Counted from the first letter of the stretch, positions 1 through 64,000 are shown. The stretch: 64,000 bases of DNA from Candidatus Woesebacteria bacterium RBG_16_42_24 (GCA_001792115.1 MGFX01000001.1:5847-69846), one strand, 5' to 3'. Notes: generated from the letters alone by a model not told the origin. Numbers and translations: made by a program.

Positions 1-2873
1 CCAATAGATATAGCCCAGGGAATTGTCGGTGGGGGCGCTTGAAGTTGAGGTAGTTGAGTATTCCTGGTCGATAATGTTTATCTGCTGTTCAATTCCCGGG
101 TCTGCAGCTTGGGCGTTAGTTGTATTTGCAAAAAAGGCAAGGTTATTTAAAAAGACAACTACAACAAGAAGTACTGCCAGGGTCGCCTTTGATACCCACC
201 TAATTCTACGAGGGCGAATCCTAAAATTACCAAAATTGGGATTTTGGGAATTGGGATTTGGGATTTGTTTAGAAATTAGAAATTTGAAATTAGAAATTTG
301 GGAGTGAGCCAAGTTTGGACTTGGCGAACGACCAGGCAGTATCCCTTGTATGAATCTGTAAAACCTTCCTCTTGTGAATATGTCTGTGATACGTCCTGTC
401 TTGGGAGTTCTAAACCAGGGTCCTTCAGAAGATTCCAGGAAACCTTTTAAGGAGGCATAGGCCTGGAAGGGAACGAGAATGTATGATAATGCCACGAAGG
501 AGGCAAGGCCTGCATAGTCTTTTTCTTCTGATTCCTCAAGGAATAGTCCCACTGCATTCATAAGTGGTAGGGCAAGTAAGTTGGTTAAGACTAAAGACCA
601 GCCCCAGAGCTCTGTCCAGAAGGGCAAGTGGGTTTTAAAGACGGTTTCAGAGATCAGCCAAGAAAAGGTACCTACCAAAAAGAAGAGGGCCTGGAGGTAG
701 TAAGGGGAAAGATAGAGGAACTCGAGTTTCTCTGATAATGTCAGTTTTGGGTTAAAAATGAGCTTCCTGAACATTTTTTTGACATTCTGGGAATGCCCTT
801 CTGCCCAGCGCATTCTTTGCCTGATTAATCTTTTGATTGTGGATACACACTCGGCAGGAGCTTGGATGTAGGGAGTATAGACTACTTTGTATCCGGCATT
901 GTAGAGCTTAAGAGTCAGTTCAAAGTCTTCGGTAATTGAGTTTTCCCAACCGATTTCCTGTAAAACATCCTTTCTGATCATATAGACCGAGCCCGAGATC
1001 TGCTTTAATCCTCCGTATATCTCCTCCCCGCTCCTTTCAATAACGTAGCTCCCTGCATACTCACTCCTTACCCCCCTGGTTATCCAGTTCTCGGACTTAT
1101 TAAGTACATGCCATTGGTAACCCTGGACAGCAGCGATGTTGGAGGGACTAGACCCTTTCTTAAAATCCAGTGTTCCAGCCGTAACTTGGAAGTACTTAAG
1201 GAATAGTGTCAGGGTGTCCGGATACGGTACAAAGTCTGCGTCAAAGACTGAAACGAATTCTGCCCTGGGGTCTGTGTGTCTTAAAGCCTCCCTTAAGGCT
1301 CCGCCCTTAAAACCGCTTCGGGAGGTCCTCTGGAGGTGTTTTAAGGTAACGCCGGGAGAAACCTCTACCGCACTTAGAGTCCATCCTTCTTGAGAGTTTC
1401 CGAAAACTTTAAGGGATTCCCCTTTGCCAAGGAACTTCTGTTGGTAGCGTTTAATAATAGTACTTGTTTCATCGGTTGAATCGTCACAAAGAATTACCTC
1501 ATACTCCCCTTTATAGTCAAAGCCTGTTGAAGCGGCTATTGCACGCTCAACTACATTTTTTTCGTTGTAAAAGGGAATTTGTATGGAAATAAATGGATAT
1601 CTTTCTAAATTAATACGGTCGAGGTTTGGTTCAAGGCCTGCAGGTCCTACCCTACCATTTTCATTCTTTACGCCGAGCGAACTTGAAGTGCCTTTACCAA
1701 TACCCAATATCCAGTAAAGTATTCCCCTTCTTCCTTTTCTCTCCCCAGCTTTAGCGAAGGAGGGTTCCCCTTGTGAGAAAGAAAGAACAATTGCCAAAGT
1801 TAGATAGTATTTAAGAGAATAGAGGAAGAAAAGCATTCCCATTGTCAGAGCCAGGCCCGAAAAGATATAGCCTATTGCCCCCTGCAAAGAAGAAACCCCG
1901 GTTAATAAGCGTATCCAGGTAAGAATTCCTAAAGATATGAAGAAAGTTAGTATTAAGGAGATAAATGAAGTCTTGATAAATGAGATTGATGAAGGCGGGG
2001 GTGCCGGCGCCAATGAAGGAACAAATTGTTCCCAAACGCTCCTGACTCTATCAGTTGGTACGGGTGTAGGCATAGCCGGGATAGCCGGCGCAAAATTCTT
2101 GGCGTAGGCAAGTCTGTCCTGATAGGTGCCTAAATTGTAGTTATCGAGTATTTTCCAAATAGTATATACAGAGGTAGATATCTTCTCGGAAAGAGAGTGG
2201 GCTGATAGTTGGGGGTTTTGGATGACTGCATCAAGAACATCTTGCTCAATTTTGGGATAAACCGCCCTTGGATGATTTTCTCCTCTTCTATAAGAATCTC
2301 TTAGTGTTTTAGAACCTTCTATACCTCTATCTGATGCCCTTTGATACTTATTAATCCACTCGTATATTGTTTTTCTGGAAACCCCAGCTTCTTGGGCCAG
2401 TTTACTGACTCCGATACCGCTTTCCAGATTCTTCTTAACAATGTTATATTTGGTAGAGGGTCCCAACCTTCCGGGGCCTGAAAAATTATTTACGAAGATT
2501 TTCCTTTTTTCCGGAGTCTCCGCGTCTATTTTTTTAAGAACTGAGTTAACGCCGAAGTAACCTAAATTAATTCCTTTTGTAGCCAATTCCCTACTTATAC
2601 GTCTAGACCCCCAGGCTGGATTTTTTACTATTAACTTGGTAATCGGGCCTTGAGCCTTGTGGGCAATTGAGCGTGGATGCTCCTCTCCTGTTACGTATCT
2701 AGGTTTAAATACCTGCTGTTTTAAATTGGGGGGGCTATTTTGATAACTTTTAATCCAAGAATAGATGGCTTTTCTGGAAATACCGTAGTTTTGGGCTAAT
2801 TGGGTAACATTACTTTTACCGGACAACGCTTCGAGTACTATATTTTGCTTATCCTGGGCAGTCATAGTCATTT
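1..2873 (-). CDS. HTH (transposase-like) - TM - family-2 glycosyltransferase fusion protein. Start codon at 2873; the ORF runs off the left window edge (partial). Paralog of the N-terminal ~750 aa of the 15355..21195 giant protein.
   Basis: My manual reverse-complement translation from ATG at 2873 is stop-free to position 1: MTMTAQDKQNIVLEALSGKSNVTQLAQNYGISRKAIYSWIKSYQ..., a second HTH (VSKLAQEAGVSRKTIYEWINKYQ), TM helices, then a GT2 domain (HIPFYNEK..CDDSTDET..DADFVP..QRMRWAEGH) and four TM helices. It is absent from the ORF track because no stop lies within the window. The track ORF 1811..2035 is in the wrong frame. Nucleotides 345-1840 are about 88% identical to 18690-20365. Confidence 0.55.
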
Positions 2874-2888
2874 TAGATTACAAAGTTA

Positions 2889-3321
2889 TTGTTACCGACC
2901 ATACTAACGGATGTCAATACCCATTATCTATGAGGCTAATAAATCAATTATTAGCTAATTATGGGATTATTCATGCATAGATTTACCAAGTATTCCAAAA
3001 ATATGTAAATCTTAGCAATATGCTTATTTTTGAAGCTAAATTACTTACTTGTTACCATCCATACTAACTCTCCATATAATTTAGGGTTTTGAGGCTCTTC
3101 CCCATTCTCTAAATCCCTTTTTTAAACAGTTAAAATTTTTGTAAGGAACCGACATCCTGCAATCAATTTTTGCCGTCTAATGCCAAAATATATTCTATTT
3201 TTCTTTTGACATAAATCCTAAAATAATTTCTTTTGTAACGGCGTTTTGCTGAGGTAACTGCTTTTTTTACCCGCCCTCTTTTTTATGATGCTCTGAATAA
3301 AGTGTTACCTACCATACTAAC
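2889..3321. promoter_or_regulatory. Three direct repeats of a 20-bp motif (TTGTTACCGACCATACTAAC / TTGTTACCATCCATACTAAC / GTGTTACCTACCATACTAAC) at 2889, 3049 and 3302, in the divergent AT-rich region between the HTH-GT2 gene and the excisionase-type HTH gene. Candidate operator sites.
   Basis: Direct reading of the sequence. Copies 1 and 3 are each followed by GAGGCTAA(A)TAA. Confidence 0.4.
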
Positions 3322-3478
3322 ACCCCCAAGATAACCCAATATTGAGGCTAAATAAGCCGCATAACTGTAATTTCCGCTTTTTAATATCACTCTTATTTTA
3401 CTCAAAATCTACGCACTCGTGCCTAATAATTAGAGGGTTGACAACTTACTTAGATAATAGTTATATATAATTAAATCT

Positions 3479-4129
3479 ATGCAGGATACTTCAGAATCTT
3501 TAATTATGCATTTATCAATTGGAAAAGCTTCAAAGTATTTGGGAGTTTCAATAGACACCTTGCGAAGGTGGGAGAAGAAAGAAAAGATATCTTCTCATCG
3601 TTCCCCCGGCGGCCACAGATATTTTCTAAAAGAAGACTTAGATCAGGTATTCCGCCCAAAAAAGAAGGAGAAGCCCAATCTAGTCACAGAGGCACCGATA
3701 CAGGATCGTCAGGAATACACACCACCCAGTCTTCCTGAAGCCCCCCAGCCACCCATAGAGGCCGAAATTAATATACCGGTCAACGAGCCTTTAAGTTGGC
3801 AAGGTTCCGAACCTTCTGAAACTCCTCAAGAGGAACCTCTGGTTCTTAACGAATCTGTCTCCGTCGAAGTACCTACGGCTCCTTCCTACCAACCGCCCTA
3901 CGTTGAGGAAATCCCATCAACTCCCGCCCCTACAGCCGAAGCACAATCATCCAATAGCGAAGAGACTCTCCTTTCGATTAAGGAAAATATCATTGGGAAG
4001 TTACCCCAGAAGCGCACAGTAACAAAAATATATTTTATCTTTCTGGGTCTTTTTCTACTGGTCGACGCATTCCTGTTCTTTTACTGGGTGGGACTTAAGG
4101 GCAATAGTTTCCTCTCTCCCCTTCCTTAG
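3479..4129 (+). CDS. MerR/excisionase-family HTH protein with a Pro-rich linker and a C-terminal TM anchor
   Basis: N-terminus LSIGKASKYLGVSIDTLRRWEKKEK matches excisionase/MerR-type HTH_17. The C-terminus IYFIFLGLFLLVDAFLFFYWVGL is a predicted TM helix. Confidence 0.6.
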   Translation: MQDTSESLIMHLSIGKASKYLGVSIDTLRRWEKKEKISSHRSPGGHRYFLKEDLDQVFRPKKKEKPNLVTEAPIQDRQEYTPPSLPEAPQPPIEAEINIPVNEPLSWQGSEPSETPQEEPLVLNESVSVEVPTAPSYQPPYVEEIPSTPAPTAEAQSSNSEETLLSIKENIIGKLPQKRTVTKIYFIFLGLFLLVDAFLFFYWVGLKGNSFLSPLP

Positions 4130-5913
4130 TAAGCTAATCGTATCTCTCTTTGCCCTTCGGTATATATCAATACATATCCTAATATATCTTTTTCAACCTT
4201 AAGTTTTCTTCCGTCTCCCGCATATGCCTTCCAGTTTGAATCAAATGTGACGGCAACCCTGACGGCATCGGCGGGGGAATCTTGAGAAATCCAATAACCA
4301 TTTGTGAAGCCTGAAACCTTAAGGGGTAATTTTTCGGGTAAAAGATAGGCTTTAAGTGCCGAAAGGTCCTTTCCGTCCTTAGGTTTAACGGTATGATATT
4401 CTTTCTCTAAGTCAATTGACCGAGCTAAGGAATTTTTCGGCATCTCAAGGATAATATCTCCTTTATCCTGCCAAATTACTTTACCTACATCTTTCCACTT
4501 CGATAAATTGACAAAGTCGTGATAATACTCATAGGACTTCGGGGTATGCACCAGAGCGTAAGTTATTCCTAGGCTTTGAAGCCACACACTGGCTAACTCT
4601 CCACTCTCCCCTTCTCTAATTTGATAAGCTGCGTGGTCCCAGTAGGGATTGATCGCGACTTTGTCTTGCCCACCCCTAACTTGGTTTAGGTCGTAAAGCG
4701 CATTTGCCCAAAAGACGGTTGACCCGGAAAGGAAAACTCGCTTTTCCCCGGCGATTTCTGAGAGTTTGGTCAAGGCATACACCCCCTGGGGAATGCTTTG
4801 GGAAATAAGAGCTGGTTTACCGAGGGTGTTATAGATTCGAAAACTTAGCCAATATGGCGAAAGAAACAGAATCAAAATGACAATATATATCTTAACAGAA
4901 TACCTGTGTTCGTTTTTTCTAATAAGGGAATAAGCCACCTGAGCCATCAAAAAGCCTATTCCTATCTCTAATTCATAAAACCAACTGCTCCAATCCTGCC
5001 AAAAATCCGGATCTCCCAGGAGTCTAAAAACACTTAAGAATAAAAACGTCAATAGCCAAGTGAGTGTAAAAACCGTGATTCGGCTTTTCAATTTCCCGGA
5101 AAAGAAAACGCTGACGATTGCCAGGAGGAACGGCAACCCATTTCTCAATATCTCAAAAATCCGTAAAATCACTTTCCCGGCTGAGGCTCCCCCAATAGAG
5201 GGATTAAAAAGAACAGTTGACCAATAGCCGGGCGTGTACCAAAGGGTTACCACTACTAGACTAAGTATCAGAGCCTTTAAGAACTTCTTTGAATAACCCC
5301 AAATGCCCTTTAATTTGCCGGATTTACCTTCCTGCCCCGCACTATACGATGCTGCCAAAATGACAGAGCCGGCTCCGACAATCAATATCGGCAAGATACT
5401 GGTATTGACAAGAAAAAGTAAGGATAGAGCCAATAGGACAACAATCAGTTTTCTCCTGGTGCTTTCTGTTAAATAGACATAAATCATAAATAATACCCAG
5501 GGCAGAAGGTTTCTGGCAACGATGAATGTCGTCTCCTCAAGGGCTAAGCTAGACAAATATCTCCAAGGAAGTATAAGGGCGGCAATTGATACGAATACCC
5601 CGATGATCCTATTCCCAGAGATCTTCCCTGCCAGCTCTCCCCAGCCAATGGCGCCGACGATAAAACTGAAAGTTATTAAAATGAAAGATAGGCTAAAAAG
5701 GCTAACTTGCGGAAAAAGCTTATGCAACAAAACCAAAAGCATTGGAACCACCGGCCCCAGGAGATACTTCGCAGGCAGCCCCAAATACCAGTAAGGGTAC
5801 CATCCTTCGTTAAAACTACGGATGGCAAGCCAGCCATTACTTTCAACCAGTTTTTCTAAATATCTTGAAACGGCTACCGCAACGGGAATGAGGGAGGTTT
5901 GGGAAGGAAACAT
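4126..5913 (-). CDS. Polytopic membrane protein (about 11 TM) with a C-terminal extracytoplasmic domain. Possibly a GT-C-type (PMT/ArnT/YfhO-like) glycosyltransferase; the function call is weak.
   Basis: 595-aa ORF with many hydrophobic helices in the first ~400 aa and a soluble C-terminal domain. No diagnostic catalytic motif recognised. Confidence 0.5.
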   Translation of the reverse strand: MFPSQTSLIPVAVAVSRYLEKLVESNGWLAIRSFNEGWYPYWYLGLPAKYLLGPVVPMLLVLLHKLFPQVSLFSLSFILITFSFIVGAIGWGELAGKISGNRIIGVFVSIAALILPWRYLSSLALEETTFIVARNLLPWVLFMIYVYLTESTRRKLIVVLLALSLLFLVNTSILPILIVGAGSVILAASYSAGQEGKSGKLKGIWGYSKKFLKALILSLVVVTLWYTPGYWSTVLFNPSIGGASAGKVILRIFEILRNGLPFLLAIVSVFFSGKLKSRITVFTLTWLLTFLFLSVFRLLGDPDFWQDWSSWFYELEIGIGFLMAQVAYSLIRKNEHRYSVKIYIVILILFLSPYWLSFRIYNTLGKPALISQSIPQGVYALTKLSEIAGEKRVFLSGSTVFWANALYDLNQVRGGQDKVAINPYWDHAAYQIREGESGELASVWLQSLGITYALVHTPKSYEYYHDFVNLSKWKDVGKVIWQDKGDIILEMPKNSLARSIDLEKEYHTVKPKDGKDLSALKAYLLPEKLPLKVSGFTNGYWISQDSPADAVRVAVTFDSNWKAYAGDGRKLKVEKDILGYVLIYTEGQREIRLAY

Positions 5914-5966
5914 AATTGTAGGTTACCAGAAAATTAGGATATCAGGAATAGAGACTAGAATATCAG

Positions 5967-6365
5967 CTAATTAGGTTTTTTTAGATTTGCTTGCTTTTCT
6001 TTAATATAGTTGATAAATCCATTTATTCCTTTAATTAATCCCTCATAGCTTTCGATAAGTTCGTCTGTCCTTTTTGGCAACAAGTATCTTTTCCCCTCCA
6101 TTTTTCTTAAATGGCTTTGCGTCTCTGCGGCTTCTCTCCTGGCCAGATAAAAAGATTTCATCTTGTCATTGTAGTAATAGGTTGAATAACCTTCGGCTAT
6201 GGCATCAACCACTGAAGATGACGACCTTTCGGCTTGATCTTGTATTCGAAATTTTTCCTCTCTGGGTAAAACTCTACAAATTTCGTGTATCTGAAGCATT
6301 AGCTTGTAGGCAATCTGCCATATTTGAAGTTTCTCAAACCCCACCCGAGTTCTCATTTTGTGCAA
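5967..6365 (-). CDS. Four-helix-bundle protein of the 23S rRNA intervening-sequence protein family (TIGR02436/PF05635-like), copy 1 of 3
   Basis: The 132-aa sequence has the family hallmarks (..QIHEICRVLPREEKFRIQDQAERSSSSVVDAIAEGY..YYLARREAAETQSHL). Flanked by GATATC-type repeat arrays. Confidence 0.7.
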   Translation of the reverse strand: MHKMRTRVGFEKLQIWQIAYKLMLQIHEICRVLPREEKFRIQDQAERSSSSVVDAIAEGYSTYYYNDKMKSFYLARREAAETQSHLRKMEGKRYLLPKRTDELIESYEGLIKGINGFINYIKEKQANLKKPN

Positions 6366-6470
6366 TTATCTGTTCTCCTGATATCCTAAATCCTATCCCT
6401 GATCCCCTAATATCCTGGTATCCTAACTCTGATACCCCGCTAATCTGATATCCTCTGTCTTTGTCTCCCC
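6366..6470. repeat. Low-complexity repeat array (CTGATATCCT / ATCCTAA units). Inverse counterpart AGGATATCAGG...GAATATCAG lies at 5930-5966 on the other side of the four-helix-bundle gene.
   Basis: Direct reading: cctgatatcctaaatcctatccctgatcccctaatatcctggtatcctaactctgataccccgctaatctgatatcct. Confidence 0.5.
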
Positions 6471-6641
6471 TACGGCCCCCTCAATTTTCCCAACTTGATT
6501 ATTCCCCTCTTTAAATGCAATTATCGGTCCTAACGCATCTTTTTCTTGTTCCAATATCTCCCTGTCCCGCGGAGGGAAAATCGCGAGGGCGCTTATAACC
6601 CCAATCAAATAGCCAATCGTAAATAAAGCAAAAAAAACCAT
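6423..6641 (-). CDS. Small membrane protein, hypothetical
   Basis: 72-aa ORF with one TM helix (VFFALFTIGYLIGVISALAIF). The overlapping + ORF 6074..6448 is antisense to the four-helix-bundle gene. Confidence 0.3.
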   Translation of the reverse strand: MVFFALFTIGYLIGVISALAIFPPRDREILEQEKDALGPIIAFKEGNNQVGKIEGAVGETKTEDIRLAGYQS

Positions 6642-6824
6642 AAAGCTATCCTAGGGCAGCAAAAACTCAAATTATTTAACTTAAGAAGGCAGATTCTGTC
6701 CTAACACTTTATTAAACCGTGAAGCAATATCTGTCAACCAATCGTAGTATATCAAATTATATCTTAGATGTACAAATATTTCTCCCCCTCACAACGATAC
6801 GGGATCGTCAAATCAATTCTAGGC

Positions 6825-7076
6825 TTAAGTCAGCTTTAGAAGTAAAAAATAGACGAGTATGGAGATTATAAATATTGCAAGCGTAACCCCCGTCCCAGTC
6901 CAAAAGAGCGTATTGTTTCTGGTTAAAACCTTATCCCTTAGTCCATCCTTTGCCAAAGCACTATCATATTTCAAAGAAGACGGGGACGAGCGATCGGGGA
7001 CCTTTGGAGGCTTACTCCTGACTTTCTCTATTTCAAGCGGTGCATTAAGGGGAATATTGGGTACAACTGGCGGCAT
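6825..7076 (-). CDS. Small hypothetical protein with a C-terminal TM helix
   Basis: 83-aa ORF, co-oriented with neighbours. The competing + ORF 6859..7083 looks less protein-like. Confidence 0.25.
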   Translation of the reverse strand: MPPVVPNIPLNAPLEIEKVRSKPPKVPDRSSPSSLKYDSALAKDGLRDKVLTRNNTLFWTGTGVTLAIFIISILVYFLLLKLT

Positions 7077-7088
7077 AGCTTAATGACA

Positions 7089-7514
7089 TTAACCTTGCTG
7101 CTCTTCAACTTTGGGTATTTCGTCCCGAGTATAACCTGCCAAAATTTCCTTAACCATATTGACTACTTGCTTGGGTTCAAATTCGCTCTTGACTATATAT
7201 TTAACCGCTCCTTTAGTCATAGCATTTTCAGCGTCTTTTTGCCCAGCCAAGTTTGTGAGTATCACGACGGGCAGACTCTTGGTTTCAGGATCGGTTTTGA
7301 GTTTGGTCAATACTTCAAAACCGTTCATTTTGGGCATCATAATGTCCAAAAGAATAAGATTGGGACGGCCGCTTCGAACCTTAGCCAAACCATCCTCTCC
7401 ATTATCGGCAGTGTCTACTTCGTAGCCCTCAAAAGAGAAAATCTTTTGATACATCCTACTCATTAAGGGGTCGTCTTCTATTATTAATACCTTAGCCATG
7501 AATGTGTTTTTCAA
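7089..7514 (-). CDS. Single-domain response regulator (CheY-like receiver)
   Basis: KVLIIEDDPLMSRMYQKIF..LILLDIMMPKMNGFEVL..VVILTNLAGQKD: phospho-acceptor Asp and receiver fold motifs. Confidence 0.85.
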   Translation of the reverse strand: MKNTFMAKVLIIEDDPLMSRMYQKIFSFEGYEVDTADNGEDGLAKVRSGRPNLILLDIMMPKMNGFEVLTKLKTDPETKSLPVVILTNLAGQKDAENAMTKGAVKYIVKSEFEPKQVVNMVKEILAGYTRDEIPKVEEQQG

Positions 7515-7860
7515 TCTCCTCTATGAGCTTTTCGGGCGGGTTATTGACCTTAACCAAATATCCATTTGCACCGAGCTCTATGGCTTTTTTGTAAGATTCA
7601 GTGTCGCTTAGATTGGTGAGCATTATGACCTCGCAGTCCTTGGTTTTCGGATCGCCCTTAAGCTCCTTAAGAACCACAAAACCGTCCATTTCCGGCATCA
7701 TGATGTCACAAAGGATTAAGTCGGGCTTTGACTCTTTGGCTTTTTCAAGGCCTTCCTTGCCGCTCCCGGCCATATCTACTTCGTATTTGCCTAGCGCGAA
7801 GAGTCTAGCGTAAAACCTGAGAACGTAGGGGTCGTCTTCAATAATTAGAATCCTCGACAT
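7492..7860 (-). CDS. Single-domain response regulator (CheY-like receiver)
   Basis: ILIIEDDPYVLRFYARLF..LILCDIMMPEMDGFVVL..VIMLTNLSDTES. Confidence 0.85.
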   Translation of the reverse strand: MSRILIIEDDPYVLRFYARLFALGKYEVDMAGSGKEGLEKAKESKPDLILCDIMMPEMDGFVVLKELKGDPKTKDCEVIMLTNLSDTESYKKAIELGANGYLVKVNNPPEKLIEEIEKHIHG

Positions 7861-7883
7861 TTTTTATATTTTAATTGCCAACC

Positions 7884-9770
7884 CTAATCTTTTGCAATAG
7901 GGAGTGTGAAATAAAAATTTGAACCCTTATCCTCTACGCTTTCTTCAAGTCCAATCGTCCCTCCCATCCCCACGACCATGAGCTTACTGATATAAAGACC
8001 TAGGCCGGTTCCCTTAGTGGTATCTCGAGTATAAAGACTCTCCCCCGCCTGCTGAAATTTTCTAAATAGAAGGGTTTGATTCTTAATGGAAATTCCCCTC
8101 CCGGTATCGATCACATTAATTTTAAGTTGGCTATCTTTTTCGACAAGGTTAATGGTTACACTTCCCTTTTCGGTGTACTTTATCCCATTTCCGATTAGGT
8201 TTATAAGCACCTCTTTGACCTTCTCGCTATCAGCGGCTACTAAAGGAGGTTTTTTCTTTGGCTCGAGAAACTTGAGCTCAAGTTTCTTTTGCTCTGCCGA
8301 GGAAACAAGCTCTTCCAAAACAGTCTTAATTGTCCCAGCAACATCGACTTTTTCTTTCTTAAATTCTATCCTCCCCTGCTCGAGTCGCGAGAGGTTCAAG
8401 AAATCGTTGACTATGTCAATCAAACGAATGCTTGAGGCGTGGATATCGTCTATTATATTTACGAATTCTGGGTCTTTGACTTTCTTGATAAAGTAGTCTC
8501 TGATAAGAGCCGTATTACCCCTAATGGCAGTTAGGGGCGTCCTAAGCTCGTGGCTGGCAATTGAAAAGAATTCGTCTTTGGAGCGCTCCAAGACCTTGGC
8601 CTCGGTTACGTCTCCAACGAGGATAATCGCCCCAACTATACTTCCGTTTGCCAAAGTTACCGGAACTACGAATAGCTCAAGAAACTTAGCCCCCCAGGAA
8701 AGTGCTCCAATAAAGACCGATTTTTGCTCTTGAGAAATTACCTTTTTAAAGTTTCCTCTCAAGTCAAAGCTTTCGCCCAAAAGACCCTGGAGGGTGTCGA
8801 GTGTCCAGCCTTCTTTTGGTGCTTTCCCAAAAATTTCTGTCAGTAATTTATTGGTGAGAACTACATTGCCACCAACGTCGGTTAGTATAAAACCTCGAGG
8901 AAGGCTCTCGATTGAGGCCAAAAGCTTGGCTTTCTCCTCGGCCAGCTCCTTGGTTCGCTCGGCGACTTCTTTCTCAATCACAAGTTTTGCTTCTTTATCG
9001 ACTGTTGCGTCCCTGAATACCTTAACGGCTCCTATTAACTTACCCCCAGAGATAAGGGGGGCTGTAATTGACACAATTGGGAATTTCCTGCCGGAAGCCG
9101 TCAGATAGTAGTGGTTGTCCTCAAGGTTTGTAATAATCGGCTTCTTTGTTTCTACTACCTGGACAAATGAACGTTCACCAATGGGTACTTCTTGGTCTCC
9201 CTTTAGTGTCTTAACTAACTCCGACCAGCTTTTGCCAATAGCCACCTGCCCCTTAAGTTCTAGAAGCTCCTCGGCTATGGGATTTAGCATGGTGACGCGC
9301 TTTTGGATATCAACAACCAAGAGCCCCTCTCCCATAGAAGAAACAATAAGCTGAATTCTGTCGCGCTCAGATTTAAGTGCTTGCTCGACCCCGCGTAGTC
9401 TCTCCCCGGCATACTTTCCCTGCAAAAGTCTCCCTTGGGCTTCTCTGAGCTTTCCTACAAATATTCCAATAAGTATTAATCCTATGTTGGGTACAATATT
9501 TGGCAAGAGAAATTCGCTTAGGCTCGTCCCTTCAACCGCATTTAGCAAAAGAAAATTTATTGGAAAGACAATTATCCCCCCGAATAACCCTCCCCAGCTG
9601 CCAAAAAGGTAGCCCGCCGAGATCGGAATGAGGCCGGAGAAAAGGAAGACTCCCGTTCCTACCCTGGCAAAAAACAAGAAGAAAAGTAGTAAAAAAACTC
9701 CCGCCAAGACAAGGACAATTACTAATTTGGTTAGCAGGTTTAAGCTCTTGGGGGCAGCATTATCTTTCAT
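7884..9770 (-). CDS. Membrane sensor histidine kinase with PAS/GAF-type sensory domains
   Basis: N-terminal TM helices; H-box FFSIASHELRTPLTAIRGNTALI; HATPase_c motifs NLIGNGIKYT...DTGRGI...GTGLGLYISK. Confidence 0.85.
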   Translation of the reverse strand: MKDNAAPKSLNLLTKLVIVLVLAGVFLLLFFLFFARVGTGVFLFSGLIPISAGYLFGSWGGLFGGIIVFPINFLLLNAVEGTSLSEFLLPNIVPNIGLILIGIFVGKLREAQGRLLQGKYAGERLRGVEQALKSERDRIQLIVSSMGEGLLVVDIQKRVTMLNPIAEELLELKGQVAIGKSWSELVKTLKGDQEVPIGERSFVQVVETKKPIITNLEDNHYYLTASGRKFPIVSITAPLISGGKLIGAVKVFRDATVDKEAKLVIEKEVAERTKELAEEKAKLLASIESLPRGFILTDVGGNVVLTNKLLTEIFGKAPKEGWTLDTLQGLLGESFDLRGNFKKVISQEQKSVFIGALSWGAKFLELFVVPVTLANGSIVGAIILVGDVTEAKVLERSKDEFFSIASHELRTPLTAIRGNTALIRDYFIKKVKDPEFVNIIDDIHASSIRLIDIVNDFLNLSRLEQGRIEFKKEKVDVAGTIKTVLEELVSSAEQKKLELKFLEPKKKPPLVAADSEKVKEVLINLIGNGIKYTEKGSVTINLVEKDSQLKINVIDTGRGISIKNQTLLFRKFQQAGESLYTRDTTKGTGLGLYISKLMVVGMGGTIGLEESVEDKGSNFYFTLPIAKD

Positions 9771-11338
9771 TTGAGCTGGCGAGTAATATAATTTGATATT
9801 AAGTATGTGGGCAAGATTGAAATGACAATTAGAAGAGCAGATATCAAGAAAGTGAGTTCAATCGAACGTCCGGCGGCAGCCAGAACCGAGTAAGCGGGCT
9901 TGCCTGTAAAGATCATCCCCACCGTCACCTCGTCTATATCCTTTAAAGGCTGATATGAAGCGAAATATTGTCGATTAAGGAGCGTAGTCAAAAGGGTTTT
10001 CTTCCCTCCTTTGGCAAGAACCTCACCCAAAACCTCTTTATTTGTTTCCTTAATCCCAATTGGCCGCCCTTTCCCTGATAAATCTGTAATCGTTGCGGCA
10101 GAAAGTGTATCTCCCCCAAAAACTGCCGCCTCAAGGCCCGTTGCCTTTTTGACCCCATCCATAAAAGCATTGTCTATTGATATACCAACCAGAACCGCCC
10201 CGATGATACCCTTTTCATCCTTAATGGGTACTGCCGCTCGCAGCAAAACTTCAGGGGCAAAAGCTCCGTCCTTTGTTATTATCGAAGTGTGTTCCTCTCC
10301 CAAAAGCGACCTTTTGGCCAACGAGTCGTCCGATAAGGAATCCCCCGTTCTCTCCCTCTCCTCTCCTCGAGCGACAACCTTGCCATCTGCATCCAAAATA
10401 ATTACGGAGCTTACTTTATTATCAAGGAGCGTCTCTTCGGCAAGCCCCGCAAGCACGGCTTTATCATCTGCCGCAATTGCGCTACCCGATAGTTGGTTTT
10501 GTGATAGTGTCAGGGCAATCGATTTTGCCTCGGAGGCTTTGGCGTCAAGAGCAAAGGATAAAATAGAGGCGTCTGTTTCGAGCCCGGATAGGGTTTCGTC
10601 CTGCATATTTTTTAGAAGTAAGAAGGTAAAAGAAACCGCGGTCAAGAGAAAAATGGCAAGTATCGTGCTCGTGAGGATAATAAAAAGCTGGGTATTTATG
10701 CGCTTAAGTAAGTAAGAAAATGCCCACCCAAAAAGGATAACAAAGGCAAAAGCCGCTATTAAGTGCTCTATTATCCAAAGTATCCCGAATGGTGCAACGA
10801 TTTCATAAATGTCGATGTTTGAAGTCCCCACAAAAAGGCCGCGCAGGGCAAGTAACTCATAAATAGCCAAGACGAAAAATCCTAGGCTGACCCTTTTTAA
10901 ATGGTGCTCCAAACCAATTGCTACTTTTCTTAAATAAAGCCAGCCGACGCCTGCCGCAAGAACCGGCTGGGCCAAAGAAGCTATCGGCAAAAACCAGAGA
11001 GATTTTGCCTCTTTGGCTCCTTTCGGGGCTAGTTGGGTATCCTCTACCAGAAGACCTATGGCAACAAGTATATAGCCCAATGTCCTCAAGAAGGTTACGA
11101 GAACGGCATTGAGATCACTCGAAAGTACAGAGCTTTCGAGGAGGGTCGCCTCGAGTTGGGTGGCGTGGAGTAAGAAAGAAAGAGATAGGAGCAAAAATCC
11201 TGCCACCTTGAGGCCATCTTTCAGATTTTTCTTTGGCCGCCAGACGTCAAAATAGAGCCAAAAAATAGAAAACAGCGAGAGTGCCCCAAACGCATTTAGG
11301 GCAAAGTGAAAATTTTCAAAAATAAAAGGCTTCCACAT
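9767..11338 (-). CDS. 7TM membrane sensor-domain protein (no kinase output), translationally coupled to the histidine kinase
   Basis: About seven N-terminal TM helices, then a soluble domain with a terminal TM (LTFLISALLIVISILPTYLI). The stop overlaps the HK start (ATGA). Confidence 0.55.
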   Translation of the reverse strand: MWKPFIFENFHFALNAFGALSLFSIFWLYFDVWRPKKNLKDGLKVAGFLLLSLSFLLHATQLEATLLESSVLSSDLNAVLVTFLRTLGYILVAIGLLVEDTQLAPKGAKEAKSLWFLPIASLAQPVLAAGVGWLYLRKVAIGLEHHLKRVSLGFFVLAIYELLALRGLFVGTSNIDIYEIVAPFGILWIIEHLIAAFAFVILFGWAFSYLLKRINTQLFIILTSTILAIFLLTAVSFTFLLLKNMQDETLSGLETDASILSFALDAKASEAKSIALTLSQNQLSGSAIAADDKAVLAGLAEETLLDNKVSSVIILDADGKVVARGEERERTGDSLSDDSLAKRSLLGEEHTSIITKDGAFAPEVLLRAAVPIKDEKGIIGAVLVGISIDNAFMDGVKKATGLEAAVFGGDTLSAATITDLSGKGRPIGIKETNKEVLGEVLAKGGKKTLLTTLLNRQYFASYQPLKDIDEVTVGMIFTGKPAYSVLAAAGRSIELTFLISALLIVISILPTYLISNYITRQLK

Positions 11339-11388
11339 GGTGTTAACTTAAAACTCAAATGTCAAAACTCAAAAGTATATCTAAAAAC

Positions 11389-11790
11389 TCAAAACCTTCT
11401 GTTTTTTAAAGTTATAATGCTCGATCCGAGCATCTTTGAAATCTCGTCAACTTCTCTTAATAGAGAATCGACTTTTACTTTGTCAAGGGAAGTTGTATCA
11501 CGAAGGAGATTCAACCAATAATTAGTTTCGTTGGCCGATTTTAAAGCTATCTCGTAGAACTTTATGAAATCCTTTCGAGAACTCGATGCCTTTGCCTCAA
11601 TTACGTTTGCACCGATTGAAGTAGCACATCTTAAAAGTTGATCTGAAATAATCCTATTAGATCTTTTAGTGGGCAGGGAATCAATAAAAGTGATTATATT
11701 TATTGAAAACTGGTAGCTACGGTGTCTTAAATCAGTTTTAAGATTTGAGTTCAAATTTTGAACTTTGAGTTTTGAGTTTTGAGATTCCAT
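11389..11790 (-). CDS. Four-helix-bundle protein (23S rRNA IVS protein family), copy 2. The true start is probably downstream of the repeat-encoded N-terminus.
   Basis: ..LLRCATSIGANVIEAKASSSRKDFIKFYEIALKSANETNYWLNLL.. typical of TIGR02436. The N-terminal MESQNSKLKVQNLNSNLKT is encoded by (TTTGAGTTTTGAG)n repeats. Flanked by inverted arrays: AAAACTCAAA x3 at 11340-11388 and TTTGAGTTTT x3 at 11745-11790. Confidence 0.7.
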   Translation of the reverse strand: MESQNSKLKVQNLNSNLKTDLRHRSYQFSINIITFIDSLPTKRSNRIISDQLLRCATSIGANVIEAKASSSRKDFIKFYEIALKSANETNYWLNLLRDTTSLDKVKVDSLLREVDEISKMLGSSIITLKNRRF

Positions 11791-11794
11791 ATAT

Positions 11795-13987
11795 TCAGTC
11801 TAGCAAATTATCGACCAACTCGTCTTTAGTTAAAAATCCAACCGCAACCTTTTGAACCACCCCTTTTCTATCGAGAAAAACGTGGCTCGGGAAATGTCTG
11901 ATTCCCAAATCCTGAATCAAAAGCCCGTCAGGGTCGGCCACAATATTTAGCTTGTAACCTCCCCTTTTCTTAAATGTTTCTATCTTACTTCTCCCCTCTT
12001 GTTCGGCTACAGCATAGACATTAACACTCTCATAATCTTGGGAAAATGCTTCAAGTGCTCCAATCTGATCTGAAGTTGTAGGCACCCACGTTGAAACAAA
12101 ACTTATGACCGTGGGTTTGCCTAAGATTGAAATATTAGAAACTGTCGTCTCTTGTGTTTCTAGAACAAAATCGGGTAAGACACTCCCTACAGCTTTATTA
12201 TCACCCAAAAGTTCTGTAGTTAGCTGGCTCGTCTCAAACTCGTCAACCCTACTTCTGAAATCTGGTAAACCAATAAATAATCCGCCCAGGGAAATTCCCA
12301 AGCTTTTTTCCAGAACGAAATTTTGATTCACTGGAGTTGGCTTATTAAGCTCAAAGATACTGCTTCTTACACCCTTAAATCCCGAGGCGCTTACGTCTAG
12401 GTAATATTTGCCAGAAGGCAAAATGAGTTTGTAGGCGCCGTCGGCGTCAGTCTTTTGGGGATTTTCCTGACCAAAAGCTTCCCCATCCCAAAGTAAAAAC
12501 TTACCGAGAGTCGGCTCATATATAAATACCGAAACTACTGCCTCAACTTGGTAATCACCTGAAGCCATAACTTTCCCGGCAGGTAGAGAAATGATAGTTG
12601 CCAGTTTTTCTTCGGTAATATTTTGCGCTCCATCTACCGACTTTGTGGTGAGGAAAAAAGTTCCCTCTTTGGCAAAGCTTAGTACCCCTTTCCAAAATCC
12701 GGATTCTACATTCTTAACCATTGAAAATAGCTGCGAATCAGAAAATAAATCAAGAGAAACGGGCCCCCCGGAGGCGGAAAGGGTAACAGAAGTATCCAGG
12801 CCCGTTATGGTTTTAATGACCCCGGAAGAATCGGGAGTCAGAATCATCGGGCCAAGCGAAAAAAGGGCACCGCCGACTTGCGGCGGAAGTCTATCTATAA
12901 TTAGGGTGTATTCTTTGGAGGTAACTTTATTGCCGCTGGGGTCCGTCGCCCTTACTTTAATTTTGTAATTACCGTCGTCGATAATTTCCGGTGTAAACTC
13001 AAAGGTTGTTGATTTTGCTCCGATTGCCCCAAAATCGTCAACTGGAAGCCAGTTTCTTCCACCATCGATAGAATATTCAACTTGAGTTACCCCAACGTCA
13101 TCGCTAGCCTTACCGCTGATTGTGGGAGACTGGCTAAATACTCCCGACAAATCGGTCGTTATAGAAACTGCAGGCAGGCTTGTGTCTGTAGCAGTTTTTG
13201 TTACCGTAGTTGTGGTCGTGGTTGTGGTGGTAACTGTAGTCGAGGCTTTTGATGATACAAAAGTATTATCATTTGTTTCCGTCGAATTACCATCTGCATC
13301 CGCGCTTTGAATACTATAATGGTATGTTGTGTTTGAAGAAAGACCTGTCACCTCAACGCTGTGTGAGGTAACGAGAGTTGAATCACTTTTAGTCGAACCG
13401 TAGCTTGCAGTTGTTCCATAATTAACGACTGAAGTTGCAGCCTCATCGGTAGTCCAGGTTATTTTAACCGACGTTTGTGATACATCGGTAATTGTAAGGC
13501 TGGAAATTGTTGGGGGGTTAACATCGGCAGGAGTAGAAGATATTGCAACAGAAAAGCTTCCTGTACATGTTGTAGGGTTGCTTCCGTCAGAAGAATCTGA
13601 AGCTTGAACAGTCCAGGAAGCAGCAGCAACAGCACTACTCCCCGTGGATACGCTCACATTAAAATCTTTAGTCGAGCTTCCTGGAAAATTACCGGAGGTA
13701 AAGCGAATTACAGTTCCTGAATCAATGGTTGCGGTCATACCATCGGCAGATCCATCAGTTATAGTAAAATTTGATGAAGGTGCTGTGAACTTTAGCCAGA
13801 CAATTGCATTGGAGTCGTTATTGTTTAAAGTAAACGTCAGGTTGGGCGAGGCATTTATTAATACCGTCGTAGGATCAACTTCTCCATCGCAAGATGAAAT
13901 TGCAGCTTTTGATACTTTAGAAGCGAAATTAAAAATAACCAAGACAAGGACAAGTAATAAGCACGCGAATAACCTCAACTTGGGCAT
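11795..13987 (-). CDS. Secreted multidomain protein: signal peptide, fibronectin-III-like domain, poly-Thr linker, Ig-like/CarboxypepD-like domains, and a C-terminal TlpA/redoxin-like domain that has lost both CXXC cysteines
   Basis: N-terminal signal MPKLRLFACLLLVLVLVIF. FN3-like PPTISSLTITDVSQTSVKITWTTDEAATSVVNYGTT...TTYHYSIQSADADGN. TTTTTTTTTVTKT linker. C-terminal GKPTVISFVSTWVPTTSDQ aligns with the TlpA motif GKPVLLNFWATWCPPCR, with Cys replaced by Val and Thr. Confidence 0.7.
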   Translation of the reverse strand: MPKLRLFACLLLVLVLVIFNFASKVSKAAISSCDGEVDPTTVLINASPNLTFTLNNNDSNAIVWLKFTAPSSNFTITDGSADGMTATIDSGTVIRFTSGNFPGSSTKDFNVSVSTGSSAVAAASWTVQASDSSDGSNPTTCTGSFSVAISSTPADVNPPTISSLTITDVSQTSVKITWTTDEAATSVVNYGTTASYGSTKSDSTLVTSHSVEVTGLSSNTTYHYSIQSADADGNSTETNDNTFVSSKASTTVTTTTTTTTTVTKTATDTSLPAVSITTDLSGVFSQSPTISGKASDDVGVTQVEYSIDGGRNWLPVDDFGAIGAKSTTFEFTPEIIDDGNYKIKVRATDPSGNKVTSKEYTLIIDRLPPQVGGALFSLGPMILTPDSSGVIKTITGLDTSVTLSASGGPVSLDLFSDSQLFSMVKNVESGFWKGVLSFAKEGTFFLTTKSVDGAQNITEEKLATIISLPAGKVMASGDYQVEAVVSVFIYEPTLGKFLLWDGEAFGQENPQKTDADGAYKLILPSGKYYLDVSASGFKGVRSSIFELNKPTPVNQNFVLEKSLGISLGGLFIGLPDFRSRVDEFETSQLTTELLGDNKAVGSVLPDFVLETQETTVSNISILGKPTVISFVSTWVPTTSDQIGALEAFSQDYESVNVYAVAEQEGRSKIETFKKRGGYKLNIVADPDGLLIQDLGIRHFPSHVFLDRKGVVQKVAVGFLTKDELVDNLLD

Positions 13988-14586
13988 TAAGATAATAATA
14001 CACCGCTACCTTCCCTTGTTTCTAGGACGAAGCTATACGAAAACCACCAGTAAATAAACAGCCACCCTAAAACTGCCAATGTAGAGCCGTAATCGTGGAA
14101 AATTATTGCTACGTTTTGGCCAAAATAGAAAGCAATAATGACAACAAACGCAATTCTGCCGAGGTTAACTAAAAAAGTTCCCAAAAAACCAATAAGCCAG
14201 GCTTTTACTTTTGACAAATTTGTGTATCTGTCGCCCTGCAACCCTATCCAGGAGGTTAGTACAAAAAACAAAAGGCTCTGCCAACCGACACAATTCCAAG
14301 CAATTTCAATTAGAAATGGTTGCTCCTTACCAATTGCAAGATACTCCCCTACCACTGCCGGCTGAAAACCGAAGGGATACAGAATCACCCCAACCATCCT
14401 AATTTCCCAGGGAACAACATAATTTTGGATAAATTTATAAGCATCAAGATTCATTACAACTCTTGTTAAAATGTCATTAAATGTCGTCACAAAAGGCATA
14501 AACATCAAAACAAAAACCAAGATCAAAAATATATATATAAATGTCTTTTTTTGGAAAATAAATTTTTTACTTGAGACTATAGTCAT
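13987..14586 (-). CDS. Minimal exosortase/archaeosortase-family protein (core domain, ~6 TM)
   Basis: 199-aa polytopic membrane protein with a conserved Cys in AWNCVGWQSL (compare exosortase ACSGxRSL) and an N-x-x-R-I motif (VNLGRIAFV). Overlaps upstream and downstream genes by 1-4 nt. Confidence 0.5.
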   Translation of the reverse strand: MTIVSSKKFIFQKKTFIYIFLILVFVLMFMPFVTTFNDILTRVVMNLDAYKFIQNYVVPWEIRMVGVILYPFGFQPAVVGEYLAIGKEQPFLIEIAWNCVGWQSLLFFVLTSWIGLQGDRYTNLSKVKAWLIGFLGTFLVNLGRIAFVVIIAFYFGQNVAIIFHDYGSTLAVLGWLFIYWWFSYSFVLETREGSGVLLS

Positions 14587-15353
14587 TCTTTTATAATGCT
14601 GAGATTATTGACTTTCGGATTCACCAAAATTTGAGAATTTACAACTATCGGTCTGCTTTCCGGATTGATTGTGTTATTTAGTTGTCCGTTCAAATATATA
14701 TTAATTAACATGGGTTCTGATAGAAAATCCCACTGAATCTCAAGATTATAACTTTTCCCAAAATAATCTTCGCCAAGGTTGCCATTAGAATCATTTGCAA
14801 CGTGTCCTCCGATATCGTTGTAAAAATCACACGTTATTTCATTGCCCGTTCCTGCTATAATGAGTGCGTTTTTCTGGTCAGTACCGTTAAAGTTAGCAAC
14901 AAGTAGTGTTTCTTCTTCATTCTCTCCAATCCAATCAGGAACAAAACTAAAAGAAATCTTACCCTTCTGAATATCCAGATTCCCTTTGTCATACGGCGTG
15001 AGTTTAGATAAATCACTGGGGACAAAAAACTGGTAATTGGGATTAGGGATAGGGCCTGCGGCTGGAGTCTCAACTTTACTTGTCGGAGTGGGAGGAATAG
15101 AATCCTTTTCTTGTTTATCTTGCAAGGCTATTTCGGTATCCTCAAAATCCCTACTATCCAGTCCAGTTGTATCACCTTCCTCCACACCTTGTCGAACATT
15201 AGCTTCTTCTTCAACTTCTCCTAATACTTCTGGTGCTTCTCGACTGTCTATTTCTTCTTTTCCTTCTTCCTTAAAAGTTAAAATCAGAACAAACAATATT
15301 GTTAGCCCCAAAACTAGAAAAATCCAGCGTCTCTTATTTAATCTTAGAAACAT
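14583..15353 (-). CDS. Membrane-anchored hypothetical protein (N-terminal TM, acidic linker, beta-rich C-terminal domain)
   Basis: 256-aa ORF starting 2 nt after the giant gene stop. The giant gene's terminal AGGAGGG provides its RBS. The N-terminal helix is WIFLVLGLTILFVLILTF. Confidence 0.6.
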   Translation of the reverse strand: MFLRLNKRRWIFLVLGLTILFVLILTFKEEGKEEIDSREAPEVLGEVEEEANVRQGVEEGDTTGLDSRDFEDTEIALQDKQEKDSIPPTPTSKVETPAAGPIPNPNYQFFVPSDLSKLTPYDKGNLDIQKGKISFSFVPDWIGENEEETLLVANFNGTDQKNALIIAGTGNEITCDFYNDIGGHVANDSNGNLGEDYFGKSYNLEIQWDFLSEPMLINIYLNGQLNNTINPESRPIVVNSQILVNPKVNNLSIIKE

Positions 15354-15354
15354 A

Positions 15355-18300
15355 TTACCCTCCTTTTTTCTTCTTTTTATTTAAAAACGATAAATATTTT
15401 GAAATAACAGGCAATGCCAACAAAAGAATCAGCGTTTTCTCGGGTACTACGGCAAATTCAAAATTAGTCCCTTCCCTCAATACCACGCCTATTTGTGAAC
15501 TTCCCGCACCACTTAAGGGACCGGAAATCTGCCCCAAATGATCTGCGCTACCGCTCCATCCCCAATCACTTTCACTCCCCCAGAAAATAGTTGTCGCGTC
15601 AGTTGATTTTAGATATGCCTTCTCATTAGTATCCTTGATTACGCTCGCGTAAAGATCTGAATTTGACGAATCGTAAGTGATTGTAGCCGAGGTAATATTT
15701 GTTTGGCTTGTCCACGGATCTGGCTCATCCGTCCAAGTAGGAAGGCAGTCCGCCGTGTCACAATCCGCAAAATAAACAGGGGGCTGGCTGGATTCCAAAG
15801 CATCATAATAAACAAGCTTGCAGTTCGTCGAGGATGGACAAGCAAGAGCAGATCTGGTCGGTGGATTTTCCAAATCAATAACGCTTCCAGAGGCACAAGC
15901 CGCACTATCGCAGTCGAAAAAATATTGATCTTCAGGGGAGGCTGTATTTCCTACATAAACTCCCTTACAATCATTTGCTCCATTACTACAATCAAGATCA
16001 ACGCCAAATGTAGTTAAACCTCCCGCAGTATCATCAATTTTGGTTATGGTATAATTGGCAGACGTGCAAGTTGCATCTCCGCAATCTACAAAATTAAATT
16101 CAAGCTGGCTTCCGTCCGCATAGATTAATTTGCAGTCAGTTGCCCCCGGAGTACAATCAATTGCGTTGGGAACATTAACTGAGGTTCCTCCAACATCCGT
16201 ATCGATATCAAGCTCGGTTCTGGAAGCACAAGTCGTAGAGGCGGTGCAGTCAATCAATGTAAGATCTCCCTCAACTGCGTCATGGTAGAGTATTTTGCAA
16301 TCATCTGCCGCAGGGCACCAAATAGAGTTTTTTGCATTTGAATTTGTTGTATTAATATTTAAAGAAATAGCAGTTAAAGCATCTCTCGTCGAACAGTTCG
16401 CATTTGAGCAGTCAGCAAACCATAAATCGTCAGTATCGTCTTCAAAAAAAACAACTTTGCAGTCAGTATCCCCCATACAATATAAAGAAGTGTTAGGCTT
16501 AGAAGTACTACCTCCCAAATCTCCATTGATATCCCCCTGGCTCGGAGCAGAACAAGTTTCATCATTACAATCTATAAGACTCACATCAGGACTATTTCCT
16601 CCTAAAAGATCCCCGTGTGCGATCTTACAATTGTTAGAAGTTACGCAAAATAAGGCTGGTGAAGGGGCATTAGTTGCGCTTCCTGTATCGGAATCTATGA
16701 CCCTTGGAGTACCGGAGCCAAAAGTCGAACAGTTTTCATCATCGCAGTCGACAAACACAAGATCAGGCCCAGCAGTTTCTAGGTTATCCACATAAACCAC
16801 TTTACAATTAGCCGGATCAGAAGTTGGACACCAAATATCCATTTCTGTATCTTGTTCGTCTCCGGATGAACCTGTGTCTGAGTCTATTAAAAACTCTGCA
16901 ATGTCTGCGGTACAACAGGAATAAAGTCTTGTATTTTGGTTAGTCGAAGTGTCAACGCTTAACGCCCAAATATTTGTACCGTCAGTAGTTACCGAGTAAA
17001 TAGTGTCTGTAACTGAACCAATGGTTTGATTATTCCTTCTCCATTCATCTCTCGAAGCATCATACTTGGCAAATGAAAGGTCTGTTCCGTCCTGAAACAC
17101 AACGGCAGCACTGGTTGCATCAAGTCCAACCAAGACCGGCCTATCTCCCGAAGTTAAACCAGCCCCTTGTGTTCCAAAGGTTACATTCCCAGTAACAACT
17201 GAGGTTGTGTTTCCGCTGCAAGACCCATCTAGACCCGCAATCTCAAAAGCGTTTATCTCAGCATCTCCACCGGTTGTATCCGAATAGGCGATGAGAACGC
17301 TAGTATCTGAAAACTGGGCAACTGAAGTCATAAACGTATTTCCAATAGCCCCAGCCTCTATGCTGGTCTGGCAAAGGGTTCCCTGTGCATCAGAACTTGC
17401 AGTATCAATTCGACGCCCTTCTGACCTATCTGCTCCATCATCTATCCACCAAACATGGATTATATTGTTGGAAACAGCTATTGAGGGATTATAATTATCT
17501 GTATCTCCGTCATCCACAGTAACCGCCGGATCCCAAGACAGCCCGTCTGAAGATTTCTTAAAAAAGATTCTTCCCCCCGTTGAGGCAGTACACGTTACTG
17601 CGTCGCAGTTATAAAATGCGTACCAGTTTCCATTTACATAGGCTACTTTCCTTTGCAGCCCGCCGTACTGAACTTCCCCTTCCTCTATTCCTCCAGAAAC
17701 TATTACCGAAGGATCGATTGAAATTGGGAAAACTCGCTCTTTCGCCGAAAGCCATGAGCCAAAATTTTGGCCAAAACTTTTTATAAGTCTATAGCCTATT
17801 TTGTCTTTCTCTAAACTAAAATCAATATCGTAGCTCACCTCGCCCATTGCATCTTTGGCAAAGGGTTGGGAAAACTTAAACAATTCCTCCCCTTCTTTAC
17901 TATAAAATCCAAAAGCTTCTGAATTTGGCGATACTATTTTTACGTCTGTGGTTTTCACAGATTGTATTATCGAAGCAGATGAGGAAAGTGAAGAGGAATC
18001 CTTTAATATAAATTCTTCAATCAATACATTACCTGCAATAGAATATTTTAAATCAACACCCTCAATTACTTCCTCATAAACAACTTCTTTATTTGAATAT
18101 ATTTTTGATTCCGAGGGAAAAGCTTTCTTGCCACCAATAGATAAAGTCTCAAATTCTACTTCACGACCATCGGCCTTAATTCTTACTCTGGGCTCTTTAT
18201 GGAATATAAACTCTATCTGTTTACCGCTCTTGGCGGTTTTAACAATCGCTCTTGGCGTGTCAATCTGGCGTGTAGAAGCATTTTTTAAAATTGTCTCTTT

Positions 18301-21195
18301 ATTGGAAGGATTTTTTGCCTCTGTAACTTCGTCGGAATGTGAAGCACTCAATAGATCCTGGGCTGTTCTAAGGTTTGGTTCTGAGGCGTAAGCAAGGTTG
18401 GATACTGGAATAAAGGGAGAAATAGCGGCCAAAATTGAACTCAGTGACAAAAGTAGGGATAAAGCAAAGTTCCCAAGTTTTCTTTTATTTCTCGGCAAAA
18501 TTCTGAAGTTGTCAAAGCGAGAGTTGGCAGTAGCCAGGGATAGATAAGGGTTTAGGGAGTTAGGGTTTAGCCTGCCTGCCGGCAAGGCAGGGGTATTGGC
18601 ATTAGGTTTTAGACTAAACCCTAGACCCCAGTGCCTAGCACCTAGTGTCTGCAAAGCAGGTGCCCTTCCGGGCAAAATCCCTGATATGAATCTGTAGAAT
18701 CTGCCCCTGGTAAAGATGTCTGTGATACGTCCTGTCTTGGGGGTTCTAAACCAAGGTCCTTCGCTTTTTTCCAGGAAACCTTTTAAGGAGGCGTAGGCTT
18801 GGAAGGGAACGAGAATGTAGGATAATGCCACAAATGAGGCAAGACCTGCATAGTCTTTTTCTTCCGACTCCTCAAGAAATAGTCCCACGGCATTCATTAG
18901 AGGTAGGGCCAGTAAGTTGGTTAAGACCAGACTCCAGCCCCAGAGCTCTGTCCAGAAGGGCAGGTGGGCTCTAAAGACGGTTTCAGAGACAAGCCAGGAG
19001 AGGGTTCCCACCAGGAAGAAGAAGGCCTGGAGGTAGTAAGGGGAAAGGTAAAGGAATTCGAGCTTTTCACTAAAAGATAGAGGGGAAGGAATCCAGCTCT
19101 TTGACGATGGAGGATGGGGGGTAGAAGATAGTGGTTGAGGATTGAGGTTAGAAGATTGACTTTCTACCTTCAAACTTCTACCTTCTACCCCCACATTCAA
19201 TCCTCTACCTTCTACCGTCGAATCTTCCCAGTGTCCAAACATCAGTCTCACAAACATCCTTTTAATGTTGTTTGAGTGTCCTTCTGCCCATCTCATTCTT
19301 TGCCTGACTAGTCTTTTAATGGTGGAGACACACTCGGCAGGGGCTTGGATGTAAGGGGTATAGACCACTTTGTAGCCAGCTTCGTAGAGTTTTAGGGTCA
19401 GTTCAAAGTCCTCGGTGATTGAAGTTTCCCAGCCTACTTCTTCTAAGACATCTCTTCTGATCATATAGACCGATCCTGAAATCTGTTTAAGGCCTGAATA
19501 GATTTCAGTTCCTGAACGCTCAATGACGTATGAACCGGCATACTCACTCCTTACTCCCCTGGTTATCCAGTTCTCGGACTTATTTAAGACGTGCCACTGG
19601 TAACCTTGCACCGCAGCTATGCGCTGCCCGTGATCCGTAATTTGTAATTCGTCATTCGCAGTTTTATTCGGTTTACTATTTACGGATGACTGTTTACTTT
19701 TGGCGAAGTCTAACGAGCCTGCAGTTACCTGGAAGTACTTAAGGAATAGTGTCAGGGTGTCAGGATACGGTACAAAGTCTGCGTCAAAGACAGAAACGAA
19801 TTCTGCCCTGGGGTCTGTATGGATTAGAGCCTCCCTTAATGCCCCACCTTTAAACCCCGAGCGGGAGGTCCGATGCAGGTGCTTAACTATTACTCCCGGG
19901 GCTACCTCTACCGAGCTTAACGTCCAGCCCTCCCCCCCTCTGAATTTGGAATTTGGAATTTGGAATTTTCCAAGATAATCAGAGATTATCTTGGATGTCC
20001 CATCTGTCGAGTCGTCGCAGAGAATTACCTCATACTCTCCTTCATAGTCAAAGCTGGTTGAGGCGTTGATTAGTCTTTCAACTACATTCTTCTCGTTATA
20101 AAGGGGTATATGGATGGAGATAAAGGGGTGTCTAGTTAGTCTTACATGCTCAAGGTTTGCTTCCAGTCCTCCGGCTTTTGTCAAATTAGCTTGTTTCTTG
20201 TCGTTTGCCTTCCTGCCACCCAGACCCAAAAGCCAAGTCAATAGACTTTTTCCTCTGGCTTCAATCCCAATTTCACCTTCCCCTTTTCCTTCTTGGCTGA
20301 ATGACAAGACTAGTGCCAAAGTTAGATAGTATTTAAGAGAGTAGAGGAAGAAAACTGAACCTATCAAAAGAGCAACCGTGGCAAAAAAAAGTCCAGCGCT
20401 ACCCATACCTGCTTTTTCGGCAGTTGTTACCACATACCCAAAGAACCCAGTTAAGAAGATTGTTGCCCCAAAAGAAAGAGAAAACGCAGTCAATATTCTG
20501 ATTACTTTCTTGCGAGTTTCGTGGGAAAGTGCAAAAAACTGCCCTACTCTCCCTAAAACGGCCGCGATTGTCCTTATCTGTGGAGTGATTTGGCCTTGAG
20601 CGAATAAGAATCTTTTTTCAAAAGTAGAAAGGTCGCTCCTTCTAAGTATGTTCTGCACCCCATGATGGCTAAGGATAGGGTGAACCCCGACCTTGGGAAG
20701 ATTTTGAACTATTTTTCTAACGCCGTACTTAGGATATTTAGAAACTAGAGACTTAACGGCCTCTTCGTATAGCTGGGGAGCCTGTCTAAAATACCTTTTA
20801 ACCTGCGGAATTTGATCGCTAACGGCCATTATCCTTTTATCCGGCGCCAGTTGATACCTTTTGATCCACTTATAAATAGTGTTTCGAGAAACTTCGTATT
20901 CTTTGGCAAGCGAAGATATATCTTTTTCTTTAGCTAAAGCAGCCTCAACCATCCTGAATCTCTCGAGAGAAGAGAGTTTTCTAAACACAATTTTCTTTGG
21001 GGTTTGAGATTTTCGAGGTCGGCCTCCGATCTTAAAACTTAATCCATTCTCTCCATACCTTCTATATCTATTCAGCCATCTATAAAAAATCGTGCGTGAG
21101 ATTTGATACTTTCCACAAATAGAAGATACGCTCTCACCTTCAAGAGCTCTTTTAATAAGCTCAATTCTTTGCTTAGCTGAATATTTAGGCTGCAT
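15355..21195 (-). CDS. Giant 1946-aa fusion protein: transposase-type HTH domains, TM, processive family-2 glycosyltransferase (DxD, QRMRW) with post-catalytic TM bundle, signal-anchor, extracellular Asp-box (BNR) region, seven ~45-aa Cys-rich repeats, and a C-terminal PEP-CTERM-like sorting tail (VVPEK-TLILLLALPVISKYLSFL-NKKKKKGG)
   Basis: HTH: SVSSICGKYQISRTIFYRWLNRY and ISSLAKEYEVSRNTIYKWIKRYQ. GT2: ILCDDSTDGT, VFDADFVP, RLVRQRMRWAEGH. Asp-box SSDGLSW. Repeats of the form C..NCK[VLI][VI]Y....[FL].DC....C seven times. Tail compared with the PEP-CTERM consensus VPEPSTLALLGLGLL..RRRK. Confidence 0.8.
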   Translation of the reverse strand: MQPKYSAKQRIELIKRALEGESVSSICGKYQISRTIFYRWLNRYRRYGENGLSFKIGGRPRKSQTPKKIVFRKLSSLERFRMVEAALAKEKDISSLAKEYEVSRNTIYKWIKRYQLAPDKRIMAVSDQIPQVKRYFRQAPQLYEEAVKSLVSKYPKYGVRKIVQNLPKVGVHPILSHHGVQNILRRSDLSTFEKRFLFAQGQITPQIRTIAAVLGRVGQFFALSHETRKKVIRILTAFSLSFGATIFLTGFFGYVVTTAEKAGMGSAGLFFATVALLIGSVFFLYSLKYYLTLALVLSFSQEGKGEGEIGIEARGKSLLTWLLGLGGRKANDKKQANLTKAGGLEANLEHVRLTRHPFISIHIPLYNEKNVVERLINASTSFDYEGEYEVILCDDSTDGTSKIISDYLGKFQIPNSKFRGGEGWTLSSVEVAPGVIVKHLHRTSRSGFKGGALREALIHTDPRAEFVSVFDADFVPYPDTLTLFLKYFQVTAGSLDFAKSKQSSVNSKPNKTANDELQITDHGQRIAAVQGYQWHVLNKSENWITRGVRSEYAGSYVIERSGTEIYSGLKQISGSVYMIRRDVLEEVGWETSITEDFELTLKLYEAGYKVVYTPYIQAPAECVSTIKRLVRQRMRWAEGHSNNIKRMFVRLMFGHWEDSTVEGRGLNVGVEGRSLKVESQSSNLNPQPLSSTPHPPSSKSWIPSPLSFSEKLEFLYLSPYYLQAFFFLVGTLSWLVSETVFRAHLPFWTELWGWSLVLTNLLALPLMNAVGLFLEESEEKDYAGLASFVALSYILVPFQAYASLKGFLEKSEGPWFRTPKTGRITDIFTRGRFYRFISGILPGRAPALQTLGARHWGLGFSLKPNANTPALPAGRLNPNSLNPYLSLATANSRFDNFRILPRNKRKLGNFALSLLLSLSSILAAISPFIPVSNLAYASEPNLRTAQDLLSASHSDEVTEAKNPSNKETILKNASTRQIDTPRAIVKTAKSGKQIEFIFHKEPRVRIKADGREVEFETLSIGGKKAFPSESKIYSNKEVVYEEVIEGVDLKYSIAGNVLIEEFILKDSSSLSSSASIIQSVKTTDVKIVSPNSEAFGFYSKEGEELFKFSQPFAKDAMGEVSYDIDFSLEKDKIGYRLIKSFGQNFGSWLSAKERVFPISIDPSVIVSGGIEEGEVQYGGLQRKVAYVNGNWYAFYNCDAVTCTASTGGRIFFKKSSDGLSWDPAVTVDDGDTDNYNPSIAVSNNIIHVWWIDDGADRSEGRRIDTASSDAQGTLCQTSIEAGAIGNTFMTSVAQFSDTSVLIAYSDTTGGDAEINAFEIAGLDGSCSGNTTSVVTGNVTFGTQGAGLTSGDRPVLVGLDATSAAVVFQDGTDLSFAKYDASRDEWRRNNQTIGSVTDTIYSVTTDGTNIWALSVDTSTNQNTRLYSCCTADIAEFLIDSDTGSSGDEQDTEMDIWCPTSDPANCKVVYVDNLETAGPDLVFVDCDDENCSTFGSGTPRVIDSDTGSATNAPSPALFCVTSNNCKIAHGDLLGGNSPDVSLIDCNDETCSAPSQGDINGDLGGSTSKPNTSLYCMGDTDCKVVFFEDDTDDLWFADCSNANCSTRDALTAISLNINTTNSNAKNSIWCPAADDCKILYHDAVEGDLTLIDCTASTTCASRTELDIDTDVGGTSVNVPNAIDCTPGATDCKLIYADGSQLEFNFVDCGDATCTSANYTITKIDDTAGGLTTFGVDLDCSNGANDCKGVYVGNTASPEDQYFFDCDSAACASGSVIDLENPPTRSALACPSSTNCKLVYYDALESSQPPVYFADCDTADCLPTWTDEPDPWTSQTNITSATITYDSSNSDLYASVIKDTNEKAYLKSTDATTIFWGSESDWGWSGSADHLGQISGPLSGAGSSQIGVVLREGTNFEFAVVPEKTLILLLALPVISKYLSFLNKKKKKGG
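19621..19700. repeat. In-frame 75-80 bp MITE-like insertion inside the GT2-coding region of the giant gene. It is made of left-end-like and right-end-like sequences of the 21205-21665 four-helix-bundle cassette, and is absent from the paralog at 1121-1180.
   Basis: ccgtaatttgtaattcgtcattcgca resembles cgtaatccgtaatctgtcattcgtca (21214-21239). tcggtttactatttacggatgactg resembles tcggattacgatttacggatgacgg (21638-21662). It adds ~20 aa (..SKPNKTANDELQITDHGQR..) without breaking the frame. Confidence 0.55.
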
Positions 21196-21204
21196 TGGGC
21201 AGGA

Positions 21205-21665
21205 TTTAAGTTCGTAATCCGTAATCTGTCATTCGTCACCCGGATACAAGCTCAGATTACGAATCGTCATCTTTTTTTCTTTTCTCTGTTGAACGTATCA
21301 ACCCACTTATTAACTGAAATCCTTGATTTATTTTGTCTATTAAAGATTGAAATTCATCACCTGTAAGGAAATTTAGGTCTTTAGCTAATATAAGAAAATT
21401 TTGTACCTCTGCGTTTGAGCCACGAGCCTGATAATAAAAACGTATCTTATCAGCGAAATGATATCTCCCCCAGCCTTCCGCTATGTTGGCAGTCACAGAA
21501 GATGCCGCCCTTCGAAGCTGGTCAATAAGACCAAATCTTTCACTATTAGGGAATTTCCTCGTAAGTCTATAAATGGCGACAGCCACATCGTGGTTAACTC
21601 TCCAAGCATCAAGATCAGAAAAATGCATGTTTTTCTTCGGATTACGATTTACGGATGACGGATTA
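21205..21665. mobile_element. Small cassette carrying four-helix-bundle gene copy 3, bounded by related ~26-bp terminal sequences. Candidate non-autonomous IVS-like mobile element.
   Basis: Left end TTCGTAATCCGTAATCTGTCATTCGTCACC (21209-21240) plus internal inverted copy GATTACGAATCGTCATC. Right end GGATTACGATTTACGGATGACGG (21640-21662). A deletion derivative of both ends lies at 19621-19700. Confidence 0.5.
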
Positions 21666-21670
21666 TTCAT
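21257..21670 (-). CDS. Four-helix-bundle protein (23S rRNA IVS protein family), copy 3
   Basis: ..WRVNHDVAVAIYRLTRKFPNSERFGLIDQLRRAASSVTANIAEGWGRYHFADKIRFYYQARGSNAEVQNFLILAKDL.. matches the TIGR02436-type family. Confidence 0.75.
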   Translation of the reverse strand: MNNPSSVNRNPKKNMHFSDLDAWRVNHDVAVAIYRLTRKFPNSERFGLIDQLRRAASSVTANIAEGWGRYHFADKIRFYYQARGSNAEVQNFLILAKDLNFLTGDEFQSLIDKINQGFQLISGLIRSTEKRKKDDDS

Positions 21671-21954
21671 AAGAGTACTGTAAACACCTTTTTAGTGTCC
21701 TAAGGCTAATTTTACGCTTATCTTTCATGTTAACATCCAGTGGGTAACGTCTGTCAAGCCCATTTTTGTATAAATAGGTATCTTTCTATGACAACGTATG
21801 AATTGACGATGAAATAAGAAATACTTTGACTTAAGAAATTGTTATTACTTTAATGAAGTATAATAATAAGAAGCAATTACATAATTAATGTTAAATGTCC
21901 CAAATAATAGGATATTATTGCGAGTCTAAATTATACTCAAAATACTCAAAACAT

Positions 21955-22224
21955 TTATTTTCTACACAGGATGCACGTTCCGCGGATAAAAATTGGAGAG
22001 GAAACCGCAAGAATAATTCTGAAAAGAGAATTTAAAGTTAGCCCTAGTCCTGAAAGCAAAATTGGAGCCCCGACTATGTAATTTAAGGGGTAGATAAGTA
22101 TTTTAATAAGAAAATATCCTCCAACAGCAAGTATTAGCCAGACTATTGCTCCCAAAGAACCTCTTAATATGTGATAAAAAACCATGATTATAAAGTGGAA
22201 GAGATTATGTGAATCGGCAGACAT
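21955..22224 (-). CDS. Small membrane protein, hypothetical (start trimmed to an internal Met so as not to overlap the tRNA)
   Basis: The track ORF 21955..22269 overlaps tRNA-Ala(CGC). An internal Met at 22224 gives a 2-3 TM protein (AIVWLILAVGGYFLIKILIYPLNYIVGAPILLSGLGL). Confidence 0.3.
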   Translation of the reverse strand: MSADSHNLFHFIIMVFYHILRGSLGAIVWLILAVGGYFLIKILIYPLNYIVGAPILLSGLGLTLNSLFRIILAVSSPIFIRGTCILCRK

Positions 22225-22295
22225 ATATTGGCTGTGGACCCGCCGGGAATTGAACCCGGTCCTCCGCAATGCGAATGCGGTGTTCTACCGGTATA
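22225..22295 (-). tRNA. tRNA-Ala (anticodon CGC)
   Basis: Minus-strand sequence GGGCCCGTAGTATACCGGTAGAACACCGCATTCGCATTGCGGAGGACCGGGTTCAATTCCCGGCGGGTCCA. Acceptor with G3:U70, anticodon stem CCGCA/TGCGG with loop TTCGCAT, T-arm GGTTCAATTCC. The D-stem is imperfect. Confidence 0.55.
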
Positions 22296-22309
22296 CTACG
22301 GGCCCCGCT

Positions 22310-22440
22310 TACGGGTCTGCGCAGCTCAAATTATATCAGATTTCGGTATTCCAGTATTCTAGTCAGACGGTGTACCGGTTAACCGGTCAACTGGTTTACT
22401 GACTTACCGGAATACCGGGTTACTGGACTACTGGATTACT
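22310..22440. repeat. Low-complexity array of TACCGG/TACTGGA-type units
   Basis: ccggttaaccggtcaactggtttactgacttaccggaataccgggttactggactactggattactgaag. Confidence 0.4.
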
Positions 22441-22448
22441 GAAGTTAT

Positions 22449-23555
22449 TTATCTCAGCACATTGAGTGGATTAAGGTAGACTCCGTTTTGGATGATCTCG
22501 AAGTGAAGGTGAATTCCGGTTGAGCGGCCTGTTGAGCCCATCTTGCCTATCGCATCTCCCCTATTTACGGTTTGTCCCGGAACGACCCAAACCTGACTCA
22601 AGTGACCATAAAGAGTCCTAAAACCGTTACCATGGTCAATTACTACGCGGTTTCCGTAGCCATAACCGTCTGGCCAGCCGGCTACAACAACCCGTCCTGC
22701 ATCCGCAGCCAAAACTGCAGGAGCTCCGTTATTGGCAATATCTATCCCCTTATGATACCAAACAAATCTTTGAGTAATTGTTCCCCCAGCAGGCCAAACG
22801 AAGGCGCCCGAGGCAACAACTGTTCCGGCATTGGGCGTAACCTGGCGTACCCTGGCAACGGGTGACCAAAGAACCTCTGCCGGTTTTACCCCATCCGGTA
22901 CAACTACCGTCTGTCCAATTGCCAACTCAAAAGTCTCGTCATTTACAAAAGTGTTATAAGGGAAATCAACTAGCGCCTGGGCCGCGGTATCGTATTTCTT
23001 GGCAATGGAATAGACGGTATCGCCTTTTTGCACCTTGTGCGAAACTCCGGTGACGGGCAAGATCTCCAAAACCTGTCCTACTTTTATAGCGTCCTGACTT
23101 TTAAGATTATTTTGCCAACGAATGGTATCGATAGAAACATCAAACTTGTCCGCAATGGAACTAACTGTATCACCTTCCTGGATTGTGTATTCTACTACCT
23201 TATCTCTCACTTTGTCAGAAACCAAAGTCAAAATTTCACTTCCCTCGGTAGTTGCCGAAAGAACTGCAGCAGTTGCTGGAATTTCCCAGGGGTCAACACT
23301 CCTTCCCGGGAACTCCTGGGCGATAACTGGAGCAATTACCATACCCAAAGCCGCCAAAGACGCCATTCCAGTGTGGATTAAGCGGCGGGAGAGCCTTCCT
23401 CTTTGTCTGTAGAGTGCGGAGACAAAAATGTTTTTCCCGGCCTCAAATTTTAGGAACGATACAAGGAGATTTTTGTATAGAAAATTACCAAGTTCGATAA
23501 AAAACAGCTTTATTTCGGTGAGTTGAGTCAAAATTTGACCCAAAGGATCTTCCAT
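22449..23555 (-). CDS. Peptidoglycan hydrolase: two LysM domains plus a C-terminal M23 (LytM-type) metallopeptidase
   Basis: LysM: YTIQEGDTVSSIADKFDVSIDTI and HKVQKGDTVYSIAKKYD. M23: HKGIDIA...GYGNRVVIDHGNGFRTLYGHLS...GSTGRSTGIHLHFEI. Confidence 0.8.
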   Translation of the reverse strand: MEDPLGQILTQLTEIKLFFIELGNFLYKNLLVSFLKFEAGKNIFVSALYRQRGRLSRRLIHTGMASLAALGMVIAPVIAQEFPGRSVDPWEIPATAAVLSATTEGSEILTLVSDKVRDKVVEYTIQEGDTVSSIADKFDVSIDTIRWQNNLKSQDAIKVGQVLEILPVTGVSHKVQKGDTVYSIAKKYDTAAQALVDFPYNTFVNDETFELAIGQTVVVPDGVKPAEVLWSPVARVRQVTPNAGTVVASGAFVWPAGGTITQRFVWYHKGIDIANNGAPAVLAADAGRVVVAGWPDGYGYGNRVVIDHGNGFRTLYGHLSQVWVVPGQTVNRGDAIGKMGSTGRSTGIHLHFEIIQNGVYLNPLNVLR

Positions 23556-23595
23556 ACGGCAAAGAAGAAGATAACATATGAAATTGACTCCGTCA

Positions 23596-23700
23596 ATTTA
23601 ATGTCCAATTGCCAATTTCCAATTTCCAAATAAATCAAAAGTTTCAAAATTCGAATTTATAAATTAACTGGAGACTGGAAACTACTATTTTAGGCTACTG
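23596..23700. repeat. AT-rich intergenic repeat element (CCAATTTCCAAATA...AATTCGAA...AATTAACTGGAGACTGGAAACT). Related copy at 39585-39680.
   Basis: Shared blocks between the two loci by direct comparison. Confidence 0.4.
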
Positions 23701-25039
23701 TGAGGCTATCAAGGAAGTCCTTGTTTGTTTCAGCCTTTTTTAAGCGCTCAAGAAGCGTCTCTGTGCGTTCGTCTTCGCTAACAAGCTCGAGCATTCTTCT
23801 TAAGGTATGAATTTTGGGCAAGTCGTTTTTGCCGTAAAGAAGTTCCTCCTGTCTGGTTCCAGAACGAGAAACGTCAATTGCAGGAAACACTCTTCTGTCT
23901 GCAAGCTTTCTGGTTAAATGAAGTTCCATGTTCCCCGTTCCTTTAAATTCCTCATAAATAAGGTCGTCCATTCGCGAGCCCGTCTCAACCAAGCATGTCC
24001 CAATTATGGTGAGCGACCCCCCGTTTTCTATTTTTCTTGCTGCTCCGAAGAATTTCTTGGCTGGGTAAAGTGCCACAGGGTCAAATCCACCCGTAAGTGT
24101 TCGTCCGGAGGTAGGCAGGGCTAAATTGTAAGCTCTGGCCATACGCGTGATTGAATCAAGAAGTATTACAACGTCCACTCCCTGCTCGACAATTCTTTTG
24201 GCGCGCTCTAAGGCAAGCTCTCCGACTCTTGTTTGGTCAACCGGAGCCTCGTCAAAATTGCTCGCTGCAACCTCACCAAAGCCATCCGTAGCCTCTTTTG
24301 TAACCCTAAGTATATCTGTTACTTCCTCCGGCCTCTCTCCTATAAGAACGGCCATTAGATGTACTTTCTTAGTTTTGGCTTTACCATTCTCCGGGTAATT
24401 CTTGGCAATTCCTGTGATGATATCTTTTAGAAGCCAAGTTTTACCTGCTTTTGGGGGTGAAACTATTAAAGCCCTTTGACCAAAACCTATTGGAGAAATT
24501 AAATCAATCACTCTAGATGTTAATATATCTTTCTCGGTCGCAAGAGTAATTTGTACATCAGGGTAAATTGCCAACAGGTCGTCATAGTTTGCCCTCTCGC
24601 CCATTTCCTCTATAGGAACTGCGTTTACTTTCTCAACCTTTAAAAGTCCCCAATAGCGCTCATTCTCTTTGGGGCGCCTCGCCTGCCCTCCAACTAAGTC
24701 CCCGACCCTAAGATTAAACCTCCTGATTTGAGAGGCCGAGATATAAATGTCATGTTCAGATGCGGCAAACTTAGGTCTTAGAAGGCCGGATCCTTCATTT
24801 GCAATATCAAGTATTCCTTCGATATATTCTGTGGGAAGTCCTGAATCCGGTAGCATTCTTTCATCTACGACTAAACTACTCGCCGGCGTCGAAAGCTCAT
24901 CTGCTTTCTCCACTGGTTCTCCGACCAATTCCGCTACGGACGGGTTTTTAACTTCTTGAGCAGTTTCGGTTAACTTCTTCTTGGCTACCATTAAAGATTT
25001 GAACTTTGGGAAGCGAGAAACGACTCGCGGCGAAGACAT
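23690..25039 (-). CDS. rho: Transcription termination factor Rho
   Basis: GQRALIVSPPKAGKT (P-loop), VLIGERPEEVTD, ILLDSITRMARAYN, IYEEFKGTGNMELHLTRKLADRRVFPAIDVSRSGTR. The C-terminal half is near-collinear with E. coli Rho. Confidence 0.85.
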   Translation of the reverse strand: MSSPRVVSRFPKFKSLMVAKKKLTETAQEVKNPSVAELVGEPVEKADELSTPASSLVVDERMLPDSGLPTEYIEGILDIANEGSGLLRPKFAASEHDIYISASQIRRFNLRVGDLVGGQARRPKENERYWGLLKVEKVNAVPIEEMGERANYDDLLAIYPDVQITLATEKDILTSRVIDLISPIGFGQRALIVSPPKAGKTWLLKDIITGIAKNYPENGKAKTKKVHLMAVLIGERPEEVTDILRVTKEATDGFGEVAASNFDEAPVDQTRVGELALERAKRIVEQGVDVVILLDSITRMARAYNLALPTSGRTLTGGFDPVALYPAKKFFGAARKIENGGSLTIIGTCLVETGSRMDDLIYEEFKGTGNMELHLTRKLADRRVFPAIDVSRSGTRQEELLYGKNDLPKIHTLRRMLELVSEDERTETLLERLKKAETNKDFLDSLTVA

Positions 25040-25051
25040 CCTTGCCGCTTA

Positions 25052-28000
25052 CTAGACAGGATAATTGTATTTGTTCTTTGTTTCATTGTCAACTACCCCC
25101 TCTTTGGTTGAAAGGACAAACCCCAAACCGGCAAAAAGCAAGGCAAATCCGAGAAATTCAAGTAATTGTGGCCAGAAAATGATATAAATTTTTGAGTTTT
25201 GAGTTTTGAGTTTTGAGTTTTCCACGAGCCATCCATTTGCCCAGGAATTAATTTTATAGTGCGGCAATATTTGGAAATTGGCTAATGCTATCCATCCATC
25301 TTCGTAAGCCTGGGAAAGTTCGATGTATCCGGATCCTTCCGTCTCTACAGAATAAAAGAATGTATTGACTTTAGTTATATTTTTAATCCGTAAATTTTGG
25401 GGGTTAGAAGTTGCGCCTCGGACAAGTACAATTCGACTCATCCAATTAACCGGAATTGGCAAAAACCCTATCTCTTCCAAGAAATTTACACTTTTTTCTG
25501 GGCCAAAGGAACGTGTTTCGGGAACAAAAGTGTATTCCCCTTTAGGATTTGTGCCCGGAAGGAGGGCATAGTATTCATCAAACGAACCTGTTGGCACTAA
25601 ATCTTCAAGATCATTATGGTGTGTGGCATGATTATTCAAGACAAACTTCAGTGACCTTCCTCGCCTATTTTCACCTTTAATCCTTAAAAGGTAACCCTGG
25701 TTTTGCACCAGTCCCGAATATACAAAATGGTCGCAATTAATCCCTCTGTCTTCTGATTCATAAGTTATCCCTGAAGAATCAACTTTCTTCTTGACCTCTC
25801 CAGTCCCAAAAATACTACAGTTTTCTGCCTCTTCCCCTCCACGATTTTGACTCCAGACTTCTTTCTTTATAAGTCCTTGTTCTTTCCCAAGAGGAAGTTC
25901 CAAAGATATCCTTTTAGCGTCTTTAATTTCTATCTTCCCTTCTTTAGGAGCAAAACTATCTTCTAGACGAACACCGGTCTGAGTAACCGAGGGATAAGTT
26001 TTAACGACAACATTTTTATATGAAATTGAAGATTCGTCTCCCTCTTCGTCTTTTGCTCTTGAGAGCAAATCGAGCCAGTAAACCCCACCAGATTGGGTCT
26101 CATAGAAGGTAGTAACTTCCGCCCAATCGTGACTAGATCCAGTTTGGTAAAATGGGGAGACGCCAATACAACCGGGGCTGCCCTCTTTAGTCAAACAGGT
26201 ATCTGGAGGGGTATCGGTAGTCGATTCGTGTTCTAATGTGACGCTTAAGAGGGTTGGGCCTGTAAATTCCATGGGTAAGCGTGCTCCAATACAGGCAGTT
26301 GCGTCTCTCGATGTTAGATTAATTTCACCATCGATTAAGGTTGCCTTAGTTCGGGTTTCTCTCCCCTCCCTTTCCCAGCACTTCCTAACTTCTTCTCCAT
26401 CAAAATTGGGGTATAAATCAAAATAAATATCGTCAGGCACTGAGTAAATTTTTAAAGATATTTCTGTGCTTTGGGGAAGGAGGATAGCTCCGACATATTG
26501 CTCGGAGGCTCCTTTTGATATTTCAAAATAATTATTGTCTCCAAATGAAAGTAGAATTTTCTCGGTACTTCCCGACATCGGTATGGTAAAGTCTCCTTCT
26601 GAAGTTTCTGAGATAACCTTTCCGTCGAGTTTAATAATAGGGTATAACCCCACTATCCTGAACTTAACACTTCCTCCTCCTTGGTAGGAAGCGTATAAAT
26701 CAACCGGTGCCAACCCCTCAAGGGGCACCCATGGCCCCAGATCTATATAAGCCGTACCTTCTTTGATATCTCTCTCCCAAATAAGTCTCCCGTCCTCCAT
26801 TCGAACATCAGTTGGTCTCGCGGACAAGACAGATGCAAAGGGGTGGTAAATACCGGTTCCGTTTATGTAATCTATACCAAAATAATAATTTGGGTCTTTT
26901 CTTAAATAAGAAAAGTCGTCTGACGTCGGGCTACCCACTAGTTTGGGCCCCCGAATATATTCGTCGTTCCTTCCAACGAAAATATGGTTCTCATAGAGGC
27001 TTAGACTATCAAATGTTTGAATCTCGTTTATTCTGTCTGAAGAGTTAATTAGGCTTTTTACTTCATCATAATAAAGAGCTTCAGACCATCCCCCTGGTTG
27101 GAATATATTTTCATCCATTAATATCCACCTAATCCTGTATTTACTTAGGACATTCTCGAAATCAGCTAGATCTTTCCTGTATATCGCATCGGCAATTTCC
27201 TGGTAATAACCCTCATTTTGACTACTCCAGGGGTCAAATGACCTATGAAGTAGCGGGGAAGAAATCCCCTGCCAAATAAATCCGCTGCCACGATAACCCC
27301 ACCTTGAGTATTCCCAGTTCCAAAAAGTAGGTTGAGGAAGGATGGCCACTCTGCCCTTATTCTCGGGTTTATCGAAAAAGTTAAACGCCTCAAAATATTC
27401 CTGTGGAATTTCTAGTTTTAATTTGTCATAGAGAAATTCTCCTCTAAAAGCAGGTAAACTCTCCAAGATAAGTCCGGCCAAAAACATGATTGCCAAGATG
27501 GGCGAGAGCGATTTTAGGATCCTGAAAGAGAAAATTCTCACCAGAGCGTAAGCCGATAGAACCGCAAAACTTAAGGCGTAAACTGTCGCGAATTTTGTGA
27601 AAGCAAATCTAAAAACTTCCTCGTAATAAGGGGAGTAATTCCAAATGAGTGACCGAACTGTCGAGATCAAAGGAATTCTAGCGCCTAAATTTAAAATACT
27701 GAAGGCAAAAATTGCGATGAATGGATAAACCGTTTTTTCTTTAGTCAATACTGCAAGAGTCAATCCGGCAATTGCCAATCCAAAAAGTACTAATCCAAAA
27801 AGCTCTATGGGGGGCTTTTGCCAGTAGTTTCTCCAAGTCTCCATTTGATATCCAAATTCGTTGTCTCCTTTCCAGTCTTCATAATCTAGACTAAAGCCGC
27901 GCATTAGTGCCACATTTTTGAGGTCTCCGAATGCCTCATTTCTGAGTACAATTTCCGGGTTCGAAAGTTCGTTAATCTTCGCGGAGGTTATTGTACTTGC

Positions 28001-28756
28001 GTTTTTATAGGCCGAATAAATATAAGGCAGACCCCAGAATGCATTGGTTGCAAAGAGAACAATAATAACTAAAACTGCGGCTTTTATGTTGTTTTTGTGA
28101 TTCTTAATTAAATGGAAAGCTAAAACTATAGCCACGAAAAACGCATAGACTATAAAGATTGTCGGAACGTGGGCTTGGGAAACTGCCAGTAAATTAACTG
28201 CAAATAAAAGCAAAAGATCCTTTTTCTTTCCCGACTCAAGATATTTAAGAAGCGTGAGAATAAGCCACGGCAAGAATCCAAAGTGGATGATAAAAAGCTC
28301 AAGGGGTGCATAAAACATCTGTATGGTGGCTGGATTGAAAAGATAAAAGACAGATGCAATCGAGGCTACCAAGGTTTTTAGCGGCTCGACTTCCTTTTTA
28401 AAAAGAAACCTGACTAGGTAGTAGATTCCCAATCCACCAAGCCCGTGCATCAAAAAGACAAAGAAATATCGAACAATACTTGCTTCTAGAAACTGGGAAA
28501 GAAACCAAATATAGCCTGTGTGAACTAAATTGGCGGCGTGGGCCATTCCGTCAAGTACCCCCAATCCTCTATATTCCTGCCAAACTGCTCCCAAATTTCT
28601 CGAAAAGTGCTCAGAAATATTTAATTCCGGCTGGGTGGAATCCCAACCAGTAAGCCAAGTTCCAGATACGTAATTGGACTTAAAAAGGAGAGTCTCAATA
28701 AGTAAAACCGCTAGGATAGGAAGCAAAAATTGAAATAATTTGAGGTATTTCTTCAT
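25052..28756 (-). CDS. Large (1234 aa) polytopic membrane protein with a big extracytoplasmic C-terminal region. Possible GT-C-type (YfhO/AftD-like) glycosyltransferase; the function call is weak.
   Basis: About 14 N-terminal TM helices followed by ~750 aa soluble and a C-terminal TM. Contains an in-frame (TTTGAGT)n repeat near the 3' end. Confidence 0.55.
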   Translation of the reverse strand: MKKYLKLFQFLLPILAVLLIETLLFKSNYVSGTWLTGWDSTQPELNISEHFSRNLGAVWQEYRGLGVLDGMAHAANLVHTGYIWFLSQFLEASIVRYFFVFLMHGLGGLGIYYLVRFLFKKEVEPLKTLVASIASVFYLFNPATIQMFYAPLELFIIHFGFLPWLILTLLKYLESGKKKDLLLLFAVNLLAVSQAHVPTIFIVYAFFVAIVLAFHLIKNHKNNIKAAVLVIIVLFATNAFWGLPYIYSAYKNASTITSAKINELSNPEIVLRNEAFGDLKNVALMRGFSLDYEDWKGDNEFGYQMETWRNYWQKPPIELFGLVLFGLAIAGLTLAVLTKEKTVYPFIAIFAFSILNLGARIPLISTVRSLIWNYSPYYEEVFRFAFTKFATVYALSFAVLSAYALVRIFSFRILKSLSPILAIMFLAGLILESLPAFRGEFLYDKLKLEIPQEYFEAFNFFDKPENKGRVAILPQPTFWNWEYSRWGYRGSGFIWQGISSPLLHRSFDPWSSQNEGYYQEIADAIYRKDLADFENVLSKYRIRWILMDENIFQPGGWSEALYYDEVKSLINSSDRINEIQTFDSLSLYENHIFVGRNDEYIRGPKLVGSPTSDDFSYLRKDPNYYFGIDYINGTGIYHPFASVLSARPTDVRMEDGRLIWERDIKEGTAYIDLGPWVPLEGLAPVDLYASYQGGGSVKFRIVGLYPIIKLDGKVISETSEGDFTIPMSGSTEKILLSFGDNNYFEISKGASEQYVGAILLPQSTEISLKIYSVPDDIYFDLYPNFDGEEVRKCWEREGRETRTKATLIDGEINLTSRDATACIGARLPMEFTGPTLLSVTLEHESTTDTPPDTCLTKEGSPGCIGVSPFYQTGSSHDWAEVTTFYETQSGGVYWLDLLSRAKDEEGDESSISYKNVVVKTYPSVTQTGVRLEDSFAPKEGKIEIKDAKRISLELPLGKEQGLIKKEVWSQNRGGEEAENCSIFGTGEVKKKVDSSGITYESEDRGINCDHFVYSGLVQNQGYLLRIKGENRRGRSLKFVLNNHATHHNDLEDLVPTGSFDEYYALLPGTNPKGEYTFVPETRSFGPEKSVNFLEEIGFLPIPVNWMSRIVLVRGATSNPQNLRIKNITKVNTFFYSVETEGSGYIELSQAYEDGWIALANFQILPHYKINSWANGWLVENSKLKTQNSKIYIIFWPQLLEFLGFALLFAGLGFVLSTKEGVVDNETKNKYNYPV
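25188..25221. repeat. (TTTTGAG)n tandem array lying in-frame inside CDS 25052..28756 (encodes ENSKLKTQNSKI)
   Basis: ttttgagttttgagttttgagttttgagtttt. Translation on the minus strand stays in the gene's reading frame. Confidence 0.6.
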
Positions 28757-28788
28757 AAGTTCTCGGCCTTCTTTCTTTGTCTAAAGGC

Positions 28789-29694
28789 TTAAGAACTGAA
28801 GGCCTTCCTTAGTTTAGCAATAACCGGAAAGTTGATGGAGGGCAAAACCATAGACGGCTTTACTATTCCGCGAATAAGCATATAAAGGGTAAAAACTACC
28901 CTCTCCGGAAGCAAATAAACAACTGCTATCTGAAGCAGAAATTTAGCGATAGAGAATATGCTGGGTTTGTATCCGAATTCATAGACTCCCCTAAGTCTAG
29001 TCGTTACAGAATTTCCAAAAGTACCCCTTACCCTTCTTAACGAGTCATTCTTGTCGTGAATTCGATAGTAAAGAAGTTTTTCGGGCAAGTTGTAATATCT
29101 TGCTCCACCCGAAATTTTCTTCATGGTGGTTAAGTAGTCATTATTGGTTGGATTGTCATTCAAATAAAGCTTTAGGCCGGGAAAAGCCGACTTTCTAAAA
29201 ACCTGAGTAGGATTAATCATAGGGTGGAAAACAAAGCAGTTTCTATAAATATCACTTTGAGTTTCGGGCATTATCTTTTGGCCTACAACCTCACCCTCAG
29301 TATTTATTACGTGAGCACAAGAACCAACTACGGCATACTCTGGGTTATCACTAAGAAACTTAAATTGCTTTTCAATCCTATCTGGTAACGCAATGTCGTC
29401 CGCATCCATTCTGGCGATAAACTCACCATTTGCCTTCTCAAACGCAATATTGGCAGCGGCATCTCCGCCCTTACCTCTATTTTTCCTAAGAGCAACAAGT
29501 GTAATTTTGTCGGGATTTTCCTCTTTGTATTTCTTAAGAATCTCCAAAGTCCCGTCTTTTGAAGCGTCGTCGACCAAAATAATTTCGATATTGGGATAGG
29601 TTTGCGAGAGTATACTCTCCACCGCCTCGGCGACAAACGCCTCCGCGTTATAAACAGGCATTATTACTGAAACTAATGGATTAGCGTTTTTCAT
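28789..29694 (-). CDS. Family-2 glycosyltransferase
   Basis: VSVIMPVYNAEAFVAEAVESILSQTYPNIEIILVDDASKDGT and a downstream DxD-type MDADD. Confidence 0.8.
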   Translation of the reverse strand: MKNANPLVSVIMPVYNAEAFVAEAVESILSQTYPNIEIILVDDASKDGTLEILKKYKEENPDKITLVALRKNRGKGGDAAANIAFEKANGEFIARMDADDIALPDRIEKQFKFLSDNPEYAVVGSCAHVINTEGEVVGQKIMPETQSDIYRNCFVFHPMINPTQVFRKSAFPGLKLYLNDNPTNNDYLTTMKKISGGARYYNLPEKLLYYRIHDKNDSLRRVRGTFGNSVTTRLRGVYEFGYKPSIFSIAKFLLQIAVVYLLPERVVFTLYMLIRGIVKPSMVLPSINFPVIAKLRKAFSS

Positions 29695-29695
29695 C

Positions 29696-30841
29696 TTATG
29701 GTTGATCTTGTATTCTCCACATCTCTCTTATTACGGGCTCGAAGCTTTCTTTAGGAGTCCCATCGGCATACATAATTCCAAATGACCCTTCGTGGCTATT
29801 TTCTTCTCTGGCCTTCGTATCAATGTATTCATGAGGAAAAACCAGCCTCGGCTTAACAGGGCCAGAATTTAGGGAACGAATTGAAGCAATAATACTTGCC
29901 GCTTGGTGAATGGGATCCCAATCTTTTGCGTGTGCTCTGGTGCTCCTTTCCGGTAAACCAAGTTCAGCAACAATGACGTCCTTTTTACCGTCTTGCTCAC
30001 CTACCCCATATCTAGTCGAAAAATAAGAAACTTGTCTGGGAAGATCCAAAATCTCGTTTGGATCTAAGTCAGGGTAAAGATCAAGAGTAATAGAGTTCAA
30101 ATCACCACATGGTTTAGTGATAGCGCCTCCCGGATTAACAAATCCACAAACGGCGTCAAAATAAACCACCTCTTCAGGATTTACTCCTGCATCTGCCCCT
30201 ACCCATTTGCTTACATTTGTGGTTACCTTGGCCTCAACTCCATGCTCTTCCCCGACTGCTTGTCTTAATGTATCAACGGCTGTTTTAAAGAAAAATCTGC
30301 GTCTTTCAAGGTATCCAGGGGGAAAGGGAAAACCAGGGTTTCTATTGTAATTATCGTCTAAGTGATCATCCCCCTCGTTAAAAATCTGCCAATAATCGAC
30401 TTTGTCTCCCCACCTTCTTCCTAAAAGCTCGTATTGCCTTCTTGTTTTACGAGTAAGCTGATCTATTTTTCTGGGATCAGCTGAAAGTTTGTCTACATTG
30501 GTTACTAGAAATACTTTCAAGCCTTTACTTTTTGCATAGTCTATAGCCTCATCGTATTTAGGCAAAGATTCTGGCTTAATATCCCAATCCCATAAAGGAA
30601 ATCTTATCCAAGGAATTTGCAGAGCGGCCAACTGATCACACGTGGTTTTGAATCTATCTAAATGTAGAAGCTGCTCATTCGGAGAAGTATAAAATCTGGT
30701 GTTAAAACCAAATTCAATTCGGCTTTGTCTTTCTCTTTCAGGAGATGGCTTAAGTTCGGGCGCACAAGCTGCAAGCACCACAGCACCCCCAGCGGCTGCG
30801 CCGATTTTCAAAAAACCTCTTCGATCAAGTGTTTCTGACAT
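29696..30841 (-). CDS. Tat-exported glycoside hydrolase (TIM-barrel, GH5-like)
   Basis: Twin-arginine signal DRRGFLKIGAAAGGAVVLAACAP. WQIFNEGDDH (NE catalytic acid/base motif of clan GH-A). Confidence 0.55.
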   Translation of the reverse strand: MSETLDRRGFLKIGAAAGGAVVLAACAPELKPSPERERQSRIEFGFNTRFYTSPNEQLLHLDRFKTTCDQLAALQIPWIRFPLWDWDIKPESLPKYDEAIDYAKSKGLKVFLVTNVDKLSADPRKIDQLTRKTRRQYELLGRRWGDKVDYWQIFNEGDDHLDDNYNRNPGFPFPPGYLERRRFFFKTAVDTLRQAVGEEHGVEAKVTTNVSKWVGADAGVNPEEVVYFDAVCGFVNPGGAITKPCGDLNSITLDLYPDLDPNEILDLPRQVSYFSTRYGVGEQDGKKDVIVAELGLPERSTRAHAKDWDPIHQAASIIASIRSLNSGPVKPRLVFPHEYIDTKAREENSHEGSFGIMYADGTPKESFEPVIREMWRIQDQP

Positions 30842-31120
30842 ATTTTGATATAAATAGATCGTATCTTATTAGACGTTTTCAACTCTGAACCTTAAGGTTA
30901 AGAGCTCAAAACGTCGGCATACAGGAAAATAAAGCTTCATCTCTAAAAAGAGGTGAAACCCTATGAGGGTCGACGTTTGTTTGCGCAAGCGCAAACCTAG
31001 CGAGTCCCCATAGGGGAAATAATTGCAAAGCTGATAACGGAGCTGACCCGTCCTAAGAGCTTGCGCTCTTAAGCCTCTCCCCATAACCTTGGCTATGGCT
31101 TGAGTTTAGTAGAGCCGGCT

Positions 31121-32242
31121 CTACCCGTCGGTTGGGAACGGCCCGGGAACGAGCGCATCGCCCTCGACATGATAGATGAGCTTGCCATCCCAGTTGCTCT
31201 GAGCTTGGGCTTGCTCATAGGAGCAGCCGGGATAGGTGTAGGCACCACCGCCTTCCACCCAGGAGGGTAGCACGATCGAGGTTTCCGCAGGGAAGACCAC
31301 GACGATTCGCCCATCCGGCATCCTGGAGTCGCTGCTGAAGGGTTCGAAGGAAATCGGGTCTGAGAGCAGTTCGTACTGCTTGCCCGGTTCCCAGTCGAGG
31401 GAGCGCATTTCTTCTCCGCTACAACCCGCTCCTCCAGCTTCCCCGATAGGGGCTTGCTCCATCCCGTCGGTGGTGAGGAAACCTTCCTCACTGACGAGTC
31501 CCAAGCGGAAGAGGTCCCTCATGTACCATAGATGGCCTGTGAGGACCTTCTCGATTTCCGCTTCAGGGAGGTTCAGATGGTTGTAGACCACCCGGTCCAT
31601 GAGCATCGGCAGCGTCAGCTCCTTGACCTGGTCGATGGTCAAGTCCGTCAGGTTGACGACGAGACCAGAGTGGCCAGAGTCGACCCTGTCCCAAGCGTAG
31701 CGGCTGGTGTCAGCGATGACCATTCGCATGTTCATCCTGGTCACTCCATCGGCGCCCACTTCAAGCCAGTCGGGATGACATCCCGCAGGGTTTGCCTGCC
31801 AGGGGCTCCCGAAGCCGTACCAGATTGCCTGGACTTGACCCGGCTCAACGAGCAGGGGGACCAGGTAGGACACCGATTGCCATGTCCTGGGATAGAAATC
31901 CCGATGCTGGATCTGATTCCCGCCGATCTCGAGCCGCCACAGCCAGTCCGGCTCAGTGCCAGCCTCGCTGTTCGGCTCAAACGGAACCAGACAGACATTG
32001 GGCGAACCCATGACCTGCTGGTCAACTGGCTCCGGGGTTGCCCCTGCCGAAGACTCCTGAGTAGGAGCTGCGGTCGGGAGATTCCCGAACGCATCAAGCG
32101 GATTGGGCTCCCCTTCCTGGGCTTGCAGCTGCGCTTGGGCAGCCTTGGCCGTAGCCTCCCAGTTGACGCCGGGAGTGGTCTGCAGCAGTAAGCCGCAGCC
32201 GGACAGGGCCAGTGCGATGAGAAGAACGAGCAGTTTCTTCAT
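31121..32242 (-). CDS. Lipoprotein, hypothetical (start taken at the internal Met with a lipobox)
   Basis: MKKLLVLLIALALSGCGLL (LSGC lipobox). The track ORF extends further upstream, but the RBS and lipoprotein signal favour this start. High-GC codon usage. Confidence 0.5.
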   Translation of the reverse strand: MKKLLVLLIALALSGCGLLLQTTPGVNWEATAKAAQAQLQAQEGEPNPLDAFGNLPTAAPTQESSAGATPEPVDQQVMGSPNVCLVPFEPNSEAGTEPDWLWRLEIGGNQIQHRDFYPRTWQSVSYLVPLLVEPGQVQAIWYGFGSPWQANPAGCHPDWLEVGADGVTRMNMRMVIADTSRYAWDRVDSGHSGLVVNLTDLTIDQVKELTLPMLMDRVVYNHLNLPEAEIEKVLTGHLWYMRDLFRLGLVSEEGFLTTDGMEQAPIGEAGGAGCSGEEMRSLDWEPGKQYELLSDPISFEPFSSDSRMPDGRIVVVFPAETSIVLPSWVEGGGAYTYPGCSYEQAQAQSNWDGKLIYHVEGDALVPGPFPTDG

Positions 32243-32682
32243 GCTGCTTCCTCCTTGGGCTTGCGACGCGAAAGCATCGCATACCCGATGATGATGGCCA
32301 CCGAAGAAAGCGCGACCATCAAACGTGTTTCGAAGGACATTGTCCAGCCGGAGAGCACAAAGGCTACTGCACCTCCCAGGAGAAGAATCAACCCCACGTT
32401 GTCGCGGGATGTAATCCCCTCCCTCCAGCGCATCGGAAGCCAGATCAGCAATGCGAACACGCTGACCACCCCTCCGAAGGCCAGAAGACCCCCACGAAGT
32501 AGGTCGTTCGGGCTGGCCCAGAAAAGGCCGGCCCAATCAACCACCAGCGCCAGAACAAGAAACCCGATGCGCCCTCTCCAGCTCTGGGAGAGGTAGACCT
32601 TCGACCTGGCATCGTTGTCGGCAATAATAAGCCCGGCAGCGATTGCGGCGAAGATCCCGAAGAGAACGAGGTACGTATCCAC
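32239..32682 (-). CDS. Small 4-TM membrane protein, hypothetical, translationally coupled to the lipoprotein
   Basis: 147-aa ORF with four hydrophobic helices. The stop overlaps the lipoprotein start. Confidence 0.5.
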   Translation of the reverse strand: MDTYLVLFGIFAAIAAGLIIADNDARSKVYLSQSWRGRIGFLVLALVVDWAGLFWASPNDLLRGGLLAFGGVVSVFALLIWLPMRWREGITSRDNVGLILLLGGAVAFVLSGWTMSFETRLMVALSSVAIIIGYAMLSRRKPKEEAA

Positions 32683-32923
32683 GAAATCCTCCTCCTTTTC
32701 CTTCAGGTTATGTCGGCGGACGACGGTAATGAAAACAGCCCAAAAAAAAGGCTGATAATTTTCCTGTATGCCTTGTTAACGTACCTTTGGCAATTATTAC
32801 TCAGAACAAATTCGGCGAACCGAAGGTCCTAAGTAAGCCAAAGTTTGTATGCTTTGGAAACTGTTAGTCCCAGAGCAGAGGAGAAATCTAAAGGGTTTTT
32901 AGGTCTCTACCCTGCCCTCGACC

Positions 32924-33193
32924 TTAACCTCTGATAAAAGAAGTTGTCTTTCTTTTCGAAAGATAAAGGAGAAACCCTGAAGCGCTAACTAAAGCCCCAC
33001 CGAGTATAGCGGGGTTAATATCCCCAATAGCCGTTTCTTTTGGCTCGTGGGTAACAGCAAGAACTTGTTCCTCTTCTCTACAAACAACCGGCTGTCCATA
33101 CTCTTGGGTACAAACCGTTTTTGCATAAGAGATCTGCGGGGTCGAAAGTACCGCAGTTAGTAAAGTGAAAGCGACTAAAAATTTCTTTAACAT
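32924..33193 (-). CDS. Small secreted protein with a signal peptide and a C-terminal hydrophobic segment plus basic tail. Candidate sortase substrate.
   Basis: MLKKFLVAFTLLTAVLSTPQISYA signal. C-terminus ...IGDINPAILGGALVSASGFLLYLSKRKTT (hydrophobic + KRK). Sits immediately downstream of the sortase gene. Confidence 0.45.
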   Translation of the reverse strand: MLKKFLVAFTLLTAVLSTPQISYAKTVCTQEYGQPVVCREEEQVLAVTHEPKETAIGDINPAILGGALVSASGFLLYLSKRKTTSFIRG

Positions 33194-33282
33194 GATTTAA
33201 AATAACCTCTGAATTATAGGTTAATCGTTATAAGGTGTAAAGTATATACTTCTAATAACTTTTGTCAAGCCCCAGCTTGGAG

Positions 33283-33984
33283 CTATATTTCAAGAAGCCT
33301 GGCGTAGCGAAATATCCTGACCGGCGAGTTAAGGCTCTCACAAGTATATAGGATAAGGTCTGCCGAGTAATCAGTTATAGTTTCACCGTCTTCTTCTCTA
33401 TAAACCTCATAGATATATTTTCTCTGTCTCCAAATAATTTCCACAGTGTCGCCGGTTTTTAGTTTGGGAAGATTATAGAAAGAATTTTTGAGTCGGTAAG
33501 GAATACTCCAGGCAAGATACCCATACCTATGGGCCGCCAAAATAACCGGTTTACTTCTATCGGCAGGAGTCCCAAAATCCGAAACCCTCCAGACTCCTTT
33601 TCTTAGAGCCTCTTCATAATTATCAAGCGTAGCTTCGTTAATTTGGGTGTCGATTTTGGCTGAGACAATTTTAAGTCTAGATTCTTGCGGTAAAGTCGCG
33701 TCGAGTTTGGGTTGGTAAGCTGGTTTAACTGTTATCGGGGCAGTTTCGGCCTCTTTCGCAGTTCTCGCCAAAAGTTCTGAAATATTATTGGGGATTCCTC
33801 CTTTTAGGTAGTACCAAATCGACGGGGCAAAGAAAATTAAAAGAACGAGAACTCCTACCAGGAAAAGATACTTGGCAGTCCTAGTTAAAAACCTGGCAAG
33901 GATTAGGTCGGACTCCCTTTTGTAGTCCTCCACCTTAAAAACTCGCCGGCCCTGATAGACGTGATAAATCTCCCCTTGTTCCAT
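33283..33984 (-). CDS. Sortase-family transpeptidase
   Basis: N-terminal TM anchor. Conserved His in VILAAHRYG and a catalytic Cys in a TLxTC-like context (LILYTCES); downstream Arg (VRIFRYA). Confidence 0.7.
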   Translation of the reverse strand: MEQGEIYHVYQGRRVFKVEDYKRESDLILARFLTRTAKYLFLVGVLVLLIFFAPSIWYYLKGGIPNNISELLARTAKEAETAPITVKPAYQPKLDATLPQESRLKIVSAKIDTQINEATLDNYEEALRKGVWRVSDFGTPADRSKPVILAAHRYGYLAWSIPYRLKNSFYNLPKLKTGDTVEIIWRQRKYIYEVYREEDGETITDYSADLILYTCESLNSPVRIFRYARLLEI

Positions 33985-34195
33985 ATATTTATTTAATCAC
34001 AAAAAATCGGCTCCACAAGGAACGGGTAGATCGCCTGCCCTACAATCCACCCGTCCCCTTCAGAGCCGAATTTCACGAAAACTAATAGGGCCTTGACAAG
34101 ACCCTAACAAACTTTCTAGTCTAGAGTGATTTATCTTTTTATTCCTGTCCTAAGATAAATCCGGTTTCTACTTAAGCGTAGTAACCAAACCTAAA

Positions 34196-34272
34196 GAGCA
34201 CCTCTATTCGTGGCGAGTAACGATTAATCTCGGAGTACCCAACGATGGCGGTGCTCTTTTTTTTGTAATTCA
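34196..34272 (+). terminator. Long hairpin followed by a T-run (AGAGCACC...GGTGCTCTTTTTTTT). Possible 3' end of an unidentified plus-strand small RNA in the 570-nt noncoding region 33985-34552.
   Basis: Inverted repeat agagcacc/ggtgctct separated by ~45 nt, then T8. Confidence 0.3.
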
Positions 34273-34552
34273 GCCTTTCAGGCTGAACACAATCCTCCAT
34301 AAATCGCTTCTTGAGCCGCAGTTCAAATGAACTAAGGCGAAAGATAAGATTGGGAGGATGACTCCTTCCACTTAAACAAACCATGAAATTCAAAGAACAA
34401 AAAAATTGTAACACCCCCTGTCAACCTTGTCAAACCCTATAACTATAATGCATTATTAAAGTATCCTGCCCATAGTAATCGGGGTGTTAAAATCTATATC
34501 AACTTTCGCTTTAATTTCGGCGGTTTAAATAATTGTGGAAAACTTGGGGAAA

Positions 34553-37135
34553 CTATTTAAGAAGCTTCTTTATTGCCTCGTTGACATATTTTATTTCTCT
34601 TTGAGTAATCGGTCTTATCAGCCCCAACCTTCTTGCCTCTTTCACCCTTTTATCTTGTGCAACAACCTCCCTAATCTCGCCTAATAATCCGACCTCCCCC
34701 AGTGCCAGGCTGCCTTTGGGTAAGGGTTTATCAAAAAACGATGAGGCAATAGCAAGACAAATGGCCAAATCACTTGCAGGCTCCACTACTTTGATACCTC
34801 CGGCAACGTTTACGAAAACGTCGTATTCGTATAAAGGTAACCCGCACCTTCTGATAAGAACGGCCAACAGAAGCTCAAGCCTCCTTGAATCAACGCCCTG
34901 GGCTACCCTTTTAGGAAAAGGCATTTTGGAAGAAACAACCAGAGCCTGAATCTCTACCAAAAGCGGCCTTGTGCCTTGAAGAGTGGAGGTAACCACGCTT
35001 CCAGCTACATCCATATGCTCCCTGGAAATAAAAATCTTTTCTACGTTTGTTTCCGGAATTAATCCTTTATCCTCCATCTCGAAAATTCCCACCTCATCGG
35101 TTGGACCAAAGCGATTCTTGACTGCACGAAGCAGCCTCAAGGTCAGAGACTTGTCTCCCTCAAACCACAAGAGAGTATCGACTATGTGGGCAAGAACCGC
35201 TGGACCGGCGACTGTGCCTTCCTTGGTAACGTGTCCCACCAAAAATAATGGAATATTTTTTTCTTTTGCGATCCTTAAAAGCCTAAAGGCGCACTCGCGA
35301 ACCTGCCCAACGCTCCCCGCCAACCCGTTTAAATCCTCTGTAGTCATTGTTTGAATCGAATCCACTACCACACCTTTAAGGGTTGTTCCTTTAAAGGTAG
35401 ATGTTGTTTCGACCACGGAATCTACATCTGTCTCCTCCAAAAGACTTATCGAATTTTTCTTTATTCCGAGCCTTTCGGCTCTTACTTTTATCTGACTCCC
35501 CGATTCCTCTCCGCACACATATAAAACGTCGCCGAGTTTATCTGCGAGCTGAAGAAGGAGGGTAGAGTTGTGACTAACGATTCCGTTGGTAACCAGTGAA
35601 TGTGTTTTCGGTATACACAGATCAAAACAGACTGAATTACCCATATCTGCTACACTCTCCACTTTATCCCAATAAAATTGGGGCTCGAGTAATACTCTAA
35701 GCTCGGGAACATATCTTGCTATTTCTTTCAATTTTTTATAACTCGCAGACCGCATTCCCCTTAAATAGCGTCTATCCCAACGATGATCACTAGGAATTCT
35801 TGACAGATCTATAAAAGGCAAATGCGGAATTACATCTAAATTGCTGTTAGATAATTTAGAAAGTAATCTCATACTATTCTGTTTTCGGCTTAATCTAAAA
35901 CCAATCTCAGAGTAGAATAGCCTCGCACTGTCGCCGAGAAGTTGAAGAATCCATGCTCCTTGCTTTTTGTTTTTGCGAAAACGCAATTTCCCCACAATAC
36001 CAAATTGAAGCAAAACAAGATGGACCTGCTTTGCTAGTTGTTTTGAGGTGGTGCAATACTCAATTACACCTGGCATACTGCCACCACTTTTAGAATTAGA
36101 AGATCCGTCTGTATCAAATAAACCTTGTAAAAAGGCTCTCACAATCTGTTTTGGAGCAGAAAGAATTAATTCTGGAATACTCTTCAATTGCGCACGAACG
36201 GAAATAAAACCGATATGCCTAAGCCAAAGGTGGAAAAGACGATTATTAACTGACAACCTATATCTAAGAATGCCAGTCTTTAAACCTAAACTAGATATCC
36301 AATTTTCAAAATTTTCCTTAATTTCCGAATCTGCAGTAGTAAGGTTTACGTGTCCAAAATCAGTCAAACCTCCATCTCCAACCAACAAACCTAGACAGTA
36401 AGCCATATTCTTATCTATCTTTTTAGGAAAAATTGGCACGACTGCGTTGGTATTGATCCTAAATTTGAATGGGGGCAAGGAAGTGTTGTTGCCCCAAATA
36501 GCATCATGCCTTTGGATAGCAACATAGTCACCAACTCTTATTTGTTCCATGTTCTTCCAACTCTTTTTACCTTCCTGCGAAAGTGTCAGAATGGGATGTG
36601 TATATGTCGCCTGGAGTTCATACCCCATCCGAGTAGTAATTCGTTTCGTAATTTGTTCGTCGCTGGTATAAAAATGGCTCGTTTCTTGCAATCCATTAAG
36701 GGATTGAACGGCTATTCGTAATTCAACAAATCCTTTATTAGCATTTTTAGGTTTTAATTTCTCAATCGAAACGAGACCTCGCTCAGTTGGAATTAACGTA
36801 TCGGCAGCTACACATTTGCCAATACCTGGCTCTCCTGCAATAAGAACAACCTGACCAGGCACAAGCCCGCCACCCAAAACCCTATCCAGTTCTGAAATTT
36901 TAGTAGAGATCCTCGCAGTTGATTTTGAAGGGATGGAAGAAAGTGAAACAGGGTTTTTCTTTATACCTGTGCTACTTTTACTACCTTTTCTACCTCTACT
37001 ACTCTCTGTCGAGACTATTGTTTCAACTAAACTCCCCCAGCTTCCACAATTGGGGCATTTCCCAGCCCAGCCGACTTGAGAATAGCCGCACTGTTGGCAG
37101 ATGTACTTAGAATGAGGCTTGGCCATTTCGGCCAA
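34553..37135 (-). CDS. radA: DNA repair protein RadA/Sms, interrupted in the P-loop by a 416-aa intein
   Basis: Zn-finger CQQCGYSQVGWAGKCPNCGSWGS. Walker A split GEPGIGK|C...HN|STLLLQ. The C-terminal Lon-like domain is intact. Confidence 0.85.
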   Translation of the reverse strand: MAEMAKPHSKYICQQCGYSQVGWAGKCPNCGSWGSLVETIVSTESSRGRKGSKSSTGIKKNPVSLSSIPSKSTARISTKISELDRVLGGGLVPGQVVLIAGEPGIGKCVAADTLIPTERGLVSIEKLKPKNANKGFVELRIAVQSLNGLQETSHFYTSDEQITKRITTRMGYELQATYTHPILTLSQEGKKSWKNMEQIRVGDYVAIQRHDAIWGNNTSLPPFKFRINTNAVVPIFPKKIDKNMAYCLGLLVGDGGLTDFGHVNLTTADSEIKENFENWISSLGLKTGILRYRLSVNNRLFHLWLRHIGFISVRAQLKSIPELILSAPKQIVRAFLQGLFDTDGSSNSKSGGSMPGVIEYCTTSKQLAKQVHLVLLQFGIVGKLRFRKNKKQGAWILQLLGDSARLFYSEIGFRLSRKQNSMRLLSKLSNSNLDVIPHLPFIDLSRIPSDHRWDRRYLRGMRSASYKKLKEIARYVPELRVLLEPQFYWDKVESVADMGNSVCFDLCIPKTHSLVTNGIVSHNSTLLLQLADKLGDVLYVCGEESGSQIKVRAERLGIKKNSISLLEETDVDSVVETTSTFKGTTLKGVVVDSIQTMTTEDLNGLAGSVGQVRECAFRLLRIAKEKNIPLFLVGHVTKEGTVAGPAVLAHIVDTLLWFEGDKSLTLRLLRAVKNRFGPTDEVGIFEMEDKGLIPETNVEKIFISREHMDVAGSVVTSTLQGTRPLLVEIQALVVSSKMPFPKRVAQGVDSRRLELLLAVLIRRCGLPLYEYDVFVNVAGGIKVVEPASDLAICLAIASSFFDKPLPKGSLALGEVGLLGEIREVVAQDKRVKEARRLGLIRPITQREIKYVNEAIKKLLK
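35567..36814 (-). mobile_element. Intein (416 aa) in radA with a LAGLIDADG homing-endonuclease domain
   Basis: Intein N-terminus Cys (CVAADTLI) directly after GIGK. C-terminal ...VSHN followed by the +1 Ser of the extein. LAGLIDADG motifs AYCLGLLVGDGGL and FLQGLFDTDGS. Boundaries computed from codon counts and checked against the DNA (tgt at 36812-36814; aac at 35567-35569). Confidence 0.8.
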
Positions 37136-37155
37136 TTATAACACTGAAGAAAAAT

Positions 37156-37797
37156 CTATCTGCTACCCAGACCCATTACATGCCCTGAACGTGGCGCGTC
37201 TTCCCGCAGTCCACCCAATTCGTATCTATTGCTTTTGGCAGCTTCAAAAAGCCACCTTGCCGTGTTGAATTCTGCCATAGTATCGATACTAAAATTTAGG
37301 GGTCTGAAATACAACAAAAGCATTTCTTTTACCTCACGGGATCTTTTGTTCATAACCTCTCCAAACCTCAAAGCCAACAAAGGTTCTGTATTTTCTAACC
37401 GAAATTTCCTCACCCGGAGACTCTGTGAGGGTAGGTATAACTGATCATACTCACTCCAAGCCGCATCTTTGAGATAATAATCCTCGGACCCCTTACCCAT
37501 CAAAGAAAGGCCCAACTTCCATTTTTCCCCATCCAACTTATTACTAGTAAAGCCAGCAAAGATAATCATTGCCGGTTCCGAGGGCTCTCCTATAGCTACC
37601 AATGCGTGTTGCATGGTTCGGCTCGCTTCCTGTCTCAGAACCATTGGATAACAAACCATAGCTCTGTCACCTCGTCTATAGAATAATAAAACCGCAGGAG
37701 CAAGCTCATCTACTGAAGAAAGTCCCCATTTTTCCTTTAAGAAAACATTAAATTCTTCTGTAGTTTTTTGTACTCCCTCACTAAATTCTGCGAACAT
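37156..37797 (-). CDS. Hypothetical protein (213 aa)
   Basis: Intact ORF co-oriented with neighbours. No recognisable motif. Confidence 0.55.
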   Translation of the reverse strand: MFAEFSEGVQKTTEEFNVFLKEKWGLSSVDELAPAVLLFYRRGDRAMVCYPMVLRQEASRTMQHALVAIGEPSEPAMIIFAGFTSNKLDGEKWKLGLSLMGKGSEDYYLKDAAWSEYDQLYLPSQSLRVRKFRLENTEPLLALRFGEVMNKRSREVKEMLLLYFRPLNFSIDTMAEFNTARWLFEAAKSNRYELGGLREDAPRSGHVMGLGSR

Positions 37798-37887
37798 TGG
37801 CCAGGAGTATAGAATCTTTTATCTTTGATGTCAATCTAAACTTGGGAACAATATATTCGAGCAAGGCTTAGTGTAATAATCGCTTGT

Positions 37888-38985
37888 TTATTTATACCCT
37901 ACAGGTTTTTCTGTCAATACCAAACCCAAAGATAACTTTTTAGCTTTTGGGTCAATTTCCTGGACATAACAATTTACTTCCTCACCGTATGAAAGTTTCT
38001 TTCCAGGAGGAATATTGGTTATATGGATTAGCCCCTCGATTCCGGGTTCAAGTTGCACAAAAACCCCGAAATCGGTAACTTTAGTTACTTTACCCGAAAC
38101 CCTGGCTTCGGAAGCATATTTTTTACCAGCTTCTTCCCAAGGATCTTTTTGGGCGGCTTTAAACGAAAATGATAATTTGCCGTCTCTAACCCCAATGACT
38201 TTGACCTTAACCTTGTCTCCTTCGGAAACTACATCTCCCACATTTTCGACCTTGCTCCATGATAGTTCTGAAATGTGTACCAGGCCCTCGACGGGAATTG
38301 TTCCCTTTCCTTCTTTTATATCGATCCTCACGAAGCAGCCGAAATTGGCAACCGTTGTGACAATTCCGTCGTATATCTCTCCCTCCTTAACCTTAGAGAG
38401 GGCCTCCTTGGCAAGCTTCATTTCCCCTGCTTCGGAGACCGCTTTTTCGGACAAAACAACTTTATTTGAACTCTTTTCCAACTCAATAACTTTGGCCCTA
38501 AAACTCTTGCCTATTAAAAATTGTGGATTATCCATCGCTTCTTTCCCCAACTGCGAAAAAGGGATAAAGCCTATGAGTCCTTCTACTTCTACGGTTACCC
38601 CTGAAGGCCCTGAACCGCGGCCGACAACACTAAGGGGGGTCTCTTTCTCTTTGGCGTTTCTTAATCTATCCCAAGTTGCACCTTGGGTAGCTTCTCGTAA
38701 AGATAATATTACGTAGCCTTCGGAGTTTTCTGGAATCAGAACCGCACAATTTACTTTATCCCCTATCTTAAGAATCTTAATATAATCCCTGGCCTCGACA
38801 AATGCTTTCTCGGTTACTATCCCTTCCGACTTGCCTCCTATATCAAGAACCAAAGCTTTAGGTGTTTTTGCAATTACTGTAGCCGTTAGCCTTTGGCCTT
38901 TTGAAAATCCATGAATTTTGCCTTCGTAGGAGGCCAAAAGCGCCTCCATAGTTGTAGGTTCTTTAGATGAGCCTTTTGAAGTCAC
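37888..38985 (-). CDS. S1 RNA-binding-domain protein (four S1 repeats; ribosomal protein S1-like)
   Basis: Repeated S1 motifs (G..V.G.V....FG.FV.L..GIEGL.H.S). Confidence 0.75.
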   Translation of the reverse strand: MTSKGSSKEPTTMEALLASYEGKIHGFSKGQRLTATVIAKTPKALVLDIGGKSEGIVTEKAFVEARDYIKILKIGDKVNCAVLIPENSEGYVILSLREATQGATWDRLRNAKEKETPLSVVGRGSGPSGVTVEVEGLIGFIPFSQLGKEAMDNPQFLIGKSFRAKVIELEKSSNKVVLSEKAVSEAGEMKLAKEALSKVKEGEIYDGIVTTVANFGCFVRIDIKEGKGTIPVEGLVHISELSWSKVENVGDVVSEGDKVKVKVIGVRDGKLSFSFKAAQKDPWEEAGKKYASEARVSGKVTKVTDFGVFVQLEPGIEGLIHITNIPPGKKLSYGEEVNCYVQEIDPKAKKLSLGLVLTEKPVGYK

Positions 38986-39140
38986 TTATCATACCTTCTT
39001 TCTTTTAGTGGGGACATTATACCCCTTTACGAAGCCTTCCTCAATGCCCCAATCGCCTTCAATGCCCCATTGAACGAGCTACCCCAGGTCTTTTTCTTAA
39101 CGACGCCTTTAAAATTTCACTAGAATGTAAACTTGTGAAT

Positions 39141-39375
39141 TCTTCTCAAAGGTACGAATTGTTCGACGAGGACTATAAGTCCGAAGAAGTTAAAGATACA
39201 TCGTATGAACAAGTTTATGTTCAGTAGAAATTTTTATTGGCGGGCCCTTTCTTGGTTCATTCTTTGGGCAAACAAAGAATGAACAGATAGGTTCTTGAGT
39301 GAGCAGAGAAGTACAAAATGGATTCTGGCACGACAAGAAATCGACAAGACTCATTAAGAATTATAAATTTTTTTC
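39141..39375. repeat. About 230-nt noncoding element immediately downstream of 5S. Related in direct orientation to 45861-46060 in the rRNA spacer.
   Basis: Shared ends TACGAATTGTTCGACGAGGAC / TCCGAATTGTTCGACAAGGAC and ACAAGAAATCGACAAGACTC / CAAGAAATTGACAAGAATC. The interior is ~70% similar. The shared DNA is read in different frames by local ORFs, so it is not a conserved protein. Confidence 0.4.
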
Positions 39376-39389
39376 CAAAAATTAAGGGC

Positions 39390-39518
39390 ACTGTTCTGGC
39401 GATGACCTATTTTCGCGATCCGTTGCCGGATAACTATCGTTGGCGCTGAGGCGTTTTACGTCCCTGTTCGGAATGGGAAAGGGTAGTTCCACCTCGCTAA
39501 AATCACCAGAACGGTGCC
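39390..39518 (-). rRNA. rrf: 5S ribosomal RNA
   Basis: The minus strand reads ..GCACCGTTCTGGTGATTTTAGCGAGGTGGAACTACCCTTTCCCATTCCGAACAGGGACGTAAAACGCCTCAGCGCCAACGATAGT...CATCGCCAGAACAGTGC. Helix I pairs the termini, and the CCGAAC loop-B motif is present. The ends are approximate. Confidence 0.7.
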
Positions 39519-39584
39519 CTCAAATATAATTTGTACTCTCAAAACTGAAGAGAAAAGCCATCTCTCACGCTCCGCGTGAGAATT

Positions 39585-39680
39585 TCCAATTTCCAAATAC
39601 CAAATTCCAAATAAATTCTAAATTTCTAATTTCGAAATTCGAAAATTAAATGGAAACTGGAGACTGGAATCTGGAAACTC
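39585..39680. repeat. AT-rich repeat element in the 23S-5S spacer (AATTTCCAATTTCCAAATACC...AATTCGAA...TGGAGACTGGAA), followed by the hairpin CTCGTGCGAGGCACGAGAG
   Basis: Direct comparison with 23596-23700. Confidence 0.4.
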
Positions 39681-39815
39681 TCGTGCGAGGCACGAGAGAA
39701 TAGTTTTCTTCGACCGATTCGCACAGGTAAGCTTAAACCCTTACGGGTCTTCCACATCCTGCCGATTAACCCCGTCTTCTTCGGGGGGTCTATAACGAGT
39801 CCTAATCTTAGGGGG

Positions 39816-39848
<33 letters not shown>

Positions 39849-39979
39849 CTTAGGAACATAGCTACCCGGCGATGCTACTGACGTAACAACCGGCACACCA
39901 GAGGTTCCTCCAGCCTGGTCCTCTCGTACTGAGGCCAGCTCCCTTCAAGACTCGAACGATTCCACCGGATAGAGTCCGA

Positions 39980-40830
39980 CATAATTGTTACTAATGGCTA
40001 GCCAATTTACATTCTTGCTAGCTCCCACGATCACCCGTGGGGTCCGACCATATCTTTCCGCCCGCAACTGCGTAGCTGTTGGCGGATCTGGCGTATGGCC
40101 TGTGAGGATTCTAGTTTTGATAGTCTTGGAGTATTTTTTCTTTTAATACCCTTCTTTTTTGAGTATTCATAGAATAAGCAATCTCCAAAACCTCCGTTAT
40201 ACCTTCTTTGGTTAAATGCGCTTTATCAGCAACTAACTCAATTACTCTTTTGAATTTTTCAAAAGTTTGTTGCTTAATATGCAATTTACCCTCAAAGAAA
40301 GGAATAATTTTATCTCTTAAACTAGGCAAATCTCGAACAACATATGCCAAAGATTTGTCAGTTCTATCTATCCGACTATTTTGTTTTACATAACCACAAG
40401 AAAATCTTTTTTGAAAGTACTCCAAAACCCCTCTTCCCGAAGGATTTTGAGAGACCTTAAAAAAATAGATTACTTGCCAACCGGTCTTAGTTTCAGGTGA
40501 ACGAACAATACCTATATAAAACATACCTTCACCTTCCACAAAACCGACCAAATAGTCATCTGATATATGAGATTGAAAACTAGCCTTTCCTGCTGATGAT
40601 CTCAGGTTTGACATTTTTACTAGTATATTACATATGTACTAGTAGTCAAACATTAACGAGACTTTCCAGCATATAGCCAGATTTATATCCCTTCATTTTA
40701 CTCCCCACGCTTCGCGCGGGGACCCCGGGCTATCACTCCGAGGTGTTTATGGACAAAAAGTTTTAATTCCACACTCAATGTATATTCAATACGTCTAAAG
40801 GGCGAGACCGCTTGGACTTGTCACTTTGAT
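39980..40830 (-). mobile_element. Group I intron in 23S rRNA, inserted after GAGACAGTT (near E. coli position 2593, the I-CreI-type site), encoding a LAGLIDADG endonuclease
   Basis: Exon sequence stops at ...gtctcacgacg/cagttgac (40858) and resumes at ccaccggatagagtccga (39962-39981; RC TCGGACTCTATCCGGTGG = E. coli CGGTCCCTATCTGCCGTGG). About 850 nt of non-rRNA sequence lies between. The boundaries are approximate to within 20 nt. Confidence 0.65.
40111..40614 (-). CDS. LAGLIDADG homing endonuclease (single-motif, I-CreI-like size) encoded within the 23S group I intron
   Basis: 167 aa with motif DDYLVGFVEGEGMFYIGIV (the LAGLIDADG equivalent). Confidence 0.75.
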   Translation of the reverse strand: MSNLRSSAGKASFQSHISDDYLVGFVEGEGMFYIGIVRSPETKTGWQVIYFFKVSQNPSGRGVLEYFQKRFSCGYVKQNSRIDRTDKSLAYVVRDLPSLRDKIIPFFEGKLHIKQQTFEKFKRVIELVADKAHLTKEGITEVLEIAYSMNTQKRRVLKEKILQDYQN

Positions 40831-41348
40831 ATGTCACCAAAGTCAACTGTCTCACGACGTTCTGAACCCAGCTCACGTACCACTTTAATGGGCGAACAGA
40901 CCAACCCTTGGCACCTTCTCCAGCGCCAGGATGTGATGAGCCGACATCGAGGTAGCGAACCGCGCCGTCGATATGGACTCTCGGGCGCGACTACTCTGTT
41001 ATCCCCGGGGTAGCTTTTATCAATTAAGCTCCGTGCACACCCAAAGTGCATCGGAGGATCACTAAGACCTACTTTCGTACCTGCTCCATCCTTCGATGTC
41101 GCAGTCAAGCTGGCTTAAACCTTTACGCTTTCCCCACGATTTCCATCCGTGGTAAGCCAACCTTTGTGTCCCTGCGTTACTTTTTAGCAGGGTACCGCCC
41201 CAGTAAAACTGCCCGTCTAGCACTCTCCCTGTCGCCGTCTTCAGGCGACCTAGGTTAGCCTCACATTTTTTAACGAGAGGTATCACACGGTTGACGAATC
41301 TCCCTCCTATTCTTGGCAATCAAAAAATATGAAAGCAATACCAAACTG

Positions 41349-41379
<31 letters not shown>

Positions 41380-41458
41380 GTGGAATTAGGCCGCGTCTTC
41401 ACAGCCAACGCAATTTCGCCGAGTGAATGTTCAAGACAGTTACTAGCTCGTGACGCCA

Positions 41459-41490
<32 letters not shown>

Positions 41491-42914
41491 CTTCGCTACC
41501 GTAGAACAGTTATAGTTACTGCTGCCGTTTACTGGAGCTTAAGTTCAGAGCCTAAAAGCCTTGCGGCCTAAAGACCCCTCCCCTTAACTTACCAGCACTG
41601 GGCAGGCGTCAGCCCCTATACCGTGCCTTTCGGCTTCGCAGGGACCTGTGTTTTTGATAAACAGCCGACTAGTAAACTTTTGTTGCAACCCCGATATAAT
41701 CGGGGCAACCCATCTTCCAAAGTTACGGGTAACTTTTTTGCCGAATTCCTGGAACATCCTTCTCTCGCTCACCTTAGTCTTCTCGACCAACCCACCTGTG
41801 TCGGTTTGCGGTACGGCTTAATCTAAATCTCACTGCGAGCCTTTTATCTGAAATTGAATAAAGTAAAATTGCCCCACTTTCATAGGACTCTGCATCACTG
41901 CTCAATTAATCAGGAAAGCGGATTTCCCAGCTAACCCTATTTAACAGCTTACACCAGGCTTCACCTCCTGGCCTTACTCATCCATTTTCGTCAGCCCCCA
42001 GCTATCATGCTTGCGCATGCACCTTGCGGTGTAACGATTTAAACTAAATAGCAGAATTTTGACTGCTCACCCATCGACTACGCCAATTGGCCTCGCCTTA
42101 GGTGCCGACTAACCCGTCGTGGACGAACCTTGCGACGGAAACCTCGGGTATTCGGTGTCCCAGATTCTCACTGGGATTGTGCGCTACTCATACCGGCATT
42201 CTCACTCCCATGCGCTCCACCAACCCTTACGGGTCAACTTCACTGCACATAGGACGCTCCCCTACCACTATCGCCTTGCGGCGTAATCTTTGTCTTCGGC
42301 ACTACCTTTATCCTCGATACATCTTGGGCGCTAACCTTCATCGACCAGTGAGCTGTTACGCTTTCTTTAAAGGGTGGCTGCTTCTGAGCCAACCTCCTGG
42401 CTGTTTCTGAAAGTTAACTTCCTTTTAAACTTAAGGTAGATTTAGAGGCCTTAGACGAAAGTCTGGGATGTTTCCCTCTCGCCATATCAGCTTAGCCCGA
42501 TATGACTGTCTCCCGCCCTAATTAGACTTATGTCTTCGGAGTTTGGTTAGACTGCCTCCCTTGCGGTTGGTAATCCATCCAGTGCTCTACAACATAAGCC
42601 GAAAAGGCGAGACGGTCCCTATAGACCTTTCGGGGAGAACCAGCTATCTCCGAGTTCGATTAGTATTTTGCCACTATCCACAGCTCATCCCAAGTCATTG
42701 CAACGACTACGGGTTCGGGCCTCCCTCAATCTTTCGATTAAGTTCACCCTGGCCATGGTTAGATCACTCGGTTTCGGGTCTGTCATATCACACTTATTTC
42801 GCCTTTTAAGACTCGCTTTCGCTGCGCCTCCCCCCGGTTTACGGGGTTAGACTTGTGTAATAAGACAACTCGCCGGTTCATTCTTCAATAGGCACGAGAT
42901 CACTCGCGCGCAGC

Positions 42915-43025
42915 GCGAGAAATTCCTAAATTTTTAATTTCTAATTTCTAAATAATTCTTAAATTCTCAAATTAATAAATTGGGATTTAATTAGAAATTA
43001 GGTCAATTAGTAGTTAGAAATTCCT
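42915..43025 (-). other. AT-rich intervening sequence / expansion segment within 23S rRNA (about 600-700 nt from the 5' end, helix-25 region), flanked by GC stems
   Basis: cgcgcgcagcgcgag-[aaattcctaaatttttaatttctaatttctaaataattcttaaattctcaaattaataaattgggatttaattagaaattaggtcaattagtagttagaaattcc]-ttgtgctacgcacaag. The composition and AATTTCTAA units match the dispersed intergenic repeats elsewhere in the window. Confidence 0.55.
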
Positions 43026-43104
43026 TGTGCTACGCACAAGCTCTCTCGGCTTGTTAGCAAACAGTTTCAGTTTCTATTTCACTGGGTGTCTCACCCTTCT
43101 TTTA

Positions 43105-43140
<36 letters not shown>

Positions 43141-43854
43141 AACCTATATTTAGCCTTAGAGGATGGTTCCCCTAGATTCCCACAGAGTATGTGCTCCGTG
43201 GTACTTGGGAATTCCCTAGAGGTCATCTTGGTTTTGCATACGAGACTTTCACTCTTTCTAGTCGGCAATTCCATGCCGTTCTGCTACCGCGACAACTCCC
43301 ATATTGGGCTCCCGCAACCCTCCACGAAGCCTCTTGCGAGGCAAAGTGGAGTTTAGGCTGATGCGCTTTCGCTCGCCGCTACTGACGCAATCACGATTGT
43401 TTTCTCTTCCTCGCCCTACTTAGATGTTTCAGTTCGGGCGGTTCCCTCCTAAACTTTAGTAGCCCCGACAAGTCGGGACATTTCAAATTTAGGTACTCAA
43501 AATGAGTAGGTTTCCCTATTCGGACACCAACGGATCAAAGCTTCGTGGCAGCTCCCCGCTGAGTTTCGTCACCATGTACGTCCTTCTTAGGTAGGTTGTA
43601 CCAAGGCATCCACTGTCTGCATTAGTGAAAACTTATTGTCCTGAACCAGGACGGTTCAGGACGGCCTTTCTCTTCAGATGTCAAAGAACAAATGAATTTA
43701 AGGTAAAAAGGTAAAAAGGTAAAAGAGTAAAATTTGAAAAAACTTTTACTCTCTTGCCCTCTCGCCTTTTCACCTTAAAGCTGTGGACCCGGGGAGAGTC
43801 GACAATCCCGATTCAATCGGAATTGGTTATTCACTCCCTGATCCGCCATATTTG

Positions 43855-43929
43855 TGGACCGTGCCGGGATTGAACCGGCGACCTCTACATTGCAAATGTA
43901 GCGCTCTAATCCAGCTGAGCTAACGGCCC
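43855..43929 (-). tRNA. tRNA-Ala (anticodon TGC) in the 16S-23S spacer
   Basis: GGGCCGTTAGCTCAGCTGGATTAGAGCGCTACATTTGCAATGTAGAGGTCGCCGGTTCAATCCCGGCACGGTCCA. G3:U70, anticodon loop TTTGCAA, 7-bp acceptor. Confidence 0.85.
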
Positions 43930-44008
43930 ATTTAGGCCAGCAAATTATGGCGGACAAACCGGCCTGGCTGTCGCCAGCGACCAGAGTCTAAAACTTCGGG
44001 CCCCTAAA

Positions 44009-44218
44009 TTACTTCTTGGCTTTCCTTAAGGCTTCGATCTCAGCCTTAATGGTCTCGACGTGATCCTCCCGAACTTTAAGATCCGAATACGATAGTTCAC
44101 CTTGAGCAGATTCGTGGGCAACTCCTCGAAATTTTGAAAGGCGTTCCCGATATTTTTCTTCGGCGCGAGCCAGCTTCTGTTCAAGTTCTTTAAGCTTTAA
44201 AGTAGTTTTGGCATCCAT
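44009..44218 (-). CDS. Small coiled-coil protein (69 aa), hypothetical, located between tRNA-Ile and tRNA-Ala
   Basis: MDAKTTLKLKELEQKLARAEEKYRERLSKFRGVAHE...EIEALRKAKK, a heptad-like charged helix. Co-oriented with the rRNA genes. Confidence 0.4.
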   Translation of the reverse strand: MDAKTTLKLKELEQKLARAEEKYRERLSKFRGVAHESAQGELSYSDLKVREDHVETIKAEIEALRKAKK

Positions 44219-44344
44219 TTTTATGTGCTAATTTTACCCTCCTTATCTTCGCACTCGGCTTCTGGGAACTATTCGTTCACGCCTCATGCCAAGATTGGTC
44301 GGAGGGTTGTTGACTATTTGTATTTAAAAAGGTCAACAAAAAAC

Positions 44345-44375
44345 CGGCTTTGAAGCCGGCTTAATACCTGAAAGC
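44345..44375 (-). terminator. Rho-independent terminator-like hairpin downstream of tRNA-Ile (minus strand: AAGCCGGCTTCAAAGCCGG + TTTTTT)
   Basis: Plus strand aaaaaaccggctttgaagccggctt. On the minus strand the GC stem is followed by a T6 run. Confidence 0.5.
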
Positions 44376-44533
44376 TAATTTACCTTTTTATCCCGTCGAT
44401 AGACCACTAAATTCCCCGCCTGTTGGTTTTAAGTTTAGGTAATAGCTTCTCATTAAGGCTTCAAAAGTATGCAAAGTATATAGAAGGTAGTTTATATAGT
44501 CAAGGGGTCGAATTGTTTTGAGAGCAAATTTGT

Positions 44534-44739
44534 GGGCGCTCCAGGAGTCGAACCTGGCACCTCTTTCTTATAACGAAATTTAGCGTACTCTTGTGGGCTG
44601 CCTAGGAGTCGAACCTAGCACCTCTTTCTTATCAGGAAAGCGTTCTACCGCTGAACCAGCAGCCCTCGTATGCTAAATTTCGATATGTCAATTTCCTGAT
44701 TGTCATCAGGAAAGCGTTCTACCGCTGAACCAATCGCCC
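44534..44739 (-). tRNA. tRNA-Ile(GAT)-like gene whose anticodon loop is interrupted by a 132-nt insertion that itself contains a complete tRNA-Ile(GAT). The 5' half is 44705..44739, the 3' half 44534..44572.
   Basis: 5' half GGGCGATTGGTTCAGCGGTAGAACGCTTTCCTGAT. 3' half AAGAAAGAGGTGCCAGGTTCGACTCCTGGAGCGCCCA. Joined, they give a canonical tRNA-Ile(GAT) with one A6:G67 mismatch. The insertion is flanked by the inverted repeat CGAAATTTAGC...GCTAATTTCG, and the 5' junction forms TTTCCTGAT-GACA-ATCAGGAAA. Confidence 0.4.
44594..44665 (-). tRNA. tRNA-Ile (anticodon GAT), intact copy nested inside the interrupted copy
   Basis: GGGCTGCTGGTTCAGCGGTAGAACGCTTTCCTGATAAGAAAGAGGTGCTAGGTTCGACTCCTAGGCAGCCCA. 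Perfect 7-bp acceptor, anticodon loop CTGATAA. Confidence 0.85.
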
Positions 44740-44985
44740 GCAATGTGAATAATTTATCATAAAAATAGCTTCAAAACAAATAGCCTATAATTTCTTGCTT
44801 TCTCTTCTTTCCCGTTGTAAAATACCCCTAATCAAAATCCACAAAAGCGTGGATTTTAGATACATTTCCGCGAAGCTTACTACTTCGCGTTTGCACGTTA
44901 ACTTGCGGAGGGCGTAATCGTCCGAAATCCTGCAACAATCGCTCCTCGAGCCGTGTACGAGTAGTACCCGAGGGCGAGAGGTAAG

Positions 44986-45369
44986 ATGTGTAGGACGGGA
45001 GTCAACTGGGAAAGCCGAGTGCTAAGTTTCGGAGGACGGAATCAACCGGAACCCATATCATTCAGGGCAAAGCCCAAAGGAGGACTCGTGTCTATATCGG
45101 CAGGAATCTCTGACAAACTCGAGCTCGTCGATGTAGAAATGAAATTGGAGAAGCTACTACCCAAAGGTCTGGGGGTAAGAACCATTAGCGATGAAGATCC
45201 GTCGGGTCATAGGTACCACTATCGCGTCGAGATCTACAAACCCGTTCTGTTCGGACTGTTCGGAAGAACCATCGCGAAAGTCTACACAAATGTCCAAGGA
45301 GGCGCCACAGTCGTGTTCGAAGATCCGGTCGAGAAGATCCAAAGCGCTGTCGCGTCACTTCGTCCATAA
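44986..45369 (+). CDS. Hypothetical protein (127 aa) in a moderately GC-richer segment of the rRNA spacer; start uncertain
   Basis: ORF preceded by GAGAGGTAAG-ATG. Local GC is about 52-55% versus ~42% around it. Confidence 0.35.
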   Translation: MCRTGVNWESRVLSFGGRNQPEPISFRAKPKGGLVSISAGISDKLELVDVEMKLEKLLPKGLGVRTISDEDPSGHRYHYRVEIYKPVLFGLFGRTIAKVYTNVQGGATVVFEDPVEKIQSAVASLRP

Positions 45370-45414
45370 TCTCGCTAATCTCGCAGGGCTTTAAGCCCGA
45401 GGAGGAAGACAAAC

Positions 45415-45633
45415 ATGATTGAATGGACATGGCGCCTTGTTGACGGAGAGATAATAATCTACGTCAACTATGGAGACCGCTCAGTGGCCAAGTTCGTTGA
45501 GGCCTTTGAGGAGCCTCGCAACCTCAGGTTAGTCGAGGCCTCTCGAGTGGATAAAACTTGGGGAGAGCTGCAACGTCTTTCACCCATGTACCACCAAGTG
45601 CTTTCCATGGTCCTGCCTCAACCACCACGGTGA
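45415..45633 (+). CDS. Hypothetical small protein (72 aa)
   Basis: Strong RBS GAGGAGGAAGACAAAC-ATG. Co-oriented with 44986..45369. Confidence 0.45.
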   Translation: MIEWTWRLVDGEIIIYVNYGDRSVAKFVEAFEEPRNLRLVEASRVDKTWGELQRLSPMYHQVLSMVLPQPPR

Positions 45634-45860
45634 CCTTCCGCAAGTACAATTCAAAACCCCTCTGTCCCCATTGGGAGACTACAATCTCAATATACAGAGG
45701 GGCGCACTACCTCAATTCAAATTCCTAATTTCTGACCTTCTTTTTTGTTGAGTCCCGCCGTGCGAAGAATTTATTTTTTTAATCCCCTTTAAAATTTGAT
45801 TTCGTGGATTTAAATGGGTCCCGCCATGCGAAGACTCCATGAGTTAGTGAGCGAATACCC

Positions 45861-46060
45861 CTTCAGAAGTCCGAATTGTTCGACAAGGACCCTGGTGTCC
45901 GCCGGAGTTGAAGAGACAAAGCATGAGCGACTTGCCTGCGCAAGCAGGGCTAACGAATGGGTGATGAGCACATGCGGGCGTCCTTCTTTCGTCAATTTCT
46001 TAGACGAGCAAGAAATTGACAAGAATCTTTGGACAAGCAAAGAGTGAACAATCTTTATAT
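45861..46060. repeat. Second copy of the ~200-230-nt element related to 39141-39375. The track ORF 45814..46047 overlaps it.
   Basis: See the 39141 feature. Also a local direct repeat GTCCCGCC[GA]TGCGAAGA at 45752 and 45819. Confidence 0.4.
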
Positions 46061-46071
46061 AATAAGTTTGT

Positions 46072-48207
46072 ATGCATCACCTGACCACACTTCTACTTAA
46101 ACTTCCTCGTAACACCGAAGTTACACCCGAAGCCGCCCAAACTTTTTTGGCGGCCCTCACCCAAATAAACTCCGTGGGTTTTTTGCAAAGACTTTTTGGG
46201 GCCCGTTCCCAAGCTCTTTCCCTGGAAATTGTCCAAATAAACCAGCAAATCCAATTTTTGGTTACTTGCGATACAGCTCTTGTTTCTTTCGTCAAAACCC
46301 AAATTCAATCAAATTATCCATTGGCAATAATTGACGAAATTCCCGATCCACTTGCTACCAACCCAAAACTACATGTTTCCACCCTTAAGTTATCAAAAGG
46401 AAGCTTTTATCCTTTAGCAACCTTTGCCAACTTTACAGACGTTGATCCGCTGGCTTCGGTTCTCTCCGTTCTTGCAAAATCCACCCCCGATGAGCTGGTA
46501 GCCGTCCAATATGCACTCGAATCGGTTAGTCCCTCCTGGCAAACCCAAGGGGCAAACTACGCCGCTTACGGGGCTAAGAAAGAGGACGGCACTTATTCCC
46601 CACGTGAGGACCAAAGTATCATAAAAGAGAAAATTTCTTACCCAGGCTTTGCTGTTTCTCTCCGACTTGCAGCTACTTCGAATGAAACCCTAAGGGAGCT
46701 TGCTTCCGCCTTCGGGGTTTTTACAAGAGCCGACGGGAATTCTTTCTCGACCAAAGGTCGCTCTTTCCTGAGGAAAACTAAACCCTTAATAGATTTTTTG
46801 TCGCGAAAAGTTTCCGGTAATCAAATCATGAACATATTAGAACTTGCCACCGTCTGGCATTTGCCTTCCGAAAAAATAAAAACACCTATGATTGCCTGGG
46901 GTACAAGTGTCCTTTCAGACCCTCCCGAAAACCTTCCTACTTCCTACGGTGCAACGGATGAGGATAAAATGGGCATTAACTTCTTTGGTAAAACACAGTT
47001 CAAAAATAACGAGGTGATCTTCGGAATTAAGGATAAAGACCGCCGCCGCCATCTCTGGAATATTGGAAAAACCGGAACCGGAAAATCGACCCTAATTGCC
47101 AATATGGCAATCGACGATCTTAAAAAAGGACGGGGTCTGGCTGTCATTGACCCCCACGGAGACCTTTGTGAAATAATCCTCGACTATATTCCTCGCGAGC
47201 GGATTAACGACGTCGTCTACTTTAACCCGGCAGATAAGGATTATCCAATTGTAGTAAATCCACTTGAGGTAACCAATAAAGAAGAGGCCGAACTCGTGGT
47301 CTCCGGAATAGTATCGATATTCAATAAAATCTTTGGATTTTCCTGGGGACCCCGACTCGAATATATCTTAAGGACTACCCTTTTAACCCTAGCCGATGTG
47401 CCCAACTCCACCCTAAAAGATGTACCTATGATATTAACAGTTCCCGATTTTAGACGAAGGATAACAGACAAAATCACCGACCCGATCCTTAAGTCTTTCT
47501 GGGTTGACGAGTTTGAGAAAATGCCGCCCAATCTTCAGAAAGAGGCTATCTCCCCTATTCTTAACAAGGTTGGCCAGTTTGTTACCTCACCCCTAATTCG
47601 AACAATCATCGGCCACCCCAAAAGCTCTATCCGTCTAGATGACATCATGAATGAAGGCAAAATCCTACTTGCCAATCTTTCCCAGGGTCGACTGGGAGAG
47701 GATAACGCGGCACTTTTAGGAGCCATGCTTATTACCAAACTTCAGCTTGCCGCGATGCACAGGGTCGATATGCCGGAAGAATCCCGCCGTGACTTTTACC
47801 TCTACGTCGACGAGTTTCAAAACTTTGCAACCGGATCTTTTATTAAAATCATGTCAGAAGCAAGGAAGTACCGACTAGATATAATGCTCGCCAACCAATA
47901 TATGGCCCAGATCCCGGAAGAGGTACAAAAGGCAATACTGGGAAATGCAGGATCTATTATGTCTTTTGCGGTGGGAGCAAGCGATGCTTCAATTCTTTTT
48001 AAGGAATTTGCGGAGGTTTTTTCCGAAACAGACTTGGTGAATCTTTCCAACTACCAGGTAGCCTGTAAATTGACCGTCGACGGCTATTCAACCAGACCCT
48101 TCCTGGCCTATACCCTACCCCTTCCTATCTCCCGAAATCAAAATCGGGACAAGGTCATTCGCGTCTCCCGCGAACGCTGGACAAAAAGAGGTCCCCACAC
48201 TGTTTGA
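46072..48207 (+). CDS. Cytoplasmic P-loop NTPase of the TraD/TraG/VirD4-coupling-protein or HerA (DUF87) type
   Basis: Walker A GKTGTGKST, VIDPHGDL, Walker B FYLYVDEFQNF, LANQYMAQIP. No N-terminal TM segment. Lies antisense within the 16S-23S spacer. Confidence 0.75.
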   Translation: MHHLTTLLLKLPRNTEVTPEAAQTFLAALTQINSVGFLQRLFGARSQALSLEIVQINQQIQFLVTCDTALVSFVKTQIQSNYPLAIIDEIPDPLATNPKLHVSTLKLSKGSFYPLATFANFTDVDPLASVLSVLAKSTPDELVAVQYALESVSPSWQTQGANYAAYGAKKEDGTYSPREDQSIIKEKISYPGFAVSLRLAATSNETLRELASAFGVFTRADGNSFSTKGRSFLRKTKPLIDFLSRKVSGNQIMNILELATVWHLPSEKIKTPMIAWGTSVLSDPPENLPTSYGATDEDKMGINFFGKTQFKNNEVIFGIKDKDRRRHLWNIGKTGTGKSTLIANMAIDDLKKGRGLAVIDPHGDLCEIILDYIPRERINDVVYFNPADKDYPIVVNPLEVTNKEEAELVVSGIVSIFNKIFGFSWGPRLEYILRTTLLTLADVPNSTLKDVPMILTVPDFRRRITDKITDPILKSFWVDEFEKMPPNLQKEAISPILNKVGQFVTSPLIRTIIGHPKSSIRLDDIMNEGKILLANLSQGRLGEDNAALLGAMLITKLQLAAMHRVDMPEESRRDFYLYVDEFQNFATGSFIKIMSEARKYRLDIMLANQYMAQIPEEVQKAILGNAGSIMSFAVGASDASILFKEFAEVFSETDLVNLSNYQVACKLTVDGYSTRPFLAYTLPLPISRNQNRDKVIRVSRERWTKRGPHTV

Positions 48208-48345
48208 CTTCCAAGATATGACCAGAAGCGGATCCCGTTTGATTTACCCTGCTTGAGGATACAGCTCAAACGGCGAACATAAAAACTGGGTGTTGTCACT
48301 CCGCCTAAATATGATATTTTTGGCGGATTCCGTGAGAACTCCTTA

Positions 48346-49812
48346 GAAAGGAGGTGATCCATCCGCACCTTCCAGTACGGATACCTTGTTACGACTTAAT
48401 TCTTGTCGCTGGTTTCAGCTTCCCCCGAAACATTCGAGGTTCGGCTGCCCCCAACTTCACTAACTTGACGGGCGGTGTGTACAAGACCTGAGAACGTATT
48501 CACCGCGGCTTAGCTGATCCGCGATTACTACCAATTCCGCGTTCATGAGGGCGAGTTGCAGCCCTCAATCCCCACTGAGAAGCCGTTTGATGGGATTAGC
48601 TCCGCCTTGCGGCTTGGCAACCCATTGTCGGCTCCATTGTAGCATGTGTGTCGCCCCGGACATAAGGGCCATGCTGACCTGACGTCGTCCCCACTTCCTT
48701 CCGAGAAAAACTCGGAAAGTCCCGTATGAATATTCAACATACGGCAGGGGTTGCGCTCGTTACCCCACTGAAGGGAACACCCCACGGCACGAGCTGACGA
48801 CGGCCATGCAACACCTGTTCTACCTTTCTTAATTGCTTAAGAATCGGTTCGTATTTCTACAATCCTAAAACGGTAGAATGTCAAACCCGGGTAAGGTTCT
48901 TCGGTTCGTCTCGAATTAAACCACATGCTCCACTGGTTGTGCAGGTCCCCGTCAATTCCTTTGAGTTTTAAGCTTGCGCTCGTACTCCCCAGGCGGCTCG
49001 CTTCACGCGTTAGCTTGCACCCGTTTTAAAAAAACGGGTTAGCGAGCAAAGTTTACGGCTAGGACTACAGGGGTCTCTAATCCCTTTCGCTCCCCTAGCT
49101 GTCGTTCCTCAGCGTCAAAAAATTCCTAGTTTTCTGCCTTCGCCCTTGGTGTTCCTCTCGATATCAACGGATTTCACTCCTACACCGAGAGTTCCGAAAA
49201 CCCCGAAATCTTTCAAGTTGGATAGTATTGTCCCCCTTTCCAAGGTTGAGCCCTGGTCTTTGAAGGACAACTTATCCTACAGCCTACGAAACGCTTTACG
49301 CCCAATAAATCCGGATAACGCTTGCATCCTCTGTATTACCGCAGCTGCTGGCACAGAGTTAGCGGATGCTTATTCTACGTAAGGTCTCCCTTACGTCAAA
49401 AGAGGTTTACAACCCGAAGGCCTTCATCCCTCACGCGGCGTCGCGGCGTCAGACTTTCGTCCATTGCGCACGATTCCCGGTTGCTGCCACCCGTAGGTGT
49501 ATAGGCCGTGTCTCAGTCCTATTCTGGGGGGTCACGCTCTCACGTCCCCTACCCGTCGTAGCCTTGGTAGGCCGTTACCCTACCAACAAGCTGATGGGCG
49601 ATAAGCTCCTCCCTCGGTGGACAGTTACGTCCTTTCACCTTGCGGTCTTATGCGGTATTAGCTACTCTTTCGAGTAGGTATTCCCCGCCAAGGGGTAGAT
49701 ACTTATCTTGTACTCAGCCGTTCGCAGCTGACCTCTTGCGAGGCCCGCTCTACTTGCATGCCTAAGGCACGCCGCTAGCGTTCATCCTGGGCCAGGATCA
49801 AACCCTCAAAAA
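48346..49812 (-). rRNA. rrs: 16S ribosomal RNA (about 1467 nt, no large insertions)
   Basis: Plus-strand reverse complements of universal sites: AAGGAGGTGATCCA (3' end, 48348), ACGGGCGGTGTGTAC (48470), CCGTCAATTCCTTTGAGTTT (48950), GGACTACAGGGGTCTCTAATCC (49060), ATTACCGCAGCTGCTGGCAC (49338), CTGGGCCAGGATCAAACCCTC (5' end, 49790-49812). Confidence 0.9.
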
Positions 49813-50103
49813 GTGACGATTGGTTCTATCCTTGCATGCGTTAAAGCACGAAGGTAAAACTTCGTCTTAACGCTTCCAGTCATATCTTGGATGTCAAAGA
49901 GCCCAGATAAAAGTAGCAAGAAACAAGCTGCAAGCAGGCAGAAAAGTGTATGAACAATGTATAAAATACTATGAACTAAAAACTAAGCTTTTCTCTACTT
50001 GTAACTTGTTCTTTGCCGCTTTTAAGGATCTGAAGTTGTTATCCTGTTCTAGCTGGGCGCTATAGTCCCGAGCGTAGTCGAGGGAAAGTTAACCTCTAAT
50101 TAA

Positions 50104-50132
50104 ACGAAAAAAGCCGCCAGATGGCGGCTGCC
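50104..50132 (-). terminator. Rho-independent terminator downstream of CDS 50222..50767 (minus strand GGCAGCCGCCATCTGGCGGC + TTTTTT), just upstream of the 16S promoter region
   Basis: Plus strand aaaaaagccgccagatggcggctgcc. Confidence 0.5.
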
Positions 50133-50221
50133 ACTTGCACCTCGCATCTGGTCACTTTCTCATCTTATATAAAGGATTATAACACATGATAGTAGTTGGT
50201 CAATGCCCTACTCCTGGTGAA

Positions 50222-50767
50222 CTAGAAGGGAATATCACTATCCTCACCTGAACTTTCCGTTTTCCCCTCTGTTGTAGCTAGAATTTCTGGGGTTAAGTCA
50301 GTATACAAACCTAGAGAATCAACCGCGGTACGGCAAATATTTTCATCCTGTTCCTCCGTTCCCCCGCTAAAAGCCATTGCTCCCACAAATTCTATTTTGG
50401 CTTCATCTGCGAAAACTGCGACACCGCCACCAAATAGGCTTCCAATCCGATCCCCAAAATCTTCCCTTTTCTGGCCTTTTGACTCCATCCTTTCTCTTTG
50501 TACACTAGTAGAACGGTGAATCGACAGAGCTGTTTTTGCCTTAGCTAAAGCTATTGCTATGTTAGTTTCATTGTACCTACCTAGTCCCTCTGAAGTAAGT
50601 TGAAGGCCCCTTGCATCGAAAATTATAAGGAAACCCTCAACGCCGTTTTCTCGAGCATTCTCCAGAGCTGCCTCGCGCAAGGCAATCGCCCCTTCAGCAC
50701 TAAGGGTTCTCAACTCACTTAGGTGTTTTCTTTCAGTCATATCGAAAGCGAATTCTATATTAAGCAC
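50222..50767 (-). CDS. GlcG/HbpS-like (DUF336) heme-binding-family protein; probable GTG start
   Basis: ..GGGVAVFADEAKIEFVGAMAFSGGTEEQDENICRTA.. is typical of the GlcG/HbpS fold. The start codon is GTG by direct reading. Confidence 0.55.
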   Translation of the reverse strand: MLNIEFAFDMTERKHLSELRTLSAEGAIALREAALENARENGVEGFLIIFDARGLQLTSEGLGRYNETNIAIALAKAKTALSIHRSTSVQRERMESKGQKREDFGDRIGSLFGGGVAVFADEAKIEFVGAMAFSGGTEEQDENICRTAVDSLGLYTDLTPEILATTEGKTESSGEDSDIPF

Positions 50768-50803
50768 GAGAATTAATCAAACTTTCCCCCAAATTCCAGC
50801 CGA

Positions 50804-51082
50804 TTACTTTTTCCAATATCTAATCTGCCCCAAGAAGAGAAATATCGCAAAAAGGGTGTATACGAAAAGGTATGAGAATTCTGTGAGGAAGTACCCCGTA
50901 TCCACCAGGGGCTTAGCCTCCGTCAGCCTTAGGCTAAAGCCGATACAAAAGAAAAAAAGAGGAACCAGAAAGAAAATCCCCTTGCCGCTTGCTACCCCAA
51001 ATCTTTTTAATAGTATGGTTGTGAGGGCTGAGAAAAGACCAAAGAGCAGGAAAATTGCAAGAATCTGATAAGCAAACATCAA
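50804..51082 (-). CDS. Small membrane protein (92 aa, 3 TM), hypothetical
   Basis: Hydrophobic helices ILAIFLLFGLFSALTTILL, IFFLVPLFFFCIGFSL, FSYLFVYTLFAIFLFL. Confidence 0.4.
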   Translation of the reverse strand: MMFAYQILAIFLLFGLFSALTTILLKRFGVASGKGIFFLVPLFFFCIGFSLRLTEAKPLVDTGYFLTEFSYLFVYTLFAIFLFLGQIRYWKK

Positions 51083-51144
51083 AAAGGAGTGTAGATTTTA
51101 AATATTTATATACAAGAGGCAAATCCTCCCCAAATTCCAGCCAG

Positions 51145-51717
51145 TTATTCCAGCGCGCTTGCAACCTGCTTGAGTGAAGAAATAATTTCTTCGGGAATGG
51201 GCTGAAGTTCATCTTTAAATATAGATAATCCCAGCCAGTTAACAACGTCTGGTGCAAGTGCCTTAAATTTTCTTCTTATTTCGGAAGGTGCAGAAGATAT
51301 CTTCGATATTTTTGCAGGTAAATCAGGTATATAGTTATCACCCTCTCTCAAACGTAATGACAGTGTGCCATAACTATCCAAAGAGAACATCATTAGCTCG
51401 TTTGCTTGGCCCCAAACACTAAAAATAATATCACTCACTCTTTCTATTCCAACTATCCGTGTACCATCTTTCAGTTGAATTGCTTTTGCCTTCTTTTGTT
51501 CTTCAAAATATGAAAGAGATGGAGCTAGGAGCTCGGCTGGATAGAAAAAGTGGAGCATGGCTTCGGCACGTACACATGCCTCTTCTATGGGGTCTGCCCG
51601 GTTTGTCTCTTGTCTTACCTGGGATAATTCTCTCATTTTGAGTAATTTAACAGCCAAATATTGAAAAGTCAATTTCCCCAAAGGCCTGAGCGGAGTCGAA
51701 GGCCAAATTCCAGCCAT
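51145..51717 (-). CDS. Hypothetical protein (190 aa)
   Basis: Intact ORF. The N-terminus coincides with the repeat motif, so the true start may be an internal Met. Confidence 0.5.
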   Translation of the reverse strand: MAGIWPSTPLRPLGKLTFQYLAVKLLKMRELSQVRQETNRADPIEEACVRAEAMLHFFYPAELLAPSLSYFEEQKKAKAIQLKDGTRIVGIERVSDIIFSVWGQANELMMFSLDSYGTLSLRLREGDNYIPDLPAKISKISSAPSEIRRKFKALAPDVVNWLGLSIFKDELQPIPEEIISSLKQVASALE

Positions 51718-52048
51718 GCTTGATTTTTTTGTATTTTTCTCTATACTCTGCCAAATGGACCACGAGATAATAGTCGAACAAGTTAAGCTTCAGCCTCCTG
51801 ATGCCAGAAAGCGCACAAGAGAACTAATAAACCAAAGGGGTATACTCCCCCTTAGGGAACTTATCGAAACCGGCCGCACTGAAGGTTGGGATTTTGGAAT
51901 TGGAGTAGATATTCTTGACTATATACTCGCCCAAAGAGATCAGGGGAAAATAAAGATTATGCAGCTATTTCTTCCTGGCCAGAATTCTCCTCTTTATATA
52001 ATTTCTCATTCCCTGCTTGACCGAAGAGAAAGCCCAACCTCAACATAA
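51716..52048 (+). CDS. Hypothetical protein (110 aa)
   Basis: ORF only. Possibly starts at the internal MDHEIIV. Confidence 0.35.
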   Translation: MLDFFVFFSILCQMDHEIIVEQVKLQPPDARKRTRELINQRGILPLRELIETGRTEGWDFGIGVDILDYILAQRDQGKIKIMQLFLPGQNSPLYIISHSLLDRRESPTST

Positions 52049-52099
52049 CGCCCCCAAATTCCAGCCGAGGTGAAAATGGTTGGCAAGCGATAATCGAAT

Positions 52100-52465
52100 C
52101 TAAACGAAGTATTTTTCTCCCAATCTTTTCGTAGTTCCAAAATCTGTCAGTCCGTTCTGTTTCATCTTATCCTCTGTCTCTCGTTCCATAAGTAGAAGCC
52201 CGAATCTTTCTCCTGCTGAAAAACCTAGAGTCATGACAAGCTGGGCAATCATTATTTCTCTTCCGTCTACCCTCCTATTAAGCACAAGTTGGGCTGCATC
52301 CATTGCTGTTCTGGGATTACGAAGCAATTCAGTTGCAACTGGCTCGATATCCTCAAGAGAAGCCCTCTCGGATAACCCGTGTTTTTTGCGTATTTCTGCA
52401 ACAACACTATCTCCAGGTTCACCTTTTCTCTGAAATGCACCAATGTGTTGCTCTCTATCTACCAT
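52100..52465 (-). CDS. Hypothetical protein (121 aa)
   Basis: ORF with soluble-protein character. No recognisable motif. Confidence 0.45.
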   Translation of the reverse strand: MVDREQHIGAFQRKGEPGDSVVAEIRKKHGLSERASLEDIEPVATELLRNPRTAMDAAQLVLNRRVDGREIMIAQLVMTLGFSAGERFGLLLMERETEDKMKQNGLTDFGTTKRLGEKYFV

Positions 52466-52728
52466 AGAAACGTATTTTACCTTATAGGTTTATCGAAAAT
52501 CAAGAAGAGGCGAGAATGGTTATCAATTCCCCCGAATTCCAGCTCGTAGATGGTGAGCGAATTATAAATCCTGAGGAGAACCGAAGGAGTCGAACCATCG
52601 AAGATCCTGAGTGAAATCGAAGGATCAAAGATGGTGAGTTATATCGAACCACAAATTCCAGCCCTTTGATTTTTTCCCTTCTCTCAAATTCCATAAGTTT
52701 TTTTGATATGTTATGATTTCTCTAGCCA

Positions 52729-53070
52729 ATGCTAACCTTGGTTGTCACAGTCCTTTTTGGATTAGGATTTGCGCTTTTTGCTACCCAGAATACTGGCCAT
52801 ACGGCCATAAATGTCGGGCCTTATGCGCTTGCGGAAGTCCCTGTTTACCTTGTCATTCTTGCCTCCGTTATTCTTACCCTTCTGGTAACCGGTTTTATCT
52901 ACCTTCTTAAATCTCTCTCCACCTCCATGACCATAAGCGAAAAGGAGGATGAGCTTAAAAAAACCAAGGATGAGCTTGCGGAGATTACAAAACAAGCCCA
53001 CAAACTAGAACTTGAAAATACCAAGCTCAAGGCAGAAGCTGGAGAAGAGGAAGACGAAAATGCCATATGA
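52729..53070 (+). CDS. LapA-like (DUF1049) membrane protein with a C-terminal coiled coil
   Basis: Two N-terminal TM helices, then KEDELKKTKDELAEITKQAHKLELENTKLKAEAGEEED. Confidence 0.55.
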   Translation: MLTLVVTVLFGLGFALFATQNTGHTAINVGPYALAEVPVYLVILASVILTLLVTGFIYLLKSLSTSMTISEKEDELKKTKDELAEITKQAHKLELENTKLKAEAGEEEDENAI

Positions 53071-53543
53071 AGGATGCTTTAGCCAAACTCTGGCAGCAGC
53101 TTAATCTCGGAACAAAAGCCCAACTTCGCATAATGCGGGTTCTTAATGACGAATTCTTGGTGGGTGTAACTGGAGTTATTCTAAACGATAAAAACGAGGT
53201 TCTTCTGGTAAAACATACCTATAGAAGCACCGATTCCTGGAGTCTCCCCGGAGGGTATATCAAAAAAGGCGAACACCCCAAAGAGGCGCTCGAGAGAGAA
53301 ATCAAGGAAGAAACGGGATTAATTGTAAGTGCCGATGAGAGGATGAAGATAAGAACGGACAGGGAAACCGCAAGACTAGACATTACTTATAAAGGGGTTT
53401 TTATTGGAGGAGTGTTTCAGCCCTCAAAGGAGGTTTCCCAGGCCGACTTTTTCGCTTTCGATAAACTTCCCGTCCTCCCCAAGAATCAACTTCAGTTCAT
53501 AGACAAAGCTATGAACACTACAACCACAAAAACTCAATCTTAG
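53067..53543 (+). CDS. NUDIX hydrolase
   Basis: Nudix box LPGGYIKKGEHPKEALEREIKEETGL (GX5EX7REUXEEXGU). The start overlaps the previous stop (ATGA). Confidence 0.8.
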   Translation: MKDALAKLWQQLNLGTKAQLRIMRVLNDEFLVGVTGVILNDKNEVLLVKHTYRSTDSWSLPGGYIKKGEHPKEALEREIKEETGLIVSADERMKIRTDRETARLDITYKGVFIGGVFQPSKEVSQADFFAFDKLPVLPKNQLQFIDKAMNTTTTKTQS

Positions 53544-53550
53544 CTGTCAA

Positions 53551-53784
53551 TTAGATAAAGGGGGCATTTTGGGCCAAATAGGAAGCAATTCCCTTGGTAA
53601 GATTGGGGCTCCAGTCGGGCAATTTACCCAAATCTTGTGGGCTTAGGGTTTCGGAAATGGCCTGGAGTCTTTTGCTAAATGGTTCTGTTTCTAGGCCCTC
53701 GAAAGATTTAGCAAAACTTTCTTTCCAAGAAGCGGGTCCTGCGTCCTCTGAAACTTGCCATTCTATTTTGCTATTATCTCCCAT
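53551..53784 (-). CDS. Hypothetical small protein (77 aa)
   Basis: ORF only. Confidence 0.3.
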   Translation of the reverse strand: MGDNSKIEWQVSEDAGPASWKESFAKSFEGLETEPFSKRLQAISETLSPQDLGKLPDWSPNLTKGIASYLAQNAPFI

Positions 53785-53903
53785 AATTTCTCAAATTCTA
53801 GCACTAAACACCCTAAAATGGTAAAATATCAACCGCCTGGCCCCGTCGTCTACAATGCACAAAGCAGTGCTATACGACGGACTTTACTTGATGCCTGACA
53901 TAT

Positions 53904-53975
53904 GGCCCCGTCGTCTAACGGCTAGGACACGGCCCTTTCAAGGCTGGAAAACGAGTTCGAATCTCGTCGGGGTCA
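53904..53975 (+). tRNA. tRNA-Glu (anticodon TTC)
   Basis: GGCCCCGTCGTCTAACGGCTAGGACACGGCCCTTTCAAGGCTGGAAAACGAGTTCGAATCTCGTCGGGGTCA. The 5' 14 nt (GGCCCCGTCGTCTA) are duplicated at 53841-53854. Confidence 0.8.
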
Positions 53976-54024
53976 CTCAAAAATCTCTGCGGAGATTTTT
54001 GAGTGCAAGCACCTAAGTCTAAAT

Positions 54025-54285
54025 ATGAGGTGGTATATGTATATTGTGAGATGTGCAGATGATTCACTTTATACAGGTATTACAAAGGACTTAGAACGAA
54101 GAACACAGGAACACAATTCCAACAATATTTTAGGCGCTAAGTCTTTAAGGCATAAACGACCGGTTGTTCCCGTGTATTACGAGTTGTTTGCAACTCAATC
54201 CGAAGCAGCAAAAAGGGAAAAATCTATTAAACGCTGGACGCGGAAATATAAATTGAAACTTATTGAGGGCTTTAATCCTAAGTAG
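54025..54285 (+). CDS. GIY-YIG nuclease-family protein (86 aa, UPF0213-like)
   Basis: YMYIVRCADDSLYTGITKDLERRTQEH...KREKSIKRW (GIY-(10)-YIG-type motif with conserved Arg and Glu). Confidence 0.8.
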   Translation: MRWYMYIVRCADDSLYTGITKDLERRTQEHNSNNILGAKSLRHKRPVVPVYYELFATQSEAAKREKSIKRWTRKYKLKLIEGFNPK

Positions 54286-54316
54286 GGGTTCACCCTCAAA
54301 AATTGGAAATTTTTGA

Positions 54317-54388
54317 GGGCCCATAGCTCAATGGCAGAGCAAGTGCCTTTTAAGCACGTGGTTGGGGGTTCGAATCCCTCTGGGCTCA
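54317..54388 (+). tRNA. tRNA-Lys (anticodon TTT)
   Basis: GGGCCCATAGCTCAATGGCAGAGCAAGTGCCTTTTAAGCACGTGGTTGGGGGTTCGAATCCCTCTGGGCTCA. Its 3' 18 nt are duplicated at 54499-54518. Confidence 0.8.
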
Positions 54389-54577
54389 CTAAAAAATTCC
54401 TTGCCGAATTTTTCAGTGCAAGCACTTTAGTTTGGGCATAATATAGATTGGGGGGTGAGAAGTTTACCCTGAAAACGAAGTTTTTAGGGAATCCCTCTGG
54501 GCTCACTTAAAAACAGTAATTTTTAAGTGCAAGCATACTATCTAACAGATTAGACAGTTCGAGAGCTCACACTTCAT

Positions 54578-54648
54578 TGCGGGGTCGTCTAATGGTAGGA
54601 CAGGCGCCTTTGGAGCGTCGAATCGGGGTTCGAATCCCTGCCCCGCAG
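54578..54648 (+). tRNA. tRNA-Gln (anticodon TTG) with a U1:A72 pair and a G73 discriminator
   Basis: TGCGGGGTCGTCTAATGGTAGGACAGGCGCCTTTGGAGCGTCGAATCGGGGTTCGAATCCCTGCCCCGCAG. U1-A72 and G73 are classical tRNA-Gln identity elements. Confidence 0.7.
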
Positions 54649-54688
54649 CACAATTGGACACACAAAAATATAATTAGGTAAGAAAAAT

Positions 54689-55426
54689 ATGTACACCAGA
54701 GAGGAAATTTTAAGTGAAACACGAAGGCTTGGAAAAGAGAAGGGCGGTAAGGCACCAAGCGAAAAAGAGCTTGACCTAAATGCTGGGATTAAAAATTATT
54801 ACTGGCATAAATATTGGACGAAAATCTCAGATCTTCAAAAAGAAGCTGGTTTCTCTCCCAACACATTCTTGAAAACTCCATATAGACATGATGATTTGTG
54901 TAAAAAATTTACTTCACTCATAAGAGAAATAGATAAGTGGCCAACTAAGGCTGAAATAGAAGTGAAACATAATAAAAAAATGGATTTTCCAGGGTCAACC
55001 ATTTTCTATAAGAATCTAGGCAATATAAAGGATCTGGCAAAAAATATCTTAGAATATGCAAAAAGACGAAATTATGATGATGTGATTGAAATATGTGAAG
55101 GTGTGATTGAACAATATAAAGACAGTGATCGTCAAAAAGTAAATGGGGCAGAGGAAAAAACTCATGGATGGGTGTACCTTATTAAACATGGACGTTTCAA
55201 TCAGTACAGAATAGGCCAAACTACCAATATATTGCGACGTTGGAAAGAAAATAAAATTGAGTTACCTGAGGAACCGAAACATATTCATACAATAGAAACA
55301 GTCGATCCCGAAGGTGTTGAAAAATACTGGCTCAACCGTTTCGCTACCAAAAAAATGAATGGTGACTGGTTTAAGCTAACTCCTGCTGATGTAAAAGAAT
55401 TTAGAGCGTGGAGAAAAATTGTATAG
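54689..55426 (+). CDS. Protein with a C-terminal T5orf172/GIY-YIG-like domain; very AT-rich gene
   Basis: C-terminal GWVYLIKHGRFNQYRIGQTTNILRR (GxVYxxK...YRIGQT pattern of T5orf172/MUG113). GC content about 33%. Confidence 0.55.
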   Translation: MYTREEILSETRRLGKEKGGKAPSEKELDLNAGIKNYYWHKYWTKISDLQKEAGFSPNTFLKTPYRHDDLCKKFTSLIREIDKWPTKAEIEVKHNKKMDFPGSTIFYKNLGNIKDLAKNILEYAKRRNYDDVIEICEGVIEQYKDSDRQKVNGAEEKTHGWVYLIKHGRFNQYRIGQTTNILRRWKENKIELPEEPKHIHTIETVDPEGVEKYWLNRFATKKMNGDWFKLTPADVKEFRAWRKIV

Positions 55427-55519
55427 CCGATTTACCTATAGGATTAAACGGTCCTAGACCGACCCGCTCAGCACTTCGACTCGCTTTGCTCGCTCAGTGC
55501 TATAGCCAAAGCGAAGAAC

Positions 55520-56350
55520 TTAACTCTTCAGGGCTTCTTCGATAGTTGCTTTGATATTCTCGTAGGGCTGGGCTCCTATTACAAGCCACATTTCACCTTT
55601 TTGATTAACTATAAAACTCCCTGGGGTACCGGTAATTCCCGCTTTAATTCCCCCCTGATAATCACTCTCAACATAGTCTGCATATTTACCACTGTCTAAA
55701 CAAGATTTAAATGCTGCCTGGTCAACTCCAGCGTCACCCGCATAGGTTGGAAGAAGTGTATGGTCAAGCCCATTGTTTGCAGGAGTAACCTCAAAGATCT
55801 TATCTACAAATTTCCAAAAAGCTTCTTCTCCCCCCAGTTCCCTGACACACTCGGATGCTTCTGCCTCTTTGTCTGCTTTAGAATGAAGCTGATCTAAAGG
55901 AAAATGTCTATACACCAGGGCGAGTTGCCCTCCATACTCCTCTAATAGTTGAAGTACAGTTGGGTGAAATTTTTTACAAAACGGGCACTCCAAATCCGAG
56001 TACTCTATCAATATAAGTTTTGCGTCTTTGGAGCCTCGAATATGGTCTTTATCACTAAGGGTAGGAACATTCTTCGCTTGCTCTTCAGATAGTTTACCTC
56101 CTGCCGGGGGGTTACCCTGGGTGGTATCTGCTGTCGTTCCCTTCGTCGAAGTTTTGGAAGAAAGGTAACTTACTTTTTGCCACAAGACTCCGACCATGAA
56201 GGCCAAGATTATAGAAATGATTATTAATAAGGGGGTAAATTTCTCTAAGAACTTACCTCTGAATTTTTTTGATGGTCGTGAAGTTTTTGGCTCCACTCTT
56301 TTTTCTTCAGGCATATCAGTAATTTTGCCCGTAAGTACCTTGGGTGTCAA
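55520..56350 (-). CDS. Membrane-anchored DsbA-family thiol:disulfide oxidoreductase
   Basis: N-terminal TM helix. Active site YSDLECPFCKKFHP (CPFC). Confidence 0.75.
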   Translation of the reverse strand: MTPKVLTGKITDMPEEKRVEPKTSRPSKKFRGKFLEKFTPLLIIISIILAFMVGVLWQKVSYLSSKTSTKGTTADTTQGNPPAGGKLSEEQAKNVPTLSDKDHIRGSKDAKLILIEYSDLECPFCKKFHPTVLQLLEEYGGQLALVYRHFPLDQLHSKADKEAEASECVRELGGEEAFWKFVDKIFEVTPANNGLDHTLLPTYAGDAGVDQAAFKSCLDSGKYADYVESDYQGGIKAGITGTPGSFIVNQKGEMWLVIGAQPYENIKATIEEALKS

Positions 56351-56359
56351 TATGATGTC

Positions 56360-57409
56360 TTACCAAGATGGAGGCGGCTTGTCGAGGTATCGAAGCACTT
56401 CCATCGCCGCCATACAACCGAATCCAGCGGCGGTTACTGCTTGGCGATAGTGGTAATCGTGAACATCCCCCGCCACAAAAATTCCGTCGCCAATGTTCGT
56501 AGAGGGCATATTTTTGGTCACAATATAACCTTTTTCATCAAGCTCAATTTTGCCGGAAAATATGCTGGTTGCCGGAGTATGCCCAATTGCTACAAACATT
56601 CCGTCAATCGGTACCTTCCAAAAAATAAAGCCTTCCCTCTCCTCTATCATCTCTCCATCAAATTCGGCAATTTTGCCTCCCCTTAATCCCTCCGCCATCT
56701 TGGAGTCGGTCTTAGTTCTTAGGGTTATAGCTTCTAACTTCTCCCTTCCGCGGACTTCTGTGACTTCCGTATCCCAAATGATTTTAATTTTTCCTCCCCT
56801 CTCCATTTCGATAACTTTGGCCTGCATCGCTTGGGACGCACGGAGCTCGTCTCTTCTATGGATTAGAACCACACTTTTAGCATACTTTGTCAGAACCAAA
56901 ACTTCCTCCATAGCCGAATCCCCTCCGCCCACAACTACAACTCTCTTGTCTTTGAAAAATGGCGCATCACAAGGAGCGCAGGAGGATATTCCTCTGCCGA
57001 TTAATTCCTTTTCCCCGGGGACACTCAGCCATTTTGTATCAGCACCAGTTGAGATTATCAAGGTCTTTGCCAAATACTTTTTCTCCCCCGCTAAAATTTC
57101 AAATGGCCTTTTTTCAAAATCAACAACGCGGACGTCCTCCTCCTTAAATTCTGCTCCAAAACGTTCTACCTGCTTTCTCATCCGCACCATCAGCTCCGGG
57201 CCTTCAATTCCCTCGGGAAAGCCCGGAAAATTGTCAACTGTAGTTGTGAGCATCAGTTGCCCACCCCACTTTGCCCCTCCAAGGATAAGAGTTGAAGCGG
57301 CTCCTCGAGTGGTATAAATTGCAGCAGTTAAAGCTGCGGGCCCGCTTCCAATGATGGCAACGTCCCAAGGTTCACTACCTACCGGTTTTGGTGCGAGGGT
57401 TTCCTCCAT
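56360..57409 (-). CDS. trxB: Thioredoxin-disulfide reductase-like FAD/NAD(P) oxidoreductase
   Basis: FAD site VAIIGSGPAALTAAIY. Redox CxxC ISSCAPCDAPFF. NAD(P) site VVVVGGGDSAMEE. Confidence 0.8.
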   Translation of the reverse strand: MEETLAPKPVGSEPWDVAIIGSGPAALTAAIYTTRGAASTLILGGAKWGGQLMLTTTVDNFPGFPEGIEGPELMVRMRKQVERFGAEFKEEDVRVVDFEKRPFEILAGEKKYLAKTLIISTGADTKWLSVPGEKELIGRGISSCAPCDAPFFKDKRVVVVGGGDSAMEEVLVLTKYAKSVVLIHRRDELRASQAMQAKVIEMERGGKIKIIWDTEVTEVRGREKLEAITLRTKTDSKMAEGLRGGKIAEFDGEMIEEREGFIFWKVPIDGMFVAIGHTPATSIFSGKIELDEKGYIVTKNMPSTNIGDGIFVAGDVHDYHYRQAVTAAGFGCMAAMEVLRYLDKPPPSW

Positions 57410-57455
57410 ACAAGTATCGAACTAAATCGGCTGAATTAGTATAGAAAAACTGGCC

Positions 57456-57728
57456 TTATGCTTGAGGCGGCACACCCGGCTCCTCTGGCTTTTCAGGCAT
57501 AGGCATTCCTGGCTCGGCCGGAGGAGTTTCTGTCGGCTCAGGCGTAGACGGCATCGGTACCTCCTCTGCCGAAGGTGGTACTACAGGTTCCGCTGGCGGA
57601 GCCATCGGTGTATCTCCCATTGGAGCTTGCGTCGGTTCAGCAGGCGGCATTCCTCCACCTACAGGAACATCTGTCGGTGCTTGTCCGGCTGGCTCCATCG
57701 GGTTTTGTGGTTTATTTGGGTCGTCCAA
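57456..57728 (-). CDS. Proline-rich small protein (90 aa), hypothetical
   Basis: Co-oriented between trxA and trxB. The opposite-strand Arg-rich ORF 57462..57734 is its antisense artefact. Confidence 0.35.
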   Translation of the reverse strand: MDDPNKPQNPMEPAGQAPTDVPVGGGMPPAEPTQAPMGDTPMAPPAEPVVPPSAEEVPMPSTPEPTETPPAEPGMPMPEKPEEPGVPPQA

Positions 57729-57743
57729 AGATAATCACCTCCT

Positions 57744-58094
57744 TCACAATCCTTTCTTGATCAAATCTTCAAAAGCTTGTTTTCCTGCAAATCCAATTTG
57801 GCGTCCAACTTCCTTTCCTTCCTTATACAAAATAGTAGTAGGTATACTCATTACACCATATTTCATAGGGATTTGACTATTCTCATCGACATTTAGCTTC
57901 AAGATTTCAGTTTTTCCTTTGTAAGTTTCGGAAAGTTCCTCTAAAATCGGCTCTGCCATTCTACATGGTGCACACCAAGGAGCCCAAAAGTCAACCATTA
58001 CAGGGGTTTTATTAGAAAGAACTCTTGAGTCAAAATCGCCATCTGTTACGTCTGCCGTTGTCATTTCGACCTTCACTATACCTTTTTGGTGCAA
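57744..58094 (-). CDS. trxA: Thioredoxin
   Basis: VDFWAPWCAPCRMAEPILEEL (WCAPC). Confidence 0.85.
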   Translation of the reverse strand: MHQKGIVKVEMTTADVTDGDFDSRVLSNKTPVMVDFWAPWCAPCRMAEPILEELSETYKGKTEILKLNVDENSQIPMKYGVMSIPTTILYKEGKEVGRQIGFAGKQAFEDLIKKGL

Positions 58095-58407
58095 AGTGCG
58101 TCAAGAGTAAAAAGTTGAAAATTCGCACCGATAGATTATATAATCACCCCGTGAGCGCATACATCACCAAGGAAGGAGTTCTGGGCATTAACCCGGAGAT
58201 TTTGGGTCAGTGTGGAGCACAATCCTTTAGGTCCAAAACGGGCTATATAACGGTAAGAGGAGGTGTTATGGGATCTGCTGAGGTTTGGAAAAATGGAATA
58301 CGCCAAACCACTTTAAAACCAGGAAAAGATCCTATTAAAATTAGGCTTACCGACGGCTCAATTATGGTTAGGGCTGTCGATAACTATCAATCCCAAGAAT
58401 AACCTAC

Positions 58408-60525
58408 TTATAGCTTCACCCTCTTAAGAAGAAGGGCATTAGCAACAACTATTAAAGAAGAGGCACTCATAAGTAAGGCTCCATATTCAGGCCGAAGCAT
58501 TAGTCCCCAGGGAATAAATACTCCTGCTGCCGCCGGAATCGCCAAGACATTATAACCAGTAGCCCAGGCAAGGTTTTGCTTCATTTTAGCATCGGTTGCA
58601 CGACTCAAGGCAACTACTTTAACAATGTCTAAGGGGTTACTTTTAACGAGTACTATCTCTGCGCTTTCTATGGCAACATCTGTTCCTGCACCAATCGCAA
58701 TTCCAACGTGAGCCTGGGTAAGAGAGGGCGCATCGTTTACCCCGTCTCCGACCATGCCCACCGTGAAGCCTTTTTTCTGAAGTTCCTTTACCTTATTGAC
58801 CTTATCCTCTGGTAGAACCTCTGCAAAAACGGTGTCTATCCCAAGTCTTCTGCCTACTTCCTCGGCTATATCTTTCTTGTCTCCGGTAAGCATTGCGGTT
58901 TTAACTCCCAACCCATGAAGTCTGGAAATTGCCTCTTTTGACTCTTCTCTCACCGTATCCTCTACCAAAATCGTCCCAGCAAAAAACTTGTCTACCGCAA
59001 CAAATATCTCAGTCCCCAAGCTCTCTTCTCCTTCCGGAACTTTTATGCCATTTTCCTGAAACAGATTTCTATTTCCTATAAGGACTTCTTTTGCCTCTAC
59101 CTTTCCCGAGGCACCTTTTCCGGGGTAAGATTTAAACTCCCGGGCGGGAGTAAATGCTATCTGCTTTATCTTGGTAGCATTCACAATCCCCCTGGCGATT
59201 GAATGCTGGGAATGAACCTCTACGGCCGCGGCCAGGCCTAAAAGTTCGTCATTCGTTATTCGCCCGCCTGCCGGACGGGCAGGTGATTTGTCACTCGCAA
59301 GAATTTTGGAAACCCCAAACTCTCCCTTTGTCAGTGTCCCGGTTTTATCCAAGACTACATAATTTAAGCGCTTTGCAATCTCGAGGCCCTTCATATCCCT
59401 TATCAGAATCCCGTTTCTGGCTGCAAGTGCACTTGTAATAGTTGTAACCGTAGGAATCGCAAGTCCCAAGGCGTGTGGACAAGCGATGACAACCACTGTT
59501 ATTGCGAGAGTCGCTGCAAAAATTGCTCCCTGGGAATTTACAAAAAACCAGTATATGAAGGTTCCCGATCCGACTACAATCGCAACAATTGTTAGGGCGT
59601 TGGCGGCCTTGTCAGCCAGCTTTTGTACAGCAGGTTTTGTTTCCTGAGCTTTCTTTATCAAATCCATTATCTGGGAAATGGCGGTTTCGCTCCCAGTTTT
59701 TGTAACTTTTAATGTGAGTGAGCCATCATTATTAATAGTGCCACCGATAACTTTATCCCCAACTTTCTTCTCAACCGGCCTAGACTCTCCCGTAATCATC
59801 CCTTCATTAACCGAGGACTCTCCTTCAACTACATCTGCGTCTATCGGAATCTTCTCTCCTGGTTTAACCAAAACTAAATCTCCTTTAACAAGTATCTCTG
59901 TTTGTACATCTTTTATTTGCCTATTTACAAGCTTGTGAGCCGTCGGCGGAATAAGCTTTGCAAGCTCCCTTAATGCGTTTCCAGTTCCCAAAACTGCCCT
60001 CATCTCCATCCAGTGGCCGAAAAGGAATGCCAATACAAGGGTCGAAATTTCCCACCAAAGGCTTTCTCCTGGGAAAAGAAAGGTTGCGGCTGCCGAAAAT
60101 AAGAAACCCGACAATACGGCCAAAGAAACTAGGGTCATCATCCCCCAATTTTTACTTCTTAATTCGTCTTTAGCCGCGCTATAAAAAGGCCATCCTCCAT
60201 ACCAAGCAATAAGGCTTCCAAGGCCAAAAAGAACGACATTTCTTAAAGAAAATTCAAGCGAAAATCCGAACCATTCTTGGATTTTCGAAGACAAAAGTAG
60301 AACAATAATTGTCAGGGGTAAGACTACAAAAAATCTCCTTCTGAAATCCTCCGCCATCTTTCTGTGGTGTTCGGTGTGATCCATCGAAGCCATCTTGTCT
60401 CCTTCGTCTTTACCCTTTTGAGTTTTTACTTCAATAAGCTCCATCCCGCACTTAGGACAACTACCTTGTTTATCTAAGATAACATCGGGGTGCATTGGGC
60501 AGATGTATTTCACTCCATCTTCCAT
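58408..60525 (-). CDS. Heavy-metal-translocating P1B-type ATPase with an N-terminal CPMHP...CPKCGM metal-binding domain and a CPH transmembrane motif
   Basis: [22 protein letters not shown]; TM6 ACPHALGLA; phosphorylation site DKTGTLT; GDGVNDAP hinge. Confidence 0.85.
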
Positions 60526-60965
60526 TTAAAACTCCTCTCTTTTCCGTCAAGACTTATCCTTAATTCCAAATTGGTTGGCTTGGGCGAAATTGGGCTAAAT
60601 TTTAAAATTCCCCGCCTGTGGTGTCCTTCCGGAGGGTCACCCTCCCACCCTAAAGCTTTATGGCTCTTTCCGTTTTCGTCAACGAGCATCGATGCTTCCG
60701 CCAAATCAAAATCAAGTTCAACCGAGTGAGTATTTAGTTCAAATTCGAAATTCCAGACTTCCCCCGACAACTCTTTGGGTGTAACCAAAATCTCAACCTC
60801 ACCCTCATTATTAACTATTGTACCTAGAGTATCTTCTATGGGCTCTTGGTTCTCAATAGTTCCTCCTTCTGTCGCTTTAGGTTTGGGCAACAAAAGAAAA
60901 CCCGTCGCTATACCAGTAATTACGACTAACTCTAAAAAAATGTATTTCAGTTCTCCCGTTTTCAT
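60510..60965 (-). CDS. Membrane-anchored periplasmic protein (151 aa), hypothetical; overlaps the ATPase start
   Basis: N-terminal [20 protein letters not shown], then a soluble His-rich domain (PPEGHHRRG). Confidence 0.5.
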
Positions 60966-61369
60966 TTTGGAATCTTTCTAAGCTTATTTGTTAAATATAA
61001 AATCCCAAGAAAATTAGCTATAAGTCCAACCCAAAAAAGTTCAATTTGATATTGAGAAATAACCGTCAAAATTCCAACTGTTCCAAGCAGGGGTAAGATA
61101 TTGACTAAGTAGTGGCTGCAACAGGAAACCATGGCAAAAGTACTTGTGGTTCCGGAAACGGCAACCACTCCTCCATGAGCACCTTTAACTACCTGCTTTA
61201 GTCTTGTAAAAAGAGCTACCTGCACACCAAAACCCATCGAAAGGGCCAAAATAAAATACCAATACCTCGTAAACTGTTCTTGAGCAAAATCTATTCCCGA
61301 AATTAGGCTAACCAGGGAAAAATAGATAGCCAAAAGTCCCAATGATGCGAGAAATCCCTTAGTTATCAT
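60962..61369 (-). CDS. 4-TM membrane protein (135 aa), hypothetical
   Basis: Contains MVSCCSHY between TM helices. Its start overlaps the stop of the upstream 36-aa ORF (ATGATAACTAA). Confidence 0.55.
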
Positions 61370-61472
61370 CCTTCTCTTCTTTTACCTCTACCAAGTTCAT
61401 ACCACACTTGGGACAACTTCCGGGCTCATCAGAGGAAATTTCCGGATGCATCGGACAAGTATACTTTTTCAT
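61362..61472 (-). CDS. Unlisted 36-aa heavy-metal-binding-domain protein ([37 protein letters not shown]), a paralog of the ATPase N-terminal domain
   Basis: My reverse-complement translation of 61362-61472. The CPMHP(x12)CPKCGM motif is identical in pattern to the CopA-like N-terminus at 60430-60520. It overlaps upstream and downstream genes by 4-8 nt. Confidence 0.5.
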
Positions 61473-61675
61473 TTATCCCCTTTCCTCCAAAGCCACCTGA
61501 TAGCGGCAACCAGAAGTACCGCAAGAAGTATTTGGATTACAAAATCCATAACTCCGGACAAACCCCAAAGGGATCTCGTGCCACCATAATAATTCTGCAT
61601 CATTTGTTTCATATAATCGGGCATTGAATCCCAATTATCCCCATACCATCCCCCATTTAACATATGTCCCATCAT
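61469..61675 (-). CDS. Small membrane protein (68 aa), hypothetical
   Basis: Met/Gly/Tyr-rich N-terminus then the TM helix [19 protein letters not shown]. Its stop overlaps the next start. Confidence 0.4.
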
Positions 61676-61694
61676 TTTTTAATTGCCACCTCCT

Positions 61695-61958
61695 TCATTT
61701 AGTAAATTTATTATATATCCAGGCAAACAACCATCCGCCGACCCAAGAAAGCACTACCGCGGATACCAAGCCTAGCAAGAAATTTTCTGAAAAGGTTCTA
61801 GGCGTCCAAATATTTGCCATATCAAAACCATGGAACCAGCTTCTGGTCACTTGCATAGATAGTCCTGGGAAAAGCGCAATGGCAAATCTACAAAAAAGAT
61901 AGACAATGCCCATAAAGAGAGCAGATGCATTAGCAAAAGCATTCTGGTGTAATTTCAT
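61695..61958 (-). CDS. Small 2-3 TM membrane protein (87 aa), hypothetical
   Basis: ORF with hydrophobic helices. The track + ORF 61624..61902 is antisense. Confidence 0.4.
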   Translation of the reverse strand: MKLHQNAFANASALFMGIVYLFCRFAIALFPGLSMQVTRSWFHGFDMANIWTPRTFSENFLLGLVSAVVLSWVGGWLFAWIYNKFTK

Positions 61959-62069
61959 TTTTTCTCACCCCCATCCGCTTCGCGGAAAATCCAAAATTCT
62001 AATTTCTAAATCCAAATTATTATTTTGAGTTTAGGATTTTGAACTTGAGATTTTCCCAACTTTGTTGGG

Positions 62070-63308
62070 CTATGCTCCACAACTTCCACCGGCACCACCC
62101 TTAAACTGTACGGGACCAACTTTGGCGTAAATATCCGCTGCTCCTTTGGCAGACGAATAAGCCTCACCCAAAACTTCTTTTGCTGAAACGTCTGCCCAGG
62201 CTATTCCCTGGCGGGCAAAATAGGTGGCGGTCGTCAAATAAGTATCCGGAAACCAGAAGGAATTGAGCTTTAGTACCTCTTTATAGATTTCTTCGTCGGA
62301 TAAGGTGCCCTTTGAAACCAGAAGTTCAATCGCGGCAAGGGCCGCCATACCGTGGTTACAATCCGGAAACCAAGTGGAGTTGCCGCAGCAGGGGCGAAAA
62401 ACTCCTTTTGCAATCTCTCCTACCCGTCTTTGCTGTTCGGAAGTCAAAGGAATTAAATCGAATTTATTGAGATAGTTGACGGCATCTCCACGGGCTAAAC
62501 TCCATCCACCAGTCGAAGCAAAATTTCCAACGCGTCCTGCATATTCCTTTCCCAAAGGTCCCTCGGTATAAACAATACTTTTTTGTGCGAGCCCCAAAGC
62601 CCAGAGCATGTCGACCACAAACTGGCCATTCTTCATATCGATACTAATTGGAATATCTCCGCCTTCCCTTAAAATCTTCTTTTGCTCATCGGTAAGTTTT
62701 ACTCCATTCTCAAATTTATCTGCGTCGATTACTCCCAGGGCAACGAGTCTTGGACCAATGTCTCCCCAACTTAGAGGAAGGGTGAAGCCCGCTTCAGGGA
62801 GAACCTTACCTGGTAGATCTGATAAATCAAAAAGCTTCTCCCCCGACTTTTCCCAAGCCTTCATTCCTCCTTCCAGGTGCTTTACATTGACGTAACCCAG
62901 TTTCTTGAGGGTAAGAAGTGCCTCAGCACTCATCCTTCCGGTTTTACAATAAAGAATTATTTCGGTATTTTTATCCTGGGGAAGCTTAGCTTTTGCCGCG
63001 ACAATTCCGTCGTATTCCATAAACATGTCGGTGCCGGCGATTTCCCCTTCATACGGAGTGTGGACATTTATGAATGTAAAATCCTTGTTGTTAAGCTTAT
63101 TTTTTAACTCACTTACGCTCACTTTTTCGCTTGCGGAGATTAATAATGTTGGGGGGATCCTGAAAATTGAAGTAATTTTATCTTTTGCTGTACCCGCATA
63201 AATCCCCAAAAGAAAAAAACTCGCAAAAAGAATAGGCAGCGCAACCACAAGTGGTACCTTTTTTAAGCGCTTACTAATCTTTTTAAAATGAAATTTAGCT
63301 TTGGCCAT
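62070..63308 (-). CDS. Membrane-anchored rhodanese-domain protein with a Cys-rich C-terminal domain
   Basis: N-terminal TM. Rhodanese active site EIILYCKTGRMSAEA...GGMKAW. C-terminal CCGNSTWFPDCNHGMAA. Confidence 0.65.
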   Translation of the reverse strand: MAKAKFHFKKISKRLKKVPLVVALPILFASFFLLGIYAGTAKDKITSIFRIPPTLLISASEKVSVSELKNKLNNKDFTFINVHTPYEGEIAGTDMFMEYDGIVAAKAKLPQDKNTEIILYCKTGRMSAEALLTLKKLGYVNVKHLEGGMKAWEKSGEKLFDLSDLPGKVLPEAGFTLPLSWGDIGPRLVALGVIDADKFENGVKLTDEQKKILREGGDIPISIDMKNGQFVVDMLWALGLAQKSIVYTEGPLGKEYAGRVGNFASTGGWSLARGDAVNYLNKFDLIPLTSEQQRRVGEIAKGVFRPCCGNSTWFPDCNHGMAALAAIELLVSKGTLSDEEIYKEVLKLNSFWFPDTYLTTATYFARQGIAWADVSAKEVLGEAYSSAKGAADIYAKVGPVQFKGGAGGSCGA

Positions 63309-63310
63309 TC

Positions 63311-63883
63311 TTATATGAAATAGTTGAGCAAAATATATAGGGCAAGACTCAAAATGAGGATGCTTCCTAGACTTACTATTATTCTTTGAAATGGAAAGAA
63401 AACTTTCCCTCGCGCTTTTATAAGGGCGTTATCGGCAATATCCACTAAATAAAACAGAATTCCTCCGGAAATCACCCCGAATGTCAATTTATCCACACCC
63501 AAAATCTGCCCCGCATGAGGGTTGACTAGATAGAATCTGAGCTTAGCTATCATATAGTCATTAAATGCGTAAAAGGACCAAATGGTTAGGCCAAAAAAGA
63601 TAATGTAGGTAGCCGGCCTTAGAATAGACGGAGCAATTTTTACTTTTTTGGCAAGCCATGAATCCAGCCAAAAAGAAATAGCACCAATAAATGCCGCGAG
63701 CCATACACCAGTTATTGCATCGTCAATCCCAAAAAATCTAGCTACCGAAAGACCAATCGCCGCTCCTCCAACACATAAAGGACAATGGGCGAGTGTTTCA
63801 CGAGTGAATAGTGAATAGTGAATAGTGAATAGTGAAATTAAGAAAACAAAAAAAATTTTGAGTTTTGAATTGAAATTTTGCAC
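63311..63883 (-). CDS. Membrane protein with a CPLC motif (190 aa). The N-terminal ~30 codons are encoded by short tandem repeats, so the true start is probably downstream.
   Basis: HCPLCVGGAAIGL and 4-5 TM helices. The N-terminal codons overlap the (GAATAGT)n and TTTGAGTTTTGAA repeats. Confidence 0.45.
   Translation of the reverse strand: MQNFNSKLKIFFVFLISLFTIHYSLFTRETLAHCPLCVGGAAIGLSVARFFGIDDAITGVWLAAFIGAISFWLDSWLAKKVKIAPSILRPATYIIFFGLTIWSFYAFNDYMIAKLRFYLVNPHAGQILGVDKLTFGVISGGILFYLVDIADNALIKARGKVFFPFQRIIVSLGSILILSLALYILLNYFI
63804..63836. repeat. (GTGAATA)n 7-bp tandem repeat, 4.5 units, followed at 63850-63910 by TTTTGAGTTTTGAATT-type units
   Basis: gtgaatagtgaatagtgaatagtgaatagtgaa. Confidence 0.6.
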
Positions 63884-64000
63884 TTTGAGTTTTGAATTTT
63901 GAATTATTGAGATACTACGGTCCCGCTAAAGGTTAACTCCTTAACTCCAGCTGGATCGGAGAAAGTAAGATATATCATTCTGTTAAAGGGCCCAGTTCCT

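Follow-up and report, generated by a model that had tools for sequence, protein, structure and literature searches.

IVSs with an ORF are known from the 23S rRNA of Leptospira, Coxiella and Xanthomonas, where a long inverted repeat forms the stem and its loop holds a gene of the S23p / 23S_rRNA_IVP family. In Coxiella two to three heptamers (GACAGAT), variable in number between strains, stand immediately 5' of the S23p ORF, and the stems of characterised IVSs are cleaved by RNase III (PMC4990558). Bacterial 23S IVSs form an additional stem-loop in place of the tip of helix 25 or helix 45, and their excision by RNase III leaves the 23S rRNA fragmented. The idea that an IVS and its ORF constitute a mobile element is already known, dating from work of 1990-1993 that is cited in PMC4990558. 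A conserved RxxxSxxxNxxEG motif has been described for the family, PF05635 (PMC3936711), to which the DGR accessory protein Avd also belongs (PMC10053308). The 64-kb stretch of DNA analysed here (the window) comes from a host that homologs and gene context place in Patescibacteria/Microgenomates and not among cyanobacteria. It carries PF05635 genes in the same long inverted-repeat arrangement, and the likeness extends to the heptamers upstream of the Coxiella ORF and to the window's own 23S IVS in helix 25, which has the same repeat build. The difference is one of location, as neither the three genes of the window nor any of the 80 Patescibacteria loci are situated in rRNA, while the 23S IVS of the window is without an ORF.

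Three other described systems resemble this arrangement. In REP/REPIN elements and their RAYT, inverted copies of a short palindromic repeat likewise stand on either side of a single gene, other copies without the ORF are dispersed in the genome and the repeat type co-varies with protein lineage, but a REPIN is a single ~35-nt palindrome in comparison to the tandem 7-nt arrays that form the arms here. RAYT is demonstrably a transposase of the tyrosine type, whereas for the four-helix bundle neither a catalytic site nor a catalytic activity of the fold is known. Rickettsia palindromic elements (RPEs) are palindromic, lie in frame in protein genes, where they occupy surface or linker positions, and occur in RNA genes as well; however, they form conserved 100-150-nt families of many copies with no associated gene, in comparison to short, variable, gene-tied units here, with one copy of the arm type seen. 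Cyanobacterial STRR heptamers are tandem and often inverted arrays in intergenic DNA and structural RNA helices, and the same enrichment of 7-nt over other periods was found here. The STRRs have been described as cyanobacterial and without an associated gene, whereas the present arrays belong to a Patescibacterium and are tied to PF05635 genes, and the cyanobacterial four-helix-bundle genes that we examined are also flanked by such arrays. No published link between STRR-type heptamers and PF05635 genes was found in the literature.

Gene-bearing cassettes and ORF-less elements in the window

Cassette 1 (21211-21665, minus strand) opens with an upstream arm at 21636-21665, which reads CCGTCAT-CCGTAAA-TCGTAAT-CCGAAG on the sense strand, and closes with a downstream arm (GGTGACGAATGACAGATTACGGATTACGAA) at 21211-21242 that ends 16 nt before the ATG of a giant gene, both arms being identified by repeat and pattern matches. 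The two arms pair in both MFE and centroid folds, and an earlier note on this DNA was correct in placing the gene in a small cassette with defined ends, as the unit is discrete and bounded by inverted ends. These ends are not classical terminal inverted repeats but inverted arrays of tandem heptamers, with a different unit from one cassette to the next. The sole ORF of cassette 1 is four-helix-bundle gene 1 (21257-21670, minus strand), a member of PF05635 (E 3.4e-34; 117.7 bits, cutoff 33.8) and TIGR02436 (E 3.9e-32; 110.7 bits, cutoff 24), and its neighbours encode a peptidase, Rho, GT2, sensor kinases and regulators. The real start codon of the gene is probably ATG 21628 (M15), and the arm would then lie in the leader; homologs begin about four residues ahead of HFxDL. 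The family motif is present as RRAASSVTANIAEG, with S58, N62 and E65 invariant among 30 sequences and R54 nearly so, and the nearest solved structure by sequence similarity, in a family characterised by a homopentameric ring of four-helix bundles, is 2GSC (E 1.4e-18). The three closest relatives that were fetched (70-71% amino acid identity) also have arms of the CGTAAA/CGTAAT type. The four-helix-bundle protein shares fold and family with Avd, but the score against the Avd model was sub-threshold (DivGenRetAVD 25.1 bits, cutoff 80) and no reverse transcriptase was found among the neighbours.

Each of the three PF05635 genes in the window is enclosed by inverted heptamer arrays, with a different unit each time, and folding pairs the ends of every cassette. 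Cassette 2 (11345-11793, minus strand) holds gene 2 (11389-11790; PF05635 92.9 bits, cutoff 33.8; TIGR02436 106, cutoff 24), likewise a family member, between inverted AACTCAA / TTGAGTT arrays at 11345-11395 and 11734-11793 (z -3.9). Cassette 3 (5925-6452, minus strand) holds gene 3 (5967-6365), which was recovered by hmmsearch with an alignment-derived profile (E 1.6e-27), between inverted GGATATCAG-type arrays at 5925-5966 and 6373-6452 (z -2.6). Neither a transposase nor a reverse transcriptase was found beside any of these three cassettes.

In total, 17 period-7 arrays were found in the window in comparison to 1, 4 and 1 arrays of periods 6, 8 and 9, and some units recur at unrelated window loci (TTGAGTT at four and TTTCTAA at four). 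ORF-less heptamer elements were located in 23S helix 25, in the 23S-5S spacer, in intergenic DNA and in the giant gene, there at three loop positions. The helix 25 element is a 124-nt IVS at 42913-43036 (minus strand), a heptamer hairpin of TTTCTAA/TTAGAAA type with a G+C-rich base, which falls between positions 583 and 584 of the Rfam LSU model (fold z -7.2) and forms an extra stem-loop at the tip of helix 25, a classical IVS site; the three gene-bearing cassettes stand outside rRNA. A hairpin of the same build occupies the spacer that separates the 5S gene from the 3' part of the 23S gene (39561-39699, minus strand; -63.7 kcal/mol, z -9.2). Intergenic hairpins were found at 23597-23683 (minus strand; TTGGAAA units), between an M23 peptidase gene and rho, and at 61975-62052 (TTTCTAA / TCAAAAT units; no strand assigned).

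The in-frame block of the giant gene

The giant ORF (15355-21195, minus strand) is intact and identical across six independent assemblies, and its product has a pair of HTH domains at the N terminus, membrane segments, a GT2 domain and an extended C-terminal region. A repeat search of the 64 kb found both ends of cassette 1 again within this ORF at 19629-19696, where 19629-19654 matched 21213-21238 (88% identity, 26 nt) and 19662-19696 matched 21631-21665 (86%, 35 nt). The earlier note had described left-end-like and right-end-like copies at this place, and the block is indeed homologous to the cassette 1 arms and ORF-less; the four end strings that the note quoted were all recovered where it had put them (cassette left 21211-21240 and right 21638-21662; block left-like 19635-19660 and right-like 19669-19693, with a gap of 8 nt). 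On the minus strand the block consists of an upstream-arm copy with about 10 nt of cassette-interior leader (CAGTCATCCGTAAATAGTAAACCGAATAAAAC, 19662-19696), which is also an exact pattern match, and a downstream-arm copy (CGAATGACGAATTACAAATTACGGATCACG, 19629-19658), both confirmed by arm alignment. The variant 7-nt units follow in identical order and orientation in block and cassette, namely GTCAT-CCGTAAA-TnGTAAn-CCGAAnAAAAC and then CGAATGAC-nnATTAC-nnATTAC-G, and the non-repeat leader of about 10 nt (CCGAAnAAAAC) is common to both. Degenerate patterns spanning both copies matched only at the block and cassette 1 in the 64 kb when up to three mismatches were allowed, in comparison to 0.00 and 0.02 matches expected for the two patterns from shuffled sequence. 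When the block was compared with the arms of 82 cassettes, cassette 1 scored highest (45; next 34; median 21.5), although the unit consensus is subclade-wide and the source of much of this similarity, as unrelated cassettes reach 34 in comparison to 45.

The block is in frame, encodes roughly 'AKSKQSSVNSKPNKTANDELQITDHG' and is flanked by FLKYF and AAVQGYQWH of the GT2 domain; as with an RPE, the insertion lies in a tolerated region of the protein. In the predicted structure it falls in a low-confidence loop, with pLDDT below 50 both for the block, which corresponds to residues 163-181 of the region modelled, and for linker site c, in comparison to 83-93 for the GT2 core. The linker at the block site is 42 aa here and 19 aa in the shortest orthologs, other orthologs have different palindromes there, and in the closest ortholog the linker is equally long (42 aa) and unrelated in sequence, which suggests that part of a hypervariable linker was replaced and not that an empty site received an insertion. 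The description in the earlier note of the block as an in-frame addition to a loop is correct in frame and position, but the block is not a clean insertion. Two further in-frame heptamer elements lie in the giant gene. At site c, after RMRWAEGHS, GGTAGAA units (19100-19220, minus strand) form a strong hairpin (19095-19225; -45 to -50 kcal/mol, z -3.9 and -4.3) that is missing in about half of the orthologs and replaced by different heptamers in others. At site a, after DDSTDGT, a direct array of four GGAATTT units (19936-19974, minus strand) was identified by array search and ortholog alignment. Over 18 nt the two arms of the block show 83% complementarity, but its fold was no better than that of shuffled sequence (z -0.8 and -1.0 on the two strands), suggesting a decayed hairpin.

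Patescibacteria loci with a PF05635 gene

Across 79 Patescibacteria loci with a PF05635 gene, period-7 arrays were present in the flanks of 67%, in comparison to 0-1% for periods 5, 6, 8, 9 and 10. Arrays numbered 5 per kb in the 100 nt nearest to the gene versus 0.05-0.5 per kb elsewhere (about 20-50 times denser), and flank similarity was higher in inverted than in direct orientation in 73 of the 79 loci. Arms and protein co-diverge, as protein identity and arm similarity were correlated (Spearman 0.50) to an extent reached by none of 999 permutations. Solo arrays had units in common with the cassette at the same locus in excess of chance, this cassette ranking first in 6 of 59 cases (0.75 expected) and among the top five in 14 of 59 (3.7 expected), and two loci (L080 and L016) repeat the pattern of the window with an arm-like array inside a downstream gene. 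Arm mismatches showed no sense-strand excess of G.U pairs (99 vs 110) and arm duplex energies differed weakly between strands (p 0.07), so that selection for an RNA stem was not demonstrated.

Origin of the block

The block derives from the cassette arms, has no ORF and lies in a linker that is hypervariable and tolerant. On balance we favour the interpretation that it is a decayed, ORF-less copy of both arms of the cassette 1.5 kb upstream, and that this cassette belongs to a widespread module. The module consists of a PF05635 gene in the loop of a long inverted repeat, with tandem 7-nt (sometimes 8-nt) arrays as arms, and arms and ORF are inherited as one and gained or lost jointly between genes. 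Such an architecture matches that of ORF-bearing 23S rRNA IVSs, at sites outside rRNA. ORF-less arms remain as solo hairpins or arrays, in this window in 23S helix 25, the 23S-5S spacer, intergenic gaps and the disordered linkers of the giant protein; within genes survival is limited to in-frame, stop-free versions. The block itself may have arisen through internal loss of the ORF, with arm sequence copied locally into a linker that was hypervariable beforehand, possibly by short-range transposition, template switching or gene conversion. By analogy with characterised IVSs, strong hairpins in RNA would be RNase III substrates, and the four-helix-bundle protein may act on its cognate repeats.

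The earlier note had interpreted the block as a non-autonomous, MITE-like derivative. A classical MITE would be a deletion derivative whose cassette ends are read by a transposase as TIRs, with many copies dispersed in the genome. Like a MITE, the block is ORF-less and retains both ends of a longer element (88% and 86%, same unit order), close together and in correct relative orientation, and cassettes come and go as arm-bounded units (see below). Against this, the ends are cassette-specific tandem arrays with no TIR consensus, no transposase adjoins the three cassettes, and arm units tend to spread locally rather than randomly. No target-site duplication was visible by eye at the block or at cassette 1, where boundaries are somewhat fuzzy and no direct repeat abuts the arms. 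No further copy of the cassette 1 arms was found in the 64-kb window, one metagenome scan gave seven matches that were all due to chance, and no allele lacking the block was found in seven population contigs. With neither further copies nor an empty-site allele, on both of which the note had made its claim depend, the strict MITE claim fails on the available data, and what stands is an ORF-less copy of both ends; we regard a classical MITE as unlikely. Descent might also be dispensed with altogether, if two nearby arrays of one favoured heptamer had arisen by independent in-situ slippage and were alike through a small unit vocabulary. The recurrence of TTGAGTT and TTTCTAA at four unrelated window loci each is consistent with this, as are the fairly high scores of unrelated CGTAA-unit cassettes against the block, but the irregular unit order and the leader shared with cassette 1, for which chance predicts no matches, and the top rank of the window's own cassette among 82 already disfavour it, and we consider it highly improbable.

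Alternatively, the block could be a selected RNA element of the giant-gene mRNA, such as a hairpin that regulates or causes pausing or a site for RNase III, and not a relic. The rRNA precursor contains strong hairpins built in the same way, as does this mRNA at site c, and the stems of characterised IVSs are cleaved by RNase III (PMC4990558), which would suit this explanation, but the shuffle-like fold of the block, the lack of a sense-strand G.U excess in arms generally and the unrelated ortholog sequences at the site make it distinctly unlikely. Retro-copying in the style of DGR homing would instead have an Avd-like protein and a reverse transcriptase encoded elsewhere copy arm RNA into nearby genes. 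The kinship of PF05635 with Avd (PMC10053308), the weak DivGenRetAVD match and the preference of arm sequence for neighbouring, mostly downstream genes point in this direction, but that match is far under its cutoff and no reverse transcriptase lies near any cassette, and we give the proposal very little credence.

Cassettes in other phyla

A broader reading extends the favoured origin of the block, and we offer it tentatively and with considerable doubt. PF05635 proteins would be dedicated partners of previously unrecognised insertable hairpin cassettes with tandem-heptamer ends, each lineage acting on its cognate heptamer in a manner comparable to RAYTs and REPINs. Their ORF-less descendants would be the common origin of ORF-less rRNA IVSs, cyanobacterial STRRs and in-frame palindromic inserts in Patescibacteria proteins, and the reported CRISPR-Cas association would reflect cassette insertion at operon junctions.

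The package of gene and repeat is found across several bacterial phyla and connects three old puzzles, the rRNA IVSs, their mystery protein and the tandem heptamers, with one kind of insertable module. The cassette architecture is general, as flanking 7-8-nt arrays were present at 12 of 12 plasmid-borne PF05635 loci inspected in four other phyla, a small sample confined to plasmids. The proposal in the earlier note that the 23S-IVS protein family leads a mobile-cassette existence was supported in so far as the family behaves like a cassette that can be inserted. Homology among three Nostocales plasmids begins and ends at the outer arm edge, and cassettes are present or absent between near-identical plasmids, as an 849-nt cassette in one of the plasmids of Anabaena sp. 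90 and Dolichospermum UHCC 0315A is missing from the other, with flanks that are 98-99% identical. Pseudanabaena galeata and Pseudanabaena ABRG5-3 also differ by presence or absence of a cassette, and here the 'empty' spacer consists of (AATTACG)4.

The in-frame block and the arms of cassette 1

A repeat search of the window paired the block at 19629-19696, which lies in frame in the giant gene (15355..21195), with both arms of the four-helix-bundle (4HB) cassette 1 at 21211-21665: block positions 19629-19654 matched 21213-21238 (88% over 26 nt) and positions 19662-19696 matched 21631-21665 (86% over 35 nt). Degenerate patterns fitting both copies returned only these two loci from the 64 kb, even at three mismatches, and dinucleotide shuffles gave 0.00 and 0.02 expected matches. 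Both genes are encoded on the minus strand, and in that reading, which is used here for element sequences, cassette 1 is CCGTCATCCGTAAATCGTAATCCGAAGAAAAAC-ATG...ORF...GGTGACGAATGACAGATTACGGATTACGAAC and the block is CAGTCATCCGTAAATAGTAAACCGAATAAAAC-TGCGAATGACGAATTACAAATTACGGATCACG. The unit variants follow the same irregular order in both, a non-repeat leader of ~10 nt is common to them, and cassette 1 ranked top (score 45; runner-up 34; median 21.5) when the block was scored against the arms of 82 cassettes. Unit order, leader and top score show that the similarity reflects common descent, part of it being due to the unit consensus of the whole subclade. The block folded no better than shuffled sequence and can therefore be regarded as a decayed copy. 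A metagenome scan with the arm TCATCCGTAAATNGTAANCCG gave seven matches in unrelated contexts with neither repeats nor gene; the collection evidently lacks the source organism.

The earlier note had interpreted the block as an in-frame MITE-like derivative of the cassette, and the four strings that it quoted were all located in the window at their positions. Our analysis upheld the cassette and its ORF-less derivative and did not support a strict MITE: the arms are inverted tandem arrays of a 7-nt unit and not conventional terminal inverted repeats. No target-site duplication was seen, and no catalytic protein was associated with the cassettes.

Cassettes and heptamer arrays in the window

The ends of cassette 1 consist of tandem 7-nt units (nCGTAAT / nCGTCAT) in inverted orientation, and this architecture is common to the three PF05635/TIGR02436 genes of the window, each located between inverted arrays: gene 1 at 21257..21670 (unit CGTAAT), gene 2 at 11389..11790 (unit CTCAAAA) and gene 3 at 5967..6365 (unit GGATATCAG). 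The minimum-free-energy fold paired the arms across the whole ORF in all three cassettes. Seventeen period-7 arrays were found in the window, in comparison to 1, 4 and 1 for periods 6, 8 and 9, and period 7 is a property of the window's genome. The heptamers had at first suggested that the window might be cyanobacterial, a reading rejected on the taxonomy of homologs and on features of the rRNA operon; the organism is a Patescibacterium, probably a member of Microgenomates, from aquifer metagenomes. None of the three cassettes adjoins a reverse transcriptase, transposase or defence gene, PADLOC defence models gave no match and a homolog was not found in the phage collection. A DGR reading was rejected, since the surroundings of the cassettes lacked a reverse transcriptase and the score with the Avd model was below its cutoff.

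ORF-less relatives of the cassettes also occur in the window. In 23S helix 25, whose tip is one of two classical sites of 23S rRNA intervening sequences (IVSs), the tip has an insertion of 124 nt that carries TTTCTAA/TTAGAAA heptamers on a G+C-rich base (z -7.2), and a hairpin built in the same way is located in the 23S-5S spacer (z -9.2). Other ORF-less hairpins, at 23597-23683 and at 61975-62052, occupy gaps between protein genes. The giant gene carries three blocks, namely 19629-19696, 19100-19220, which is a strong hairpin (z about -4), and 19936-19974, which is a direct array.

Cassettes in Patescibacteria

A scan with an alignment of 30 homologs, limited to one genome per species, identified 80 loci that were nearly all from Patescibacteria MAGs, and 79 of these were usable. 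A period-7 array was present within the 160-nt flanks of 67% of the 79 loci, in comparison to 0–1% for periods 5, 6, 8, 9 and 10, and array density was ~5 per kb at up to 100 nt from the gene ends and 0.05–0.5 per kb elsewhere in those loci. The flanks were reverse-complementary (median score 38, versus 18 for mismatched locus pairs), and inverted similarity exceeded direct similarity in 73 of the 79. In this subclade the upstream unit on the sense strand is nnGTAAn, and the three closest fetched relatives of gene 1 (70–71% amino acid identity) have arms of the CGTAAA/CGTAAT type. Protein identity and arm similarity were correlated over all pairs (Spearman 0.50, reached by 0 of 999 permutations), demonstrating that arms and ORF are inherited as a unit. 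A location of the 4HB genes inside rRNA was rejected, as none of the 80 loci overlapped a 23S gene.

Solo period-7 arrays (n=59) were most similar to the cassette of their own locus, out of 79, in 6 cases (0.75 expected), and placed it in the top five in 14 (3.7 expected). At comparison locus L080, the next gene has a proline/threonine-rich linker that contains, in frame, an array of the unit found in the cassette, and at L016 such an array lies inside the gene after next. Arm sequence therefore spills preferentially nearby, which suggests short-range copying and not random transposition. At L008 (780-960), the upstream arm and a 9-nt leader (CAATTTTAT) are tandemly duplicated, showing that local copying of arm-plus-leader units is possible.

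Plasmids and other phyla

Searching plasmids with tblastn gave 49 records, mostly cyanobacterial, and all 12 loci inspected had tandem 7–8-nt arrays flanking the gene on both sides, inverted in most and direct in three. These loci were from Cyanobacteriota (Nostocales, Pseudanabaena, Picosynechococcus and Stanieria), Azospirillum (Alphaproteobacteria), Riemerella (Bacteroidota) and Gemmatirosa (Gemmatimonadota). Homology among three Nostocales plasmids (78–81% over about 400–427 nt) ended at the outer arm edges, with unrelated flanking DNA.

Several plasmid 4HB genes were wedged inside cas operons; those of Anabaena sp. 90, Pseudanabaena galeata and Picosynechococcus PCC 7003 (L103, L104 and L105) lie co-oriented at cas6/cas4 or cas10/cmr3. 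Comparison of related plasmids demonstrated gain and loss of the cassette as a unit. In cas6 and cas4-cas1, the plasmids of Anabaena sp. 90 and Dolichospermum UHCC 0315A share 98–99% identity, and between cas6 and cas4 the former has an 849-nt segment composed of (GGTGACA/GGGAACA)n over ~290 nt, the gene, and a (TGTCACC)4 array, while the latter has an unrelated 273 nt in place of the cassette. The 273-nt insert has inverted repeats at its ends (GTAGGTTGGGTT...AACCCAACCTAC; L112:1237-1483) and looks like one more small element with palindromic ends. A 712-nt cassette of Pseudanabaena galeata corresponds in strain ABRG5-3 to a 50-nt spacer that is itself (AATTACG)4. Identity between the two proteins found at the cas6/cas4 junction was only 44%, pointing to arrivals independent of each other. 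An association of 23S_rRNA_IVP with CRISPR has been published (PMC3936711, PMC10910872), and its co-occurrence with cas genes may reflect an insertion-site preference and not function.

The site of the block in the giant gene

No empty-site allele was found in the population, as six contigs from other samples were 100% identical and one was 99.8% identical, all of equal length. In an alignment of GT2 orthologs, the three blocks fell on three hypervariable linker sites. At the block site, the spacing from FLKYF to GYQWH is 19 aa in the shortest orthologs versus 42 in the window, and in the closest ortholog it is likewise 42 aa, of unrelated and non-heptamer sequence. A Microgenomates ortholog has an unrelated strong palindrome at the block site (GTCATTCTGAGCGAAGCGAAG...; -57 kcal/mol). 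In the Microgenomates ortholog L122, the FLKYF-GYQWH linker contains an in-frame palindrome, GTCATTCTGAGCGAAGCGAAGAATCTC...GGTCGCTTCGCTCCCTCAGGATGAC, encoding 'SVILSEAKNL...SVASLPQDD', which is a different repeat family at the identical protein site. The 19100-19220 site is occupied in other orthologs by other heptamer hairpins, as in L097 (GGAATTA / TCATTCA). In an AlphaFold model of the GT2 region, pLDDT was below 50 exactly for the block, residues 163-181, and for the 19100-19220 site, residues 322-354, in comparison to 83–93 in the core. Ortholog linkers and low pLDDT values together show that the block occupies a tolerant, disordered linker that takes in palindromic or repeat DNA repeatedly, and the block looks more like a replacement inside this linker than like a clean insertion at an empty site. 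A 4HB gene was absent upstream of the giant-gene orthologs in five loci, two of which had short upstream sequence, and the position of cassette 1 is therefore lineage-specific.

We propose that the block would be derived from the arms of cassette 1 with loss of the ORF. Arm sequence would have been copied over a short distance, with its orientation kept, into an already variable linker, where being in frame and free of stop codons may have let it survive, and would have decayed after copying.

The giant protein, in its N-terminal ~190 aa, and many of its orthologs start with a pair of HTH domains of transposase type (HTH_28, HTH_Tnp_1, HTH_32), to which the membrane GT2 is fused; L097 has a separate gene for the HTH part.

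Maintenance of arm complementarity

Duplex energy of the arms differed marginally between strands (sense versus antisense, 44 versus 34 loci; p 0.07), and wobble-type (G.U) arm mismatches showed no sense-strand excess (99 sense versus 110 antisense; p 0.49). Selection of the stem as RNA was therefore not demonstrable from strand asymmetry, and with no G.U excess and a marginal energy difference, arm complementarity seems to be kept at the DNA level, for example by inter-arm copying, rather than by RNA-stem selection alone. By analogy with characterised IVSs, strong stems should nevertheless be RNase III substrates once transcribed. As most of the Patescibacteria loci have an arm that ends only 5–10 nt ahead of the start codon, we infer that such cleavage would release a nearly leaderless mRNA.

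Implications for intervening sequences and heptamer repeats

Three puzzles have so far been handled apart: the role of the IVS protein, which has been open since 1993, the nature and spread of IVSs, and the nature of tandem heptamer (STRR-type) repeats. Inverted tandem heptamer arrays accompany PF05635 genes consistently and across phyla, and this association joins all three. The evidence puts gene and arrays in one frame, as a single heritable unit of gain and loss in at least five phyla, with ORF-less arms found in rRNA helices, spacers and protein linkers; Patescibacteria proteins gain disordered linker segments from heptamer repeats. In Coxiella, two or three GACAGAT heptamers lie just upstream of the IVS's S23p ORF and vary in number among strains (PMC4990558), and older proposals considered IVSs to be remnants of transposition or mobile elements (cited in PMC4990558). 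We found no description of the PF05635/heptamer-array association in the literature that could be searched, nor, beyond the Coxiella observation, any report linking the 4HB family to flanking heptamers or generalising such a link.

Other features of the window

Although the genome is otherwise gene-dense, no frame of the ~3.2 kb at positions 300-3479 has an ORF >85 aa; this region has no Rfam match at E<=0.01 and contains a 24-nt direct repeat (TGTTACC..CCATACTAAC) three times, at 2890, 3050 and 3303. The rRNA operon (39394-49813) is unusual, with 3.7 kb separating 16S from tRNA-Ile/tRNA-Ala/23S, and this spacer contains an opposite-strand ORF (46072..48207) with matches to TraG/TrwB/HerA-like ATPases. 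The 23S gene is split by a LAGLIDADG ORF (40111..40614), presumably in an intron, its 3' part being located at about 39700-40080. A KaiC/RadA/DnaB-like ATPase ORF at 34553-37135 contains an intein with a LAGLIDADG domain. Adjoining tRNA-Ala(cgc) (22234-22305) is a 100-nt palindrome of 8-nt units (ACCGGTTA / ACTGGATT) at 22342-22443, whose plus strand folds much better (-51 kcal/mol, z -6.8) than its minus strand (-36 kcal/mol).

What the first reader, a model, noticed from the sequence alone, without database searches (positions are those of the whole stretch)
44534..44739. tRNA-Ile(GAT) gene split in its anticodon loop by a 132-nt insert that contains a second, complete tRNA-Ile(GAT)
Joining the 5' half (GGGCGATTGGTTCAGCGGTAGAACGCTTTCCTGAT, 44739-44705) to the 3' half (AAGAAAGAGGTGCCAGGTTCGACTCCTGGAGCGCCCA, 44572-44534) gives a canonical tRNA-Ile(GAT). 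The insert carries an intact tRNA-Ile(GAT) at 44665-44594, bracketed by an 11-bp inverted repeat (CGAAATTTAGC / GCTAATTTCG). The 5' junction forms a perfect 9-bp hairpin TTTCCTGAT-GACA-ATCAGGAAA.

Possible explanations are an intron-like element at the canonical anticodon-loop position, a nested duplication created by recombination between tandem tRNA-Ile copies, or an assembly artefact.

The insert is too short for a group I intron, and the flanking inverted repeat could form a bulge-helix-bulge-like or processing structure.
Basis: seen in the sequence. Interest (0 to 1): 0.65.

Follow-up and report, generated by a model that had tools for sequence, protein, structure and literature searches.

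The report
Working tRNA gene nested inside relic
A 135-base structured insert carrying a complete isoleucine tRNA gene sits in the anticodon loop of an older isoleucine tRNA gene, and similar cassettes recur, up to three layers deep, across a group of ultra-small bacteria, which points to an apparently undescribed way of replacing an essential gene.

Summary
On the minus strand, a tRNA-Ile(GAU) 5' half (44739-44705) and 3' half (44569-44533) flank a 135-nt insert (44704-44570) that holds an intact tRNA-Ile(GAU) (44665-44594).

It is not an assembly artefact. Eleven loci from independent assemblies are identical over 531 nt.

It is not a one-off. In other Microgenomates (Patescibacteria) genomes and metagenomes, every interrupted tRNA-Ile 5' half with enough downstream sequence had an intact tRNA-Ile nested inside. 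Some nests are three layers deep.

The window's insert belongs to a family with a fixed anatomy: GAC, hairpin P1, GACAUAU, helix P2 enclosing the tRNA, then YUAU. It always lies between nt 36 and 37. Both helices are kept by compensatory changes.

Outer copies are often defective; inner copies never are. No group I intron, BHB or ribozyme signature was found.

Best reading: a protein-less insertion cassette that can disrupt the tRNA-Ile gene because it carries a replacement. The outer halves are relics and the inner gene uses the resident promoter. How the cassette moves is unresolved. I found no prior description in the searchable library.

The parts
44751..44761 (-). Putative resident promoter, an extended -10 box TATGATAAATT, 11 nt upstream of the outer 5' half.
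   Evidence: Read from the sequence. The same T(G/A)TG(A/G)TAAATT box precedes the outermost tRNA-Ile copy in relatives L214, L154, L191, L034 and L075. The generic sigma-70 scan did not call it, so its role is an inference.
44705..44739 (-). Outer tRNA-Ile 5' half (nt 1-36), read here as a relic.
   Evidence: repeat D2. It is identical to the 5' halves of GGGCGAT-type tRNA-Ile genes in L038, L075, L163 and L015, and nearly identical to that of L214 (one D-loop difference, GTTCAGTGG against GTTCAGCGG).
44692..44713 (-). Perfect 9-bp hairpin TTTCCTGAT-GACA-ATCAGGAAA. It pairs the end of the relic with the P1 segment of the insert and is specific to this lineage.
   Evidence: I4; present in the MFE fold. 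Other family members have a self-contained P1 hairpin at this place instead.
44666..44704 (-). Left flank X of the cassette: GAC (44704-44702), P1 segment AATCAGGAAATT (44701-44690), conserved GACATAT (44689-44683), P2 5' arm CGAAATTTAGC (44682-44672), spacer ATACGA (44671-44666).
   Evidence: In 1.44 Mb of fetched loci, the motif GAC-hairpin-GACATRT follows TTCCTGAT in all but eight hits. Four of those are the same conserved stretch that the regex also matches in L018, L040, L094 and L110, two (L028, L078) lie in apparent coding sequence, one (L188) was not examined, and one is the empty copy inside a relic in L173/L207.
44594..44665 (-). Inner tRNA-Ile(GAU), 72 nt, intact. This is the working gene.
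   Evidence: ARAGORN. Rfam tRNA at 63.9 bits against a gathering score of 29. All stems pair when read directly. Its sequence is identical to the outer (interrupted) tRNA of L086.
44570..44593 (-). Right flank Y of the cassette: spacer CAAGAGTAC (44593-44585), P2 3' arm GCTAAATTTCG (44584-44574), tail TTAT (44573-44570). The last three bases, TAT, pair with ATA of GACATAT.
   Evidence: I1.
44533..44569 (-). Outer tRNA-Ile 3' half (nt 37-73), read here as a relic.
   Evidence: repeat D1. It is identical to the 3' half of the uninterrupted tRNA-Ile of the closest relative L034 and to that of the outer copy in L137.

Best explanation
The locus is an older tRNA-Ile(GAU) gene disrupted between nt 36 and 37 by a 135-nt, protein-less, structured cassette that carries its own complete tRNA-Ile(GAU).

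Shown:
- The cassette has a conserved anatomy: exon ..CCUGAU | GAC - hairpin P1 - GACAURU - P2 5' arm - tRNA - P2 3' arm - Y-UAU | AAGAAAG.. .
- P1 and P2 are maintained by compensatory substitutions.
- The cassette occurs at the same site in many Microgenomates genomes.
- It is never found in a tRNA-Ile gene without an intact inner tRNA.
- It nests repeatedly, with each new cassette sitting inside the previously working copy.
- Outer copies decay; inner copies do not.

Inferred:
- The inner tRNA is the only working tRNA-Ile(GAU) at this locus.
- It is transcribed from the resident promoter upstream of the outer 5' half, as part of a long precursor.
- It is released by the ordinary tRNA end-processing enzymes (RNase P at the 5' end, and a 3' end-processing activity that I did not identify).
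- The outer halves are non-functional relics.
- P2, together with the window-specific hairpin that sequesters the relic's anticodon-arm strand, keeps the near-identical relic halves from mispairing with the inner tRNA.
- The element can invade an essential, probably single-copy gene only because it brings a replacement. Only tRNA-carrying copies are therefore seen in live genes.

Least certain, how it moves:
- In the fold, the first base G pairs with the C of GAC.AUA and the last base U pairs with the next A. The two ends therefore abut like a nick in a helix.
- AT precedes both junctions.
- This fits either recombination of a folded single strand or small circle with the anticodon arm, using a recombinase supplied in trans, or spread by homologous recombination through the universally conserved tRNA core after DNA uptake.
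For: - The nest is real and reproducible.
- Closest relative L034, with 23S about 96-97% identical, has an uninterrupted tRNA-Ile equal to the window's outer copy apart from nt 6.
- Seven nests were dissected in species genomes. Inserts are 129-161 nt and X and Y are complementary in all.
- Census of 116 intact tRNA-Ile genes: 17 have a 5' relic upstream, 34 have a 3' relic downstream, 13 have both. Wrong-side controls give 4/113 and 9/115.
- Metagenome scan for interrupted 5' halves: 33 hits have tRNA context. 32 hold an intact inner tRNA-Ile within 175 nt and 1 is cut by the contig end.
- Multi-layer nests occur in L173/L207 (three matched layers, 5' and 3' relics in mirrored order) and in L154 and L137/L208/L213/L215 (two stacked 5' relics upstream of the intact tRNA).
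- Eleven distinct window-type cassettes share the anatomy.
- Covariation: 94.8% of cells paired, 11 of 15 pairs with changes on both sides, 0/500 shuffles reach the score, and slid controls collapse to 29-53%.
- Naive joining of outer halves gives a tRNA-Ile call in 11 of 27 cases. Inner copies are called in 27 of 27.
- tRNA-less copies of the element occur only inside relics (L173, L059).
- L214 has the same promoter and outer 5' relic as the window but a different cassette, which shows turnover.
- In L139/L140/L162 the inner tRNA is a 77-nt, CCA-encoding tRNA-Ile unlike the Microgenomates type, which suggests a foreign origin for the cargo.
Against: - No enzyme or intermediate for mobility was identified. 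No integrase or transposase turned up among the window ORFs that were scanned.
- No copy of the element was found outside tRNA-Ile, and none in viral contigs.
- Several outer copies are still pristine (L086, L137, L163, L132). That is also what a functional split gene would show.
- How a tRNA came to sit in the P2 loop is unexplained.
- No expression data are available.
- The relic census uses score thresholds and heuristics of my own.
- The covariation alignment was built by me, in register from fixed anchors.
Confidence: 0.7

Rival explanations
1. A true intron. The outer tRNA is functional. The insert is removed at the RNA level by a new small ribozyme, by a protein endonuclease plus ligase, or by RNase P-type cuts followed by ligation. 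One transcript would then yield two tRNA-Ile molecules.
For: - The insert sits at a precise position in the anticodon loop.
- Both junctions lie at a three-way junction of the anticodon stem, P1 and P2, with invariant junction bases and freely covarying helices, as in small catalytic RNAs.
- The junction creates CUGAUGA.
- U precedes the first base G, which pairs with C; from memory this resembles an RNase P cleavage context.
- Some outer copies are pristine.
Against: - The insert is never seen without an intact inner tRNA-Ile (0 of 32 metagenome contigs plus the genome cases).
- 16 of 27 outer copies are not called tRNA-Ile after naive joining. The defects include missing bases, for example A35-U36 in the L099 family and nt 22-31 in L065/L067, missing 3' halves in L145 and L191, and extra insertions.
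- The window's outer copy has an A6.G67 mismatch and may be a composite of two alleles.
- Rfam finds no intron or ribozyme at E up to 5.
- The insert ends in U, not G.
- No BHB motif can be drawn.
- The helices are not more stable on the sense strand.
Confidence: 0.1
2. Remnant of a conventional integrative element (prophage, island or ICE) that integrated into the anticodon loop, carried a tRNA-Ile, and was then deleted down to the tRNA.
For: - tRNA-Ile is a classical attachment site in this group. L021 and L094 show an element end abutting a repeat of tRNA nt 9-73.
- Several loci have only 3' relics (L097, L076, L025, L118).
- AT at both junctions fits a 2-bp crossover.
- A TraG/DUF8128 gene and strain-variable small ORFs lie 0.3-3.5 kb upstream.
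Against: - Integrase-type integration gives one complete and one displaced partial copy, not both halves of one gene round a complete foreign gene (PMC4383910, PMC9897764).
- Insert lengths are narrow (129-161 nt).
- The flanks are conserved, structured and covarying in many independent loci. Random deletion would not produce that.
- No long version with genes was found between relic halves.
Confidence: 0.1
3. A purely local rearrangement, either recombination or replication slippage between tandem tRNA-Ile copies or a template-switch duplication, with no mobile element involved.
For: - In L099 the outer and inner copies are identical in sequence.
- L097 and L076 look like tandem duplications that include the downstream flank.
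- The perfect 9-bp palindrome at the window's left junction resembles a template-switch signature.
- Partial duplicates also flank tRNA-Glu and tRNA-Lys in this window.
Against: - In the window, outer and inner are different alleles with compensatory differences.
- X and Y are unrelated to the flanks of the outer gene.
- The 5' and 3' repeat spacings differ, 74 against 61 nt.
- The same X/Y architecture, at the same nucleotide position, is linked to many different outer and inner alleles in different species.
Confidence: 0.05
4. Assembly artefact, such as a collapsed or chimeric repeat.
For: Short repeats of tRNA halves could in principle mislead assemblers.
Against: The 531-nt region is identical in 11 loci from MEGAHIT, Rifle scaffold, JGI and NCBI assemblies of different samples. 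Homologous nests with different sequences occur in dozens of other assemblies.
Confidence: 0.01

Closest known systems
Genomic islands and prophages that integrate into tRNA genes and regenerate the target (Islander, PMC4383910; tRNA gene fragments, PMC9897764; Williams 2002 and Reiter 1989, from their reference lists and my own knowledge)
   Same: - The target is a tRNA gene, often its anticodon loop.
- The element compensates for the disruption by bringing tRNA sequence.
- Displaced tRNA fragments stay behind as relics.
- Serial events leave arrays of fragments.
   Different: - Here a whole tRNA gene is brought, not just the 3' part.
- Both halves of the old gene are displaced and bracket the new one.
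- The element has about 60 nt of non-tRNA DNA and no integrase.
- Its ends are defined by covarying helices rather than by an identity block shared with the target.
Group I introns in tRNA anticodon loops of Patescibacteria (Nakagawa et al. 2026, PMC13011429)
   Same: Same phylum, same kind of site (the anticodon loop, including 36/37 in some tRNAs), and a 5' exon that ends in U.
   Different: - 135 nt, of which 72 are a tRNA.
- No group I core in Rfam.
- The insert ends in U, not G.
- Function is restored by a replacement gene, not by splicing.
Disrupted archaeal tRNA genes: the Caldiarchaeum tRNA-Thr locus, with a 5' fragment, a 1.8-kb recombinase element and a full gene (Sugahara et al. 2012, PMC3293823), and split or permuted tRNAs
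   Same: A 5' tRNA fragment lies upstream of a full copy. A mobile element is implicated. Complementary sequences flank the break, as in split tRNAs.
   Different: This is a bacterium with no BHB motif. The element is tiny and gene-less. The fragments are not reassembled into a working tRNA.
Free-standing homing endonucleases in phage tRNA clusters (T4 SegB, PMC2330249)
   Same: Selfish turnover of tRNA gene regions. A T5orf172/GIY-YIG-like ORF sits beside the window's tRNA-Glu/Lys/Gln cluster. Small GIY-YIG ORFs abut tRNA-Ile in relatives.
   Different: No endonuclease is linked to the cassette itself. Homing of that kind replaces alleles; it does not nest them.
Folded single-strand recombination sites: integron attC cassettes and Xer-dependent elements such as CTX phage (from my own knowledge)
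   Same: Structure is conserved while sequence is free. There are conserved unpaired positions (A.A, T.Y). The element carries no recombinase and is small.
   Different: The attC R-box GTTRRRY is not conserved. No integron integrase or dif-like site was identified. This is resemblance only.

Membership tests
Group I intron in tRNA | Catalytic core P3-P9 recognisable by the Rfam Intron_gpI model; usually 200 nt or more | tested here: not met
   A permissive Rfam scan (E up to 5) of 43900-46100 found only the inner tRNA and a chance Trp-leader match. The insert is 135 nt, of which 72 are tRNA.
Group I intron in tRNA | The 5' exon ends in U and the intron ends in G (criteria used in PMC13011429) | tested here: not met
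   The exon does end in U36. With the 2-nt junction ambiguity, the insert ends in U, A or U, never G.
Archaeal/eukaryal protein-spliced (BHB) tRNA intron | A bulge-helix-bulge motif at the exon-intron junctions; canonical position 37/38 | tested here: not met
   The junction is at 36/37. Only two exon bases separate the 3' junction from the anticodon stem, and no 4-bp exon-intron helix can be drawn. This was checked by inspection, not with a dedicated BHB finder.
Archaeal/eukaryal protein-spliced (BHB) tRNA intron | A splicing endonuclease (EndA) and an RtcB-type ligase in the genome | not testable with these tools
   Only 64 kb of the genome is available. None was seen among the ORFs scanned.
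Integrase-type tRNA-targeting island or prophage | One regenerated complete tRNA plus one displaced partial copy, as direct repeats bounding an element that encodes an integrase | tested here: not met
   Both halves of the old gene bracket a complete gene. There are 63 nt of non-tRNA DNA and no ORF. Classical cases do exist nearby in the clade (L021, L094).
Hammerhead ribozyme | Core CUGANGA - stem II - GAAA - stem III - UH, with cleavage after H17 | tested here: not met
   CUGAUGA is formed at the junction, but the next conserved block is GAC-A, not GAAA. There is an extra C before stem II and an extra base before stem I. No Rfam hammerhead hit was found.
MITE / small IS-derived element | Terminal inverted repeats, target-site duplication, many copies at diverse genomic sites | tested here: inconclusive
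   There is inverted-repeat-like complementarity (P2), and AT at both junctions could be a 2-bp duplication. However, the arms covary freely, and copies were found only in tRNA-Ile anticodon loops.
IS200/IS605-type single-strand transposon (e.g. ISDra2, target TTGAT; recalled from memory) | Insertion 3' of a fixed penta- or tetranucleotide, subterminal hairpins of conserved sequence, TnpA | tested here: inconclusive
   The insert always follows (C/T)TGAT and has a hairpin 3 nt inside its left end. The hairpin sequence is not conserved, and no TnpA was found in the window.
Integron cassette (attC) | A folded attC with R boxes RYYYAAC/GTTRRRY, and an IntI integrase | tested here: not met
   GTT precedes the 3' junction in some members (window, L086, L137, L164) but not in others (L163, L214, L152). 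No IntI was seen.

The most novel reading that the evidence does not exclude
The cassette may be the first example of a new class of autonomous-looking but protein-less structured mobile element. The element would be a two-hairpin unit of about 60 nt that homes to nt 36/37 of tRNA-Ile(GAU) genes as a folded single strand or small circle, using a host enzyme. It would persist in an essential gene by carrying a spare copy of that gene. An even more novel variant is that the three-way junction with invariant bases (CUGAU|GAC..GAC.AUA..UAU|AA) is a new RNA-level excision or ligation device.
Probability: 0.35. Interest if true: 0.9.

Novelty: new variant of a known kind. Interest (0 to 1): 0.78.

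Why it matters
If this holds, four things follow.

1. It would show a way for a selfish or neutral insertion to live inside an essential single-copy gene: by bringing a complete replacement, rather than by splicing or by regenerating the target.

2. It would explain why tRNA-Ile loci in Microgenomates are surrounded by tRNA debris. Standard tRNA finders see only the inner gene, so gene counts, att-site calls and intron surveys in these genomes need care.

3. The nested layers are a readable stratigraphy of successive replacements and of horizontal exchange of tRNA alleles among ultra-small bacteria.

4. The invariant junction bases and covarying helices define a compact nucleic-acid structure that some enzyme, or the RNA itself, must recognise. 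Short synthetic substrates could test that directly.

Tried and rejected
- Group I intron or any Rfam ribozyme: no hit at E up to 5.
- Hammerhead: CUGAUGA is present but the rest of the core is wrong.
- BHB motif: cannot be drawn.
- Promoter inside X (TTGACA in the window and L086): the preceding TT is not conserved across the family and no -10 box follows in the window.
- Native leader-trailer pairing as the source of P2: uninterrupted tRNA-Ile genes show no excess flank complementarity (the strong outliers turned out to be nests).
- Tandem-duplication model: X and Y do not equal the outer flanks.
- Phage carrier: the 19-mer tRNA core has 0 hits in IMG/VR. The X-motif pattern gave 120 chance hits, none with a tRNA-Ile.
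- Other copies of the element elsewhere: the regex for GAC-hairpin-GACATRT in 1.44 Mb found it only after TTCCTGAT, apart from eight hits: four copies of one conserved stretch (L018, L040, L094, L110), two in apparent coding sequence (L028, L078), one not examined (L188), and the empty copy in L173/L207.
- RNA-specific G.U bias in the X:Y helices: not found. The antisense strand is slightly better, 12 loci against 6, which is not significant.
- Neighbouring recombinase: none among the scanned ORFs. ORFs 15355-21195 and 25052-28756 were not scanned.
- My first stem-mismatch counter used a wrong index layout, so I ignored it and used only the ARAGORN calls.
- Literature searches found no description of nested bacterial tRNA genes. 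The library does not cover subscription journals.

Full report
**1. Setting**

The window comes from a Patescibacteria (CPR) genome of the Microgenomates group. The same locus is in NCBI assembly GCA_001793175.1, contig MGHK01000033.1, and in many Rifle-aquifer assemblies.

The order of features on the minus strand is:
- 16S rRNA (49813-48347)
- a TraG/DUF8128-like gene on the opposite strand (46072-48207), followed by three small, strain-variable ORFs
- the tRNA-Ile nest (44739-44533)
- a promoter-like site (44503-44475), about 110 nt, then a terminator (44362-44341)
- a 69-aa ORF
- tRNA-Ala(UGC) (43929-43854)
- 23S rRNA (43638-40785)
- a LAGLIDADG ORF
- 5S rRNA

The order is conserved in relatives L034, L214, L038, L040, L075, L137, L163 and L191.

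**2. The observation**

The sequence shows:
- an outer 5' half at 44739-44705
- a 135-nt insert at 44704-44570
- an outer 3' half at 44569-44533

The insert is made of a 39-nt left flank X, an intact 72-nt tRNA-Ile(GAU) at 44665-44594, and a 24-nt right flank Y. ARAGORN and Rfam call only the inner gene.

The repeat finder recovers both half-tRNA direct repeats. It also recovers the 19-nt, 89% complementary inverted repeat that encloses the inner tRNA, and the perfect 9-bp hairpin at the left junction. The region folds far better than shuffled controls, with z = -4.3.

The joined outer tRNA has an A6.G67 mismatch.

Outer and inner differ only at paired positions. Three of the four differences are compensatory. 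They are therefore two alleles that each evolved as a tRNA.

**3. Not an artefact**

A 531-nt stretch round the nest is identical in 11 loci from independent assemblies. These include ENA MEGAHIT contigs, Rifle scaffolds, JGI metagenomes and the NCBI genome.

**4. It recurs**

*Species genomes.* A scan for the 19-mer shared by both 5' halves returned 119 loci, almost all from Microgenomates (Gottesman-, Woese-, Ames-, Roizman- and Levybacteria). Seven complete nests were dissected: the window, L086, L132, L030, L099, L032 and L042. Inserts are 129-161 nt, and X and Y are complementary in each.

*Census.* Of 116 intact tRNA-Ile genes, 17 have a 5' relic upstream, 34 have a 3' relic downstream and 13 have both. 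Wrong-side controls gave 4/113 and 9/115.

*Metagenomes.* A scan aimed only at interrupted 5' halves gave 33 hits with tRNA context. 32 contain an intact tRNA-Ile within 175 nt and 1 is cut off by the contig end.

*Layered nests.* Some loci are nested three deep. L173/L207 reads O1-5' - X1 - O2-5' - X2 - tRNA - Y2 - O2-3' - Y1 - O1-3'. In L154 and L137/L208/L213/L215 two interrupted 5' halves are stacked upstream of the intact tRNA; in L154 the contig ends before the outermost 3' relic could be seen, and in L137 none was found. Each new insertion sits in the anticodon loop of the copy that was intact at the time.

**5. Anatomy of the window's family**

Eleven distinct cassettes share one plan:

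..CCUGAU | GAC - P1 hairpin - GACAURU - P2 5' arm - 1-6 nt - tRNA - 4-9 nt - P2 3' arm - Y - UAU | AAGAAAG..

They are the window, L086, L137, L152, L154, L163, L164, L214, L173, L040 and an empty copy in L173.

- P1 stems differ completely between members (AAAC/GUUU, CCCGC/GCGGG, CCAG/CUGG, GCAA/UUGC and others). So do the P2 arms.
- I built an in-register alignment from fixed anchors, leaving out the empty L173 copy and counting the identical L154 and L214 extracts once (nine rows). On it, 94.8% of cells pair and 11 of 15 pairs show changes on both sides.
- No shuffle out of 500 reaches the observed score. Sliding the partners drops pairing to 29-53%.
- The pairing includes ATA/UAU right at the 3' junction. 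GACAUGU variants have CAU at the insert's end.
- The first base G pairs with the C of GAC.AUA, and the last U pairs with the adjacent A. The two ends of the insert therefore abut as at a nick, and AU precedes both junctions.
- The left-end motif was found after TTCCTGAT and otherwise only as eight other matches: one conserved stretch seen in four loci, two apparent coding-sequence matches, one unexamined match, and the empty copy in L173/L207.
- In the window, P1 is weak by itself. It pairs perfectly with the last 9 nt of the relic instead.

Other families have the same plan with different junction bases and positions:
- CCUG|CUC-hairpin-GCGAA.. (the L099 group)
- CCUGA|CCGCGCCUGCC.. ..GGCGGGCAGG|UAAG (the GC-rich group)
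- junctions near nt 26 (L032, L077, L045)
- junctions near nt 21/32 (L065, L067)

**6. Is the outer gene alive?**

Naive joining of the outer halves gives an ARAGORN tRNA-Ile call in 11 of 27 nests, and two of those are doubtful. All 27 inner genes are intact.

Defects in outer copies include:
- loss of A35-U36 (the L099 family)
- loss of nt 22-31 (L065, L067)
- decayed D arms (L042, L032)
- missing 3' halves (L145, L191)
- extra insertions in D or T loops (L073, L138, L152, L154, L164, L214, L065, L026)

tRNA-less copies of the element occur only inside relics (L173 at 314-353, and L059).

The closest relative, L034, has 23S about 96-97% identical. It carries an uninterrupted tRNA-Ile equal to the window's outer copy except for C6, although the tRNA unit is inverted there.

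The window's outer 5' half matches GGGCGAT-type genes, whereas its 3' half matches GGGCGCT-type genes. The outer copy may therefore be a composite left by cassette turnover. L214 shows such turnover: it has the same promoter and 5' relic, a different cassette, and two 3' relics against one 5' relic.

**7. What it is not**

- There is no group I intron or ribozyme in Rfam, and the insert does not end in G.
- No BHB motif can be drawn.
- The hammerhead-like CUGAUGA is followed by the wrong core.
- It is not a decayed prophage. The size range is narrow, the flanks are conserved and structured, and no gene-bearing versions were found.
- The X:Y helices are not more stable on the sense strand (6 loci against 12; G.U pairs 11 against 21). 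Nothing therefore argues specifically for an RNA structure.
- No cassette was found in viral contigs.
- No integrase or transposase was found among the scanned window ORFs.

**8. Interpretation**

The best-supported reading is an insertion cassette that replaces the gene it disrupts.
- The inner tRNA is the working gene and is transcribed from the resident promoter. A conserved TGnTAAATT box lies upstream of the outermost copy in the window and its relatives.
- It is released by normal tRNA end processing.
- The outer halves are relics.
- P2 and the window-specific hairpin plausibly insulate the inner fold from the near-identical relic halves.

The mode of spread is open. Two candidates fit the data:
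- Recombination of a folded single strand or circle with the anticodon arm, by an enzyme supplied in trans. This fits the abutting ends, the shared AT, the conserved unpaired positions, the second insertion at a regenerated YAT|AAGAAAG site in L173, and the permuted-looking L042.
- Homologous recombination through the universally conserved tRNA core after DNA uptake. This fits L214.

A functional-intron reading keeps about 10%.

**9. Literature**

Searches of the available library found group I introns in Patescibacteria tRNAs (PMC13011429), integrase-derived tRNA fragments (PMC4383910, PMC9897764), an archaeal 5'-fragment case (PMC3293823) and tRNA-cluster homing endonucleases (PMC2330249). 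None describes nested bacterial tRNA genes.

Noticed in passing
window 53839-53976 (+): tRNA-Glu(UUC) (53904-53976) is preceded by an exact copy of its first 14 nt (53839-53852), placed right after a TGGTAAAAT box. The 51-nt spacer ends in GACATAT, the same heptamer as in the Ile cassette. It also contains TATACGACGG, a near-complement of the relic end, so this is a second relic-sequestering hairpin in the same genome.
   Followed up: partly
window 54317-54506 (+): tRNA-Lys(UUU) (54317-54389) is followed 99 nt later by an exact copy of its last 18 nt, starting in the T loop (54489-54506). The downstream flanks of the two copies are similar. This looks like an att-type or tandem partial duplication.
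   Followed up: partly
window 54689-55426 (+): A 245-aa ORF directly after tRNA-Gln has a T5orf172/MUG113 (GIY-YIG-like) nuclease domain and a weak match to the homing-endonuclease-associated repeat. It may be a free-standing homing endonuclease beside a tRNA cluster that carries relics.
   Followed up: partly
window 44341-44503 (-): A strong promoter-like site (TTGACT-17-TATACT) is followed by about 110 nt and an intrinsic terminator, with no Rfam match. The unit and a motif (A/G)AUGAGAAG are conserved downstream of tRNA-Ile in L086, L137, L191, L214 and L034. It is an unknown small RNA or leader.
   Followed up: partly
window 44986-46047 (+): Three small ORFs without Pfam matches (127, 72 and 77 aa) lie between the nest and the TraG/DUF8128 gene. 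Their lengths differ between otherwise identical assemblies (93, 116, 127 or 140 aa; 73, 77 or 91 aa). The segment is absent in the closest relative L034, where the tRNA-Ile unit is inverted.
   Followed up: no
window 40111-40614 (-), 34553-37135 (-), 21257-21670 (-): There are other selfish or odd elements in the window. A LAGLIDADG ORF lies between the 23S 3' end and the 5S; its size and position differ between assemblies (151 against 167 aa). A RadA/KaiC-like ATPase carries an intein with a LAGLIDADG domain. There is also a '23S rRNA intervening sequence protein' gene near tRNA-Ala(CGC).
   Followed up: no
window 46072-49813: The 16S gene is separated from tRNA-Ile, tRNA-Ala and the 23S by a TraG/DUF8128 gene on the opposite strand. 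The rRNA operon is therefore unlinked. This order is conserved in several relatives.
   Followed up: partly
L026, L055, L057, L065, L085, L101, L103, L132, L159, L216: GC-rich palindromic mini-elements, CCTGCCCGC - 20-40 nt - GCAGGCGGG, sit in the D loops and T loops of tRNA-Ile and tRNA-Cys relics in Gottesmanbacteria-type loci, sometimes in tandem. I did not see them in intact tRNA genes.
   Followed up: partly
L065 1772-1960 (minus orientation): An intact tRNA-Cys(GCA) is followed by a 3' relic of tRNA-Cys. Relic formation is therefore not confined to tRNA-Ile.
   Followed up: no
L021 1300-1425 and L094 4192-4790: These show classical integrative-element ends at tRNA-Ile. A conserved element end, ..GTTATAAC, abuts a repeat of tRNA nt 9-73. 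In L094 only about 440 nt separate the intact gene from the repeat. In L021 ARAGORN finds no intact tRNA-Ile in the 8 kb held.
   Followed up: partly
L076, L082, L095, L098, L129/L194, L212, L067: Small GIY-YIG nuclease ORFs of about 85-110 aa end inside, or just before, the 5' end of the tRNA-Ile gene or its outermost relic. Their stop codon overlaps GGGTCAGTAG.
   Followed up: partly
L139, L140, L162: Here the nested inner gene is a 77-nt tRNA-Ile with a long D loop and an encoded CCA, inside a Microgenomates-type outer copy. This suggests cargo acquired from a distant lineage.
   Followed up: no
window 44513-44521 and 44771-44779: A perfect 9-nt inverted repeat (TTGTTTTGA / TCAAAACAA) brackets the whole nest (I2). 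It may be chance; roughly 0.15 such pairs are expected in a region of this size.
   Followed up: no
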